Source of the DNA: Bipalium vagum
Lineage: Eukaryota
NCBI GenBank assembly: GCA_037834085.1
Contig: JBBMKC010216135.1
Location: 1-34,537 of the forward strand
Reading direction: 5' to 3'
Length of the DNA: 34,537 bases
Part shown: in pieces, positions 1 through 34,537 of the stretch
How the letters are laid out: every line of letters begins with the position of its first letter
Position numbering within the stretch: position 1 is the first letter of the stretch
The notes under the pieces: model-generated
Told to the model about the DNA's origin: nothing
Databases searched by the model: none
What the model saw: only the letters and a program-made list of their open reading frames with translations
Made by a program: the position numbers and the translations under genes

Positions 1-70
<70 letters not shown>
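1..70. repeat. (TAT)n microsatellite, running off the window start
   Basis: Perfect TAT repeat seen directly. Confidence 0.98.
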
Positions 71-72
<2 letters not shown>

Positions 73-419
73 ATTGAAAAGAATTAGAAATGAAAAAGTA
101 ATTGTTCAAACCCTCACGAAGGAAGCGCTAAACCTTTATCATTGTAACAATTGTGGAAGCAAATGATTCTCAACAATCGTCTTTGTTGATTTTAATTTGG
201 AGAGGAAATGTTTTCCTGGCACTGCATTCACTTCCTTTTTCATTTCTCTTTATAAAGAGGTCGAATGAAGGAACAATTATTATCTTTCTATTTTTACACT
301 TATCAGGAAATTATAATTATGATGATAATAATAATAATTACAGTGAGAAGATCCAGATTAATTATTATTTCAAAGAAGAGAAATATGTTCTGCTGACGAA
401 AGAAAGAATAAGTTTTATA

Positions 420-1050
420 CTTCGATTTTGTTGAGATTTGTTTCGATGTTTGCCACAATATTCTCAATGAATTTTTCGACAATCAATGTTTATGGCAATC
501 AAATCAAATGGTGTCACGGGCTTTCGAAAATGCGTCTACAACGTCCTTAATTTATCGTGCTGTGAAAAGAGAGCAATGATTTTACAAAATTGAATTCCAA
601 TGGAATGGTCACTTTTATATTCCTCAGCTGTCATTTGAATTAATATGAAGATAAGACCAAAGTGTGAATAATATCTTTCCGTAATTGATCGATACAAGAG
701 GTTTATCAGATTAATCGCGCTTTCAAGACAAGACCAGAAAGCAATAATGAGTTCAATTCAGAATGCATCTTTGTTTTGATGTTTGGAGCGTCTTGAGCAA
801 TTTATGTAGATTGTGGAAAAGGATCTGTCTCAAGGGCAACTATAATGTTCATAGAAAATATAGCAAGAGATTATTTTTCCAGTCCTTATCACCACTGATC
901 ATACGGATTGATTGAAGAACAATTTCGGACTGCAAAGGAACTGCTTGGAAAAGTCTGGAAATTGGAAGAATATACTTCAAGAGGTTGAGTTTACTTTGAA
1001 TTCAATTACCAAAAGTCTTTAAAATGCTCTCCATCAGAAAAAGCATTTTG
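420..1050 (+). mobile_element. Degenerate LTR-retrotransposon (Ty3/Gypsy-like) integrase core
   Basis: Manual translation across stops and frameshifts gives rve motifs in the right order: YLSVIDRYKRFIRL (~672), MFGAS*AIYVDCGK (~780), FSSPYHH*SYGLIEEQFRTAKELL (~875), WKNILQEVEFTLNS and KCSPSEKAF (~960-1050). No LTRs identified. Confidence 0.72.
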
Positions 1051-1859
1051 CAAAAACTGGAAATATGCGGGTCACAAAAAAGAAATCACAGACCAGGCTA
1101 TGTAATCGATATTGAGGAACTACAAGAAGACACTTCAGAATTGTAGAAGAAATCCTTGTAAGACTCTAACAGAGGCAAAGAAAAATCAAGAAAAATTTGA
1201 AATTCCTTTTGAAATTAATTTGAAAGTTCACAGAAAAAGATGAACTTTTTGTGATTCACACAATCTTCATATGATAGAAAAATACCAGTATTTTTTTTTA
1301 ATTTAAGAGGTGAAGAAATGTTATCGTAAACCGTTGAAAGTGAATATGTTTAGAATGTTTCTAAGACATCCGTTCAAGCCATTATCTCCCCATTTGTTAC
1401 AAAATGGTGGATTTGGATTTGAATAACAATTATTACCAACAAAAAGTTTGATTGTTTTGAAATACCTTTAAATCCAGCAACTGCAGCAAATTTAGGTAAA
1501 AATGGAAATTTAACTGTTTCTTTATTACAATCATCAAATGCCTTAGGTTTATCAGAAACAATTATAGTTTTAAATTGAAATTAAAATGTAATAAAATCAG
1601 GTGAAAATATAAATTTACAAAACAATTTCTATCCCTTTTGTTTTCTAATGTGACTTTAAAATAAGGTTCATCAGAAGTAGAAACAATTCAAAATTCAAGT
1701 CCATCAAAATCGATGTAATAATGATTGATAAAAATCATTATTGGCAAATATTTGAATGGATTTCAGATAGAAATAAAGAACAACAAACATTTACAAGAGA
1801 GTTTTCCCTGTCTGTAATTGTTAGTGAATTTTTGTAGTAATGGTTGATATCAGACAGAA

Positions 1860-2045
1860 TAATTGGTTAAAGGTATGATGCGCGATAATGTATGAAATAC
1901 TTTCATTCAATCAGTAACATAATTATATAATCCATAATGCATAATACGACATGTATTAAGGAATCACTCTGCAAAACGAGAAAAGCGTTGACCCTTACAG
2001 AAGTGCTCGAATGAAGAATGCTTTCTGGTCTTTCTGAAAATAATT
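1860..2045 (-). pseudogene. Third, decayed fragment of the ankyrin-kinase locus (linker exon plus adjacent intron)
   Basis: aattggttaaaggtatgatgcgcgataatgtatgaaata...gtattaaggaatcactctgcaaaa...cccttaca closely matches 26788-26926 in the same orientation and the reverse complement of 12223-12361. A deleted version of the EDRKALV linker exon follows (tgctcgaatga...aatgctttctggtctttctgaaaata). Confidence 0.85.
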
Positions 2046-4358
2046 ACTGACAGAAAAATCAGCAGTCACTATTAAAATCACTATTATTATTGAAACATGT
2101 GACTGGATGGAGTGTGACTGATAAGTAGAAGACTTCCAGGCTATAAATGATAAACGTTTTGTAATCCTTTCAGGGTCACGTCTCGATCGTAGAGAACTTA
2201 GGATTATGAAATGATTACAGCTTGACTATGAGATCTAATAAAGTTAACTTGTACGAGATTTCAAGTGACTAAAATGATGATGAAATGAGTTTCCCATTAC
2301 TCAGGTACCTTTGGTTGGAAAACCGAAATAAAAATATCGTTGGATTTGATGCAGAAATAACTGGAAACACTGATGCAAGCAAAGAAGATTCATTCAAAGA
2401 TTGTTCTGAGTCATTCAGAAAAACTTTAATGTTAAAACTAACTTCCATTTAAAGAGTCCAGGACAGAAAATGAATCCCGTCAATAACCAAGGCTTATTCG
2501 AATTTCTTCCTATTAATCAGTGATAACAGTTTGAAAATAGGAAATTTTCAATCGGACTCTATCTCGACGTGGAGATAGATTTTGATTAATCGCTATTAGG
2601 GAAAATAAATGTCTCTAAGCGTAGGGATTGGTGATCGTAGACTAATCTCTACGACTATAAAAAGAGGTGGTTATTCCCAGAAAGCCGCCCAGAAAATTAT
2701 TCAATTAAGTTTTAGTAGTCTTATATTCGTTGGAAAGCACATTCAAGACTTTTACGAAGAGGATTCATTGCCAAGCAGACTTTATTCAATATTGTCGCGA
2801 AGAGGATTATTCGAGAGATACAGGCTGCAGTAATGATTTTTAGTTCAACAAATATGAAATAGGATTATAAAAGTGGACCCCGCGAGTTTTGGGATCCCTA
2901 GGCATCTTGAGCCTAGTAGACGACCCGGGGACCCCTTTGTCGATTATGGTGAGAGTATCTTTAATTTCGTTTTTTATGATTAACAAAACCTTTATTTAGT
3001 CATTTTGAATTTGTGATTTTGGGTTATTTTTGTTTGTTTTTCTTTGATTTTGATTCTGAGACAATTTTCATTATTGATTTTAGACCTTTGACGAATTTGA
3101 TTGTGATTTTACGACAAATGAAGCGATTGTTTTTGCGTTACTCAATAAAGTTTTATTGTGACTTTTTTGATTCGGATAAAGTATTATTGTGCGAGTTTTG
3201 ATTCAAATCCAGTTTAGCTTTGTGCAGCGACAATAGAATTACGAACAGAACGCATTAAAGTGCTGGGGCGTAATCCTTTGCGAAAAAAATCGGTAAAAAA
3301 CCCATAATCTTGGACTAGAACTTTTGAAGTTATTATAATATAAGTTATTGTCATTGCCCCGCCCGTCCACACCAGCTAACAGCGAAACAAAAATATGTTA
3401 AAAAAAAGTATGTTAACGCTATTGTTTCCAAAGGACACGAAATTGGATGTAAACATAAATGTATGTTCACATGAGGTGAATAGACTTAATTTTCAGATCC
3501 ATGGACAAGAAAGTTATCAGTCTCATCGATCTCAAAGTGCCATATGATGAACGACCTTTTCTGATAGTCGTAGAAAAAACCATAAGAAATAAAAAGGGCT
3601 CACTGAGCAAATGGCACTTGAAACCCGCTACAAAATCGATATCTGTACAATTAATCTCGAGTGACACGGGTCCTGGGATCCAGAGAATGACTATGATTCG
3701 ACATGATTGCGTCTATTATCGTCCAATCATATTATATCTATCTAAATGCAGCTAAAGGTTGACAATCTTATTACATAAGAGCATTTTAATCTTTACCATT
3801 TTACAAAATATTATATTATGTATATTATTAACCAATAATAATGAAGTTCTCAAATTAAATAAATACCAAAATATAAAAAATTCCTTTAGTATATTGATTA
3901 GTTTTTTCGAATTGTTTTTCTTCAATGTTACCTTTGATTTTTATTTTGTTTCTTTTCTGAGTCAAAATTGAACGGAACACATGTTCACTTCACGTGCACA
4001 ATAATAATAATACGCAGAACGCGGTCCCCTTTATTTAATATTTGAAAACGGAACTCTGTTCTCCTTTTAAAATGTTTTCACCACGAGATTAATCAATTAT
4101 TTATGTAAAGACACGACAAACTTTGCTCAGAATTTTATTCAGCTTTGAAACTTTGAAAATTCATTTCGCGATTTAATTTGACAATTTAATCCTCACCGTC
4201 GCGTTTCGGTTACGGTTTAAATCTTGGAAACGTAATTTGAGACGTTTCGGTTTTATTGAAAAATAAATCTAATGTAAAATCAACAAAAAACGGTCGTTGT
4301 TTTAATTCTCTCTCTCATGCCCGCTCGCTTTCAAATATTGCTGTAACCCTGGTGATTT

Positions 4359-7300
4359 ATGACGACGTTGACTCAGAGTAAAAAGGTAAGTTAATCAAAT
4401 AACAAGGAATTTCAGTTGCAAATTGAAATGGAACACGTTTTCTGATACATTTCCACAGTTCTTTTGATCGATTTTTGTCATTTTGAATATTTGTGTCGCG
4501 GATGCTGATCGCTCGTCGTTTCCTTTCTCAAATAAAATATTATTTCTGGTAAGCTTTCAAGGATAATTTGATCTTTTGTGCAGAAAGGGACTCATCCAAT
4601 GCTTGCTGCCTGTGAGAAGGGAGAACTTCAAACAGTAAAGGCTTTGGCAGTAGATCCGCTCAATTTGGAAATATGTGGAGAGGTGATTTACATGGTTACG
4701 TGTCTTGGTGACTTTAAGAAATGGTATACATAGGACGACAGAAGACCTATTCATCTGTGCTGCAAGAAAGGTTTCTTTTTTATTGCTAAGTTCTTGATCG
4801 AAAGAGGTTGTGACGTTGAACCATGCGATAAAGTTATTGGGTCTTTCTCAAACGATATCTTTTAATAATCGATTCAGAAATATATGAAACCCATTCACTT
4901 GGCTGCAAGGAATGGTCATGTTGATATCTTCGAGCTTTTACTTGACAAAGGGTGTAATATTGAGATTACGGATGAAGTTATTAATTTGTACTCTAAAAGC
5001 ACTTTAAAATTGAGTTCAGTTTGGTAGGAAACCCATTCACTTGGCTACAGAAAATGGTCACATTGATATTGTCAAGATTTTATCTGACAAGGGTGCTGAC
5101 ATGGAGGCCTGTGACTGGGTATTCGAATAATCCTCTAAATAATTCAAAATTTTTGAAATAGACTCAAAACAAACCCATCCATGTAGCGGCGGAGCACGGT
5201 CATTTTAACATTTTGAAATTGTTGGTTGAGAAGAGTTGCCACATTGAAGCTTGTGACCGGGTAAGTGATAAACTTAGTGAAATAATTTATAAGAATCGGT
5301 TTAGAATGGGAGGAGGCCCATTCACTCAGCTGCAGAGAAAGATGATTTTGATATTGTCGAATTCTTAATAGAGAATGATTGTGACATTGAGGCCTGTGAC
5401 TGGGTGGGTGTTTTATTTATTGCCCATAAATGAGCTTTTAAAAAATATTAAGGAAAATAGGAGACCCATTCACTCAGCGGCAGAAAAAGGTCATTATAAC
5501 ATTGTAAAATTTCTCATTGAGAAGGGTTGCGACATTGATGCTCGTGACAAAGTTATTGATTTATTGTGATGTGAATAATTTTTGAAAATAAATTCAGAAT
5601 AAAAAGAGACCTATTCACTTAGCTGAAGAAAACAATCATATTAACATTGTGCAGTTCTTGATCGAAAAGGGTTGTGATCTTGAAGCTTGTGATTGGGTTA
5701 TTAATTTCATCTGAGCAAATATTGATCTATAATATGAAATTTAGGAAAAGAAAAGACCTATTCATTTGGCAGTAGAAGAAGGTAATGTTGATGTTATCAA
5801 ACTATTGTTTGAAAAGGGCTGTGACCTTGAGGCTTGTGATGAAGTTATTGATTTCATTAAAAATGGATTCTTAAGCTTGAATTTAGGGGAGAAAAAGACC
5901 AATTCATTTAGCTGAAGAAAATAATTATGTTAAGATCACCAAATTTTTAATAGAGAATGGATGCGACATTGAAGCTTGTGACAGGGTTATTAATTTCGTC
6001 TCAACAAATATTCCTTTAAAGTATGAAATTCAGGAAAAGAAAAGACCTATTCACTTGGCAGTAGTAAAAGGTCATATTGATGTTGTGAAGCTATTGTTTG
6101 AAAAGGGTTCAGACCTTGAGGCTAGTGGTGAAGTTATTGATTTCCTTTAAAATGGATTCTTAAGCTTGAATTTAGGAGAGAAAAAGACCAATTCATTTAG
6201 CTGAAGAAAATAATCATGTTAAGATTACCGAATTTTTAGTAGAGAGTGGATGCGACCTCGAAGCTTGTGACAGGGTTATTCATTTCGTCTCAACAAATAT
6301 TGTTTTATAATAGGACATTTAGAAGATGAAAAGACCTATTCATTTAGCAGTAGAAAGAGGTCATCTGACTGTTTTCAACCTTTTGATTGAAAGGGGTTGT
6401 AACATTGAGGCTTGTGATGAAGTTGTAAATTTTTTGTCGATAATTCACTTTAAAATTGAATTCAGAGTAATAGGAGACCTATTCACATGGCAGCAAAAGA
6501 GGGCCAACTTGATATTGTCAAGGTTTTGCTTGACATGGGTTGTGACATTGAGGCTTGTGACAAAGTTATTAGTTTGTTTTCAATCATTAATTTTGAGAAT
6601 GAGTTCAGACAAATAGGAGACCTATTCACTTAGCCGCAGAAACAGGTCATCCGGATGTCTTCAAATTCTTGTTTGAGCGGAGCTATTATACTGAAAGTTT
6701 TGACGAGGTTTTGATTTGATCGTAGTAAATGATCATTTGAACTTTATTCAGAATAGAGACAAAATAATTCACTTGGTCGCAGCAAATGGTCATCTTGATA
6801 TTGTTCAGTTTTTATTTGAGAAGGGTCATGATATTGAGGCTTGTGACAAAGTTATTGATTTTGCCTTAATAAATCATTTTAAATGGGATTCAGAATAAAA
6901 GGAGGCCAGTTCACATGGCAGCAGAAGGACATCTTAAAGTGATTAAGTTTTTATTGGACAAAGGTTGTGACATTGAGGCTTGTGACTCGGTTATTGATTT
7001 TGTTCGCAAGAAATAATGTTTAAAATTGAATTTAGAAAAATAGAAGACCGATTCACTTGGCTGCATCCACTTCTCGTCTTGATATTGTCAAATTTTTGTT
7101 TGAGAAAGGTTGTGACATTGAGGCTTGTGACTGGGATTTTGATATATTGATTTGTTCCCAAGAAATAATTTTTAAAATTGTATTAAGGATAATAGAAGAC
7201 CTATTCACCACGCTGTATCAAGATTTGGTCTTGATATTGTCAAATTTTTGTTTGAAAAGGGCTGTGACATCGATGCCCGTGACAACGTATTTGATTTGTT

Positions 7301-10300
7301 ATCAATAATCAATTTTTAAATATGAATTTAGTTTGGTAGGCGACCCATTCATTTTGCTGCGAAAAATGGGCATATTGACATTTTGAAGTTTTTAATTGAA
7401 GTCGGTAGTGACATAGAAGCTTGTGATTGGGTGATTGATTTGTTCTCAACGTATGATTATTAGCCGTTTCATTTAGACTAACTCGAAACCCATTCACTTG
7501 GCTGCGAGAAAAGGTCATCTTAATATTGTGAAATTTCTTTTTGAGAGGGGTTGTGATTGTGAAGCCCGTAACGAAGTTATTGATTTATTCTCAATGAAAT
7601 ATTTTTAAAGTGAGCTCAGAAAAACAAGAGACCTATTCACTTGGCTGAGGAAAATCGTCATCTTGATGTTGTCAAGTTCTTGTTTGAAAGGACCTCTAAA
7701 ATTGGAGACTGTGACTGGGTCTTTCAATTCTTCCTATTAAATAATGTTTAGAAATAATTTCAGAGAACGACACCAATTTACATCGGTTCAGAAGAAGATC
7801 ATGTAGATGATTTGAAGCGCTTATTTGACGGGGGATGTGATATAGGTGCTTGTGATGAAGTTAATGGTGTATTTTTTATTAGCAAATTGTAAAAGTAAGT
7901 TCAGAATGGTCGGAGACCCATTCACTTGGCTGCAGAAAGTGGCCATCTGGGTGCTGTGGAGTTCTTGTTTGAGAATGGTTGTGACATTGATGCTCACGAT
8001 AAAGTTTTCCATTTGTTTTTTCAAGAAATAATTTCTGTTTAAAATGAACTCAGATTGGAAGGAGTCCCTTTCACTTAGCCGCACAAAATGGCCACTTGGA
8101 TGTTGTGAAGTTCTTGTTTGATCACTTGTGTGACTTTGACGTCTGTGACAAAGTTATTCTCTTTTCTCTATGAAAATTTTATTCAAAATGTAATCAGAAA
8201 AATAGAAGACCCGTTCACTTAGCTGCAGCAAAAGGTCACGATGATGTTTTAAAGTTCTTGGTAGAGAAGGGATGTGACATTGTGGCTTGCGAAAAAGTTA
8301 TTATTTTATTCTCTAAATGGTATAATATTATGTTGGAACAAAAATAATGACCGTTTTCCAAAAATTGTTTCCGTATCAATAATTTTAGAATACATTTATA
8401 TTGGTAACTCTATTTCTAAGGCGCGTTCTCTGCTTAATAAAAAGGCGGTTAATTTTTTAAATGCACCAATTTATTTATCCATCTTAGAAGTTTTTACAAC
8501 TCCGATGGTTTTCTTACACAAATTCTAACCTGTTCATTATGGTGCAAAGCGACAAGAAACGTAATAAGACATTAATTGACAAAATGTTTCTGAAAAATTT
8601 AAGGAAAATGGTAGTAGACTTCAGTCAGCTAATGATGATTAGTTGAAAACAATGATCGAAGTAGACTCACTATAAGTTTCGAAACACCAAAGTTCATCAT
8701 ACATGCGATATTTGAACAAAGTTTTCAAGGTTAAGATGGACCAATTGAACGAAAATCATAGGTTACTGCCGTTATGATATCTATTCCAGATATCTTTTGC
8801 TCAACAGAAACGCATCGTTTCCTGATCGTATCATTACGTTTAATGGAAATGGTTGTTGTGGGATATTGTGTAATGACTTCTGGATAATGGTTGGATCATG
8901 AAATGTGTTAAGATCATTAATGTCTAAAGGCATGTCTAAATATTGTAAATAGATGTAATGCACAAAAATCTTCTGCGACAATAAGTAGCGTTAGTTAACA
9001 AAAATGTCCTCTATTACTTCATGATAACGCTCGACCTCTCAAAGAAAACATTACTTGACAAAAATTTTATAACTATGGGTTATACCCTTCAACCCCCTCA
9101 CAAATTTAAATATTCAAGAAGTTGGGATGATTTATGCATCAGAAACAGTTGAAAAATGAAGGGTATGTGCAACACTCCTTATTGAAACTTTTCGCTATTA
9201 GAATCCCGTGTTTCTAAGGAATTGGTATAATTATGGTCATTTCACGTTGGAAGCCGTCTATTCCTTCCATTGGGTGATACTTTGATTAATAAAGCTCTGT
9301 TTGAACTGAGTTTTTGAATTTGAAAATATTAAAAAAAAAATAAAAAACGGTCACTTTATTTGCGCCCACCCACTTACCAATTATAATTTTAAAACTAAAT
9401 TCAGTCTGGAAGGAGTCCCGTTCATTTATCTGCTCAAAATGGACATTTGGATGTTGTGAAATTCTTATTTGATCATGGATGTGATATAGAGACATGTGGC
9501 GAAGTTGTTGATTTATTCTCAATTATTGATTTTTCACAAAATGGTTCAGAATGGTCGGAGACCCATCCACTTGGCTGCGGAAAAAGGTCATCTTCATATT
9601 GTCAATTTTTTGTTTGAGAAGGGTTGTGACATTGATGTCCATGATGAAGTTATTGATTTGGTCTCACAAAATAATTTTTGAATTGTGATTTCAGTATGAC
9701 TGGACACCAATCAAGTTGGCTGTGGAAAACGGTCATTTGGATGTTGTCAGGTTTTTATTTGGCAGGGAATGTGACATTGGAGGAGGAGGTAGAAAGGTAT
9801 TTTCTTTCTCAGTAAATAATTTCTTAAAGGTAATAAAGTACAATTGGAGACCCATTCACTCAGCTGCAAGAAAAGGTTATCTAAATATTGTCCAGTTCTT
9901 AATAGAGAATGGTTGCGATATTGAAGTCTGTGCGTTGGTTCGTTATTGATTCTGAATGGATGATTTTTTAAAATCAATTTCAGTTTAATAGAAAACCTAT
10001 TCATTTTGCTGCACAAAGTGGTCATATTAATATAGTGAAGCTTCTGTTTGACAAGGGTTGTGATGCTGAGGCTCGCGATAAAGTTATTGATTTGATCTCG
10101 ATGAGCAAATTTTAAAAAAATTTCAGTTTGGTAAAAAACCCATCCATCTGGCTACAGAAAACGGTCATCTTGATATTGTCAAGTTTTTGTTTGAGAGTGG
10201 TTGTGATTTTGATGATTGTGACAAAGTGATTAATTGATTTTCAATAATAATTTTTAAAAATTCATTCAGAATAGCATCCGGCCCATTCACATTGCTGCTG

Positions 10301-13300
10301 AAAAAGGTCATCTTAATATTGTCACGTTCTTCGATGAAAAGGGTTGTGACATCAAATCTTTTGACAAAGTGATTGGTTTATTGTAAATAATTTGTTTTCA
10401 ACATGAATGCAGTGGGGAAGGAGACCCATCAGTTTGGCTGCAGAAAACGGTCATATTGATATTGTCAAGTTTCTTTTCAACAAGAGTTCTGATAACGAAG
10501 TTTGTGACAAGGTTACTCGGCTTGCTCTGAAAATATATTCTTTAAATGTCGAAAATAGTTTTATTCTCATCCCATTCACTTAGCAGCAGAAAATGGTCAC
10601 CTTAATGCTGTCAAGTTCTTGATTGAGAAAGGCTGTAACATGGAGGCTTGTGATTTGGTTATTTATTTATTTGCACTAAATAATTTATAAAAAAGAAATT
10701 CAGTTCAATAAGACATCAATTCACTTAGCAGCAGAAAAAGGTTATCTAAATGTTAACGAGTTCTTGGTTGACAAGGGGTGTGACATGGAGGCTCGTGATT
10801 CGGTTATTGATTTATTGGCTCTAAATAGTTTATAAAAAAGAAATTCAGGATAATAAGAGACCAATTCACTTAGCAGTCGAAAATAATCATCTTGGTGTTG
10901 TTGAGTTCTTGATTGATAAGGGCTGTGACATGGAGGCTTGTGACAAAGTTGATTAATGTCAATCAAATAAAGTATAAAATGTATGTAGGATAACTGTCGA
11001 CCTATTTATTTGGCTGTGAAGGGAGGTCATGTTGACATAGTCAAGGTCTTATTGAGCAAAAATATTGATATTGATTATGCTGTGCAAGTAACGATTTATT
11101 TCATTTGAATAACAATAATAATAATACATGTATTTAGGGTAACTGGAATCTTGTTAATATTGCTAGCCTTAATGGTCACGGCGCTGTAGTTAAATGTTTA
11201 CTAGAACATGGTTGCAAGTGTGACGCCCTTGACGAGGTATTATTTCGCTCAAAATTTCAAGTTCAATTAAAATTCTTCAGTGGTGAAACTAATGTTCCTA
11301 TTTGAATAATAGTCTTTTCTCCTTTTAGCACTGCGAATTAAGACTAATAATAATGAATGTTGGTGAGTAATGGGGTTGATCGAAGCTAGTTCAACTAATG
11401 AGACCTATAAAATCAATACTAGCAAAAGACCAAGGATGAAACCAATGAATTAAAAGTTACTATTTTTAGATTGTTAGAGTTCTTGAAGTATGGAGAGGCT
11501 GCATTAATTGAGGTCTAAAACTAAACTAAGCAGCAACGTTGGCTGTACTTGTAATAAAGGTGCAGTAACAGGTCATGTAATCACATATCCGATATAGGTT
11601 TTCGCATGCTTAGAAGTGGTATTTGTTTAAATAAACTCTGAGAAAGCGCGAAAAATGAATATGTCATAATTACATTTCAGAAATGAACTGTCTTTCTTAC
11701 GCGACAATTAGTACGAGGGGACGGACATCGAATGTTGGAGTAAATATATTCTGAAGAGGTTCGTGGGTCTTCAAAGTGCAAATTTTGGCTTATCTGATTT
11801 GAGTGATTAGGAGGGATAAGGTCAGCCATAAAGTGTGGCTGATGCTCTAAATTGGATGCTCACTTGGATTCATTCCAAAGAAAAATCGATTGATAGCTGA
11901 CCGGTTTTTTTAACAGAGCTGGAATGTTCTGCAAATTAATTAAAAGCACGAGGTCCAAGAATGAAACACAAACATTATGTTCGATGGAATACTGCTGCCT
12001 ATGTAGATATAGGGTGTCATTAGTCCTGTGTCCACTCTATGGTGCTGAGGTGATCCTTCGTCTGGTTTGCGGTATTGTCAGGGTTTTGTCGGGGCCTTTT
12101 CTAATATTATTTTTCAGTCTCTTTTATAAATGAATGAAACTAACTATTTTCAGGAAGACCGGAAAGCATTGGTGAATTCTTCTGACGACGGTTTCATTCG
12201 AGAACTTTTGTTCAAGTTAAATTGTAAGGGTTAATGCTTTTCTCGTTTTACAGAGTGATTCCTTAATACATGTCGCATTGTGCATTATGAATTATATAAT
12301 TATGTCACTGACCGAATGAAAGTATTTCATACATTATCGCGCATCATACCTTTAACCAATTATCAATTATCACTTATTCTAACTGATATTATGGGGCACA
12401 AGTTGAACAGGAAATTAAATGATCTCAGGAAAAGCGCTCAAGAAAGACGATAAATGTCGTCACGGTGAGAGGTTTGAAAATAGCGGTATGAACATTTCAT
12501 CAACCTTGTCTTTCTCACACTGATCAGTCCAAGACAGTATAGATAGATTCTTTGACAGCGAAGAAAGGCGGGACGGTTGTTTTCCTTCGAAGACGGAAAG
12601 AAAATGGAATGATTTGGATCATCGCTCCACGGGGTTCTACAGTGACAAGAGAGAGTATATTGACAAGTCTGTTAAGAGAGAATTTTTTTAATTATGCCTG
12701 TAAAGTGCATTCAGTTAAACCAGGCATGTCCAACCTACTTCTCGCGGGCCGCATTGTGGCCCACTTATTGTGTAAATGCGGCCCAGTATCGACTCATTTT
12801 GGACCTATTTACGCATTATCATATATTCTGGTAATTTTAGGGCCTATTTAAATATTTAGGTTTGCAATGCGACCCATTAAATCAAAAGGTTGGACATCCC
12901 TGATTTAAACAAATCCAATCCACATTCATCCGTGCGAGTATGTATTAAGGAAAATCTCTGCACTGTGACTTTTATTATTTTCGTTACAGTTTCTTTAATG
13001 TTTGTTCCCCTTTTATTTTATACCACTTTTCAAATGTCATTTGAAGTCTTTGACTTCTTCTTTCTCAGCCTCGGTCCAGGCAGCGTTTGAATCAAAAGAG
13101 AAGGTTGGTCAAGGAGGTTATGGAGTGGTTTACAAAAATAAAGACTTTGATGAAAACTTCGTGGTGAAGAAAATACAACACAAACGGATTCCTAATTACG
13201 AGAAAAGTATTGAACTAAACTTGGGCAAATACAGGAAGCTTCTCTACCACGAGAACATCATTGAGTTCATTGGGGAGAAATGGGGCGAAAAGAGGTCTTT

Positions 13301-14829
13301 TGTATTGATGAGATATGCTTCAGGGGTGAGAATCTTAAATTTTATTATCATTATTATTTCCCATAATAATCAAAAAAATAATAATAAAAAAGTTGAAATA
13401 TTATTTTAAAATGATGAAATTGGAATGATAATTTCTCTTACCATTATTTAGGGGTCTCTGGATAAGTTATTGGAATATGGAGCACTGGACCACCGGACGA
13501 TTATGTTGTATAACAAAGGAATTCTTGAAGGATTGAAATTTCTTCATGCCAATGGAATCATCCACCGGGATATCAAACGTAATTGATTTGGTAAATATAC
13601 TCAAGACCAAAGACCGTTCAGAGAGGCAAAGACGATAACATTTTGGTTTGTCTCTTGACCAATTGGAACATGTTAAAAAATTTCATGAACTTTCCAAACC
13701 AAACCCTTTCAGAGAACTGTAATATCTTCCGGTTCTCCTTGACACTTTCGACAGTAGAACAAAGTTGAAGAGAAACACAAACCAAAATGTTCGCCTTTCT
13801 CAATGGTGCTCATTTGGTCGAGTCAATTCCAATTTTCGACAGAGAAATAATTTGTTTTAATTTTCAAAGCTGAAAATATTTTGCTCGATGATCGCGACAG
13901 GGTGAAGTTGTGCGACTTTGGACTTGGTCGAGTATTTACAGGTCCTGGTGCCTGTTCGGAAGATAATAACGATGAACTCTCTGAGCCAGGACCTTCCAAT
14001 GCTATGGTTTCCTATAAAACGTCCACTGAGGGTACTCATGCTTATCTTGCTCCAGAGGTGATCGTTGACGCCTGTTATTACTTTTCTTCGGACATTTGGT
14101 CGTTCGGGGCCACAAATGTAGCAATGTTGACAGGTCGGTTTACAGATCCATCCTTTCATTACTTAAAGTCATGTTTAACTATCTCTATTATTAGTGCTTG
14201 CGCTGCTGGGACCATTTGTGGAATCTGGCACTCGATAAAGGAACCAAACCAAAAATACATTCATTTTTCTGAAATAATCTCCTTTAAAGGCAACATACTT
14301 TTGTCCCATGGAACCACCAGCTCTCGAAGAGTCTTTCCATTATGCAGTTGGCACTTTACGTACCAATACCAGCTTGACTTTTACTTTTCCTCGTCCAAGT
14401 GACGAAAAGCGCTGAAGTCGTCATTTCATTTTAAAGGTTTGGAACAAAAAGAAGTGCAAAGGAGATAAGTCTGGTTGATGCGTGTTCAGTGTCATTAATT
14501 ATGCCGCTCGGGTCCACAATAATGGAATCCCACACATTATTATTATCTTTATTATTATTATTATTATTATTTGCATCTTCTATGAAAAGTATCTTTAATT
14601 AAATTTTTTTGTTTGGTTAGGGAAACGTCCTTATTATGATGAGCATGGGGAACCTGCCCTTAAGATCGGAACTAAAAAGAAAATCGACTTTATGCCTTTG
14701 AAACCAATGTCAAAGAACTTGAAGCATCTTTTAGAGAAAGCTCTTACTCCGGACCCAAAACTTCGAAGTTCTGCCGATGAGCTCCTTCGATGGATACGTT
14801 CAAAGGAGCCATATTTTGATGAGTTCTGA
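4359..14829 (+). CDS. Copy A: predicted multi-exon ankyrin-repeat protein kinase (~39 ANK repeats plus C-terminal Ser/Thr kinase, roughly 1600 aa if all exons are joined)
   Basis: Candidate first exon ATG 4359-4385 (MTTLTQSKK|GTAAG) is tentative. The last ANK exon ends in phase 0 at 11236. It can join the phase-0 linker exon 12154-12223 directly, or via small exons 11329-11362 and 11478-11512, and so reach the kinase in frame. The fusion is inferred from phase compatibility and the same arrangement in copy B. The nearer acceptor at 11280 gives TGG TGA (ANK-only product). Confidence 0.6.
4584..11236 (+). CDS. Copy A ankyrin array: 39 phase-0 exons, one ANK repeat each
   Basis: Exon starts: 4584, 4734, 4878, 5020, 5162, 5305, 5453, 5598, 5745, 5887, 6034, 6176, 6323, 6466, 6609, 6752, 6894 (96 nt), 7036, 7188, 7332, 7477, 7620, 7764 (96 nt), 7905, 8054, 8198, [1.1-kb intron with mariner], 9405, 9550, 9695 (102 nt), 9839, 9984, 10127, 10270, 10413, 10559, 10704, 10849, 10989, 11138. 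All others are 99 nt. All are stop-free and AG/GT-bounded, except a GA donor at 7135. Consensus xxxRPIHLAAExGHLDIVKFLFEKGCDIEACDx is a canonical ankyrin repeat. Confidence 0.95.
8331..9374 (+). mobile_element. Decayed mariner element in the intron between ANK exons 26 and 27
   Basis: TA-flanked imperfect TIRs: TA|TGTTGGAACAAAAATAATGACCGTTTT and AAAACGGTCACTTTATTTGCGCCCACCCACT|TA. Transposase remnants F(P)DRIITFN (~8818) and LLHDNARP (9014-9037). Confidence 0.85.
12154..14829 (+). CDS. Copy A linker plus Ser/Thr protein kinase domain (STE/MAP3K-like appearance)
   Basis: Exons 12154-12223, 13069-13325, 13452-13578, 13870-14133 and 14621-14829 splice in frame. Motifs: [90 protein letters not shown], ending ...YFDEF-TGA. 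All catalytic motifs are intact. The subfamily call is by eye only. Confidence 0.93.
12721..12902. mobile_element. Non-autonomous hAT-type MITE (182 bp) in a copy A intron
   Basis: TIRs CAGGCATGTCCAACCT / AGGTTGGACATCCCTG (15/16 match). 8-bp TSD AGTTAAAC / ATTTAAAC (7/8). Absent from the equivalent intron of copy B. Confidence 0.88.
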
Positions 14830-15451
14830 CAATTTTCAAAAACCTTTGTCATTTCAGCTGATTTAAACAAGACAATAATAAAAAATATTATTATTTTCAT
14901 TTAATATTAAAAGTCATTGATCCAAGAGGTTGGGTTGCGACTCTCATAACAATAATAATGATAATAATAATAATGAAAGATATTTATAAGCACAGACTTT
15001 TTCCTTTCAGTGCTGAAAGGATTTAATTATTTAAGTGTTTAGTTCAACGTTTAATGCGAGATCTAATCTGGAAAATATAAATGCTAACACTATTAATATA
15101 GGTTAGATATGGGCTTATCAACTTCAAAGGTCGTGTAACAAATGAGTGTTCTAAGATCCGAACTAATTGTAACTAAAATCAACTGAGATAACACGGTTTT
15201 ATTACAAAAATATATTTTCAAAACAATGCAACTCTTTCTGATAATAATATCTATCAGTTAATTAATTAATGTTTTCTTGGTTTTATGATAACCGAAGAAG
15301 CCCTCGTGTCAAAAAAACGTATTCTGGCTAGAGTGAAACAGAATCGATTTTCTAAGAGAACAAAACCCGAAATAATAAAAAGAACTTATGCAGAGTATTT
15401 GCTCTGAATGCGTGGATCGTTATTTAATTATTTAAATTTTTCTCAAAAGAG

Positions 15452-15455
<4 letters not shown>

Positions 15456-15525
<70 letters not shown>
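15456..15525. repeat. Compound (AT)n(GT)n microsatellite
   Basis: Seen directly. Confidence 0.97.
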
Positions 15526-15742
15526 TCTTAAATAGCCGAAGCGATGTAATTTAACCTTAATAGTAGCGTTAACTTGTCGATGCAAAGTTAAAGTGCGAAT
15601 TGAATGTGAAAACCAAGATTTTATATACTCTTGATTTTTACATTCCTGATCTCTTGATTGGTTAAAAATAAAATTTCCATTAATAGAATAATATATGGGT
15701 TTTGCTAATTTAGGAAAGTTCTATTTAGTTCTATTTAGGAAA

Positions 15743-16967
15743 GTCGGTATCAGTACTATCCTTTATGAGAACTAATCAATATATATTATAGAACTTACTA
15801 AATATATCCACCAACATATTAATATTCACTCATATTAGCGTATTTATAGTAAGTTTCATTTTTTGAGTCATGCTTATTAATTTTAAATTTTAAATTCTGT
15901 TGGTTTAGTTTTAATTAACATCAACCCACAATTTATATTATTATTATTATTATAGTTATTTATTTTAATTAAAACAAATTTATAATTTAAATATTATTAT
16001 TTTTTATAAAATAACATAAAATTAACAAGGAGTCGATAATAAAAGGAAAGTAAGCCTAACAAGGCTTTTTAATGCAAATTCTGAAAAATTAATAAATTTT
16101 TACATGTCAATAATGAACTGTGGGGAATCACTGTCCATCAGCTCTTGGTTGGTTTGTTGTGGTTCCGGCTCTTTTGTGATCTCTGTTTTCGAATTGTTTA
16201 TGGGTGCAGCGGTTGCTGAGACCTCTTTTTCTTTAGATCCTAACAATTATTAATCAATAATAATGACAGCTGAAATAGTTGAAACAGGTTCTGGATAAGT
16301 ACCAACAGTCCGTAATTCTTGTGGAGACCATATTCATTTGAAAATTATCGTTAGAGGCGTTGAGTATTTTCTCCATAGTTCATTTTTCCCGACATGAATC
16401 TCACAGTTAATCATCACGAAGGAATTCCGTAGTTAACGCTGAGATGAGTATAAAGAAGGGCTTTAAAAGAAACAGATAGGACATCTCTTTTAAAGCCAGA
16501 AAGTCAAGACTGCATTCATCAGTGGAGTCATTGATGCTGTGTCTCTACAAAACATATCCCTATGTGCCATTAAAGTGACTCGATCAAGTACTGACATGGT
16601 TGACCTAGTTTCAGATGACAGACCTATATATATTTAAATTTATTAAGATAATTTTTGTAACTTGACCTAGTTTTACCCAATTGACATATTTGAACGAATG
16701 GGTTACCTTTTCAACGAGGTCATACCACTTAACAAAATAGTGAACAATCCCTATCATCATATCCCATCGTGTTAACTCCTTCAATTTATGATATTGATAA
16801 GGGCCTTCCGTGTGGATATAAAGTGTCGAGGTATGCATTTTGGATGGTTGCTTATGTGAGTGAGAAGGTGGTCGAAATCTCCGTGTCTGTTCATTGATCT
16901 TATGAGAAGGTTATGTCAATTGGAAGGTGTCGGTATCAGTACTATCCTTTATGAGAACTAATCAATA
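15743..16967. repeat. Exact 39-bp direct repeat at 15743-15781 and 16929-16967
   Basis: GTCGGTATCAGTACTATCCTTTATGAGAACTAATCAATA occurs twice, 1186 bp apart. Confidence 0.9.
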
Positions 16968-19214
16968 ATTTTAGTAATGACATTATAAGTCAATTTTGAA
17001 AAACTCAAAACCTAATTATGGAATAAAAAGTACATTGAAGATTCAGAAATAACTGTCTACCAGTCAAATGTGGAGATTTCTTCTCTGTAGCACGGAACAC
17101 GAAATTTAATATTTAAGCAGGACTATGTGAGGGCAAACGTGGTTTAGATTGTATAACCGCATCGTCAAATGGCTGCCAACCAGAAAAGGGAAATATGTGG
17201 AAATTAAAACTACTATAAAGAAAGGGGTAAGTTCTATTTCCAAATGGAAAAGCAATATTCAATTTACGTAACTAACAATAATGAAAAGTTCTCATGACTT
17301 CCTCAGGCATCCATTATGTGTATCTGCGGAAAAGTGTTTATTTCATTATTATCAATGCGTCGTTCATTATCAAGAGGCCTCCACGCAATATATTTAAATA
17401 TGATAAAACTTTTTTACTCATTTTTTAATCATGATATTTTTTTTATATACGTTGTACACTTAGAATCAATGTATTTTATATTTATCATAATGGTGGTGGG
17501 ATAATAAACTTCAAGTTAGAAGTTTTAAATTTTTATGTTATAAGAAATAAAAGAATTTATGTAAAAGTCGATTTTCATTAGTAATCTCATTTTAATTTGT
17601 TCCTTTATCATATTTTAAAACTGATTTTAAAATTGAAAATTAATTCTTCATTACTAGTTAAATGGATTCTTTATCTTCTAATGAAGAAAATTTGGATACC
17701 TTAACAAATTTCCCTGAAGATAATAAGAAAGAGAAGGTGTCTGATAATTGTGAGTTTAAACCTTTATCAGATTTAAATGACCTGAACAATTATACTAATA
17801 TTAGTCCAGCTGAGAACAGTTTTATATTATCAAAGAATACTAATACTAGAATTTTCAAAAGATTCTATAAATTTCACTGAAACCAAGGATGAAATTTTAG
17901 TTAAAGATTCCGGTGTTATAAGTGAACAGGAAATGAAAATTAATTTACTAATTTATGGCAAATTTAGTAGATTTTAAAAATTTTCTAAATTATTTAAATA
18001 GTTACACAATAATCTATTTAGAATAGATAAACAAAAATGACCCTGGGGGTATGACAACGGAATTTTAACCCGTCATTTAAATATATATTTATTTATGTTT
18101 TATTTTTAGAATAGAATCGAAAGGAGAAAATATATGAAACCCAATTCATAATTTAAATTTGGATCTAATATTATAACGGAGTTTGGAATTTGAGAATAAT
18201 ATCTGATTTTTCCTTTTTATAAAAGAAGATGTTCAATAGTTTTGTGATAAAATATTTACGGAATGTTGTATTGATTCTTCCAGTTTTATATTTAATAAAT
18301 GATTTTAGAAATAAATAAAAAACAAAACAAAGGTTTTCGGTAATGGGATGAAGACACCATTTAGGCATTAGTTAATTGAAATTTATTTTATTATTAATTT
18401 AATTTCTTACGGGTGGGACTGGGTGATAATTTTATGAAATTAAAATTGCAAATTTTACATTTTCGTGGGTGTCAGCTGCATTTATGAATAATTTGAAAAA
18501 TGAAACAAAATTATACCATTGAAAAAATAAAAAATAACTGAAAACAATAAAAAGATTGAAAAAGATTTTTGGATATTGGTCTCAATACGCCATTTCTTCA
18601 GTACTTATAACGCTAAGAAGATAGGCACCACTTACAATGGCGAAAAATCGACGAGATCAATCGTCCATGGTATCCAACGTGTTAAAAGAAAAACAAAATT
18701 TGACAATGGAGAATTTTTCTAACAATTTAATCGTGTGATTTCTGTTCCGGTAAAGCCATTTTTTGCTTTGACACACTACTTTACTTAAATGAGTCTCTTG
18801 GACTGTTTACTGTTATTCATTTAAGCGAAATTAGCTTGAGATTTATAGTGATCAAAACTTTGCTTATAATGTATCAGAAGGTGATCAAATAAAAAGAAGA
18901 AAGAATTCTGAAGAAGCACGATATCCAAGGGAGTGGTTCTTACAACGGTATATTCGGAGATAAATATCTCTGGATAAACAATTACGTTTTCAATCTATTC
19001 GCAACTGAAATATAAGTAAGATTCAATTCCTGTTCAGTCCATACAACTTGTAACATTGTCAGATGAAATATCAGCAGGTTGTCCTGGGGATGGCTCTAAA
19101 CAGGATATTACGTTTTTATTTCAAAATTATACAAGTATATTGGTTTTAATCTTGTGAACATCATTAATTATTTTTTAAATAAAAAGCAAAATTTTCTGCA
19201 CACATTATCATGAT

Positions 19215-20300
19215 ACATGTTTCGAACTACAATCAGAACATCATCGGCCATTTCTATTTAAAACAACACATTTAAGTACCTCAATGAAAGTCTGATTGGT
19301 TTCAATTTAAATATTTTGTAAAAATCTGAATGGTCGAAATTATTATTATTTTCTTTTATTTAAAAATAATATTTTTAATTAATCCGAGAATACATTGACA
19401 ATCCACTGGCCTTTACTCTCTCCTGTTGCCGCTCTTTTATTAATAACGATTCGCATATCAAAATTATTCATAATTACTCGAAATTCTTCAGCGCCAACTT
19501 TGCCGGTTCGCACAACATAGTGAATGATCTGAAACTTTACTGGTTCTGCTTAATTGCGAATGTTCACTAATACCTGTTTTGAGGTGACGCTGTGTTTCTC
19601 TTATATATAGTCTGTTACACCAAATGTCATTTAAATTGCTAAACGATATTAGCTTGCATTATTGCGGGTGTTGGTGTTCTAATTTTTAAATAACTTTTCG
19701 TATTTGCTATCATTGAAATTACTTTTAGATCTTCAAGCTCAACAGTTATTTTATATTATGTTCTTGAATGTTCTAAACTCTTTTGAAAATGGTATTTTAA
19801 GTTGGTTCTTTAACTCATCTTTTCTATTTTCACTATTCTTTCTACTTTTTTTCTTTTTCGATTATTGATTTCTATTTCCTATATTTGTCTCTTTTTAAAA
19901 TATATTGGTCTTTAATTTATTATTTGCTTTCTCTTTTATAATAATAACATCTATCTAGAAATGTCAGTTATTCATTTCTTTCTGTCTTCATCGTGAAATT
20001 AACATTTCCATGTAGACTGTTCATGTATTTTAGAAAGCGGATAATTTTTTTATATATTTTATTCCAAAATATTTTCTTTACGTTGTCATTATTAAATGAA
20101 ATATGGATAGCTGGACTTCTTCACAATTTCAGAGTTGTAATTTCGCCCAATTCATTCGTTGGTCTAAAGTGGGCAGAGGTCCTTGCTGTCAATGGAAAAT
20201 ATTTTCACTAAATGTTTTTAAATAAAATTTTATTCCTCTTTTTGACTAAAAACAATCGGGGGCATGCTTCTAAACCTCATATTTGTAAAGATGATAAGTT
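19215..20300 (-). mobile_element. Decayed Penelope-like retroelement (RT plus GIY-YIG endonuclease)
   Basis: Minus-strand translation gives an RT C-terminal motif FLKYMNSLHGNVNFTMKTERNE*LTFLD (~20036-19953). GIY-YIG motifs follow: ANIV*QFK...YIRETQRHLKTGISEH...SKVSDHSLCC (~19650-19513) and CESLLIKE (~19456-19433). A hammerhead-like remnant lies downstream. Confidence 0.85.
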
Positions 20301-20724
20301 ATACGTCAAGCAGTTATTTATTCAATCATTAAAGCACTTTCATTAAAAAATGTTATAGATTCATTAATGTTATTTCTTATTTACAGGGTTTTTGAATCAA
20401 TAAAATAATTTTGTCAATCAGTTAAATAATCTCATCGATCAATTAAGTGGTGGTCTGGACCAAGACGTTGCATTTATTTAAAAGTTCAAACTCCTTTATG
20501 ACAAGTCTATGTAACTTTATTTATCATATTGTTTCTCAACACTTCATTTATGTGACTTAGCAGGGCACGTTGTACTCGATTTCCTCTTTAAATGATTATA
20601 ATCTTTCTCATCCGTGATCACCTTTCACTCTTTGTGGATGTCTGTCATCACGTTCCATGGACGCACCTTTGAACTAATACATAAATATTGTAGAAATGAA
20701 AGGTTAAACACAACACCCAAGCCC

Positions 20725-20985
20725 CAATATCAAATTTTGAATACTAAATTTCAAATAAACATAATTTGCTTTTGATTTTTTTGAATGTCGAATACCAAAT
20801 GGCGAATATCGAATAAACCCAAATTGATTTTGATTTTTTTCCAATTTTATGATTTATTGAATATCGAATACTAAATATCAATAAACCCAATTTCGTGTTT
20901 CTTGTTTTTCCAATTTTATCAATACCGAATGTTATATACTGCAATACCACAATATCGAAAACCGAATATCAAACATTGAATACCA
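20725..20985. repeat. Degenerate tandem array of AATA(C/T)C(G/A)AA(T) units with longer ~70-bp periodicity
   Basis: Repeated aataccaaat / aatatcgaat / aataccgaat, and two copies of aataaacccaa...tttttccaattttat. Confidence 0.7.
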
Positions 20986-21316
20986 ACGTACCACTTCATT
21001 TCTACACTACTGAAGTAGTTTCAGGTAATAATATATGTTAAGTTCCCAGAAAGTGAGCGATTTTAAATGGGTTAAGAAAATCGAAAGCTGGAATTTTAGG
21101 TTACTTAACAAAATACTTAATATCAGAAGGGTTTCAACGCTGTAAAAATATGCAAGAAGAATTAAAATTAAATGATATTCATACAAAACACAGAGAATTT
21201 ACGCAAAAAGTATTAAAAATAGAGAAAAAAGAAAATATATATAAATAGGAATATTTTTATTTGTGAAAAAATGAAAGCTAAAATAAGAAATAACAAAAAA
21301 GCATAGCGATCTATGT

Positions 21317-21385
21317 TGTGATATTTGCAACAAAATCTATACTCATCAAAGATGTTTAACTGGACATTTAAGTAGTAAGTTACAT
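21317..21385 (+). pseudogene. Isolated C2H2 (matrin/U1-like spacing) zinc-finger fragment in lysine-rich decayed coding sequence
   Basis: CDICNKIYTHQRCLTGHLSSKLH, i.e. C-x2-C-x12-H-x5-H. Surrounding frames contain stops. Confidence 0.6.
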
Positions 21386-21638
21386 ATTAAACATTTTGAA
21401 AAAACTGAAGCAAAACAAACAAAAATTAATAAAATAAAATTTTACAGAAAATGAAGTATTTCAAAAAAAATATAAAAGATAATTATTTGGAAATGAATCA
21501 TTTATTTATTAAAATACAACTGTCAAAGTTTACGAGAGATCTTTCCCGTTACACTATAGTAATAAATATTCTTAGTAATTTGAAATATAAAACTTCACAA
21601 AAAGAAAGTTATAATAAAATTACCTTTTAGTTGTAGTA

Positions 21639-23549
21639 CAGCGATTATGTTTAAACAGAACAATTTTAGTTTAAGATTTTTAATTTTTAACTTCGAATAA
21701 TTTTGAGTTTGTTTATGTGTCAACTTTGTTTAGTTTTCGTTTACTTTTCAATTATTAATTTATAATATTCAATTTGTTTTTCTTTACTTCTTAAATTTAT
21801 GATTTACTTTACTTTTTAGATCTATTTTAGAATTATCAATAATAAATAAAGAAACCCTGACTCTTAAAGAGAAATTGAAATTTTATGTCAGTTGGATGAG
21901 AGTGTTAAGCAAGCCGAGCTAGCAAGAAAGCACAAGGTCGATAATAATTTAAAGTATTTGTTTATATAATTGATTTTTGGTAAATAAACAGTTTTTAAAA
22001 AGTAGTTTAGTGTTTTGCATTTAATGAATAATTTGGGGGAAGAGACCAATCAACCTATCAAATACAAAATAACAGAGAAAGAATTTGTGATGCTATTTCA
22101 ACTCGACCATTAAACACCAAGAAAGTTTAAAATACACCCTTTGAAAGCATTGATTCCGAATTACTGAACTGGTTTAAACTTCAAAAAATGAACAATGTTT
22201 CAATTTCTTCACAAATACTTCTTGAAAAAGCAGCTCAATTGGCTGAAAGATTGGAGATTAAAAATTTCAACTGTAACGTAAGTTGGATTCAACGTTTTAG
22301 AAAACTCTATTCAGTTACATATGGTATTGTCTCTGGTGAATCTAAAGTAATGGATCAGTTGGTTGTTCAAAATTGATTAATTGATCAATGGTTTCAACGT
22401 CAATTGGGATATGAAAATCGAAATATCTTTAATGGGGATGAGACTGGTCTTTTCTTTAAAATGTTACATAATAAAACTATGAGACTTAAAGGAGACAAAT
22501 GCAGTGGTCGTGAAATATCAAAAAAAAAAAAGATTAACTGTTTTCCTTTGTGCTAGTATTACTGGTTAAAGGATGCCTCCTATCATTATTGGAAAATATT
22601 TAAAACCGAAATGTTTCAAAAATAAAAGCGTGGAACATCTACATCATCATGCAAATACAAATGCTGGGATGACATCCGAAATTTTCAAAACGGAATTAAT
22701 GAAATGGGATACAAGGCTAAGAAATGGTAAAAGAAAATTTTTACTGTTCGTTGATAATTGCTCAGCGCATGCGGATATCAATAATATTTTAACAAACAAA
22801 CAATGGTATTCTTGTCATCAAATACAACAAGTGTGTTGCAACCTATGGAGATGCAGAAATAATGAAAAATTCTAAAGTGAATTACCGAAAAAGTTTGGTT
22901 GTCCCTTTAATAAACTGTTCTGACAAAATCCACGAATACGATATCAATATTTTTGATGCCATTCAGATGATATCGGATGGTTGGGAAAGAATATCCTCAG
23001 GAACAATTTATAATTGCTTTCATCATTCAATTTTATCGCAACAAGTAAACATTCCCGAGACTTGTAAAGATGTAAATGCTTTAATTGAGAACGAAATTAA
23101 AGACGAATATACTTTTTTAGCCGAATTTTTTGAATCAAGACGAGATTTAGAAGATTATTTAGTCATTGATAATGGTTTGGAAGCAATGGAGATTGAAGAA
23201 GAAACTGAGAATATTCATGGTTCATCCGAACCATTGGATAAAACGAATGAAATTGAGATTGGTGATTTTTTAGAGGCTTTAACAATAGTCAAGGAATACT
23301 ATTTTACAGAAAATTACAATGAAGTTATTTTTATCAACTTGCTTAACGTTGAGAATGATCTCAGAGATAAATTTTTCAAGAAAAAAAGTTAAGGAATATT
23401 TCAACTTGAAATAAAATTTAATAATAATGACATCGTATTTTATTGGTGATGTTTTATTTTATTGATTTTATCGTTTAAACAGAATTTTTCGCTTAAACAG
23501 AATAAACTTTTGTACTCCCGATTTTGTTCTGTTTAAGCAAGTCATACTG
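21639..23549 (+). mobile_element. Tigger/pogo DNA transposon with pseudogenised transposase
   Basis: TA|CAGCGATTATGTTTAAACAGAA ... TTCTGTTTAAGCAAGTCATACTG|TA, with subterminal CG(T/C)TTAAACAGAA copies at ~23472 and ~23490. CENP-B HTH and DDE_1 motifs: IDSELLNWF, ILLEKAAQLA, SWIQRFRK, IFNGDETGLFF, PIIIGK..KPKCFK, AGMTSEIF, LLFVDNCSAH, NTTSVLQP. Broken by stops and frameshifts. Confidence 0.93.
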
Positions 23550-24483
23550 TATCTGTAATTTTTGACGAAATAGAAATATGACCATCTGATGACGCCCAAT
23601 AATAAATGAAATCTGATTGGCTGCTTTCTTTTGTCAATTTAGCAATCAGAAGAATTTATTTAAAACCAGGTATCGTCAGATAATCTCATTTCTTCATGGA
23701 CTGGCTACAAATTATTGTCTATTTGCTTCAACTGATCAATGAAGTCCAATGAACTTGTAGGAATCCTTTTTATGTCAAACGGACGGAAGTGAAGTGTTAT
23801 GCATAGACAAGGAGAAGACGATGTTGGAAAATATTTATAAATATTCATAAACAGAAATAAAGTTTAAAGACACGGTTGAGATATTTGAAAATTGCTACAG
23901 TGAAAAGAACGTCGGGAAAAAAGAGATCAAATGATACATGGGCAGATATGTTAAAATTCAATATTCTGACACCAAGTATGATACTTAAAAAAATGCTTGT
24001 TTCGAATAAAAATACATTGGATAGATATCTGTTTATTAAGCGCAGCAACAATTGTTCTACTTCAATTCTGTTTTGGTTGTTGATGTTATTTCTGAAATTA
24101 TTGATTAGTTCCTATAAGAGGATAATTCTCATATCGACACCCTACAATTTCCATAACCTTTTCAAAAGATCTCTCTCACGCTGGCATCCATCCCAAAGAA
24201 TCTCTCAACATTAAAGTCAGCTTGGAGTAAGTGACTCAACGACCACCATCAATCGTGGATCATACGCGGTAGTTTCATTATATATATCTATCTTGCAGGG
24301 AAGGAGCTTATCGGTGTCATAAATTGGAGGAGTTATCAAGCTGGGATACGGTAATTATGAGGATCAAACCGAACCTCTTTCATGAATGACTTTTTCATAT
24401 TTAATGAAAATAAATAAATAATACTTTTGATTATTTTTTTATTTAAATCAACTGAAAAGACAGGTTTTGAAAAATTGTCAAAA

Positions 24484-26995
24484 CTAATCAAAGAATGACT
24501 CCATAGAATATATCCATTGAAGGAGCTCGTTGGCGGAACTTCGACGTCTTGGGTCCGGATTAAGAGCTTTCCTTAAAAGACGCTTCATGTTCTTTGACAT
24601 CGGTTTCAAAGGCATGAAGTCGATTTTCTTTTCAACTCCAATTTTAAGGACAGGATCACCAGGCTCATAGTAATAAGGACGTTTTCCTAACCAAACAAAT
24701 GAATTTAATGAAAGAGACTTTTTCGAAGAAGATGGAAATAATAATACTAATGATATTGTGTGGAATTCCATTATCGTGGATCAACACTACACGTTTTCAA
24801 AAATGTATGTTTTTCGCACCTGTCCTTTGACACACGACCAACATGGCACTAACCGTCAAATTTAGACATCCACCAGTAAAAGGTATAAACTCAGTCGAAA
24901 CCATTTTCCATGATCATCTGAATGTATAGAGGCTCTGCAGTTGTTGGACCATTCACAATAAGATATTATGCGACAAAGTGAGTCCTGTAAAATGTTGCCA
25001 AAATGTTCTTGAAATTAAACAAAGGTGATTTAATTTACAACGGCGTTACTTGTCAAGAAACAGGGATGTATTCTTACGACTCCGAAACTAAGCAGCAATA
25101 AATTGGTTGGATATTTAAAAGTGAATCGGTCCCAAAGTGCTCAAAAGTTACAGAGAACAGTCGGTTTCATGGCACAAAAGTGTGTTACCTCTAAAGAAGA
25201 ATATTTTGGAAAAATGAATGTATTTTTGGTTTGGCTCCTTTTTCCATTGCCAGATTCCACAAGTCCTCCCAGAAGTGCATGCGCTATTAATAGAGTTAGT
25301 TAAACATGACTTTGAGTAATGAAAGAATGGATCTGTGAACCAACCTGTCAACATTGCCACATTTGTGGCCCCGAACGACCAAATGTCCGAAGAAAAGTAA
25401 TAACAGGCGTCAACGATCACCTCTGGAGGAAGGTACGCTACAGTACCATGCGTTGACGTTTTATAGGGATCAACATCACTCGAGAGTCCTGATCCAGATA
25501 TTTCATCGTTATTATCTTCCGAATAGGCACCATGACCTGTAAATACTCGACCGAGTCCAAAGTCGCACAACTTGACCCTGTCGCGATTATCGAGCAGAAT
25601 ATTTTCAGCTTTGAAAATTAAAACAAATTATTTCTCTGTCGAAAATTGGAATTGACTCGACCAAATGAGCACCATTGAGAAAGGCAGACTTTGGTTTGTC
25701 TTTTCTTCACCTCTGTTCTACTGTCGAAAGTGTCACGGAGAACCCGGGAAATATTAAAGTTAATGAAATGTTTGAACATGTTCGAATTGGTGAAGGGACA
25801 AACCAAAATGTTATCGTCTCCGCCTCTCTCAACGATCTTTGGTCTTGAGTACATATACAAATCAATTACGTTTGATATCCCGGTGGATGATTCCATTGGA
25901 ATGAAGAAATCTCAATCCTTCAAGAATTCCTTTGTCAAAATCAATAATCATCCGGTGGTCCATGGCAACATTTTCTAATAACTGATCCAGAGACCCCTGA
26001 AATTATGGTAAGACAAATTATCACCCCCATTCCGAAATGGGGAATTTTTTAATTGTTTACTTTAAAATATTTAAAAAGATGAATGAAATTTTTAAGACAA
26101 ACTTATTTTTAAAATTTATTAAAAAAGAAATAACCAGGTCTGAGAAAATTTGTTTAAAAATTATTTGTATTGACCAATTAATAAATCCATTAAAAAAATG
26201 ACATGTAATTCTGAGCATAAACCGATTGATATTAACAAAAACGATGGAAATAATAATAAATAATAATGATAAAAAAATTTAAGGTTCTCACCCCTGGAGC
26301 ATATCTCATCAATACATAGGACCTCTTTTCGTCCCACTTCTCCCCAATGAACTCAATGATGTTCTCGTGGTAGAGACGCCTGCCGAATATGCTCAAGTTT
26401 AGTTCAACACTTTTCTCGTAATTTGAAATCCGTTTGTGTCTTATTTTCTTCACCACAAAGTTTTGATCAAAGTCTTCATTCTTGTAAACCACTCCATAAC
26501 CGCCTTGACCAACCTTCTCTTTCGATGAAAACGCCGCCTGGACCGAGGCTGAGAAATAAGAAGTCAACAACGTTAAATGACATTTAAAAATTGATATAAA
26601 ATAAAAGGGGAACAAACATTAAAGAAACTGTCATGAAAACAATAAAATTCACAGTGCAGAGGTTTTCCTTAATACATACTCTGACAGTGACGGTGTTTAT
26701 CGTCTATTTTGAAAGCTTTTCCTGAGATCAGTTGATTTCCTGTAAATCTTGTACCGCAGAATATCAACCAGAATAAGTGATAATTGATAATTGGTAAAGG
26801 TATGATGCGCGATAATGTATGAAATATTTTCATTCGGTCAGTAACATAATTATATAATTCATAATGCACAATACGACATGTATTAAGGAATCACTCTGCA
26901 AAATGACAAAAGTATTGATCCTTACAATTTAACTTGAACAAAAATGCTCGAATGATACCATCGTCCGAAGAATTCACCAATGCTTTCCGGTCTTC
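24484..26995 (-). CDS. Copy B linker plus Ser/Thr kinase domain
   Basis: Minus-strand exons 26995-26926, 26548-26292, 25996-25870, 25608-25345 and 24686-24484 splice in frame. Motifs: GQGGYG, HRDIKPEN, DFG, GTVAYLPPE, SDIWSFG. Ends FFD-TAG, two codons before the TGA shared with copy A. Several differences from copy A are synonymous. Confidence 0.9.
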
Positions 26996-27423
26996 CTGAA
27001 AATAGTTAGTTTCATTCATTTATAATAGAAACTGAAAAATAATATTAGAAAAGGCCCCGACAAATCCTTACAATACCGCAAACCAGGCGAAGGATCACCT
27101 CGGCACTATAGAGTGGACACAGGACTAATGACACTCTATATCTGCATAGGCAACAGAATTCCATCGAACATAATGTTTGTGTTTCATTCTTGTACCTCGA
27201 GCTTTTAATTATTTTGCAGAACTTTCCAGCTCTATTAAATAAATCTCTCAGCTATCAATCGATTTTTCTTTGAAATGAGTACAGCTGAGCATCCAATACT
27301 GAACATCAGCAGAACTTTGTGGCTGACCTTGTCCCTCCTTATCACTCAAATCAGATAAACCAAAATTTGCAGTTTGAAAACCAGCGAACCTCTTCAGCAT
27401 ATACTTACCACAACATTCGATGT

Positions 27424-30118
27424 GATATTTTTTGTAGAGATCGGTGTAAGACCTAGACTATCGCACTGGAAGCTTCCATTTTTAATATATTAATCAGAAT
27501 CCATATCAAATTTAACTTTATTTTTTCACAATAATCATCAGTTATACTTTTTTGCCTTTTTAATTTATTTAAAATAAATGATCTACATTATCATGACCTG
27601 CATTTTTAGCAGACAAATATTTTTTTAAAGTTATAAGTTGATACAACGAAGTCGGATCAAGTGAATGCACACCTTCGGTGTTTAAAGTCTCACTGCATTT
27701 CGGTTTATAAATTCTATAACCTTCTCTATCTCTTTTTAGTTTTATCTTTTTATCTAATTCAGTTTATATACTTGCAACATATTCGTTGTTGAAACTATCA
27801 CTTACATATTTTATTAAATTTAAATATTTCTCCATTTCATTAAAATTATAATGTCCACCATAATTTTTGTCATAGTTATTAAATCTTTTGTTAATTTTAT
27901 TGGGATTTTTATTTTATTTATTATTAAAATATTTCTTTGAACTGATGGATTTATTGCAGCAGCAATTCCTCTATCTTCAGTATCAAATATTTTTTTTATA
28001 ATAATCACCATCATATTTAGAAGGTTTTTCTTCAACTTTTACATCAAGTAAAGTTTTTAATTTTTCATTACCCTTTACTTTTTCCCCATCTTTAATTCGA
28101 CTAGGATTATATAAAGTTTCTATAATTTGTTGATTTTCATCTTTCATAAATGTTTGATTCTCTAATTTATCAGACGTCTTTGTGATTAGCACATTGGTAA
28201 CTGGTTTATGAAATGTATCTAAATCTATAGATAATCCTCTTTCTGCTTTCCATTGATTTAATTGATTAGTTTCAATTTTATTTCTGACTATTAATTCTTT
28301 AAAATCTTCCATTCTCTTTTATTTAATTTTTTAAGCAAACTCACATCTTCTCTTTATACTCTTTTTAAATCAAATCCTTTTTAACTTCTTTATTTAAATT
28401 TTTAATTACATTTCCATTTTTAATTTTTTTTAATATTTTCCTTACATTCAGTAATTATTATTTTTGCTTGTTCAACTTCATCATTAGTTGAAATTTATCT
28501 TCTGATGCTTTTAATTAAAATAGATAAAGTTTCTTAATTGATGATTCTATTGTTTCTCAAATTTCTTTATATATCCTTTTTCTTTTCGAAGTAATTCCTA
28601 TACTAATTGTTTCTCAAATAAATAATTGTACTGCTCCAAAAATTGATGTTGCAACAGGAACATTAATTAATAAACTAGTTGCTAATGTTGATATTTCTGC
28701 CATAGTAGCAGTTCCAATTCCAATCATTCCTCCAATGAAAATGCTTCCTAATTTTAAATTTGAATCTATAGTAAATTTTAATATTTTTATAATTTTTCAA
28801 TTAAATGATTAGAAAATGGTTCTTCTTAAATAAATTTATTATGTCGTAAGATGAGGTATCGAAATTTGTCCTCAGTTGACTTTCGTTCATAAATAGGGGT
28901 AGTTGGTCTTAAAACTTCAGAATTTTCATCATAAAGTTCGAGAAACTCCAAATCACTTTCAGATACATCATAATTTTTTCATTAAATTCCTCTTTTTCTT
29001 TCATTTTTATATAAATTTGAAAGTCTTTAGAACTTTTAATAGTAAAGTATAAAGATTTAATCTCAGAAAGATACTTTGTACCTAATATTAGATAAAAAGA
29101 TTTCTATTTTTTAAATTCAGGGTTTTAGGAAGTTTCATTAGGAGAAATACCAACTGAACTATAATTTTTATTATTATAAAAATTGGTAAAATTAAATTTG
29201 CTAATAAATGTATCCGTTTTCTATTACCCTGTTCTCTACATTTCGTAAACATATTTTTTAGGATTTTAATAACTCTTTCAATGACCACATTCCTTCATTG
29301 TCTTTTGATTAAATTTATATTTCATTATCATCATAAAATTCTTCGAATGTTTTATTGTAAAATTATACCTTTATCAACCAAGTTTTTATTTGGTGACTCC
29401 AAAAATTGTGTCAAATGAACCTGTTATAGATTTTCCTTTTTTATTTTTTAAAGGAACAGCAAAAGCATATCTTGTACATAAATCAATTACTGTTAAAATT
29501 ATTTTATATTCCCTTTCCTCTGGGACAAAAGTTAAATCTGCTGACCAAGTATCATCTTTATAAAAAACTTTAGGATAGTGCTTAGGTTTTCTAACTTCTT
29601 TATGAAATTCATTTGGTAATTGTTTTTTTATTTTCTGATTTTAATTTTTGCGATTTGTCAAAAAGTTTTCCATTTGCAGTATTTTTAGCAGCTCATGGTA
29701 AACCTAATCCGAAAGTTACTTTACCTTTAATAATTTAATTTTACTAAAGCTTTTTCAAGGTTTTCTCTTGGAGTTGGATTTCTTATTGTTCATTTCATGA
29801 ATCATTTCAATACCAGCATTATGTCTATCTTTTAAATATTGTGAAACATATTTTACATCATGTTTCATTGCAGCTTGATCTATTCAGTTTTTAGGTTATG
29901 AGTCATGTTTCAAATACGTGATATATTTGGATTATTTAAAACATCTTCATAATTTTTTAAACGTTTATCAATATTTGTTCCTAGTCCCGTAAGACTTGTT
30001 TGTTAAAAGGATTTTAAAATTTTAAATGTAATTCTTTCCTGTTTCATCTTTGATTTTACTACTAACCATATTATCCCAAACACTCATTATTATTAGTCTT
30101 TATTTTAAGTATTAAAAT
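27424..30118 (-). mobile_element. Decayed Polinton/Maverick (adintovirus-like) fragment between the ANK array and kinase of copy B
   Basis: Minus strand, in order: PLA2-like remnant (GLGTNIDKRLK...IDQAAMKHDVKY...DRHNA, ~29990-29815); retroviral-type integrase (EFHKEVRKPKHYPKVFYKDDTWSADLTFV...YKIILTVIDLCTRYAFAVPLK...VIERVIKILK, ~29670-29100); G/A/T-rich hydrophobic segment (GGMIGIGTATMAEISTLATSLL, ~28735-28630); ORF 28312-27983 (LDTFHKPVT); and a DPTSLYQL...LSAKNAGHDN remnant (~27660-27590). Confidence 0.8.
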
Positions 30119-30194
30119 CTGTTACTCAAAAAGGAACATTAGTTTCACCACTGAAGAATTTTAATTGACCTTGAAATTAAGAGCAAAATAATAC

Positions 30195-33100
30195 CTCGTC
30201 AAGGGCGTCACACTTGCAACCATGTTCCAGTAAACATTTAACTACAGCACAGTGACCATTAAGGCTGGCAATATCAACAAGATTCCAGTTTCCCTGATAA
30301 TATTTATTATTATTTTCAAATGAAATAAATCGTTACTTGCACAGCATAATCAATATCAATATTTTTGCTCAATAAAAACTTGACAATGCCAACATGACCT
30401 CGATTTACAGCCATATGAATAGGTCGACAATTATCCTACACACATTTTATACTATATATAATTGACATTAATCAATCAATAACTTCGTCACAAGCCTCCA
30501 TGTCACAACCCTTATCAAACAAGAACTCAACAACATGAAGATGATTATTTTCGACTGCTAAGTGAATTGGTCTCTTATTGTCCTGAATTTCTTTTTAAAA
30601 AAACTATTGTGTAAATAAATCAATAACCGAATCACGAGTCTCCATGTCACACCCCTTTCTGACCAAGAACTCGATAACATCCAGATGACCGTTTTTTGCT
30701 GCGAACTGAATTGGTCTATTATTTTTCTAAATTTACTTTTTAAAAACTATTTATTGCAAAAAAATCAATAACAAAATCACGAGCTTCCAAGTCACAGGAC
30801 TTTTCGAACAAAAACTCCATTACATCCAGATGACCGTTTTCAGCTGCAAAGTGCATAGGTCTCCTGTTTAACTGAATTTTTTGTTAAAGCGTATTTACTG
30901 CAAATAAATCAATTACTGAATCACGAGCCTCCATGTCACAGCCCTTCCCGACCAAGAACTCGATAACATTCAGATGACCGTTTCCTGCTGCTAAGTGAAT
31001 GGGGTGAGAATTAAACTATTTTCGACATTTAAAGAATATATTTTCAGAGTAAACCGGATAACCTTGTCACAAACCTCGTTATCAGAACTCTTGTCGAATA
31101 GAAACTTGACAACATCAAGATGACCTTTTTCTGCAGCCAAACCGATGGGTCTCTTTCCCCACTGCGTTCATGTTTAAAACAAATTATTTACAATACACCA
31201 ATCACTTTTTCATAAGATTTGATGTCATAACCTTTTACATCGAAGAACGTGACAATATCAAGATGACCTTCTTCAGCAGCAATGTGAATGGGTCGGACTC
31301 CATTCTGAATGAATTTTTAGAAATATTTTTTAAAAATCAATCAATCACTTTGTCACAAGCATCAAGTTCACAACCACTCTCAAACAAAAACTTGACAATA
31401 TTAAGATGACCGTTTTGTGTAGCCACATGGACGGGTTTTTGACCAAACTAAAAACTTTTTTAAACTTGCTCACCCAGAGCAAATCAATAACTTGATTACG
31501 AGCCTCAGCATCACAACCCTTGTCAAACAGAAGCTTCACAATATCAATATGACCACTTTTTGCAGCAAAATGAATAGGTTTTCTTTTCAACTGAAATTGA
31601 TTTTACAAATTATCGTTTGAGAATCAATCACGCACCCAGTCACAGGCCTCAATATCGCAACCATTCTCTATTAAGAACTGGACAATATTTAGATAACCTT
31701 TTATTGCAGCTGAGTGAATGGGTCTCCAATTGTACTTTATTACCTTTAAGAAATTATTTACTGAAAAAGAAAATACCTTTCCACCTCCCCCTCCAATGTC
31801 ACATCCGCTGCCAAATAAAAACCTGACAACATCCAAATGACCGTTTTCCACAGCTACTTTGATGGGTGTCCGGTCTTGCTGAAATAAAAATTCAAAATAT
31901 TTTTTGTGAGAAAAAATCAATAACCTGATCATGGACATCAATGTCACAAACCTTTTCAAACAAGAAATTAATAATATGAAGATGACCTTTTTCCGCAGCC
32001 AAGTGGATGGGTCTTTGACTATTCTGAACCATTTTTGAAAAATCAATAATTGAGAATAAATCAACAACTTTGTCACATGTCTCTATATCACACCCGTGAT
32101 CAATTAAGAATTTCACAACATCCAAATATCCATTTTGAGCAGATAAATGAACGGGACTCCTTCCAGACTGAACTTAGTTTTAAAATTATTTTCATGAAAA
32201 AGAAAGATTAACATGGTCACAAGCAGCCATGTCACAGTTTTTCTCAGTCAAGAACTTAATAACATCCAGTTGACCCTTTTCAGCAGCAATGTGAATGGGT
32301 CGTACTCCATTCTGAATGAATTTTTAGAAAATTTTATAGAAAATCAATCAATCACTCTGTCACGAGCACTAAGGTCACAACCACATTCAAACAAAAAATT
32401 GACAATATCAAGATGACCTTTTTCTGTAGCCAAATGGACGGGTCTTTTACCGAACTGAATAATTTTTAAAATTTACTCATTCAGATCAAATCAATAACCA
32501 GATCACGAGCCTCAGAATTACAACCATTGTCAAAAAGAAACCTTATAATACCAAGATAACCTTTTTCTGTAGCCAAATGGACGGGTCTTTTACCAAGCTG
32601 AATAATTTTTAAAATTTTTATCACCCAGATCAAATCAATAACTTCATCACGAGCCTCAGCATCACAACCCTTGTCAAACAGAAGCTTCACAATATCAATA
32701 TGACCACTTTTTGCAGCAAAGTGAATCGGTTTGCTTTCCGACTGAAATTAACTTTACAAATTATGAATTTAGAAAAATCACTCACCCAGTCACAGGCCTC
32801 AATGTTGCAACCATTCTCTATTAAGAACTTGACAATATTTAGGTAACCTTTTTCTGCAGCTGAGTGAATGGGTCTCAAATTGTATTATTATTTATCTTTA
32901 TTATCTTTAAGAAATTTTTTACTGAGAAAGAAATTACCTTCCTACCTCCTCCTTCAATGTCACATCCCTTACCATATAAAAACCTAACAACATCCAAATG
33001 ACCGTTTTCCACAGCTAACTCGATGGGTGTCCAGTCATACTGAAATCACATTAAAAAATTATTTTGTGAGAACAAATCAATAACTTCATCATGGGCATCA

Positions 33101-33328
33101 ATAACACAAGCCTTCTCAATCAAGAAATTGACAATATCAAGATGACCTTTTTCCGCCGCCAAGTGGATGGGTCTCCGACCATTCTGAACCGTTTTGTGTA
33201 AAATCAATAATTGAGAATAAATCAATAACTTCGTCACATGTCTCTATATCACAGCCGTGATCAAATAAGATTTTCACAACTTCCAAATGACCATTTTCAG
33301 CAGATAAATGAAAGGGACTCCTTCCAGA
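30195..33328 (-). CDS. Copy B ankyrin array (visible part): 22 phase-0 single-repeat exons
   Basis: Exon 5' ends on the minus strand: 33328, 33183, 33039 (102 nt), 32884 (acceptor displaced), 32741, 32597, 32454, 32311, 32167, 32023, 31878 (102 nt), 31734, 31590, 31447, 31304, 31161, 31015, 30871, 30726, 30582, 30435, 30293. The rest are 99 nt and stop-free where translated. No start codon or upstream exons lie within the window. Confidence 0.93.
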
Positions 33329-33358
33329 CTGAATTTAGTTTTAAAATTATAATTGGTA

Positions 33359-33968
33359 AGTGGGTGGGTGCAAATAAGGTGACCGTTTTTTATTTTTTTT
33401 AATATTTTCAAATTCATAAACTCAGTTCAAACAGAGCTTTATTAATCAAAGTATGACCCAATGGGAGGAATAGACGGCTTCCAACGTGAAATGACCATAA
33501 TTATGCCAAACCCTTAGAAACACGGGCTTCTAGTAGTGAAAAGATCCAACGATTAAAATCAATGTGTAATATCCAACAAAAATCATTTCCATCGCACGTA
33601 ACGATCTGGAATAGATATCATAACGGCGATAATCTACAATTTTCGCTAAGCTAATTTCTTCATCTTCTGAACCTTCACAACTGTGTTCATGTATCGCATA
33701 ACTGTTGTATGAATACCTTAGATATGTTTTGAAACTATCATTGTTTTCACCTAATCATCATCATTTCCTGACGGAAATCCACTACCCTTTTCCTTAAATT
33801 TTTCAGAAACATTTGGTCAATTCATGTCTTGATTACTTTTCTTTTCGCTTTGCACCATAATGAACAGGTTAGAATTTATGTAAGAAAACCATCTGACTTT
33901 CGGATTTGAAAAAACTTCTAAAATGGATAAATAAATTGGTGCATTGAAACAATTAACCGCCTTTTTAA
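33359..33968 (-). mobile_element. Truncated mariner remnant at the same intron position as 8331-9374
   Basis: Reverse complement of 8435-9374 with internal deletions. Same TIR and same junction (...CCCACCCACTTACCAATTATAATTTTAAAACTAAATTCAG|exon). Confidence 0.88.
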
Positions 33969-34005
33969 TGGTTGTAAACTGTTATGATTTCTGTACCAAT
34001 ATATA

Positions 34006-34537
34006 CACTCCTTTAATTAAGTCTGTTCACCCCACTTAATTGAATAATATACATAGATTTTAATCTATTTTTTATGTTAATATAATGAAATCGATGTTTA
34101 AATGCATCAATATTAAATTAAAAGTGGTACAATTTCAAAAACAGAATTTTATAATGGTAACATTTTTAACGAAAGAAGAAAGAATTTCAATTGTTGCACT
34201 TTCAAAATCAGTTAAAAATTGGACCGAAGTAATATTAATGATGAAGAGGGAATTTAATTGCCACGTGACCAAGCGTGCTTGTCAAAAAATTGTTCAAAAA
34301 TTTAATAGTCGTGGTAACGTGATTGATGATCAAAGAATTGGTCGACCCAGTTTTCTATCAGAGATAAAAGGCTGATTAAGAGACTATCTATACGGTCCTG
34401 ACTATCAAGTTTAACCGTGGTTGCCCTTGAATTTTATAGACAAACAGGAAGGAACATTATTTATGTATGGGTAGGTAAAGTTTTAAATGATTTTGGTTTA
34501 AGACGATATGTTGCAACACCAAAACCTTTTCTCAATT
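34006..34537 (+). mobile_element. 5' end of a Tc1-like transposon with degenerate transposase N-terminus
   Basis: TA|CACTCCTTTAATTAAGTCTGTTCACCCC is a TIR-like start. ORF MVTFLTKEERISIVAL...QKIVQKFNSRGNVIDDQRIGRPSFLS matches the paired-like HTH plus GRPR-like motif. Downstream GLRRYVATPKPFLS resembles the Tc1 basic region. Confidence 0.8.

Follow-up and report, generated by a model that had tools for sequence, protein, structure and literature searches.

A 39-repeat ankyrin array and a predicted active kinase in one gene of a flatworm multigene family

The window, a stretch of 34,537 nt from Bipalium vagum (contig JBBMKC010216135.1), holds two related genes that lie tail-to-tail, gene A on the plus strand and gene B on the minus strand. 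Each contains an array of ankyrin (ANK) repeat exons, a short linker exon and four kinase exons (K1 to K4), arranged as follows.

4584..8296, plus strand: ANK exons 1-26 of gene A, all in phase 0 and each encoding one repeat
5598..6421, plus strand: tandem duplication of a two-exon unit (gene A exons 8-13)
7036..7134, plus strand: gene A ANK exon 18, open in frame, donor GA, not GT
8297..9404, plus strand: sole long intron of the gene A array, 1108 nt, with a homologous stretch upstream of the first exon of gene B
9405..11236, plus strand: ANK exons 27-39 of gene A, of which the last two, 38 and the C-cap exon 39, are conserved family-wide
12154..12223, plus strand: gene A linker exon, 70 nt, starting in phase 0 and ending in phase 1, with AG and GTAAG splice sites and no Met
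13069-13325, plus strand: gene A kinase exon K1, with the Gly-rich loop, catalytic Lys and helix C
13452-13578, plus strand: gene A kinase exon K2, with HRDIK at its end
13870-14133, plus strand: gene A kinase exon K3, with ENILL, DFG, APE and DIWSFG, and an activation loop that carries an insert of ~20 residues and a TST motif
14621-14829, plus strand: gene A kinase exon K4, including the stop codon with which gene A ends at 14829
24484..26548, minus strand: gene B kinase exons (K1 26548-26292, K2 25996-25870, K3 25608-25345, K4 24686-24484)
26926..26995, minus strand: gene B linker exon
30195..33328, minus strand: 22 gene B ANK exons, the 5' part running off the window
32786..32884, minus strand: gene B exon 4, open in frame, in which an insertion of ~11 nt shifts the AG acceptor out of register

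The 39 phase-0 ANK exons of gene A, which occupy positions 4584-11236 of the plus strand, are nearly uniform in length (99 bp in 36 instances, 96 bp in exons 17 and 23, and 102 bp in exon 29) and are separated by introns of 41-53 nt, the 1108-nt intron being the one exception. All 39 exons are preceded by an AG acceptor and are open in frame 0, and 38 of them are followed by a GT donor. The exception is exon 18, which has a GA there and is probably either defective or skipped. Translation is predicted to start from the ATG at 4599, within exon 1, and this exon together with its in-frame Met is kept in five of six paralogs; the array closes with the C-cap exon at 11138-11236. The predicted protein would comprise ~1,589 residues, or 1,556 without exon 18.

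By the standard of the Pfam Ank family (PF00023), gene A encodes an ankyrin repeat protein of 33-residue repeats. Eight of the ten exons tested passed the Pfam cut-off, with alignments that ran over positions 1-33 or 5-33 of the profile; the C-cap exon matched weakly and the N-cap exon had no match, and a profile made from the repeats recovered 39 of 39 ANK domains. The tandem duplication that spans exons 8-13 (period 289, 2.8 copies and 83% matches according to TRF) is recent, with 92% identity between exons 10 and 12 and 87% between exons 9 and 11.

The fusion of array and kinase assumed in the initial annotation is supported by comparison with the paralogs, which shows the ANK array, the linker and the kinase to be parts of a single predicted gene. 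The linker exon is present at 19 genomic sites, and at least 10 of the contigs concerned are also among the kinase-exon matches. In nine paralogs, whose K3 exons are only 48-83% identical to that of gene A, the linker keeps the same length, splice sites and phase and carries synonymous changes; a Ser codon is split across the linker/K1 junction (T/CC or T/CT). Furthermore, same-strand ANK arrays lie upstream in 9 of the 10 paralog loci with enough upstream sequence. The distance from the last ANK exon to the linker, 917 nt in gene A and 3.2 kb in gene B, would suit a different arrangement, in which an ANK-only gene is followed in fixed order by an adjacent kinase gene that starts at the linker exon. 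This arrangement is very improbable, however, as in A, B and most paralogs the linker is without a Met and keeps its acceptor, and its phases match both of its neighbours. Moreover, the C-cap exon is separated from the linker by 76 nt in one paralog (C9235) and by ~94 nt in another (C95230), in the form of a canonical GT..AG intron, and in these two a terminator and a promoter would not fit between array and linker.

The sole public sequencing run with this sequence yields contigs over 9400-15000 that cover introns and intergenic DNA identically; the run is therefore DNA, and is probably the origin of the assembly. Joints in these contigs were not read as alleles or isoforms, because they derive from paralogous contigs accepted at 90% likeness.

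On the 3' side of the gene A array, the only Pfam matches are to a kinase. The four kinase exons span positions 1-259 of the 263 of Pkinase (PF00069), and the linker and K1-K4, joined with a local script, form a single open frame of 927 nt with the Gly-rich loop GQGGYG, the lysine in VVKK, APE and DIWSFG. With the Gly-rich loop, Lys, HRD with its Asn, DFG and APE all intact, the product is predicted to be an active kinase, and the catalytic motifs are invariant in 11-17 paralogs. Exon, Pfam and motif checks thus confirm the central observation of the initial annotation, that 39 consecutive one-repeat, phase-0 exons precede a catalytically complete kinase. The kinase of gene B has the same splice phases, and its joined frame is open to the stop at 24486-24484. 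Profile searches gave ASK1, PAK1 and MST3 as the best matches of K2, and MEK1/2, STK25 and MST1/2 as those of K3, which would place the kinase nearest to the STE group (ASK1, PAK/MST and MEK types). The assignment is not firm, because it is built from exon-by-exon profiles and because K1 prefers Chk1, followed by MLK1, TAO3 and MAP4K3.

Sizing of the family genome-wide by its kinase exon, as had been suggested, gave 45 matches to K3, of which ~35 are full-length, and the genome would accordingly be estimated to hold about 35-45 such kinase loci. No close relative of the K3 exon was found with HMMER among 1.84 billion protein representatives. The best E-value was 2e-10, at 40-46% identity; the top matches were multi-kinase plant receptor-like kinases and other generic kinases, and the matches that aligned full-length came from Trichomonas, Lipomyces, Pythium or unnamed metagenome contigs. 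The ESM Atlas likewise returned generic kinase clusters only, and a search of the literature on planarian ANK kinases found nothing relevant and no description of the family. Among the paralogs, no coding sequence is conserved upstream of the first ANK exon. Because it is only this first exon that is conserved, the family is predicted to have no signal peptide or other N-terminal domain.

Repeat number in the countable arrays ranges from 7 to 39. Gene B has 22 repeats where gene A has 13, in agreement with the claim that a paralog differs in repeat number, and the difference is made up of an 8-exon block duplication and one additional exon: B1-B8 are the block duplicate, and B9-B22 are collinear with A27-A39 except for B18, which has no counterpart in A. 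Between distant paralogs, positional orthology is found for the terminal repeats and for none of the internal ones. These comparisons show that arrays change via tandem duplication and loss of exon-plus-intron units, and that, with exons uniformly in phase 0, these changes leave the reading frame intact. The claim that skipping or duplicating an exon causes no frameshift holds as a matter of arithmetic, as all lengths are multiples of 3 and all starts are in phase 0. Repeat number changes rapidly among paralogs, and the copy-number flux claimed at the outset is borne out. The homogenised scaffold that was claimed along with it is not found: repeats within gene A share 62% nucleotide identity, as against 81-94% for orthologous exons of A and B.

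In the comparison of A with B, the ANK exons give a dN/dS of 0.55 and the kinase exons one of 0.47, and the divergence of aligned introns is 0.11, showing that both parts are under purifying but relaxed selection. A broken splice site in one exon of each gene might suggest that the locus no longer functions and is a decaying relic of a family that has expanded, and so might a paralog (contig C214719, locus L021) in which K3 has an in-frame TAG and K1 and K2 were not detected. Such decay is highly unlikely, because gene A is open in all 39 ANK exons and in the five exons downstream, the ANK and kinase parts both give dN/dS values below 1, and the catalytic motifs are invariant among paralogs. 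Furthermore, a defective phase-0 exon can be skipped with the frame undamaged.

The reading that we favour, with a probability of roughly three in four, is that gene A belongs, as an intact member, to a lineage-specific flatworm family of cytoplasmic ANK-kinase proteins with a scaffold-type role. The ANK solenoid would serve as a long protein-binding and regulatory platform and, judging from how ANK arrays generally behave, would bring a partner or substrate within reach of the kinase. The kinase might be activated through its Ser/Thr-rich activation loop and, once activated, would feed into a MAPK-type cascade, with binding specificities that would differ from paralog to paralog.

Both ANK-plus-kinase proteins and ankyrin genes with one repeat per exon are already known. 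TNNI3K, like gene A, is a cytoplasmic protein with an ANK array N-terminal to an active protein kinase. It is encoded by a single-copy gene and has ~10 repeats, a TKL-group (MLK-like) kinase and a Ser-rich tail, whereas gene A has 39 repeats, belongs to a multigene family, and has K2 and K3 profiles that best match STE-group kinases; TNNI3K is also not among the 60 best-matching solved chains from the K1, K2 and K3 profile searches. ILK shares the order of N-terminal ANK repeats and kinase fold; it has ~5 repeats, and its kinase fold is that of a pseudokinase in which the catalytic residues are missing. Gene A is not an ILK, as HRD, DFG, the VVKK Lys and APE are intact and conserved in its family. 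RIPK4/ANKK1 and DAPK1 also combine a Ser/Thr kinase with ANK repeats, of which there are 8-11, and RIPK4 acts in immunity-linked signalling. In these proteins, however, the kinase comes first, and DAPK1 adds ROC-COR and a death domain. In gene A, gene B and nine paralogs the kinase exons are found 3' of the ANK exons, setting them apart from RIPK4/ANKK1, and neither ROC-COR nor a death domain was found in the regions examined.

Very long ANK solenoids are found in the vertebrate ankyrins ANK1-3, which have 24 repeats, largely encoded by one 99-bp exon each, and in the NOMPC channel, which has 29; the array of gene A is longer than either. The outputs differ as well, being ZU5-UPA-death domains in ankyrins, a TRP channel in NOMPC and a kinase in gene A, and neither ANK1-3 nor NOMPC forms a rapidly changing multigene family. 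Gene A is not a canonical ankyrin, as its repeats are followed by a linker, a kinase and a stop.

An immune or non-self recognition role for the ANK-kinase family, as proposed in the initial annotation, is a possible hypothesis. In its fuller form, the family would be an intracellular immune or non-self repertoire with diversifying ANK sensors and a kinase effector, to which combinatorial exon skipping or array-length polymorphism might add further diversity. The family is large and lineage-restricted, its arrays hold different numbers of repeats with no internal positional orthology in distant paralogs, two copies adjoin one another with a block duplication, and variation gathers at the binding face, all of which would fit such a repertoire. 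Entropy is 2.56 bits at the canonical binding-face positions and 1.49 elsewhere; the claim of a variable binding face therefore stands as an observation, but such variability is a general property of ANK repeats and no special sign. Positive selection at the binding face is not significant in a Nei-Gojobori count by position class (omega 0.64, or 0.91 with pooled dS, for which the 95% interval is 0.63-1.30), and the kinase has evolved about as fast as the ANK part, suggesting general relaxation, not sensor-specific diversification. On balance, a repertoire of this kind is unlikely.

Known receptor families provide a further comparison. In Ectocarpus, the LRR-ROCO genes and those of the NB-ARC-TPR type have one exon per repeat, variable repeat number, gene birth and loss, and a repeat order that is independent of paralogy, and they are reported to be under diversifying selection (PMC3341825). 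The family described here is like these candidate receptors in having one repeat per exon, a variable repeat number and gene birth and loss, and its repeat order may likewise depart from paralogy, as distant paralogs lack internal positional orthology. Unlike them, it has ANK in place of LRR or TPR repeats, with neither a ROC-COR nor an NB-ARC NTPase found, its genes A and B are collinear except where blocks have been duplicated, and diversifying selection is not detectable, omega not being above 1. Fungal NLRs with ANK, TPR or WD repeats are similar in having a repeat array as putative sensor and in changing its copy number.

In fungal NLRs this change occurs by unequal recombination, and the repeats are near-alike and located after a NACHT or NB-ARC domain. 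The repeats of gene A, by contrast, are not homogenised, and no NTPase was found. An NLR/STAND receptor is not indicated either, as neither NACHT, NB-ARC, TIR nor death domain was found and the upstream ORFs tested matched no Pfam family, although short exons could escape such a search. Of what might speak for an immune family, the fusion, the repeat flux and the binding-face variation are supported; homogenisation, positive selection and an immune-type domain were not detected. Slightly less likely again is the more specific version, that of a new class of germline-encoded intracellular recognition repertoire in flatworms, independent of NLRs, in which a variable ANK sensor would be wired directly to a MAPK-cascade kinase and frame-neutral skipping, duplication or length polymorphism would make isoforms or individuals more diverse. 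If a recognition system of this sort were true, planarians, which are studied for regeneration and wound responses, would gain a new kind of innate receptor.

What differs from known cases is a family of ~35-45 putative genes that combine arrays of 7 to 39 ANK repeats with a kinase that appears STE-like. The family is a clean natural case of repeat arrays that grow and shrink by frame-neutral exon units, and its arrays rank, to our knowledge, among the longest ANK arrays.

Comparative sequence analysis establishes gene A (plus strand, 4584-14829) as an intact predicted gene in which an array of ankyrin repeats (ANK) is fused to a kinase, with a tandem paralog, in a fast-changing multigene family. 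The array lies in AT-rich eukaryotic DNA (G+C of the window ~33%) and consists of 39 plus-strand exons at 4584-11236, of which 36 are 99 bp long, two 96 bp and one 102 bp. AG precedes all 39, frame 0 is open in each, and 38 have the donor GT, exon 18 (7036-7134) having GA. Introns within the array are 41-53 nt, with a single exception of 1108 nt (8297-9404), and Tandem Repeats Finder detects exon plus intron as a repeat with a period of 142-152 bp and, at 5603-6424, a pair of exons as a 289-bp unit. Positions 1-33 or 5-33 of the Pfam Ank profile take up the full span of the internal exons tested, and because these match end to end, the exon boundary is the repeat boundary; the first exon (N-cap) has no Pfam match and the last (C-cap) a weak one, while a profile built from the repeats of gene A finds 39 of 39. 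The open frames, acceptors and end-to-end alignments bear out the initial annotation, which had described 39 phase-0 exons of one repeat each. With the profile boundary at 33|1, every intron presumably falls at the beta-hairpin tip of the ANK structure.

The array is rich in cysteine (62 per 1,286 residues). Cys replaces the consensus Ala at repeat position 26 in 27 of the 36 33-residue repeats (4584-11236), and a second Cys occupies hairpin position 31 in 23 of the 36. Such a composition could conceivably make the array sensitive to redox state or electrophiles, or let it bind metal.

Downstream of the array lie a linker exon and four kinase exons (K1-K4).

Linker and kinase exons of gene A
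12154-12223, plus strand, linker exon, 70 nt, phase 0 start, phase 1 end
13069-13325, plus strand, K1, Pkinase PF00069 positions 1-80
13452-13578, plus strand, K2, Pkinase PF00069 positions 83-125
13870-14133, plus strand, K3, Pkinase PF00069 positions 127-192
14621-14829, plus strand, K4, Pkinase PF00069 positions 218-259

Joined together, the five exons give a single 927-nt open frame ending at 14829, the same end as in the initial annotation. This frame contains GQGGYG, the VVKK lysine, a stretch of 11 residues (not shown), APE and DIWSFG, and with the four PF00069 matches it agrees with the earlier description of a catalytically complete kinase. Some 20 additional residues are inserted in the activation loop, where a conserved T-S-T precedes G-T-x-x-Y-L-A-P-E. 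At the 5' end, the first ANK exon is the sole sequence conserved among paralogs, so the predicted protein begins with the array, without a signal peptide; an in-frame Met is found in five of six first exons, in gene A as the ATG at 4599. The predicted protein has 1,589 residues, or 1,556 without exon 18.

The evidence that array and kinase belong together is comparative, as the single public sequencing run with this sequence is DNA, its contigs covering the introns identically. Twelve paralog loci were fetched; upstream sequence was sufficient in ten, and nine of these have an ANK array upstream of the kinase on the same strand. The linker is kept at the same 70 nt in nine paralogs, in all with a polypyrimidine tract before the AG acceptor and with GTAA as donor, and the paralog linkers share the motif x-[DE]-R-K-x-L-...-F-K-[LIM]-N amid many synonymous differences. 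The codon split between linker and K1 is always Ser, formed by the last base T of the linker and CC or CT of K1. In contig C9235 one 76-nt GT..AG intron separates the C-cap exon from the linker, and in C95230 the distance is ~94 nt. The linker occurs at 19 places in the genome, and at least ten of those contigs are also among the K3 matches, including C254732, C233059, C95230, C9235, C186406, C112540, C239283, C175023 and C201740. Two separate genes would be the alternative, and a very improbable one: Met is absent from the linker in gene A and in its paralog gene B, so the linker cannot begin a separate protein. Together, these comparisons argue strongly that array, linker and kinase form one gene. 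Within the linker-to-K1 intron, the DNA-run contigs omit 162 nt and 196 nt (12434-12597, 12720-12917); this region looks G+C-rich and MITE-like, and the omissions may reflect insertions that differ among alleles or among paralogs.

Gene B lies on the minus strand, tail-to-tail with gene A. Its linker and kinase exons equal those of gene A in length and phase, and their joined frame is open. The different repeat number ascribed to it earlier is also found: 22 ANK exons lie at 33328-30195, the 5' part extending beyond the window end, with B9-B22 collinear with A27-A39 (81-94% nucleotide identity, one additional exon in B) and B1-B8 a block duplicate of B9-B15. In gene B exon 4 an insertion of ~11 nt puts the acceptor out of register, so that a faulty splice site affects one exon in A and one in B; such an exon could be skipped harmlessly owing to the phase-0 design. 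That the locus is decaying is a reading with very little probability. A pogo/Tigger-type transposase (Tc5 HTH domain, DDE_1; 22188-23392, plus strand) survives as frameshifted remnants in the 9.6-kb spacer between the two genes, and the long intron that precedes gene B exon 1 contains an antisense stretch (~34100-34537, minus-strand reading) that by eye resembles the N-terminal part of a mariner/Tc1 transposase. Simple repeats occur at the contig start ((TAT)n, 1-71) and downstream of gene A ((AT)22 then (TG)13, 15456-15525).

A genome-wide search, proposed earlier as a means of sizing the family, gave 45 matches to K3 in the 440-Mb assembly, ~35 of them full-length at 48-83% identity and 44 stop-free. 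The family is real and well defined, a variant of two kinds already known, kinases with ANK repeats and arrays with one exon per repeat. Distant paralogs have 7, 10, 12, 18, 21, 21, 26 and 28 repeats, counts that include arrays ending at contig ends; only the N-cap, penultimate repeat and C-cap are positional orthologs of those in gene A, and the internal repeats are without collinear counterpart. Arrays turn over as exon-intron units are duplicated in tandem and lost. The homogenised scaffold of the initial annotation did not hold up: the repeats of gene A average 62% nucleotide identity and recent copies are limited to exons 9/11 (87%) and 10/12 (92%), so ongoing conversion does not homogenise the scaffold, and every repeat has retained its identity since the A-B split. 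Among the paralogs, L012 (G000:C254968) has HGD in place of HRD in the catalytic loop (961-1086), making it a non-RD kinase, and L021 (G000:C214719) keeps 21 ANK repeats and has an in-frame TAG in K3; K1, K2 and linker were not detected there, and it is probably a pseudogene or rearranged copy.

Selection on genes A and B is purifying but relaxed, with dS 0.164, dN 0.090 and a ratio of 0.55 for ANK exons, 0.236, 0.111 and 0.47 for kinase exons, and a divergence of 0.11 for matched introns. The six positions randomised in designed ANK proteins, which we take to fall at 33, 1, 3, 11, 12 and 31 of the exon, have an entropy of 2.56 bits versus 1.49 bits elsewhere and, between recent pairs, differ 9.0 times per position versus 4.3, in keeping with the variable binding face proposed earlier. 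Positive selection on this face was not demonstrated, omega being 0.64, or 0.91 with pooled dS (bootstrap interval 0.63-1.30, small sample), versus 0.44-0.47 at framework positions; the pattern fits relaxed or neutral change. The ANK solenoid may provide an STE-type kinase with a platform for binding and regulation, with paralogs differing in their binding targets. The initial annotation went further and read the family as an immune or non-self recognition system. The layout does recall the one-repeat-per-exon candidate receptors of Ectocarpus (PMC3341825), but an NTPase or death-fold module is missing and diversifying selection is not demonstrable, and we consider this reading unlikely.

Database searches with the kinase were made one exon at a time, and its class was sought by comparing profiles of paralog exons with solved structures. 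The best matches were ASK1 (MAP3K5), PAK1 and MST3 for K2, MEK1/2, STK25 and MST1/2 for K3, and Chk1, then MLK1, TAO3 and MAP4K3, for K1; TNNI3K, ILK and RIPK4 were absent among them. These exon-by-exon profiles suggest a kinase that resembles the STE group and cannot be assigned to any named family. With HMMER, K3 found nothing above 40-46% identity among 1.84 billion representatives, the closest being generic kinases of plant, protist and fungal origin. A collection of 15 billion proteins, in which assemblies made from public sequencing runs are also represented, has none above ~50% identity to K3.

The same assembly contains an intact COX1 (G000:C253947:276-1577), which shows the conserved motifs only if AAA is read as Asn, AGR as Ser and TGA as Trp; judged by these motifs, its code is the flatworm/echinoderm mitochondrial code. 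Further COX1 fragments lie on ~20 other contigs, and many, with mixed TGA, TAG and TAA stops, resemble mitochondrial sequence copied into the nuclear genome.

What the first reader, a model, noticed from the sequence alone, without database searches (positions are those of the whole stretch)
4584..11236. Variation concentrates on the ankyrin binding surface, and the intron cuts the beta-hairpin tip
The scaffold (PIH..A..GH..IV..L...GCD..A.D) is nearly fixed. Exon codons 1-4, 8, 11-12 and 33 vary widely: starts DDRR, KYMK, FGRK, TQNK, YDWT, YNWR, WGRR, FYSH; last residue K/E/W/R/S/N/L/Q; helix-1 pair RN/EK/ST/SR/QN/AK/RK. These map to the beta-turn and first-helix positions that contact targets and are randomised in DARPin libraries. 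The hairpin is made from the end of one exon and the start of the next, so each new junction would create a new hairpin sequence.
Basis: partly seen in the sequence, partly recalled or inferred. Interest (0 to 1): 0.8.

Follow-up and report, generated by a model that had tools for sequence, protein, structure and literature searches.

The report
Ankyrin exon array: ordinary surface variation
Two neighbouring kinase genes carry about 60 small exons that each encode one ankyrin repeat; the repeats do differ most at the loop tip where one exon joins the next, but that tip drifts at about the neutral rate, as in ankyrin repeats generally, so nothing shows selection for diversity.

Summary
The observation largely holds. 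The window carries 61 one-repeat exons: 39 in gene A (+, 4584-11236) and 22 in its inverted duplicate, gene B (-, 33328-30195). Almost all are 99 nt and phase 0, and each gene ends in an intact protein-kinase domain.

The exon register equals the Pfam and published ankyrin numbering, so the intron lies between repeat positions 33 and 1, the two central residues of the beta-turn. Positions 1, 3, 33 and 2 are the most variable. Positions 4, 8, 11 and 12 are no more variable here than several non-binding exposed positions.

This is the pattern published for 7,407 ankyrin repeats (PMC8415598). Canonical ankyrin homologues in the same genome have the same intron position.

My approximate site models found no site with dN/dS above 1:
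- Turn tip: omega 0.98 (95% CI 0.82-1.15).
- Whole concave face: 0.61.
- Convex and basal faces: 0.31.
- Core: 0.22.

Simulations show that omega of 1.5 at the tip would have been detected. The one duplication junction I could resolve lies inside an exon, not in an intron. No RNA data exist, so splicing is untested.

Verdict: an ordinary property of ankyrin repeats, in a new member of a known kind.

The parts
4584..4682 (+). Gene A, exon A00: divergent first, cap-like repeat exon (99 nt, AG/GT)
   Evidence: No Pfam hit on its own. About 54% nucleotide distance from every other exon.
4734..8296 (+). Gene A, exons A01-A25: one ankyrin repeat each, phase 0, separated by introns of 41-53 nt. Irregular ones: A16 (6894-6989, 96 nt), A22 (7764-7859, 96 nt) and A17 (7036-7134), whose donor reads GA in the window.
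   Evidence: Base 7136 reads T, giving a GT donor, in the only contig of run X1 that covers it.
8297..9404 (+). Long intron (1,108 nt) holding inserted DNA. It is shared with gene B, upstream of B00.
   Evidence: intron lengths. Blastn 8438-8656 against 33967-33737 at 87%. A contig of X1 skips 8293-8860.
9405..11236 (+). Gene A, exons A26-A38: 13 repeats whose counterparts are B08-B21. A28 (9695-9796) is 102 nt.
   Evidence: Exon divergence from B is 6-19%; intron divergence is about 11%.
12142..12235 (+). Approximate linker exon between the repeat array and the kinase
   Evidence: The only coding-like stretch between 11237 and 13000 that is conserved with paralogue C (tblastx, 65% over 34 aa). 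11725-12100 has stops and is not conserved with C.
13065..14826 (+). Gene A protein-kinase domain in four coding pieces: about 13065-13325, 13452-13583, 13851-14135 and 14599-14826
   Evidence: Pfam Pkinase positions 1-89, 83-126, 125-195 and 194-259 of 263. The nearest solved kinases are MEK1 and STE-like, at E about 1e-9 only.
30195..33328 (-). Gene B, exons B00-B21: 22 repeat exons. B00-B07 is a block duplicate of B08-B14. B03 (32786-32884) has an AA acceptor. B07 (32213-32311) is chimeric. B02 and B10 are 102 nt.
25163..26681 (-). Gene B kinase region, paralogous to 12936-14315 of gene A
   Evidence: Blastn 86-90%. The kinase exon at 25343-25627 is 84% identical to A's.

Best explanation
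This is a pair of inverted, recently duplicated genes. An earlier scan note places the genome in a flatworm; I did not check that. Each gene encodes a long solenoid of ankyrin repeats (39 or more in A, 22 or more in B) followed by a short linker and a serine/threonine kinase domain.

The array grew by in-register tandem duplication of a unit of about 144 bp: one 99-nt exon plus one intron of about 45 nt. That growth mode automatically leaves a phase-0 intron at the same place in every repeat, between positions 33 and 1, at the centre of the beta-turn.

Selection keeps the fold. The core evolves at omega 0.22 and the convex and basal faces at 0.31. The solvent-exposed turn tip (positions 33, 1 and 3) is almost unconstrained, at omega about 1. 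The rest of the concave face lies in between.

The variation pattern is therefore the normal signature of an ankyrin repeat scaffold. It is the same pattern that DARPin design copied from nature.

Shown here: the exon anatomy, the register, the variability profile, the omega values and the intact kinase. Inferred: that the concave groove binds partners which localise or regulate the kinase, and that unequal crossing-over is the growth mechanism.
For: - Exon map and splice sites.
- Register: Pfam Ank 1-32 matches exon 1-32. The consensus-repeat structure 1N0R (chain positions 1-32) and DARPin residues 47-78 align in the same register.
- AlphaFold2 model of one exon with the 61-exon alignment: pLDDT 84.5, helices 5-11 and 15-23. 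These are the published limits (PMC8415598).
- Entropy profile. Spearman correlation between this window and seven other paralogues is 0.75.
- Selection, 13 A-B exon pairs: overall dN/dS 0.57. Nonsynonymous divergence at the tip is 0.169, against 0.144 at synonymous sites and 0.111 in introns (Fisher p=0.55 and 0.10).
- Selection, site models on 60 and 101 exons: M1a equals M2a; the extra class of M8 is at omega 1.14 and 1.00; M8a versus M8 is not significant.
- Class omegas with confidence intervals. With site-specific synonymous rates no site has beta above alpha.
- Power: omega of 1.5 at three sites was detected in 12 of 12 simulations.
- No stop codon in any of the 61 exons, and the kinase profile is covered from 1 to 259.
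- Same intron position in canonical ankyrin homologues of the genome, with 99- and 198-nt exons starting at repeat position 1.
- PMC8415598 reports positions 1, 3, 8, 11, 12 and 33 as the most divergent in 7,407 repeats.
Against: - Omega near 1 can also come from a mixture of purifying and episodic positive selection. I ran no branch-site or episodic test.
- My site models are approximations of codeml. Topology and branch lengths were fixed from IQ-TREE, likelihoods were interpolated on an omega grid, and the alignment has only 33 codons. Deep branches are saturated, and gene conversion among repeats violates the single-tree assumption.
- The concave face evolves twice as fast as other exposed faces. 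The family is large (at least 35 kinase-exon paralogues) and repeat number changes quickly, which is what a recognition family would also show.
- There are no expression or splicing data at all.
Confidence: 0.75

Rival explanations
1. Diversifying selection. The family is a variable intracellular recognition system, and positive selection keeps its concave-face residues diverse so that different paralogues and repeats bind different targets, with the kinase as output.
For: - Concave omega of 0.61 is twice that of the convex and basal faces, and the tip is at about 1.
- Across seven other paralogues the six most variable positions are exactly the six DARPin library positions.
- The genome holds at least 35 paralogous kinase exons, and arrays range from 5 to 36 or more repeats.
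- The M7 versus M8 test is nominally significant (LRT 12.9 and 11.9).
Against: - The extra class of M8 sits at omega 1.0-1.14 and M8a fits as well. M2a assigns zero weight to a class above 1.
- No single site exceeds 1 significantly, and none has beta above alpha once the synonymous rate varies by site.
- Shallow clades give the same answer.
- The power simulation excludes a tip omega of 1.5 or more under the model.
- Residue use at positions 2-4 is biased (N/G, R/K/W, R/K), not free.
Confidence: 0.15
2. Junctional diversity by splicing. Because all exons are symmetric and phase 0, regulated exon skipping or choice would produce many isoforms, each with new hairpin sequences at the new junctions (Dscam-like logic).
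For: - Every exon is phase 0-0, so any skip keeps the frame.
- There are 51 distinct turn tetrapeptides among 59 junctions.
- Two exons have a non-canonical splice site in the assembly: A17 donor GA and B03 acceptor AA.
Against: - Introns are 41-53 nt with ordinary GT..AG ends. By general knowledge, introns this short favour intron definition and constitutive splicing.
- Intron lengths show no preference for multiples of three.
- The A17 donor reads GT in the one public DNA run.
- Canonical ankyrin genes have the same architecture.
- No RNA run exists to show any isoform.
Confidence: 0.05
3. Decay. The arrays are young duplicates or pseudogenes under generally relaxed constraint, and the variation is simply mutational noise.
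For: - dN/dS between A and B is fairly high overall (0.57).
- Two splice sites are non-canonical in the assembly.
- There are transposon-like insertions in introns.
Against: - There is no stop codon in 61 exons.
- Core omega is 0.22 and strongly below 1 (2dlnL 470).
- The constraint is patterned exactly by the fold.
- Both genes keep an intact kinase domain.
Confidence: 0.05

Closest known systems
Ankyrin repeat family in general (Pfam PF00023; conservation profile of 7,407 repeats in PMC8415598)
   Same: - 33-residue unit with helices at 5-11 and 15-23 and a beta-turn at 33-1.
- Conserved P5, H7, A9, G13, L21, G25, D27 and D32.
- The most divergent positions are 1, 3, 33, then 11, 12 and 8, on the concave face.
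   Different: - This family has R/K instead of T at position 4 and I instead of L at position 6.
- It has two cysteines per repeat: C26 in 81% and C31 in 55% of repeats (GCDxEACD in place of GADVNAxD).
DARPin combinatorial libraries (designed ankyrin repeat proteins; positions listed in PMC10484509)
   Same: The randomised library positions correspond one to one to exon positions 33, 1, 3, 11 and 12, plus 31 from my recollection of the original design. These are the top-entropy positions here and in the wider family.
   Different: DARPins are synthetic and were modelled on natural variability, so the resemblance is expected rather than informative. Natural residue use here is biased, and only the turn tip is free (omega about 1). 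Helix-1 positions 11 and 12 are constrained (omega 0.41).
Canonical ankyrin genes (ankyrin-R/B/G type) with exons of one or two repeats
   Same: In this genome's ankyrin homologues (L019, L020) the exons are 99 or 198 nt and start at repeat position 1 with AG directly upstream. This is the same phase-0 intron position. From memory, unverified here: vertebrate ANK1 repeat exons are likewise mostly 99 or 198 bp.
   Different: The canonical genes have a fixed 24-repeat membrane-binding domain and no kinase. Here the arrays vary in length between paralogues and end in a kinase.
Ankyrin-array kinase family noted earlier in this scan (s1-734032)
   Same: One repeat per small exon upstream of a kinase. 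There are many paralogues with different repeat numbers. I recovered at least 35 kinase-exon paralogues and arrays of 5 to 36 exons in nine loci.
   Different: That note left open whether the family is a variable recognition system. The selection tests here give no support for diversifying selection.

Membership tests
Ankyrin repeat (PF00023) | 33-residue unit matching the family profile end to end above the curated cut-off | tested here: met
   Exon 9550-9648: 33.4 bits against a cut-off of 21.1, protein 1-32 on profile 1-32. 493 PDB ankyrin or DARPin chains matched.
Ankyrin repeat (PF00023) | Helix-turn-helix with helices at 5-11 and 15-23 and loop ends that form the inter-repeat beta-turn | tested here: met
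   AlphaFold2 model of one exon with the 61-exon alignment: pLDDT 84.5, H5-11 and H15-23. These are the limits given in PMC8415598.
Ankyrin repeat (PF00023) | TPLH motif at positions 4-7 | tested here: inconclusive
   P5 97% and H7 86% are kept. Position 4 is R/K in 81% (T in 9%) and position 6 is I rather than L. This is a family-specific variant of the motif.
Gene family under diversifying selection at its binding surface | dN/dS significantly above 1 at contact positions | tested here: not met
   Tip omega 0.98 (0.82-1.15). M1a equals M2a. M8a versus M8 not significant. No site with beta above alpha. Tested on pairs, shallow clades and the full tree, with a power check.
Gene family under diversifying selection at its binding surface | Binding-face positions more variable than other exposed positions | tested here: met
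   Concave versus convex plus basal entropy: p=0.005 in the window and 9e-5 in other paralogues. Omega 0.61 against 0.31.
Cassette-exon diversity systems (Dscam-like alternative splicing) | Transcripts that use alternative subsets of the tandem exons | not testable with these tools
   No RNA run holds the locus. The single DNA run is kept only as short contigs.
One-repeat-per-exon ankyrin genes | Phase-0 intron between repeat positions 33 and 1 in successive repeats | tested here: met
   59 of 61 exons have AG and GT flanks in that register. The same register is found in canonical ankyrin homologues L019 and L020.

The most novel reading that the evidence does not exclude
The ankyrin-array kinases are a lineage-specific, fast-turnover family of intracellular sensors. 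The unconstrained turn tips, together with frequent gain, loss and reshuffling of whole repeats by unequal crossing-over, would supply standing variation in binding specificity. Selection would then act episodically on particular paralogues, too sparsely for site-averaged omega to exceed 1.
Probability: 0.12. Interest if true: 0.65.

Novelty: new member of a known kind. Interest (0 to 1): 0.25.

Why it matters
The finding looked like a natural DARPin library with a built-in way of generating hairpins. The tests show that the resemblance is the ordinary consequence of how ankyrin repeats fold and evolve. DARPin design copied this natural pattern, and the intron position is shared with classical ankyrin genes.

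That removes the main reason to treat this locus as a diversity-generating system. It also gives numbers (omega by structural class) that other notes on the same family in this scan can use.

What remains of interest is the family itself: dozens of kinases carrying very long, rapidly resized ankyrin arrays with an unusual two-cysteine repeat signature. Their partners and roles are unknown.

Tried and rejected
- **RNA evidence.** The look-up of sequencing runs returned no RNA run, so expression and splicing could not be tested. Read laying on the single DNA run gave only short contigs. These served for one base check (7136) and gave no structural information.
- **First shallow-clade analysis.** In one search I mimicked cut branches with very long ones. 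This was an artefact, because at low omega the chain does not reach stationarity. I discarded it and redid the analysis with properly decoupled subtrees.
- **M7 versus M8 alone.** This would have suggested selection (p about 0.002). I rejected it because the added class sits at omega of about 1 and M8a fits equally well.
- **Candidate exon at 11740-11830.** It is open in gene B at 27305-27403, which would have made gene A a pseudogene. I rejected it because it is not conserved with paralogue C, whereas 12142-12235 is.
- **Literature.** Searches for one-exon-per-ankyrin-repeat papers and for planarian ankyrin kinases found nothing specific. The Mosavi 2004 review is not held.
- Exons were searched and folded singly, by reference. 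The large representative protein search was not used, because no claim here rests on absence of relatives.
- **5' end of gene A.** Its start codon was not resolved.
Full report
**1. What is in the sequence**

The window is one whole contig (G000:C216135) of a fragmented 440-Mb assembly. It is AT-rich, at 23-39% G+C.

A scan for AG + 99 nt + GT open frames, relaxed for length and donor, finds a head-to-tail array of small exons on the + strand from 4584 to 11236 and a second array on the - strand from 33328 down to 30195.

Gene A has 39 exons. A00 to A25 run in order: 4584-4682, 4734-4832, 4878-4976, 5020-5118, 5162-5260, 5305-5403, 5453-5551, 5598-5696, 5745-5843, 5887-5985, 6034-6132, 6176-6274, 6323-6421, 6466-6564, 6609-6707, 6752-6850, 6894-6989, 7036-7134, 7188-7286, 7332-7430, 7477-7575, 7620-7718, 7764-7859, 7905-8003, 8054-8152, 8198-8296.

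After a 1,108-nt intron, A26 to A38 follow: 9405-9503, 9550-9648, 9695-9796, 9839-9937, 9984-10082, 10127-10225, 10270-10368, 10413-10511, 10559-10657, 10704-10802, 10849-10947, 10989-11087, 11138-11236.

Gene B has 22 exons in the window (B00 33230-33328 to B21 30195-30293) and probably continues beyond the contig end.

- 56 exons are 99 nt, two are 96 nt and three are 102 nt.
- All are phase 0 at both ends, and none contains a stop.
- The 58 short introns are 41-53 nt.
- Two splice sites are non-canonical in the assembly: the A17 donor (GA at 7135-7136) and the B03 acceptor (AA). In the only public DNA run holding the locus, base 7136 reads T. That restores a GT donor there.

**2. The rest of the genes**

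Blastn shows that A from 8438 onward and B are inverted, tail-to-tail duplicates at 86-90% identity.

Downstream of the array, four coding pieces of gene A cover the Pfam protein-kinase profile from position 1 to 259 of 263. The nearest solved kinases are MEK1 and STE-like, at E about 1e-9 only.

A short linker exon at about 12142-12235 is conserved with a more distant paralogue. The stretch 11725-12100, which carries stops in A, is not conserved with it and is intronic.

The genome holds at least 35 paralogous kinase exons. Nine of those loci carry arrays of 5 to 36 exons of the same type. I confirmed the family size but did not test the organism.

**3. Register and structure**

A single exon matches Pfam Ank with protein 1-32 on profile 1-32. 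It also matches the consensus-repeat structure 1N0R in the same register (1-32 on 1-32) and DARPin residues 47-78 with exon positions 2-33.

Exon numbering is therefore the standard numbering in which TPLH occupies positions 4-7. [quoted passage not shown]

An AlphaFold2 model of one exon, given the alignment of all 61 exons, has pLDDT 84.5 and helices at exactly 5-11 and 15-23.

So the phase-0 intron lies between the two central residues of the turn.

The DARPin library positions listed in PMC10484509 (45, 46, 48, 56, 57, 78, 79, 81 and so on) translate to exon positions 33, 1, 3, 11 and 12. From memory of the original design, position 31 also belongs to that set.

Each exon was used by reference on its own.

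**4. Variability**

Over the 58 internal exons the entropy ranking is:
- position 1: 3.37 bits
- positions 3 and 33: 2.73
- position 2: 2.53
- then positions 28, 12, 22, 24, 11, 31 and 30, at 2.0-2.2.

Position 4 (R/K in 81%) and position 8 are below several 'scaffold' positions.

I used the published surface classes (PMC8415598, Table 1):

| Class | Positions | Mean entropy, this window | Mean entropy, 126 exons of seven other paralogues |
|---|---|---|---|
| Core | 4-7, 9, 10, 17, 18, 21 | 1.02 | 1.08 |
| Concave | 1-3, 8, 11, 12, 32, 33 | 2.34 | 2.74 |
| Convex | 13-16, 19, 20, 22-24 | 1.66 | 1.68 |
| Basal | 25-31 | 1.63 | 1.50 |

- Concave exceeds the other exposed classes at p=0.005 in the window. 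The turn tip drives this; without it p=0.22.
- In the independent set of 126 exons the excess holds at p=9e-5, and without the tip at p=0.0025.
- In that set the six most variable positions are 1, 33, 12, 11, 3 and 31.

This is the published general profile: positions 1, 3, 11, 12 and 33 are the most divergent of 7,407 repeats, with 8 also noted (PMC8415598).

**5. Selection**

(a) Thirteen positionally matched A-B exon pairs (Nei-Gojobori counts):
- Overall dN/dS is 0.57.
- Turn-tip codons have nonsynonymous divergence of 0.169, against 0.073 elsewhere (p=0.001).
- That tip value does not exceed synonymous divergence (0.144, p=0.55) or intron divergence (59/530 = 0.111, p=0.10).

(b) I wrote a GY94-F3x4 likelihood with topology and branch lengths fixed from IQ-TREE and fitted site mixtures on an omega grid.
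- 60 window exons: M0 omega 0.33. M1a equals M2a. M7 versus M8 gives LRT 12.9, but the added class is at omega 1.14 and M8a versus M8 gives LRT 0.3.
- 101 exons (A, B and two paralogues, one of them collinear with A): M1a equals M2a. The M8 class is at omega 1.00 and M8a is identical.

(c) Class estimates on the 101-exon tree:

| Class | Omega | 95% CI |
|---|---|---|
| Tip (33, 1, 3) | 0.98 | 0.82-1.15 |
| Helix-1 pair (11, 12) | 0.41 | 0.33-0.53 |
| Concave | 0.61 | 0.55-0.69 |
| Convex | 0.31 | 0.27-0.35 |
| Basal | 0.31 | 0.27-0.36 |
| Core | 0.22 | 0.18-0.24 |

Restricting the analysis to clades shallower than 0.8, 0.5 or 0.3 substitutions per codon gives a tip omega of 0.96, 0.88 and 0.94.

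(d) Letting each site have its own synonymous rate, no site has beta above alpha. The tip class has alpha 1.7, beta 1.0 and a ratio of 0.59.

(e) Simulation on the same tree detected omega of 1.5, 2 and 3 at three sites in 12 of 12 runs each, with no false positive at omega 1.

The second clause is not met: variability is greater than at exposed non-binding positions.

Caveats: fixed trees, 33 codons, saturation on deep branches, gene conversion among repeats, and no episodic test.

**6. Do introns make new hairpins?**

Formally yes. Any new exon adjacency pairs a new position 33 with new positions 1-3, and 51 different turn tetrapeptides occur at 59 junctions. But nothing shows that the intron is used this way.
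- Arrays change by in-register duplication, which keeps frame and periodicity wherever the crossover falls. At the one block-duplication junction I could resolve (B07, 32213-32311), the first 45 nt resemble B14 (89%) and the rest do not. That breakpoint is inside the exon.
- Intron lengths are spread evenly over the three residue classes modulo 3, and most in-frame ones carry stops.
- The same intron position is found in this genome's homologues of classical ankyrin. Contigs C164672 and C39671 have exons of 99 nt and 198 nt that start at repeat position 1 directly after AG. The 198-nt exon matches ankyrin-1/2 residues 302-366 at 63 bits.
- The genome has at least 2,240 first-look ankyrin candidates, many in open frames of 33-60 residues. 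One-repeat exons are commonplace here.

**7. Verdict**

But it describes the normal behaviour of ankyrin repeats in a gene built by tandem exon duplication. There is no evidence of diversifying selection or of a junction-based diversity mechanism.

The locus is a new member of a known kind. The family itself was already noted in this scan on other DNA.

What stays open:
- the family's function;
- its unusual R/K4 and C26/C31 signature;
- whether the exons are alternatively used. This needs RNA data that do not exist publicly.

Noticed in passing
window 7135-7136: The donor of exon A17 reads GA in the window. The only contig of public run X1 covering base 7136 reads T, which gives GT. This is either an assembly error or an allele.
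   Followed up: partly
window 32885-32886 (- strand): Exon B03 (32786-32884) has AA instead of AG as its acceptor, while its reading frame is intact. It may be a recently silenced exon or an assembly error.
   Followed up: no
all repeat exons, codons 4, 26 and 31: Family signature that differs from canonical ankyrin repeats. Position 4 is R/K instead of T. There are two cysteines per repeat: C26 in 81% and C31 in 55% in the window, and C26 in 113 of 126 exons of other paralogues. Stacked along the solenoid, these would form a cysteine ladder on the basal side. Its role is unknown.
   Followed up: no
window 32213-32311 (exon B07): Chimeric exon at the junction of the B00-B07 / B08-B14 block duplication. 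The first 45 nt are 89% like B14, while the best match for the remaining 54 nt is only 78% (A36).
   Followed up: partly
window 8297-9404 and 33329-about 34100: Both genes have the same long intron with inserted, transposon-like DNA before the SGRSP exon. A contig of run X1 lacks 8293-8860, which suggests an indel polymorphism.
   Followed up: no
codons 1 and 33 of the exons: The estimated synonymous rate is about twice the average at the exon-terminal codons (alpha 2.0 at sites 1 and 33). In the A-B pairs, synonymous divergence at the tip is 0.28 against 0.13 elsewhere. Possible causes are crossovers in introns giving exon ends a different history, or chance.
   Followed up: partly
window 12471-12936 and 27423-30122: Insertions private to one paralogue: about 465 nt in A between the linker exon and the kinase, and about 2.7 kb in B after the last repeat exon.
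   Followed up: no
window 13920-14030: The kinase has a long acidic, proline-rich insert between the DFG and APE motifs (the activation segment). No solved kinase aligned across it.
   Followed up: no
L019 (G000:C39671) and L020 (G000:C164672): Two canonical ankyrin (R/B/G-type) homologues in the same genome, with repeat exons of 99 and 198 nt in the same register as the kinase family.
   Followed up: partly
window 5603-6424: A two-exon (289-nt) unit is repeated 2.8 times inside gene A (exons A07-A12). A09/A11 are 8% apart and A08/A10 are 13% apart, so this is a recent internal expansion.
   Followed up: partly

What the first reader, a model, noticed from the sequence alone, without database searches (positions are those of the whole stretch)
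9405..10368. Three versions of the same exon block differ mainly at predicted contact residues
Exons 27-33 occur once in copy A and twice in copy B (33328-32213 and 32167-31206). Exon 31 starts FNRK / SESK / LKRK and ends K / E / Q. Exon 30 reads AARKG / AAEKG / AAIKG and ends L / W / W. Exon 29 starts YDW / YDW / QDR. Exon 28 starts NGRR / NGRR / NSQR. Scaffold codons and adjacent introns stay very similar. Radical multi-nucleotide changes clustered this way suggest diversifying selection or short gene-conversion patches.
Basis: partly seen in the sequence, partly recalled or inferred. Interest (0 to 1): 0.7.

Follow-up and report, generated by a model that had tools for sequence, protein, structure and literature searches.

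The report
Flatworm ankyrin-kinase family with selected hotspot
A genome that is likely a land flatworm's carries dozens of genes joining a long chain of ankyrin repeats (one repeat per exon) to a protein kinase, and in one short stretch of that chain the residues predicted to grip a partner change more than twice as fast as silent sites, as would be expected of a sensor chasing a changing target.

Summary
The block is real. It is part of two tail-to-tail genes of a large ankyrin-array plus kinase family (45 arrays, 739 repeat exons found), likely of a land planarian. Each 33-residue repeat is one 99-nt phase-0 exon. The three window copies do not differ 'mainly' at contact residues (14 of 53, 15 of 41, 19 of 61 differences), and alone they do not reject neutrality. 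With four more copies from other contigs, contact codons of exons 27-33 give dN/dS 2.3-3.0 (p ≤3e-6). The four unseen copies alone give 2.9-3.8. The signal survives per-exon trees, double hits and a recombination simulation. It is local: exons 2-16 give 0.9, exons 18-26 give 0.6, and the family as a whole about 1. Five codons in repeats 30-31 carry most of it. Short conversion patches find little support; unequal crossovers inside exons do. Best reading: a cytosolic sensor-kinase family under diversifying selection, with an immune role inferred, not shown. This scan noted similar one-repeat-per-exon ankyrin-kinase genes before, in a choanoflagellate and another protist.

The parts
4359..4385 (+). 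Candidate 9-codon start exon of gene A (ends in phase 0 before GT); use not shown
   Evidence: present in A and 5 paralogs; no RNA data
4584..8296 (+). Gene A ankyrin exons 1-26, one repeat per exon, introns 43-53 nt
8297..9404 (+). Long intron 26 (1108 nt); parts match the DNA upstream of copy B (33967-33604, 33549-33329)
9405..10368 (+). Gene A exons 27-33, the block under diversifying selection at contact codons
9845..9847 (+). Exon 30 codon 3 (W; W/L/F/S in other copies), positively selected site
   Evidence: posterior 0.98-1.0
9869..9871 (+). Exon 30 codon 11 (R; E/I/M/A/D in other copies), positively selected site
   Evidence: posterior 1.0
9935..9937 (+). Exon 30 codon 33 (L; W/Y/D/V in other copies), positively selected site
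   Evidence: posterior 1.0
9984..9989 (+). Exon 31 codons 1-2 (FN; SE/LK/WV/FD/SK in other copies), positively selected sites
   Evidence: posterior 0.97-1.0
10413..11236 (+). Gene A ankyrin exons 34-39
12154..12223 (+). 70-nt linker exon joining the ankyrin array in frame to the kinase (join inferred; in C95230 this exon lies about 90 nt behind the last repeat)
13069..14829 (+). Gene A Ser/Thr kinase, four exons (13069-13325, 13452-13578, 13870-14133, 14621-14829), open frame with GxGxxG, HRD, DFG, APE
32213..33328 (-). Gene B block B1: 8 exons (27, 28, 29, 30 without in-frame acceptor, 31, chimera 32/31, 32, chimera 33/x)
31206..32167 (-). Gene B block B2: exons 27-33, closest to gene A
30195..31161 (-). 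Gene B remaining 7 ankyrin exons
26926..26995 (-). Gene B linker exon
24484..26548 (-). Gene B kinase, four exons, open frame; 59 of 299 codons differ in residue from A
33970..34537 (.). High-copy repeat inserted in the intron upstream of B1; the contig ends in it, so B's earlier exons are not seen
   Evidence: 40 of 40 scored candidates match at 86-100%, 560 candidates

Best explanation
These are two members of an expanded family of ankyrin-array plus protein-kinase genes, likely of a land planarian, in which the predicted binding-face codons of repeats 27-33 have changed faster than silent sites, and which likely act as cytosolic sensors that would switch on the kinase when the array binds a fast-changing, probably foreign, protein. 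Shown: one repeat per phase-0 exon; block duplications, deletions and chimeric repeats made by crossovers inside exons; intact kinase motifs; omega above 1 at contact codons of exons 27-33, centred on repeats 30-31, and not in exons 2-26. Inferred: that array, linker and kinase are spliced into one protein of about 1,590 residues without a membrane anchor; that repeats 30-31 form the main binding patch; that unequal crossover multiplies this patch (it is duplicated in B, C23589 and partly in C70307) while point mutation under selection retunes it; that binding activates a MAP3K-like kinase feeding a p38/JNK-type stress or defence cascade; and that the ligand is a parasite or pathogen protein.
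For: Family: 739 repeat exons in 45 arrays; 712 are 99 nt, 729 have AG and 722 have GT at codon borders, and 6 carry a stop. 34 kinase matches among 106 candidates. 23 of 44 kinase-bearing strands have ankyrin exons on the same strand. DFG is invariant in 26 of 26 aligned kinase exons. The six most variable positions family-wide are 1, 3, 11, 12, 31, 33. By the alignment these equal designed-ankyrin positions 3, 5, 13, 14, 33, 2, of which 2, 3, 5, 13, 33 are named as randomised binding-surface positions in PMC4308713 (passages; position 14 recalled). Selection: omega contact 2.29-3.04, p 3e-6 to 1e-10 in 7 copies; 2.91-3.76, p ≤1.3e-5 in the 4 copies outside the window. Per-exon trees on 49 exons give 2.43, p 2.6e-7; with double hits 2.40, p 1.5e-6. 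Blind M1a/M2a 2dL 34-44, M8a/M8 34-44; 4 of 42 contact against 1 of 189 other codons above 0.95. 0 of 39 null simulations with free recombination between half-exons reached omega 2.3 (maximum 1.51). Synonymous change at contact codons is not raised (0.053 against 0.068), nor are intron edges (0.065 against 0.074). Only 4 NACHT matches in the genome, a lower bound.
Against: The three window copies alone are not significant (omega 1.3-1.8, p 0.05-0.38). Family-wide, contact omega is only 0.77-1.41 depending on model, and tree-based mixtures over 132 half-exon groups find no class above 1 under two models and 2dL 5.9 under the third. Constraint is loose throughout this subfamily: core omega 0.59-0.71 in the block, kinase A versus B 0.52-0.63. 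Some copies are damaged (B1 exon 30 acceptor; stop codons in 6 exons). No expression data, no ligand, no structure and no assay support an immune role. The MAP3K label rests on one 42-residue exon; a profile of another exon gives mixed kinase hits. The codon models are my own scripts, not PAML, with empirical rather than Bayes-empirical posteriors.
Confidence: 0.58

Rival explanations
1. The selection is real but the target is not a pathogen: the arrays track a fast-evolving self or selfish partner (germ-line or gamete protein, transposon protein, allorecognition factor).
For: The selection tests say nothing about the ligand. No expression data were found. A planarian immunity review has no occurrence of 'ankyrin' (PMC7958881, term search).
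Against: Families with the same hallmarks (repeat per exon, birth and death, selection on the concave face) are proposed non-self receptors in brown algae and fungi (PMC3341825, PMC4986451, passages). This is an analogy only.
Confidence: 0.24
2. A recently amplified family under relaxed constraint: exposed positions drift at the neutral rate, buried ones stay constrained, and no target drives the change.
For: Family-wide contact omega is about 1. Exons 2-16 give 0.91 and exons 18-26 give 0.58. Kinase omega is 0.5-0.6. Damaged copies exist.
Against: 0 of 39 neutral simulations came near.
Confidence: 0.11
3. The clustered multi-nucleotide changes are short gene-conversion patches copied from other repeats, or local mutation hotspots, which mimic selection.
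For: The arrays recombine: 9 derived chimeric rows, about 8 events. ILD on half-units gives p 0.012. 20 multi-nucleotide contact codons against 13.1 expected. One tract between the two C23589 blocks has Bonferroni p 0.03.
Against: 29 of 32 hot-site variants have no exact donor among the non-orthologous repeats of 739 exons. Neighbouring synonymous and intron sites are not raised. The core shows the same multi-nucleotide excess (14 against 8.0). A double-hit model leaves omega at 2.40. PHI-like p is 0.74.
Confidence: 0.07

Closest known systems
Ectocarpus LRR-ROCO and NB-ARC-TPR candidate receptors (PMC3341825; PMC11378527; passages read)
   Same: Each repeat is one exon; repeat number and order vary between paralogs; selection falls on the concave face; a signalling domain is fused to the array.
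   Different: Ankyrin, not LRR or TPR; kinase, not ROC-COR or NB-ARC; an animal host. The breakpoints mapped here lie inside exons (unequal crossover), not at exon borders. Selection is confined to one segment of the array. The Ectocarpus LRR-kinases were reported not to shuffle, whereas these kinase genes rearrange.
Fungal NLRs with ankyrin sensor repeats (Podospora Pa_3_8560; PMC4986451, PMC13449251; passages read)
   Same: Positive selection on inner helix and beta-hairpin positions; repeat-number variation; repeat exchange between genes.
   Different: No NACHT or NB-ARC domain. Neighbouring repeats are only about 65% alike in DNA, so there is no high internal conservation. Repeats keep a positional identity across paralogs.
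TNNI3K (N-terminal ankyrin repeats, then kinase; PMC6797218, passages read)
   Same: Domain order ankyrin then kinase; predicted to be soluble.
   Different: TNNI3K is an 835-residue conserved protein with a serine-rich tail. Here there are up to 41 repeats, no tail and dozens of fast-evolving paralogs, and the best solved matches of one kinase exon are MAP3K2 and MAP3K5.
RNase L (ankyrin sensor, pseudokinase, nuclease; recalled, no call)
   Same: An ankyrin array placed before a kinase fold as a cytosolic sensor.
   Different: The kinase here keeps HRD and DFG, and the frame stops right after it, with no nuclease domain.

Membership tests
Ankyrin repeat (Pfam PF00023) | 33-residue repeat above the curated cut-off | tested here: met
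   exons 27 and 31 score 32.3 and 29.2 bits against a cut-off of 21.1 (2 of 2 exons tested)
Active Ser/Thr protein kinase | Gly loop, beta-3 Lys, HRD, DFG and APE in one open frame | tested here: met
   (A and B; PPE in B); (DFG in 26 of 26). Activity not assayed
MAP3K (STE11) kinases | Kinase domain groups with MEKK/ASK kinases | tested here: inconclusive
   top 14 of 23 solved-structure hits are MAP3K2/MAP3K5; a profile of the next exon hits EGFR, JAK1, MEK1 and others; no tree with named kinases was built
NLR/STAND receptors | NACHT or NB-ARC nucleotide-binding domain | tested here: not met
   Only a 23-residue linker without Pfam match lies between array and kinase; none of the 4 NACHT matches is on the window's contig. 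NB-ARC was not searched genome-wide
Fungal high-internal-conservation repeat sensors | Repeats within a gene at least about 85% identical | tested here: not met
   offset self-matches within an array are 63-68% identical
Ectocarpus-type exon-per-repeat receptors | One repeat per exon, all in the same phase | tested here: met
   712 of 739 exons are 99 nt; 729 with AG and 722 with GT at codon borders (the caller looked only at codon borders, within two codons)
Ectocarpus-type exon-per-repeat receptors | Repeat number and order differ between paralogs; gene birth and death | tested here: met
   tail-to-tail pair in the window; damaged copies
Ectocarpus-type exon-per-repeat receptors | Positive selection on the concave binding face | tested here: met
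   for exons 27-33; not met for exons 2-26 or family-wide
Ectocarpus-type exon-per-repeat receptors | Spare or inverted repeat exons within introns | not tested
   The exon caller reported only strands with two or more exons
Ectocarpus-type exon-per-repeat receptors | Alternative splicing or somatic rearrangement of repeat exons | not testable with these tools
   No RNA holder listed
TNNI3K orthologs | Serine-rich C-terminal domain after the kinase | tested here: not met
   the frame ends a few residues after the kinase domain in A and B

The most novel reading that the evidence does not exclude
Land planarians have built their own intracellular immune-receptor repertoire without NLRs: dozens of ankyrin-solenoid kinases in which a discrete patch of repeats is duplicated, recombined and driven by an arms race, and in which skippable phase-0 exons could add combinatorial splice or somatic variants.
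Probability: 0.25. Interest if true: 0.8.

Novelty: new variant of a known kind. Interest (0 to 1): 0.58.

Why it matters
Planarian defence is known mostly from downstream signalling genes (TAK1, MKK, p38; PMC7958881, passages); its variable receptors are poorly known. A large, recombining ankyrin-kinase family with a mapped five-codon hotspot gives named candidates and a precise patch to test. It also shows that in a 39-repeat solenoid selection can be confined to a few repeats, which family-wide tests average away. It extends the exon-per-repeat receptor design of brown algae to an animal.

Tried and rejected
Expression: no RNA holder listed. The one run laid holds only contigs and could not rank or join anything. 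The 11-nt insertion before B1 exon 30 is read from the assembly only and was not checked against reads. Relatives elsewhere: kinase exon searches found nothing close (0 of 21 candidates; none at E ≤1e-10; 4 distant kinases of 7984 candidates; generic kinase clusters). These are short queries and weak evidence of absence. Literature: nine full-text searches (for the family and its analogues; for designed ankyrins) listed no paper describing this family. The library lacks most subscription papers, and no supplements were read; the gene tables of PMC13034038 may list these genes. One search gave omega 1.00 throughout through an optimiser fault and was replaced. One search timed out and was replaced. 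One search crashed before its sliding-identity part, which was not redone. A TGG-TGA stop exon right after the last repeat was considered and rejected, because its AG is not conserved in C254732 and C23589. An assembly artefact for B1/B2 was rejected: they differ at 95 of 693 coding sites. Pairs chosen on scaffold codons inflate dN/dS, and pairs chosen on introns deflate intron distance, so only baselines not used for choosing were trusted. No structure or complex was predicted.
Full report
Setting. The window is a whole contig (C216135) of a 441-Mb assembly in 272,664 contigs. The best COX1 of the assembly matches land planarians (Geoplanidae; best hit Platydemus manokwari, 97% when read with table 5). 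That the window belongs to this animal is inferred. It is AT-rich, its family is spread over at least 44 contigs, and it carries a repeat with hundreds of candidate copies in the assembly. Land-flatworm assemblies can hold prey and parasite DNA (PMC12534020, title and start of abstract only).

Anatomy. Two paralogs face each other tail to tail. Gene A (+) has 39 ankyrin exons from 4584 to 11236, a 70-nt linker exon and four kinase exons ending at 14829. Gene B (-) shows 22 ankyrin exons (33328-30195), a linker and a kinase. Both kinase frames are open and keep the catalytic motifs. Each ankyrin exon is one repeat in phase 0, with the intron at the tip of the predicted beta-hairpin. B's exons 1-26 are not seen because the contig ends in a repeat inserted in the homologous long intron. 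The splice from array to linker is inferred; in C95230 the linker lies about 90 nt behind the last repeat. No membrane segment is evident in A's model, but the start is uncertain.

Family. From the window and 63 further contigs picked by similarity, the exon caller found 739 repeat exons in 45 arrays: 712 of 99 nt, 678 short introns with median 45 nt, 6 exons with a stop and 10 without AG. 23 of 44 kinase-bearing strands have ankyrin exons on the same strand; most of the others hold little upstream sequence. These counts are lower bounds. No close relative turned up in public protein sets, which is weak evidence given the short queries.

Check of the observation. All motifs quoted are correct. 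B1 has 8 exons, two of them chimeric, and its exon 30 lacks an in-frame acceptor. I fixed the contact set (exon positions 1, 3, 11, 12, 31, 33) from the recalled designed-ankyrin library before any test. The register was then confirmed against a solved DARPin and, for five of the six positions, against PMC4308713 (passages). The same six positions have the highest entropy in the family, which is expected of any ankyrin family and is not evidence of selection. In the three copies these positions hold 26-37% of the amino-acid differences. dN contact is 0.17-0.25, dN scaffold 0.06-0.12, dS 0.13-0.26 and intron distance 0.13-0.15. Neither the comparison with introns (p 0.27, 0.42, 0.053) nor ML (omega 1.3-1.8, p 0.05-0.38) rejects neutrality.

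Selection test with more copies. Four more copies of the block lie on C23589 (two), C220991 and C70307. The diverged copies on C95230 and C176239 were left out, as were chimeric exons; C254732 was used only. Counted from column majorities, nonsynonymous change at contact codons is 99.2/645.5 = 0.154, against 114/1574 = 0.072 in introns and 76.8/1174.2 = 0.065 at synonymous sites; outer-helix positions give 0.076 and the core 0.045 (those p-values ignore shared ancestry). A separate tree for each exon gives 2.43 (p 2.6e-7), and a model with double substitutions 2.40 (p 1.5e-6). Site models that know nothing of the contact set find 7-9% of codons at omega 5-7 (2dL 34-44), and pick exon 30 positions 3, 11, 33 and exon 31 positions 1, 2. 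In 39 simulations with omega contact = 1 and an independent tree for every half-exon, the estimate averaged 1.03, reached at most 1.51, and was significantly above 1 in 1 of 39.

The signal is local. The same test gives 0.91 for exons 2-16 (43 exons), 0.58 for exons 18-26 (27 exons, short trees and so low power) and 1.59 for exons 34-39 (p 0.07). Family-wide, 71-149 disjoint exon pairs chosen on their introns give omega contact 0.77-1.41, outer helix 0.41-0.73 and core 0.26-0.41; contact exceeds outer helix in 12 of 12 fits (p ≤2e-5) but is significantly above 1 in only 2 and below 1 in 2. Mixtures over 132 half-exon groups show little or no class above 1, and 2dL 2.7-9.2 for contacts in the 59 groups of the window's subfamily. 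Constraint is loose in this subfamily: the kinase of A versus B has omega 0.52-0.63.

Recombination. Arrays of the subfamily differ by block duplications and deletions; the 27-36 region is doubled in B and C23589 and partly in C70307. Nine rows of derived chimeras were found (two are one shared event). Eight have crossover windows within codons 4-23, one at codons 31-33, and none in an intron. Exons make up about 70% of each unit and are the better-conserved part, so this is what ordinary unequal crossover predicts. Such crossovers keep a hairpin, its intron and the following helix-1 residues together. Short conversion patches among orthologous copies are weakly supported, and 29 of 32 hot-site variants have no exact donor in another repeat type.

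Mechanism. Most likely the solenoid binds a variable protein through the concave face of repeats 30-31 and their neighbours, and binding activates the C-terminal kinase, whose closest solved matches for one exon are MAP3K2 and MAP3K5 (one search is mixed). Planarians use a TAK1/MKK/p38 module in infection (PMC7958881, passages), and this genome shows only 4 NACHT matches. These steps are inference. I give 0.58 to this reading, 0.24 to selection by a self or selfish partner, 0.11 to relaxation alone and 0.07 to conversion or mutation artefact.

Comparison and novelty. It works like the brown-algal exon-per-repeat receptors (PMC3341825, PMC11378527; passages) and fungal ankyrin NLR sensors (PMC4986451, PMC13449251; passages). 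It is not an NLR (no nucleotide-binding domain), has no high internal conservation, and lacks the tail of TNNI3K (PMC6797218, passages). A land-planarian genomics paper mentions ankyrin-domain proteins as frequent among stress-responsive proteins but has no occurrence of 'kinase' (PMC13034038, passages; supplements not read). A flatworm duplication preprint lists ankyrin and kinase domains among frequent inparalogs (10.1101/2024.02.05.578899, passages). PMC8683736 was read in passages for the general paratope statement. Searches listed no description of this family. Two earlier notes of this scan describe similar designs in other genomes; they are unchecked and were used only as leads to two papers. 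Verdict: a new variant of a known kind, interest 0.58.

Noticed in passing
window 27424-30064 (-): AT-rich, frameshifted insert of about 2.6 kb in the intron between B's last repeat and its linker exon; one open piece matches the rve integrase core below the cut-off (29389-29640, E 1.5e-5). Absent from A. Possibly a degraded Polinton-like element (label recalled).
   Followed up: partly
window 22131-23389 (+): Broken pogo/Tc5-type DNA transposon (HTH_Tnp_Tc5 and DDE_1 matches) between the two genes.
   Followed up: partly
window 4359-4583; C70307 and C95230 upstream of their first repeat: A 9-codon ATG exon is followed by a possible 90-nt exon that has an early TGA in A and three paralogs but is open and hydrophobic in C70307 and C95230. 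It could be untranslated, skipped, or a lost N-terminal targeting segment.
   Followed up: partly
window 7135-7136 (+): Exon 18 of A is followed by GA rather than GT; 4 GA and 2 GC donors among 739 exons, and the commonest donor is GTTATT (190 of 678) rather than GTAAGT (8).
   Followed up: no
window 13069-14829 and paralogs: The kinases carry an insert of about 19 residues in the activation loop, variable between paralogs while DFG and the DIWSFG motif stay fixed; several pairwise omega values for this exon are near or above 1. It may be a second selected surface.
   Followed up: partly
window 1859-1999, 12223-12363, 26787-26926: A 141-nt element just behind the linker exon of both genes also occurs at 1859-1999 (92-94% identical).
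   Followed up: no
window 16026-16910: A short spliced-looking stretch with open frames and no Pfam match lies between the two genes; not identified.
   Followed up: no
C201740, C180531, C205385: Other subfamilies show more uniform, recently amplified one- or two-repeat units, unlike the position-specific repeats of the window's subfamily.
   Followed up: no

Follow-up and report, generated by a model that had tools for sequence, protein, structure and literature searches.

Differing numbers of single-exon ankyrin repeats in two predicted ankyrin-array kinase paralogs of Bipalium vagum

Gene Organization at the Locus

The window, i.e., the whole stretch of DNA analyzed here, comprises the 34,537 nucleotides of contig JBBMKC010216135.1 of Bipalium vagum. 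Its comparison with itself revealed three long arrays with a period of ~144 bp and two inverted kinase regions. Two copies, A and B, are convergent (the genes point towards each other), and on their sequence both are predicted to be genes with an ankyrin array, a linker and a kinase. In copy A, 39 ankyrin exons (A1–A39), each of 33 codons and in phase 0, were found by profile scan on the plus strand at 4584-11236. The elements of this copy are:

4358-4384, plus strand: candidate first coding exon, 9 codons from an ATG with a phase-0 donor, modelled from the sequence
4584-8296, plus strand: ankyrin exons A1–A26 (profile scan), A1 being of the N-terminal cap type
8328-9381 (approximate ends), no strand assigned: decayed mariner-like DNA transposon in intron 26/27, with inverted arms at 8332-8357 and 9344-9369
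9405-11236, plus strand: ankyrin exons A27–A39, 13 units, A35 being a 35/y hybrid, A36 a 37/35 hybrid and A39 of the C-terminal cap type
12154-12223, plus strand: linker exon of 70 nt, phase 0 to phase 1
13069-13325, 13452-13578, 13870-14133 and 14621-14829, plus strand: four kinase exons, open frame to the stop, Pfam Pkinase

The stretch at 4358-4384 is kept in two close paralogs of copy A. The frame is open from the last ankyrin exon via a 23-residue linker into the kinase, where it ends at a stop, and the Gly-rich loop, the catalytic Lys and the HRD, DFG and APE motifs are all found in one open frame. Kinase exon 3 lies above the Pfam Pkinase cut-off and exon 1 by itself slightly below it, and A27 scores 32.3 bits on Pfam Ank PF00023 (cut-off 21.1). 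The predicted product has ~1,600 residues, and no signal or membrane segment was seen by eye in the modelled exons. A second small exon with a stop directly after A39 (TGG TGA) was rejected because two close paralogs lack its AG and a conserved linker exon connects the array to the kinase. The donor of A18 (7036-7134) is GA, where the closest copies have GT; unit O14 of another locus (L004) is a second exon with a GA end where the nearest copies read GT, and these donors represent either damage or a tolerated non-canonical site. Copy A also contains an internal two-unit duplication at 5745-6274 (A9–A10/A11–A12, 87% and 92%). The inverted arms of the mariner-like element are degenerate (26 nt, 77% alike); its longest open frame has 76 amino acids, and between stops it retains the fragment LLHDNARP, which we take to be a mariner-type motif.

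In copy B, the profile scan located 22 ankyrin exons (B1–B22) on the minus strand at 33328-30195, likewise of 33 codons each and in phase 0. The gaps between the 99-nt frames measure 41-56 nt in the A27–A39 and B1–B22 intervals. From its 5' side, copy B is composed of:

33998-34537, no strand assigned: high-copy repeat at the contig end (depth 5,000-7,600 in bins from 33908)
33329-33967, no strand assigned: portion of the mariner-like remnant seen in copy A, preceding B1 (it matches the copy A element at 78% and 93%)
32213-33328, minus strand: block 1, B1–B8, of types 27, 28, 29, 30, 31, 32/31, 32 and 33/x
32786-32884, minus strand: B4, a type-30 exon with its acceptor displaced by a short insertion
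32499-32597, minus strand: B6, hybrid of 5' type 32 and 3' type 31, joined at exon nt 58-61
32213-32311, minus strand: B8, hybrid of 5' type 33 and 3' type x, joined at exon nt 30-34
32168-32212, minus strand: junction intron between the blocks, its 3' end equal to the intron remainder that follows the transposon in A and B1
31206-32167, minus strand: block 2, B9–B15, of types 27-33 (89-94% to A27–A33)
30195-31161, minus strand: B16–B22, of types 34, 35, y (B18), 37/35 hybrid (B19), 37, 38 and 39
26926-26995, minus strand: linker exon of 70 nt
26548-26292, 25996-25870, 25608-25345 and 24686-24484, minus strand: four kinase exons in open frame

The 5' exons of copy B lie off this contig, which ends in the high-copy repeat (at least 40 matches, i.e., 40 of 40 scored among 420 candidates). 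A lead to this missing part is contig C39785 (L020), in which an A26-like exon (95%) is followed by the apparent opposite end of a similar high-copy element. In copy B the frame stays open between the last repeat and the stop, and the catalytic motifs are present, PPE replacing APE; the A and B kinases share 79% amino-acid identity, with an omega of 0.52. None of the seven AG sites examined at B4 is an in-frame acceptor, and therefore copy B has at most 21 usable exons in 33328-30195; on its sequence, the frame would be kept only if B4 were skipped. Either B4 and A18 can be skipped without frameshift, or else these copies are damaged. The copy B intron that separates the linker from the last ankyrin exon carries an insert of ~2.6 kb (27424-30064) that is absent in A, and within it the frame 29598-29455 weakly matches an integrase core (rve; at E 7e-4 it does not reach the cut-off). 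Segments 16245-17389 and 24083-24171 are ~83% alike to the flank behind the kinase of contig C254732, so the duplicated segment reaches beyond the gene.

Repeat Number, Unit Types and Hybrid Exons

A preliminary description of this DNA had counted 22 exons in copy B against 13 in copy A over the same interval, starting from a mariner element common to both. The profile scan returns the same numbers, and the remnant precedes both A27 and B1, with 93% identity over its last 223 nt. Assignment of the units was made against a background of unrelated A–A exon pairs (median identity 65%, 99th percentile 77%). Exons B1–B5, B7 and B9–B14 each match A27–A32 at 85-94%; B15 matches A33 at 89%, and B8 matches A33 at 71%, i.e., at background level. 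The block described as 27-33 occurring twice in B is thus duplicated for types 27-32, with only half of 33 in its first copy. Similarly, the extra exon-32-like unit proposed from the pair at 32597 and 32454 does begin as type 32 (B6), but it is a 32/31 hybrid with 77% identity to A32. The supposed extra exon-36-like unit, B18, did not survive: its identity to A36 (73%) is that of the background, and it belongs to a separate type, y, which occurs in C23589, C220991 and C70307 and is absent from A as a whole unit. The counterpart of A36 is instead B19, because both change from 37 to 35 within one and the same interval (nt 15-29). A35 reads as 35 and then y-like (p=0.0015), and therefore A likely lost a unit by fusion. 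With these assignments the arithmetic closes: 13 + 8 (block 1) + 1 (y) = 22.

Hybrid exons were mapped by half-unit typing followed by the count of informative sites per exon. In B6 these sites divide 19:1 and then 4:14 (p=0.0005), and the identical join is present in C23589; a 32/31 hybrid is the product expected from a one-unit duplication. In B8 they divide 23:0 and then 4:25 (p=0.0005), and the same exon is found in C220991 at 96%. Hybrids of the duplication type (32/31, 37/35) and of the deletion type (32/33, 32/34, 35/37, 29/30, 7/32) are both present, those of the deletion type in other paralogs and the 32/34 case with p=0.07 only. Among 22 candidates, which were selected by hand so that the tally of exon and intron joins is not unbiased, 18 reached p<0.01, 17 of them joined inside the exon and one at the acceptor. 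A count by clustering, which is noisy, gave 28 exon against 14 intron joins and 32 against 21. No switch appeared in nine of ten control trios, the exception being B20 (p=0.0025), at the exon–intron border. As hybrids, F15, G3, A10 and D25 fell short of p<0.01. The claim that all gains and losses are whole exon-plus-intron units therefore holds for the length changes, which are whole periods, but not for the joins, most of which fall within exons. The block junction itself is intronic and coincides with the transposon's end in A and B1; the 5' part of the junction intron is of another type and transposon-free, and the same transposon-free junction type is seen in C23589, C70307 and C220991. 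Not all events are in register, as exon 7 of C70307 is broken. An exact tract of 260 nt at A37–A38 is common to A and C254732, amid paralogs that are 85-90% alike. In C23589 (L001), units 24-25 and 35-36, from two blocks of one gene, carry identical exon–intron–exon tracts, which may reflect recent conversion within that gene.

A and B are paralogs in a family of predicted cytoplasmic ankyrin-array kinases, and their difference in count likely stems from misaligned recombination of repeats in the germline. Unequal crossing-over in the ~144-bp array, as proposed earlier, is supported by the in-register changes and by the reciprocal-type duplication and deletion hybrids; together with the identical tracts within paralogs 85-90% alike, these features would point to unequal crossing-over as well as gene conversion between misaligned repeats, within and between paralogs. 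Such exchanges would correspond to meiotic crossovers and conversions. As each repeat is a phase-0 exon of its own, exchange would have added, removed or fused repeats as frame-neutral units. Gain and loss of repeats by misaligned recombination is a known kind of process; for the family itself no described match was found.

The Ankyrin-Kinase Family in This Genome

Copies A and B belong to a family whose kinase copies number at least 35, as counted from the 106 candidates scored against kinase exon 3, of which 35 matched at E<=1e-12. In the window and the fetched contigs, 26 arrays with 516 units were scanned; 479 of these units are exact AG-99 nt-GT/GC open exons, and another 21 are in frame at 93-102 nt, so that 500 of 516 keep in-frame splice sites and 16 are without an in-frame canonical pair. 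Of 490 gaps, 480 measure 60 nt or less (median 45). The linker exon was found behind 17 of the 26 arrays, and seven of the other nine have less than 1.2 kb of DNA remaining; kinase exon 1 follows 16 of the 17 linker-bearing arrays, in 15 with an in-phase acceptor. Of 19 additional kinase loci, 8 had an array in the DNA retrieved. Paralogs vary in how many repeats they have and in the order of these, and the complete arrays (both caps by motif, n=8) have 7, 10, 11, 26, 28, 39, 40 and 41 units. Another pattern of expansion, unlike those of A and B, is seen at 2803-5500 of C201740 (L017), which is largely an alternating two-unit repeat. At L034 and L035, an array with kinase exon 3 close behind gave no match to a C-cap, linker or kinase exon 1, and these loci are possibly internally deleted copies.

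Relatives of the family were sought with the kinase. The kinase exon profile gave no match at 1e-30 among 1.84 billion representatives, kinase exon 3 matched none of 57 longer candidate proteins at 1e-8 (weak evidence), and an atlas search returned generic kinase clusters with no close relative. A profile search retrieved generic multi-kinase proteins, three of the best 150 matching the ankyrin profile and one of 16 checked carrying Pfam Ank. The best matches among solved structures were weak and partial, to short stretches of MEK1/2 and other kinases. In a literature search with most subscription papers outside its reach, no description of a one-exon-per-ankyrin kinase family was found.

Selection and Possible Function of the Arrays

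Selection was estimated on 478 of the 516 units (38 were dropped for non-canonical sites, stops or contig ends) by a counting method, with substitutions taken along spanning trees of close half-exons and pooled over the family. Six codons were chosen beforehand as the face, i.e., the equivalents of the positions presumably randomized in designed ankyrin binders, with the register checked by alignment. Omega is 0.34-0.37 for the framework codons and 0.70-0.74 for the face codons (95% interval 0.60-0.90), the highest single codon being ~1.0. The repeats are thus under purifying selection and kept as protein, with less constraint on the presumed binding face than on the framework. Positive selection on the face codons was not found by this pooled counting, the interval lying below 1.

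In functional terms, the array may be a putative binding surface through which the kinase is controlled or targeted, and turnover of the array could give each paralog different partners, a diversification that would resemble what has been proposed for variable defence sensors. A role of the array as a variable sensor is the functional guess preferred here, tentatively and by analogy, because of family size, turnover and the likeness to such systems. Close behind ranks the possibility that the same recombination is functionally near-neutral, any in-frame array being tolerated, the surface unconstrained and some copies (perhaps B) decaying. The face omega below 1, the lack of an in-frame acceptor at B4, the GA donor of A18, the transposon remnants in introns of both copies and the broken exon of C70307 are all consistent with it; it accords poorly with the framework omega of 0.34-0.37, the in-frame splice sites of 500 of 516 units, the open frames and catalytic motifs of both kinases and the retention of at least 35 kinase copies, and this makes it possible rather than probable. 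More ambitious, and rather unlikely, is the reading of the variable-sensor role in which a natural, germline-shuffled library of ankyrin modules, in a lineage-specific family of dozens of kinases, would act as a variable intracellular non-self sensor signalling directly via the kinase. The repeat hybrids and array lengths built by mid-exon crossovers and conversion would then serve an animal counterpart to the repeat receptors of algae and fungi.

Direction of the Block Change

The two-block state is common to three other contigs, and A is the odd one out. Exons A18–A26 are 94.6% identical to the two-block C23589, and A is sister to B in the linker–kinase tree (bootstrap 77); both small trees group A with two-block genes, with weak support (bootstraps of 24-77) except for A with C254732 at 100. 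This grouping favors loss of a block in A, which is considered somewhat more probable than retention of an ancestral single block. Accordingly less favored, though by no means negligible, is the alternative that A keeps the ancestral state and that the duplication occurred after A split off, or spread between paralogs by exchange. Such a history would suit the more distant paralog C95230, which has a single block and no transposon, and also the absence of block-diagnostic sites that could mark A as a fusion of blocks 1 and 2: fixed differences between the blocks were found in none of eight of nine unit types, and the two sites of the ninth split evenly. It fits less well with the 94.6% identity and the tree positions just given. 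Under loss in A, the shared ancestor of the close paralogs would have had two 27-35 blocks. Copy B would have gained the 32/31 hybrid and lost 34, 35, half of 33 and half of y from block 1, leaving eight units; copy A would have lost one block and had 35 fused with y.

Assembly and Reliability of the Counts

The preliminary description had considered an assembly artefact unlikely because the copies are diverged. This stands for the two-block state, since the same junction occurs in three other contigs, but the argument overlooked one shared stretch through which the count must pass:

31914-32207, minus strand: 294-bp stretch (end of intron 8, B9 and B10) common to another gene copy, an assembly node recognized by depth and overlaps

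Depth was taken from short contigs of one sequencing run, probably the source of the assembly and hence not independent support; it is ~58 in the two longest pieces inside 32207-31914, and 22-32 in unique ones. At one end of this stretch C220991 stops and at the other C254732 starts, each overlapping it exactly over 77 nt. The number 22 depends on this single node: if the paths are paired the other way, the counts become 16 and 25 rather than 22 and 19. That 22 results from such a mis-pairing, with block 1 of one gene joined to block 2 of another across B9–B10, is improbable. Two paths enter and two leave the double-depth stretch, no listed contig piece spans it, and the intron of C254732 after it is letter-identical to the B2–B3 intron, all of which would agree with a wrong join; nonetheless, the assembly carried B through the node and broke the other path, and either pairing leaves two blocks in each gene and an array on the B kinase still longer than the 13 units of A.

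Elsewhere in the B array, the longest exact match between blocks 1 and 2 is 72 nt, and unique pieces in both blocks have depths of 22-29. That the extra block represents two haplotypes joined in tandem was rejected on the junction in three other contigs and the similar depth of both blocks. A plain allele of A or B was likewise rejected for C254732, with flanks and kinase just 83-88% alike; a paralog is preferred, with a very divergent allele as the alternative. One contig with depth 19.8 joins positions 31331 and 31887 with three other letters between them, and this join is not a multiple of the repeat period. In copy A, A27–A36 show no exact match above 55 nt to the fetched paralogs, and the 260-nt tract shared with C254732 leaves the 13 units unchanged. 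Over A11–A26 (6100-8300) lie no fewer than nine short contigs with a similarity of 88-97% (81% for one), and there are several 77-nt end overlaps; because of this tangled assembly, the total of 39 is less secure than the last 13. Finally, it is improbable that diversity arises mainly from alternative splicing (exon skipping) or somatic rearrangement with genomic counts being secondary, for although all units are symmetric in phase 0 and skipping, including that of the damaged B4 and A18, keeps the frame, the hybrids are joined within exons in the DNA itself, which is beyond the reach of splicing, and their joins are common to paralogs, thus inherited, and no joint in the array was seen among contigs, which drop rare variants.

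Comparison with Known Systems

Gain and loss of repeats in a tandem array are ordinary. What is useful here is that every repeat is tagged by 45-nt introns; an individual crossover can therefore be placed to within a few bases, and the past of a binding surface be followed unit by unit. Ankyrin repeats and a kinase-fold domain occur in one chain in integrin-linked kinase, RNase L, RIPK4/ANKK1 and DAPK1, whose genes exist in one or a few copies and have short, fixed arrays; the genes described here differ from that type in forming a multicopy family with 7-41 repeats. Another link is with designed ankyrin repeat proteins (DARPins; PMC8683736), in which consensus-like modules of 33 residues likewise stand between N- and C-caps. 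In PDB matches, A28 is in register with designed repeats, and the most variable codons of the family (33, 1, 3 and 11) are among the positions varied in such repeats. Unlike DARPins, the arrays are natural, intron-separated, much longer, fused to a kinase and putative binders.

Similar in genetic organization are the brown-algal candidate receptors. In these, each leucine-rich repeat of the ROCO proteins is one 72-nt exon in phase 2, and shuffling and positive selection are described (PMC3341825, PMC11378527). The family shares with these LRR-ROCO and NB-ARC-TPR genes one exon of fixed length and phase per repeat, repeat number and order that vary between paralogs and a signalling domain after the array. 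On the other hand, the repeat is here ankyrin, of 99 nt and phase 0, with introns of ~45 nt and joins inside exons; a single Ser/Thr-type kinase takes the place of ROC-COR or NB-ARC, which are absent from the modelled gene, and the positive selection reported there was not found here. Loss, gain and shuffling of repeats have also been described for the WD40, ANK and TPR repeats of fungal NLRs, with unequal crossing-over and ectopic conversion proposed as causes (PMC13449251); a further paper provides general context only (PMC12258605). The family is like the Podospora NWD-type NLRs in this loss, gain and shuffling; it is unlike them in having no nucleotide-binding domain and in the introns that separate its repeats, and unlike the fungal repeats of high internal conservation, since the repeats of one gene are here ~65% alike at the DNA level and not homogenized. 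If the array is not a sensor, the family offers a clean model for the turnover of repeat proteins and cautions against short-read counts of such arrays; if the variable-sensor role is true, the ankyrin-plus-kinase design would join a short list of receptor families with one repeat per exon. The family works like the algal and fungal repeat receptors and is a member of neither group.
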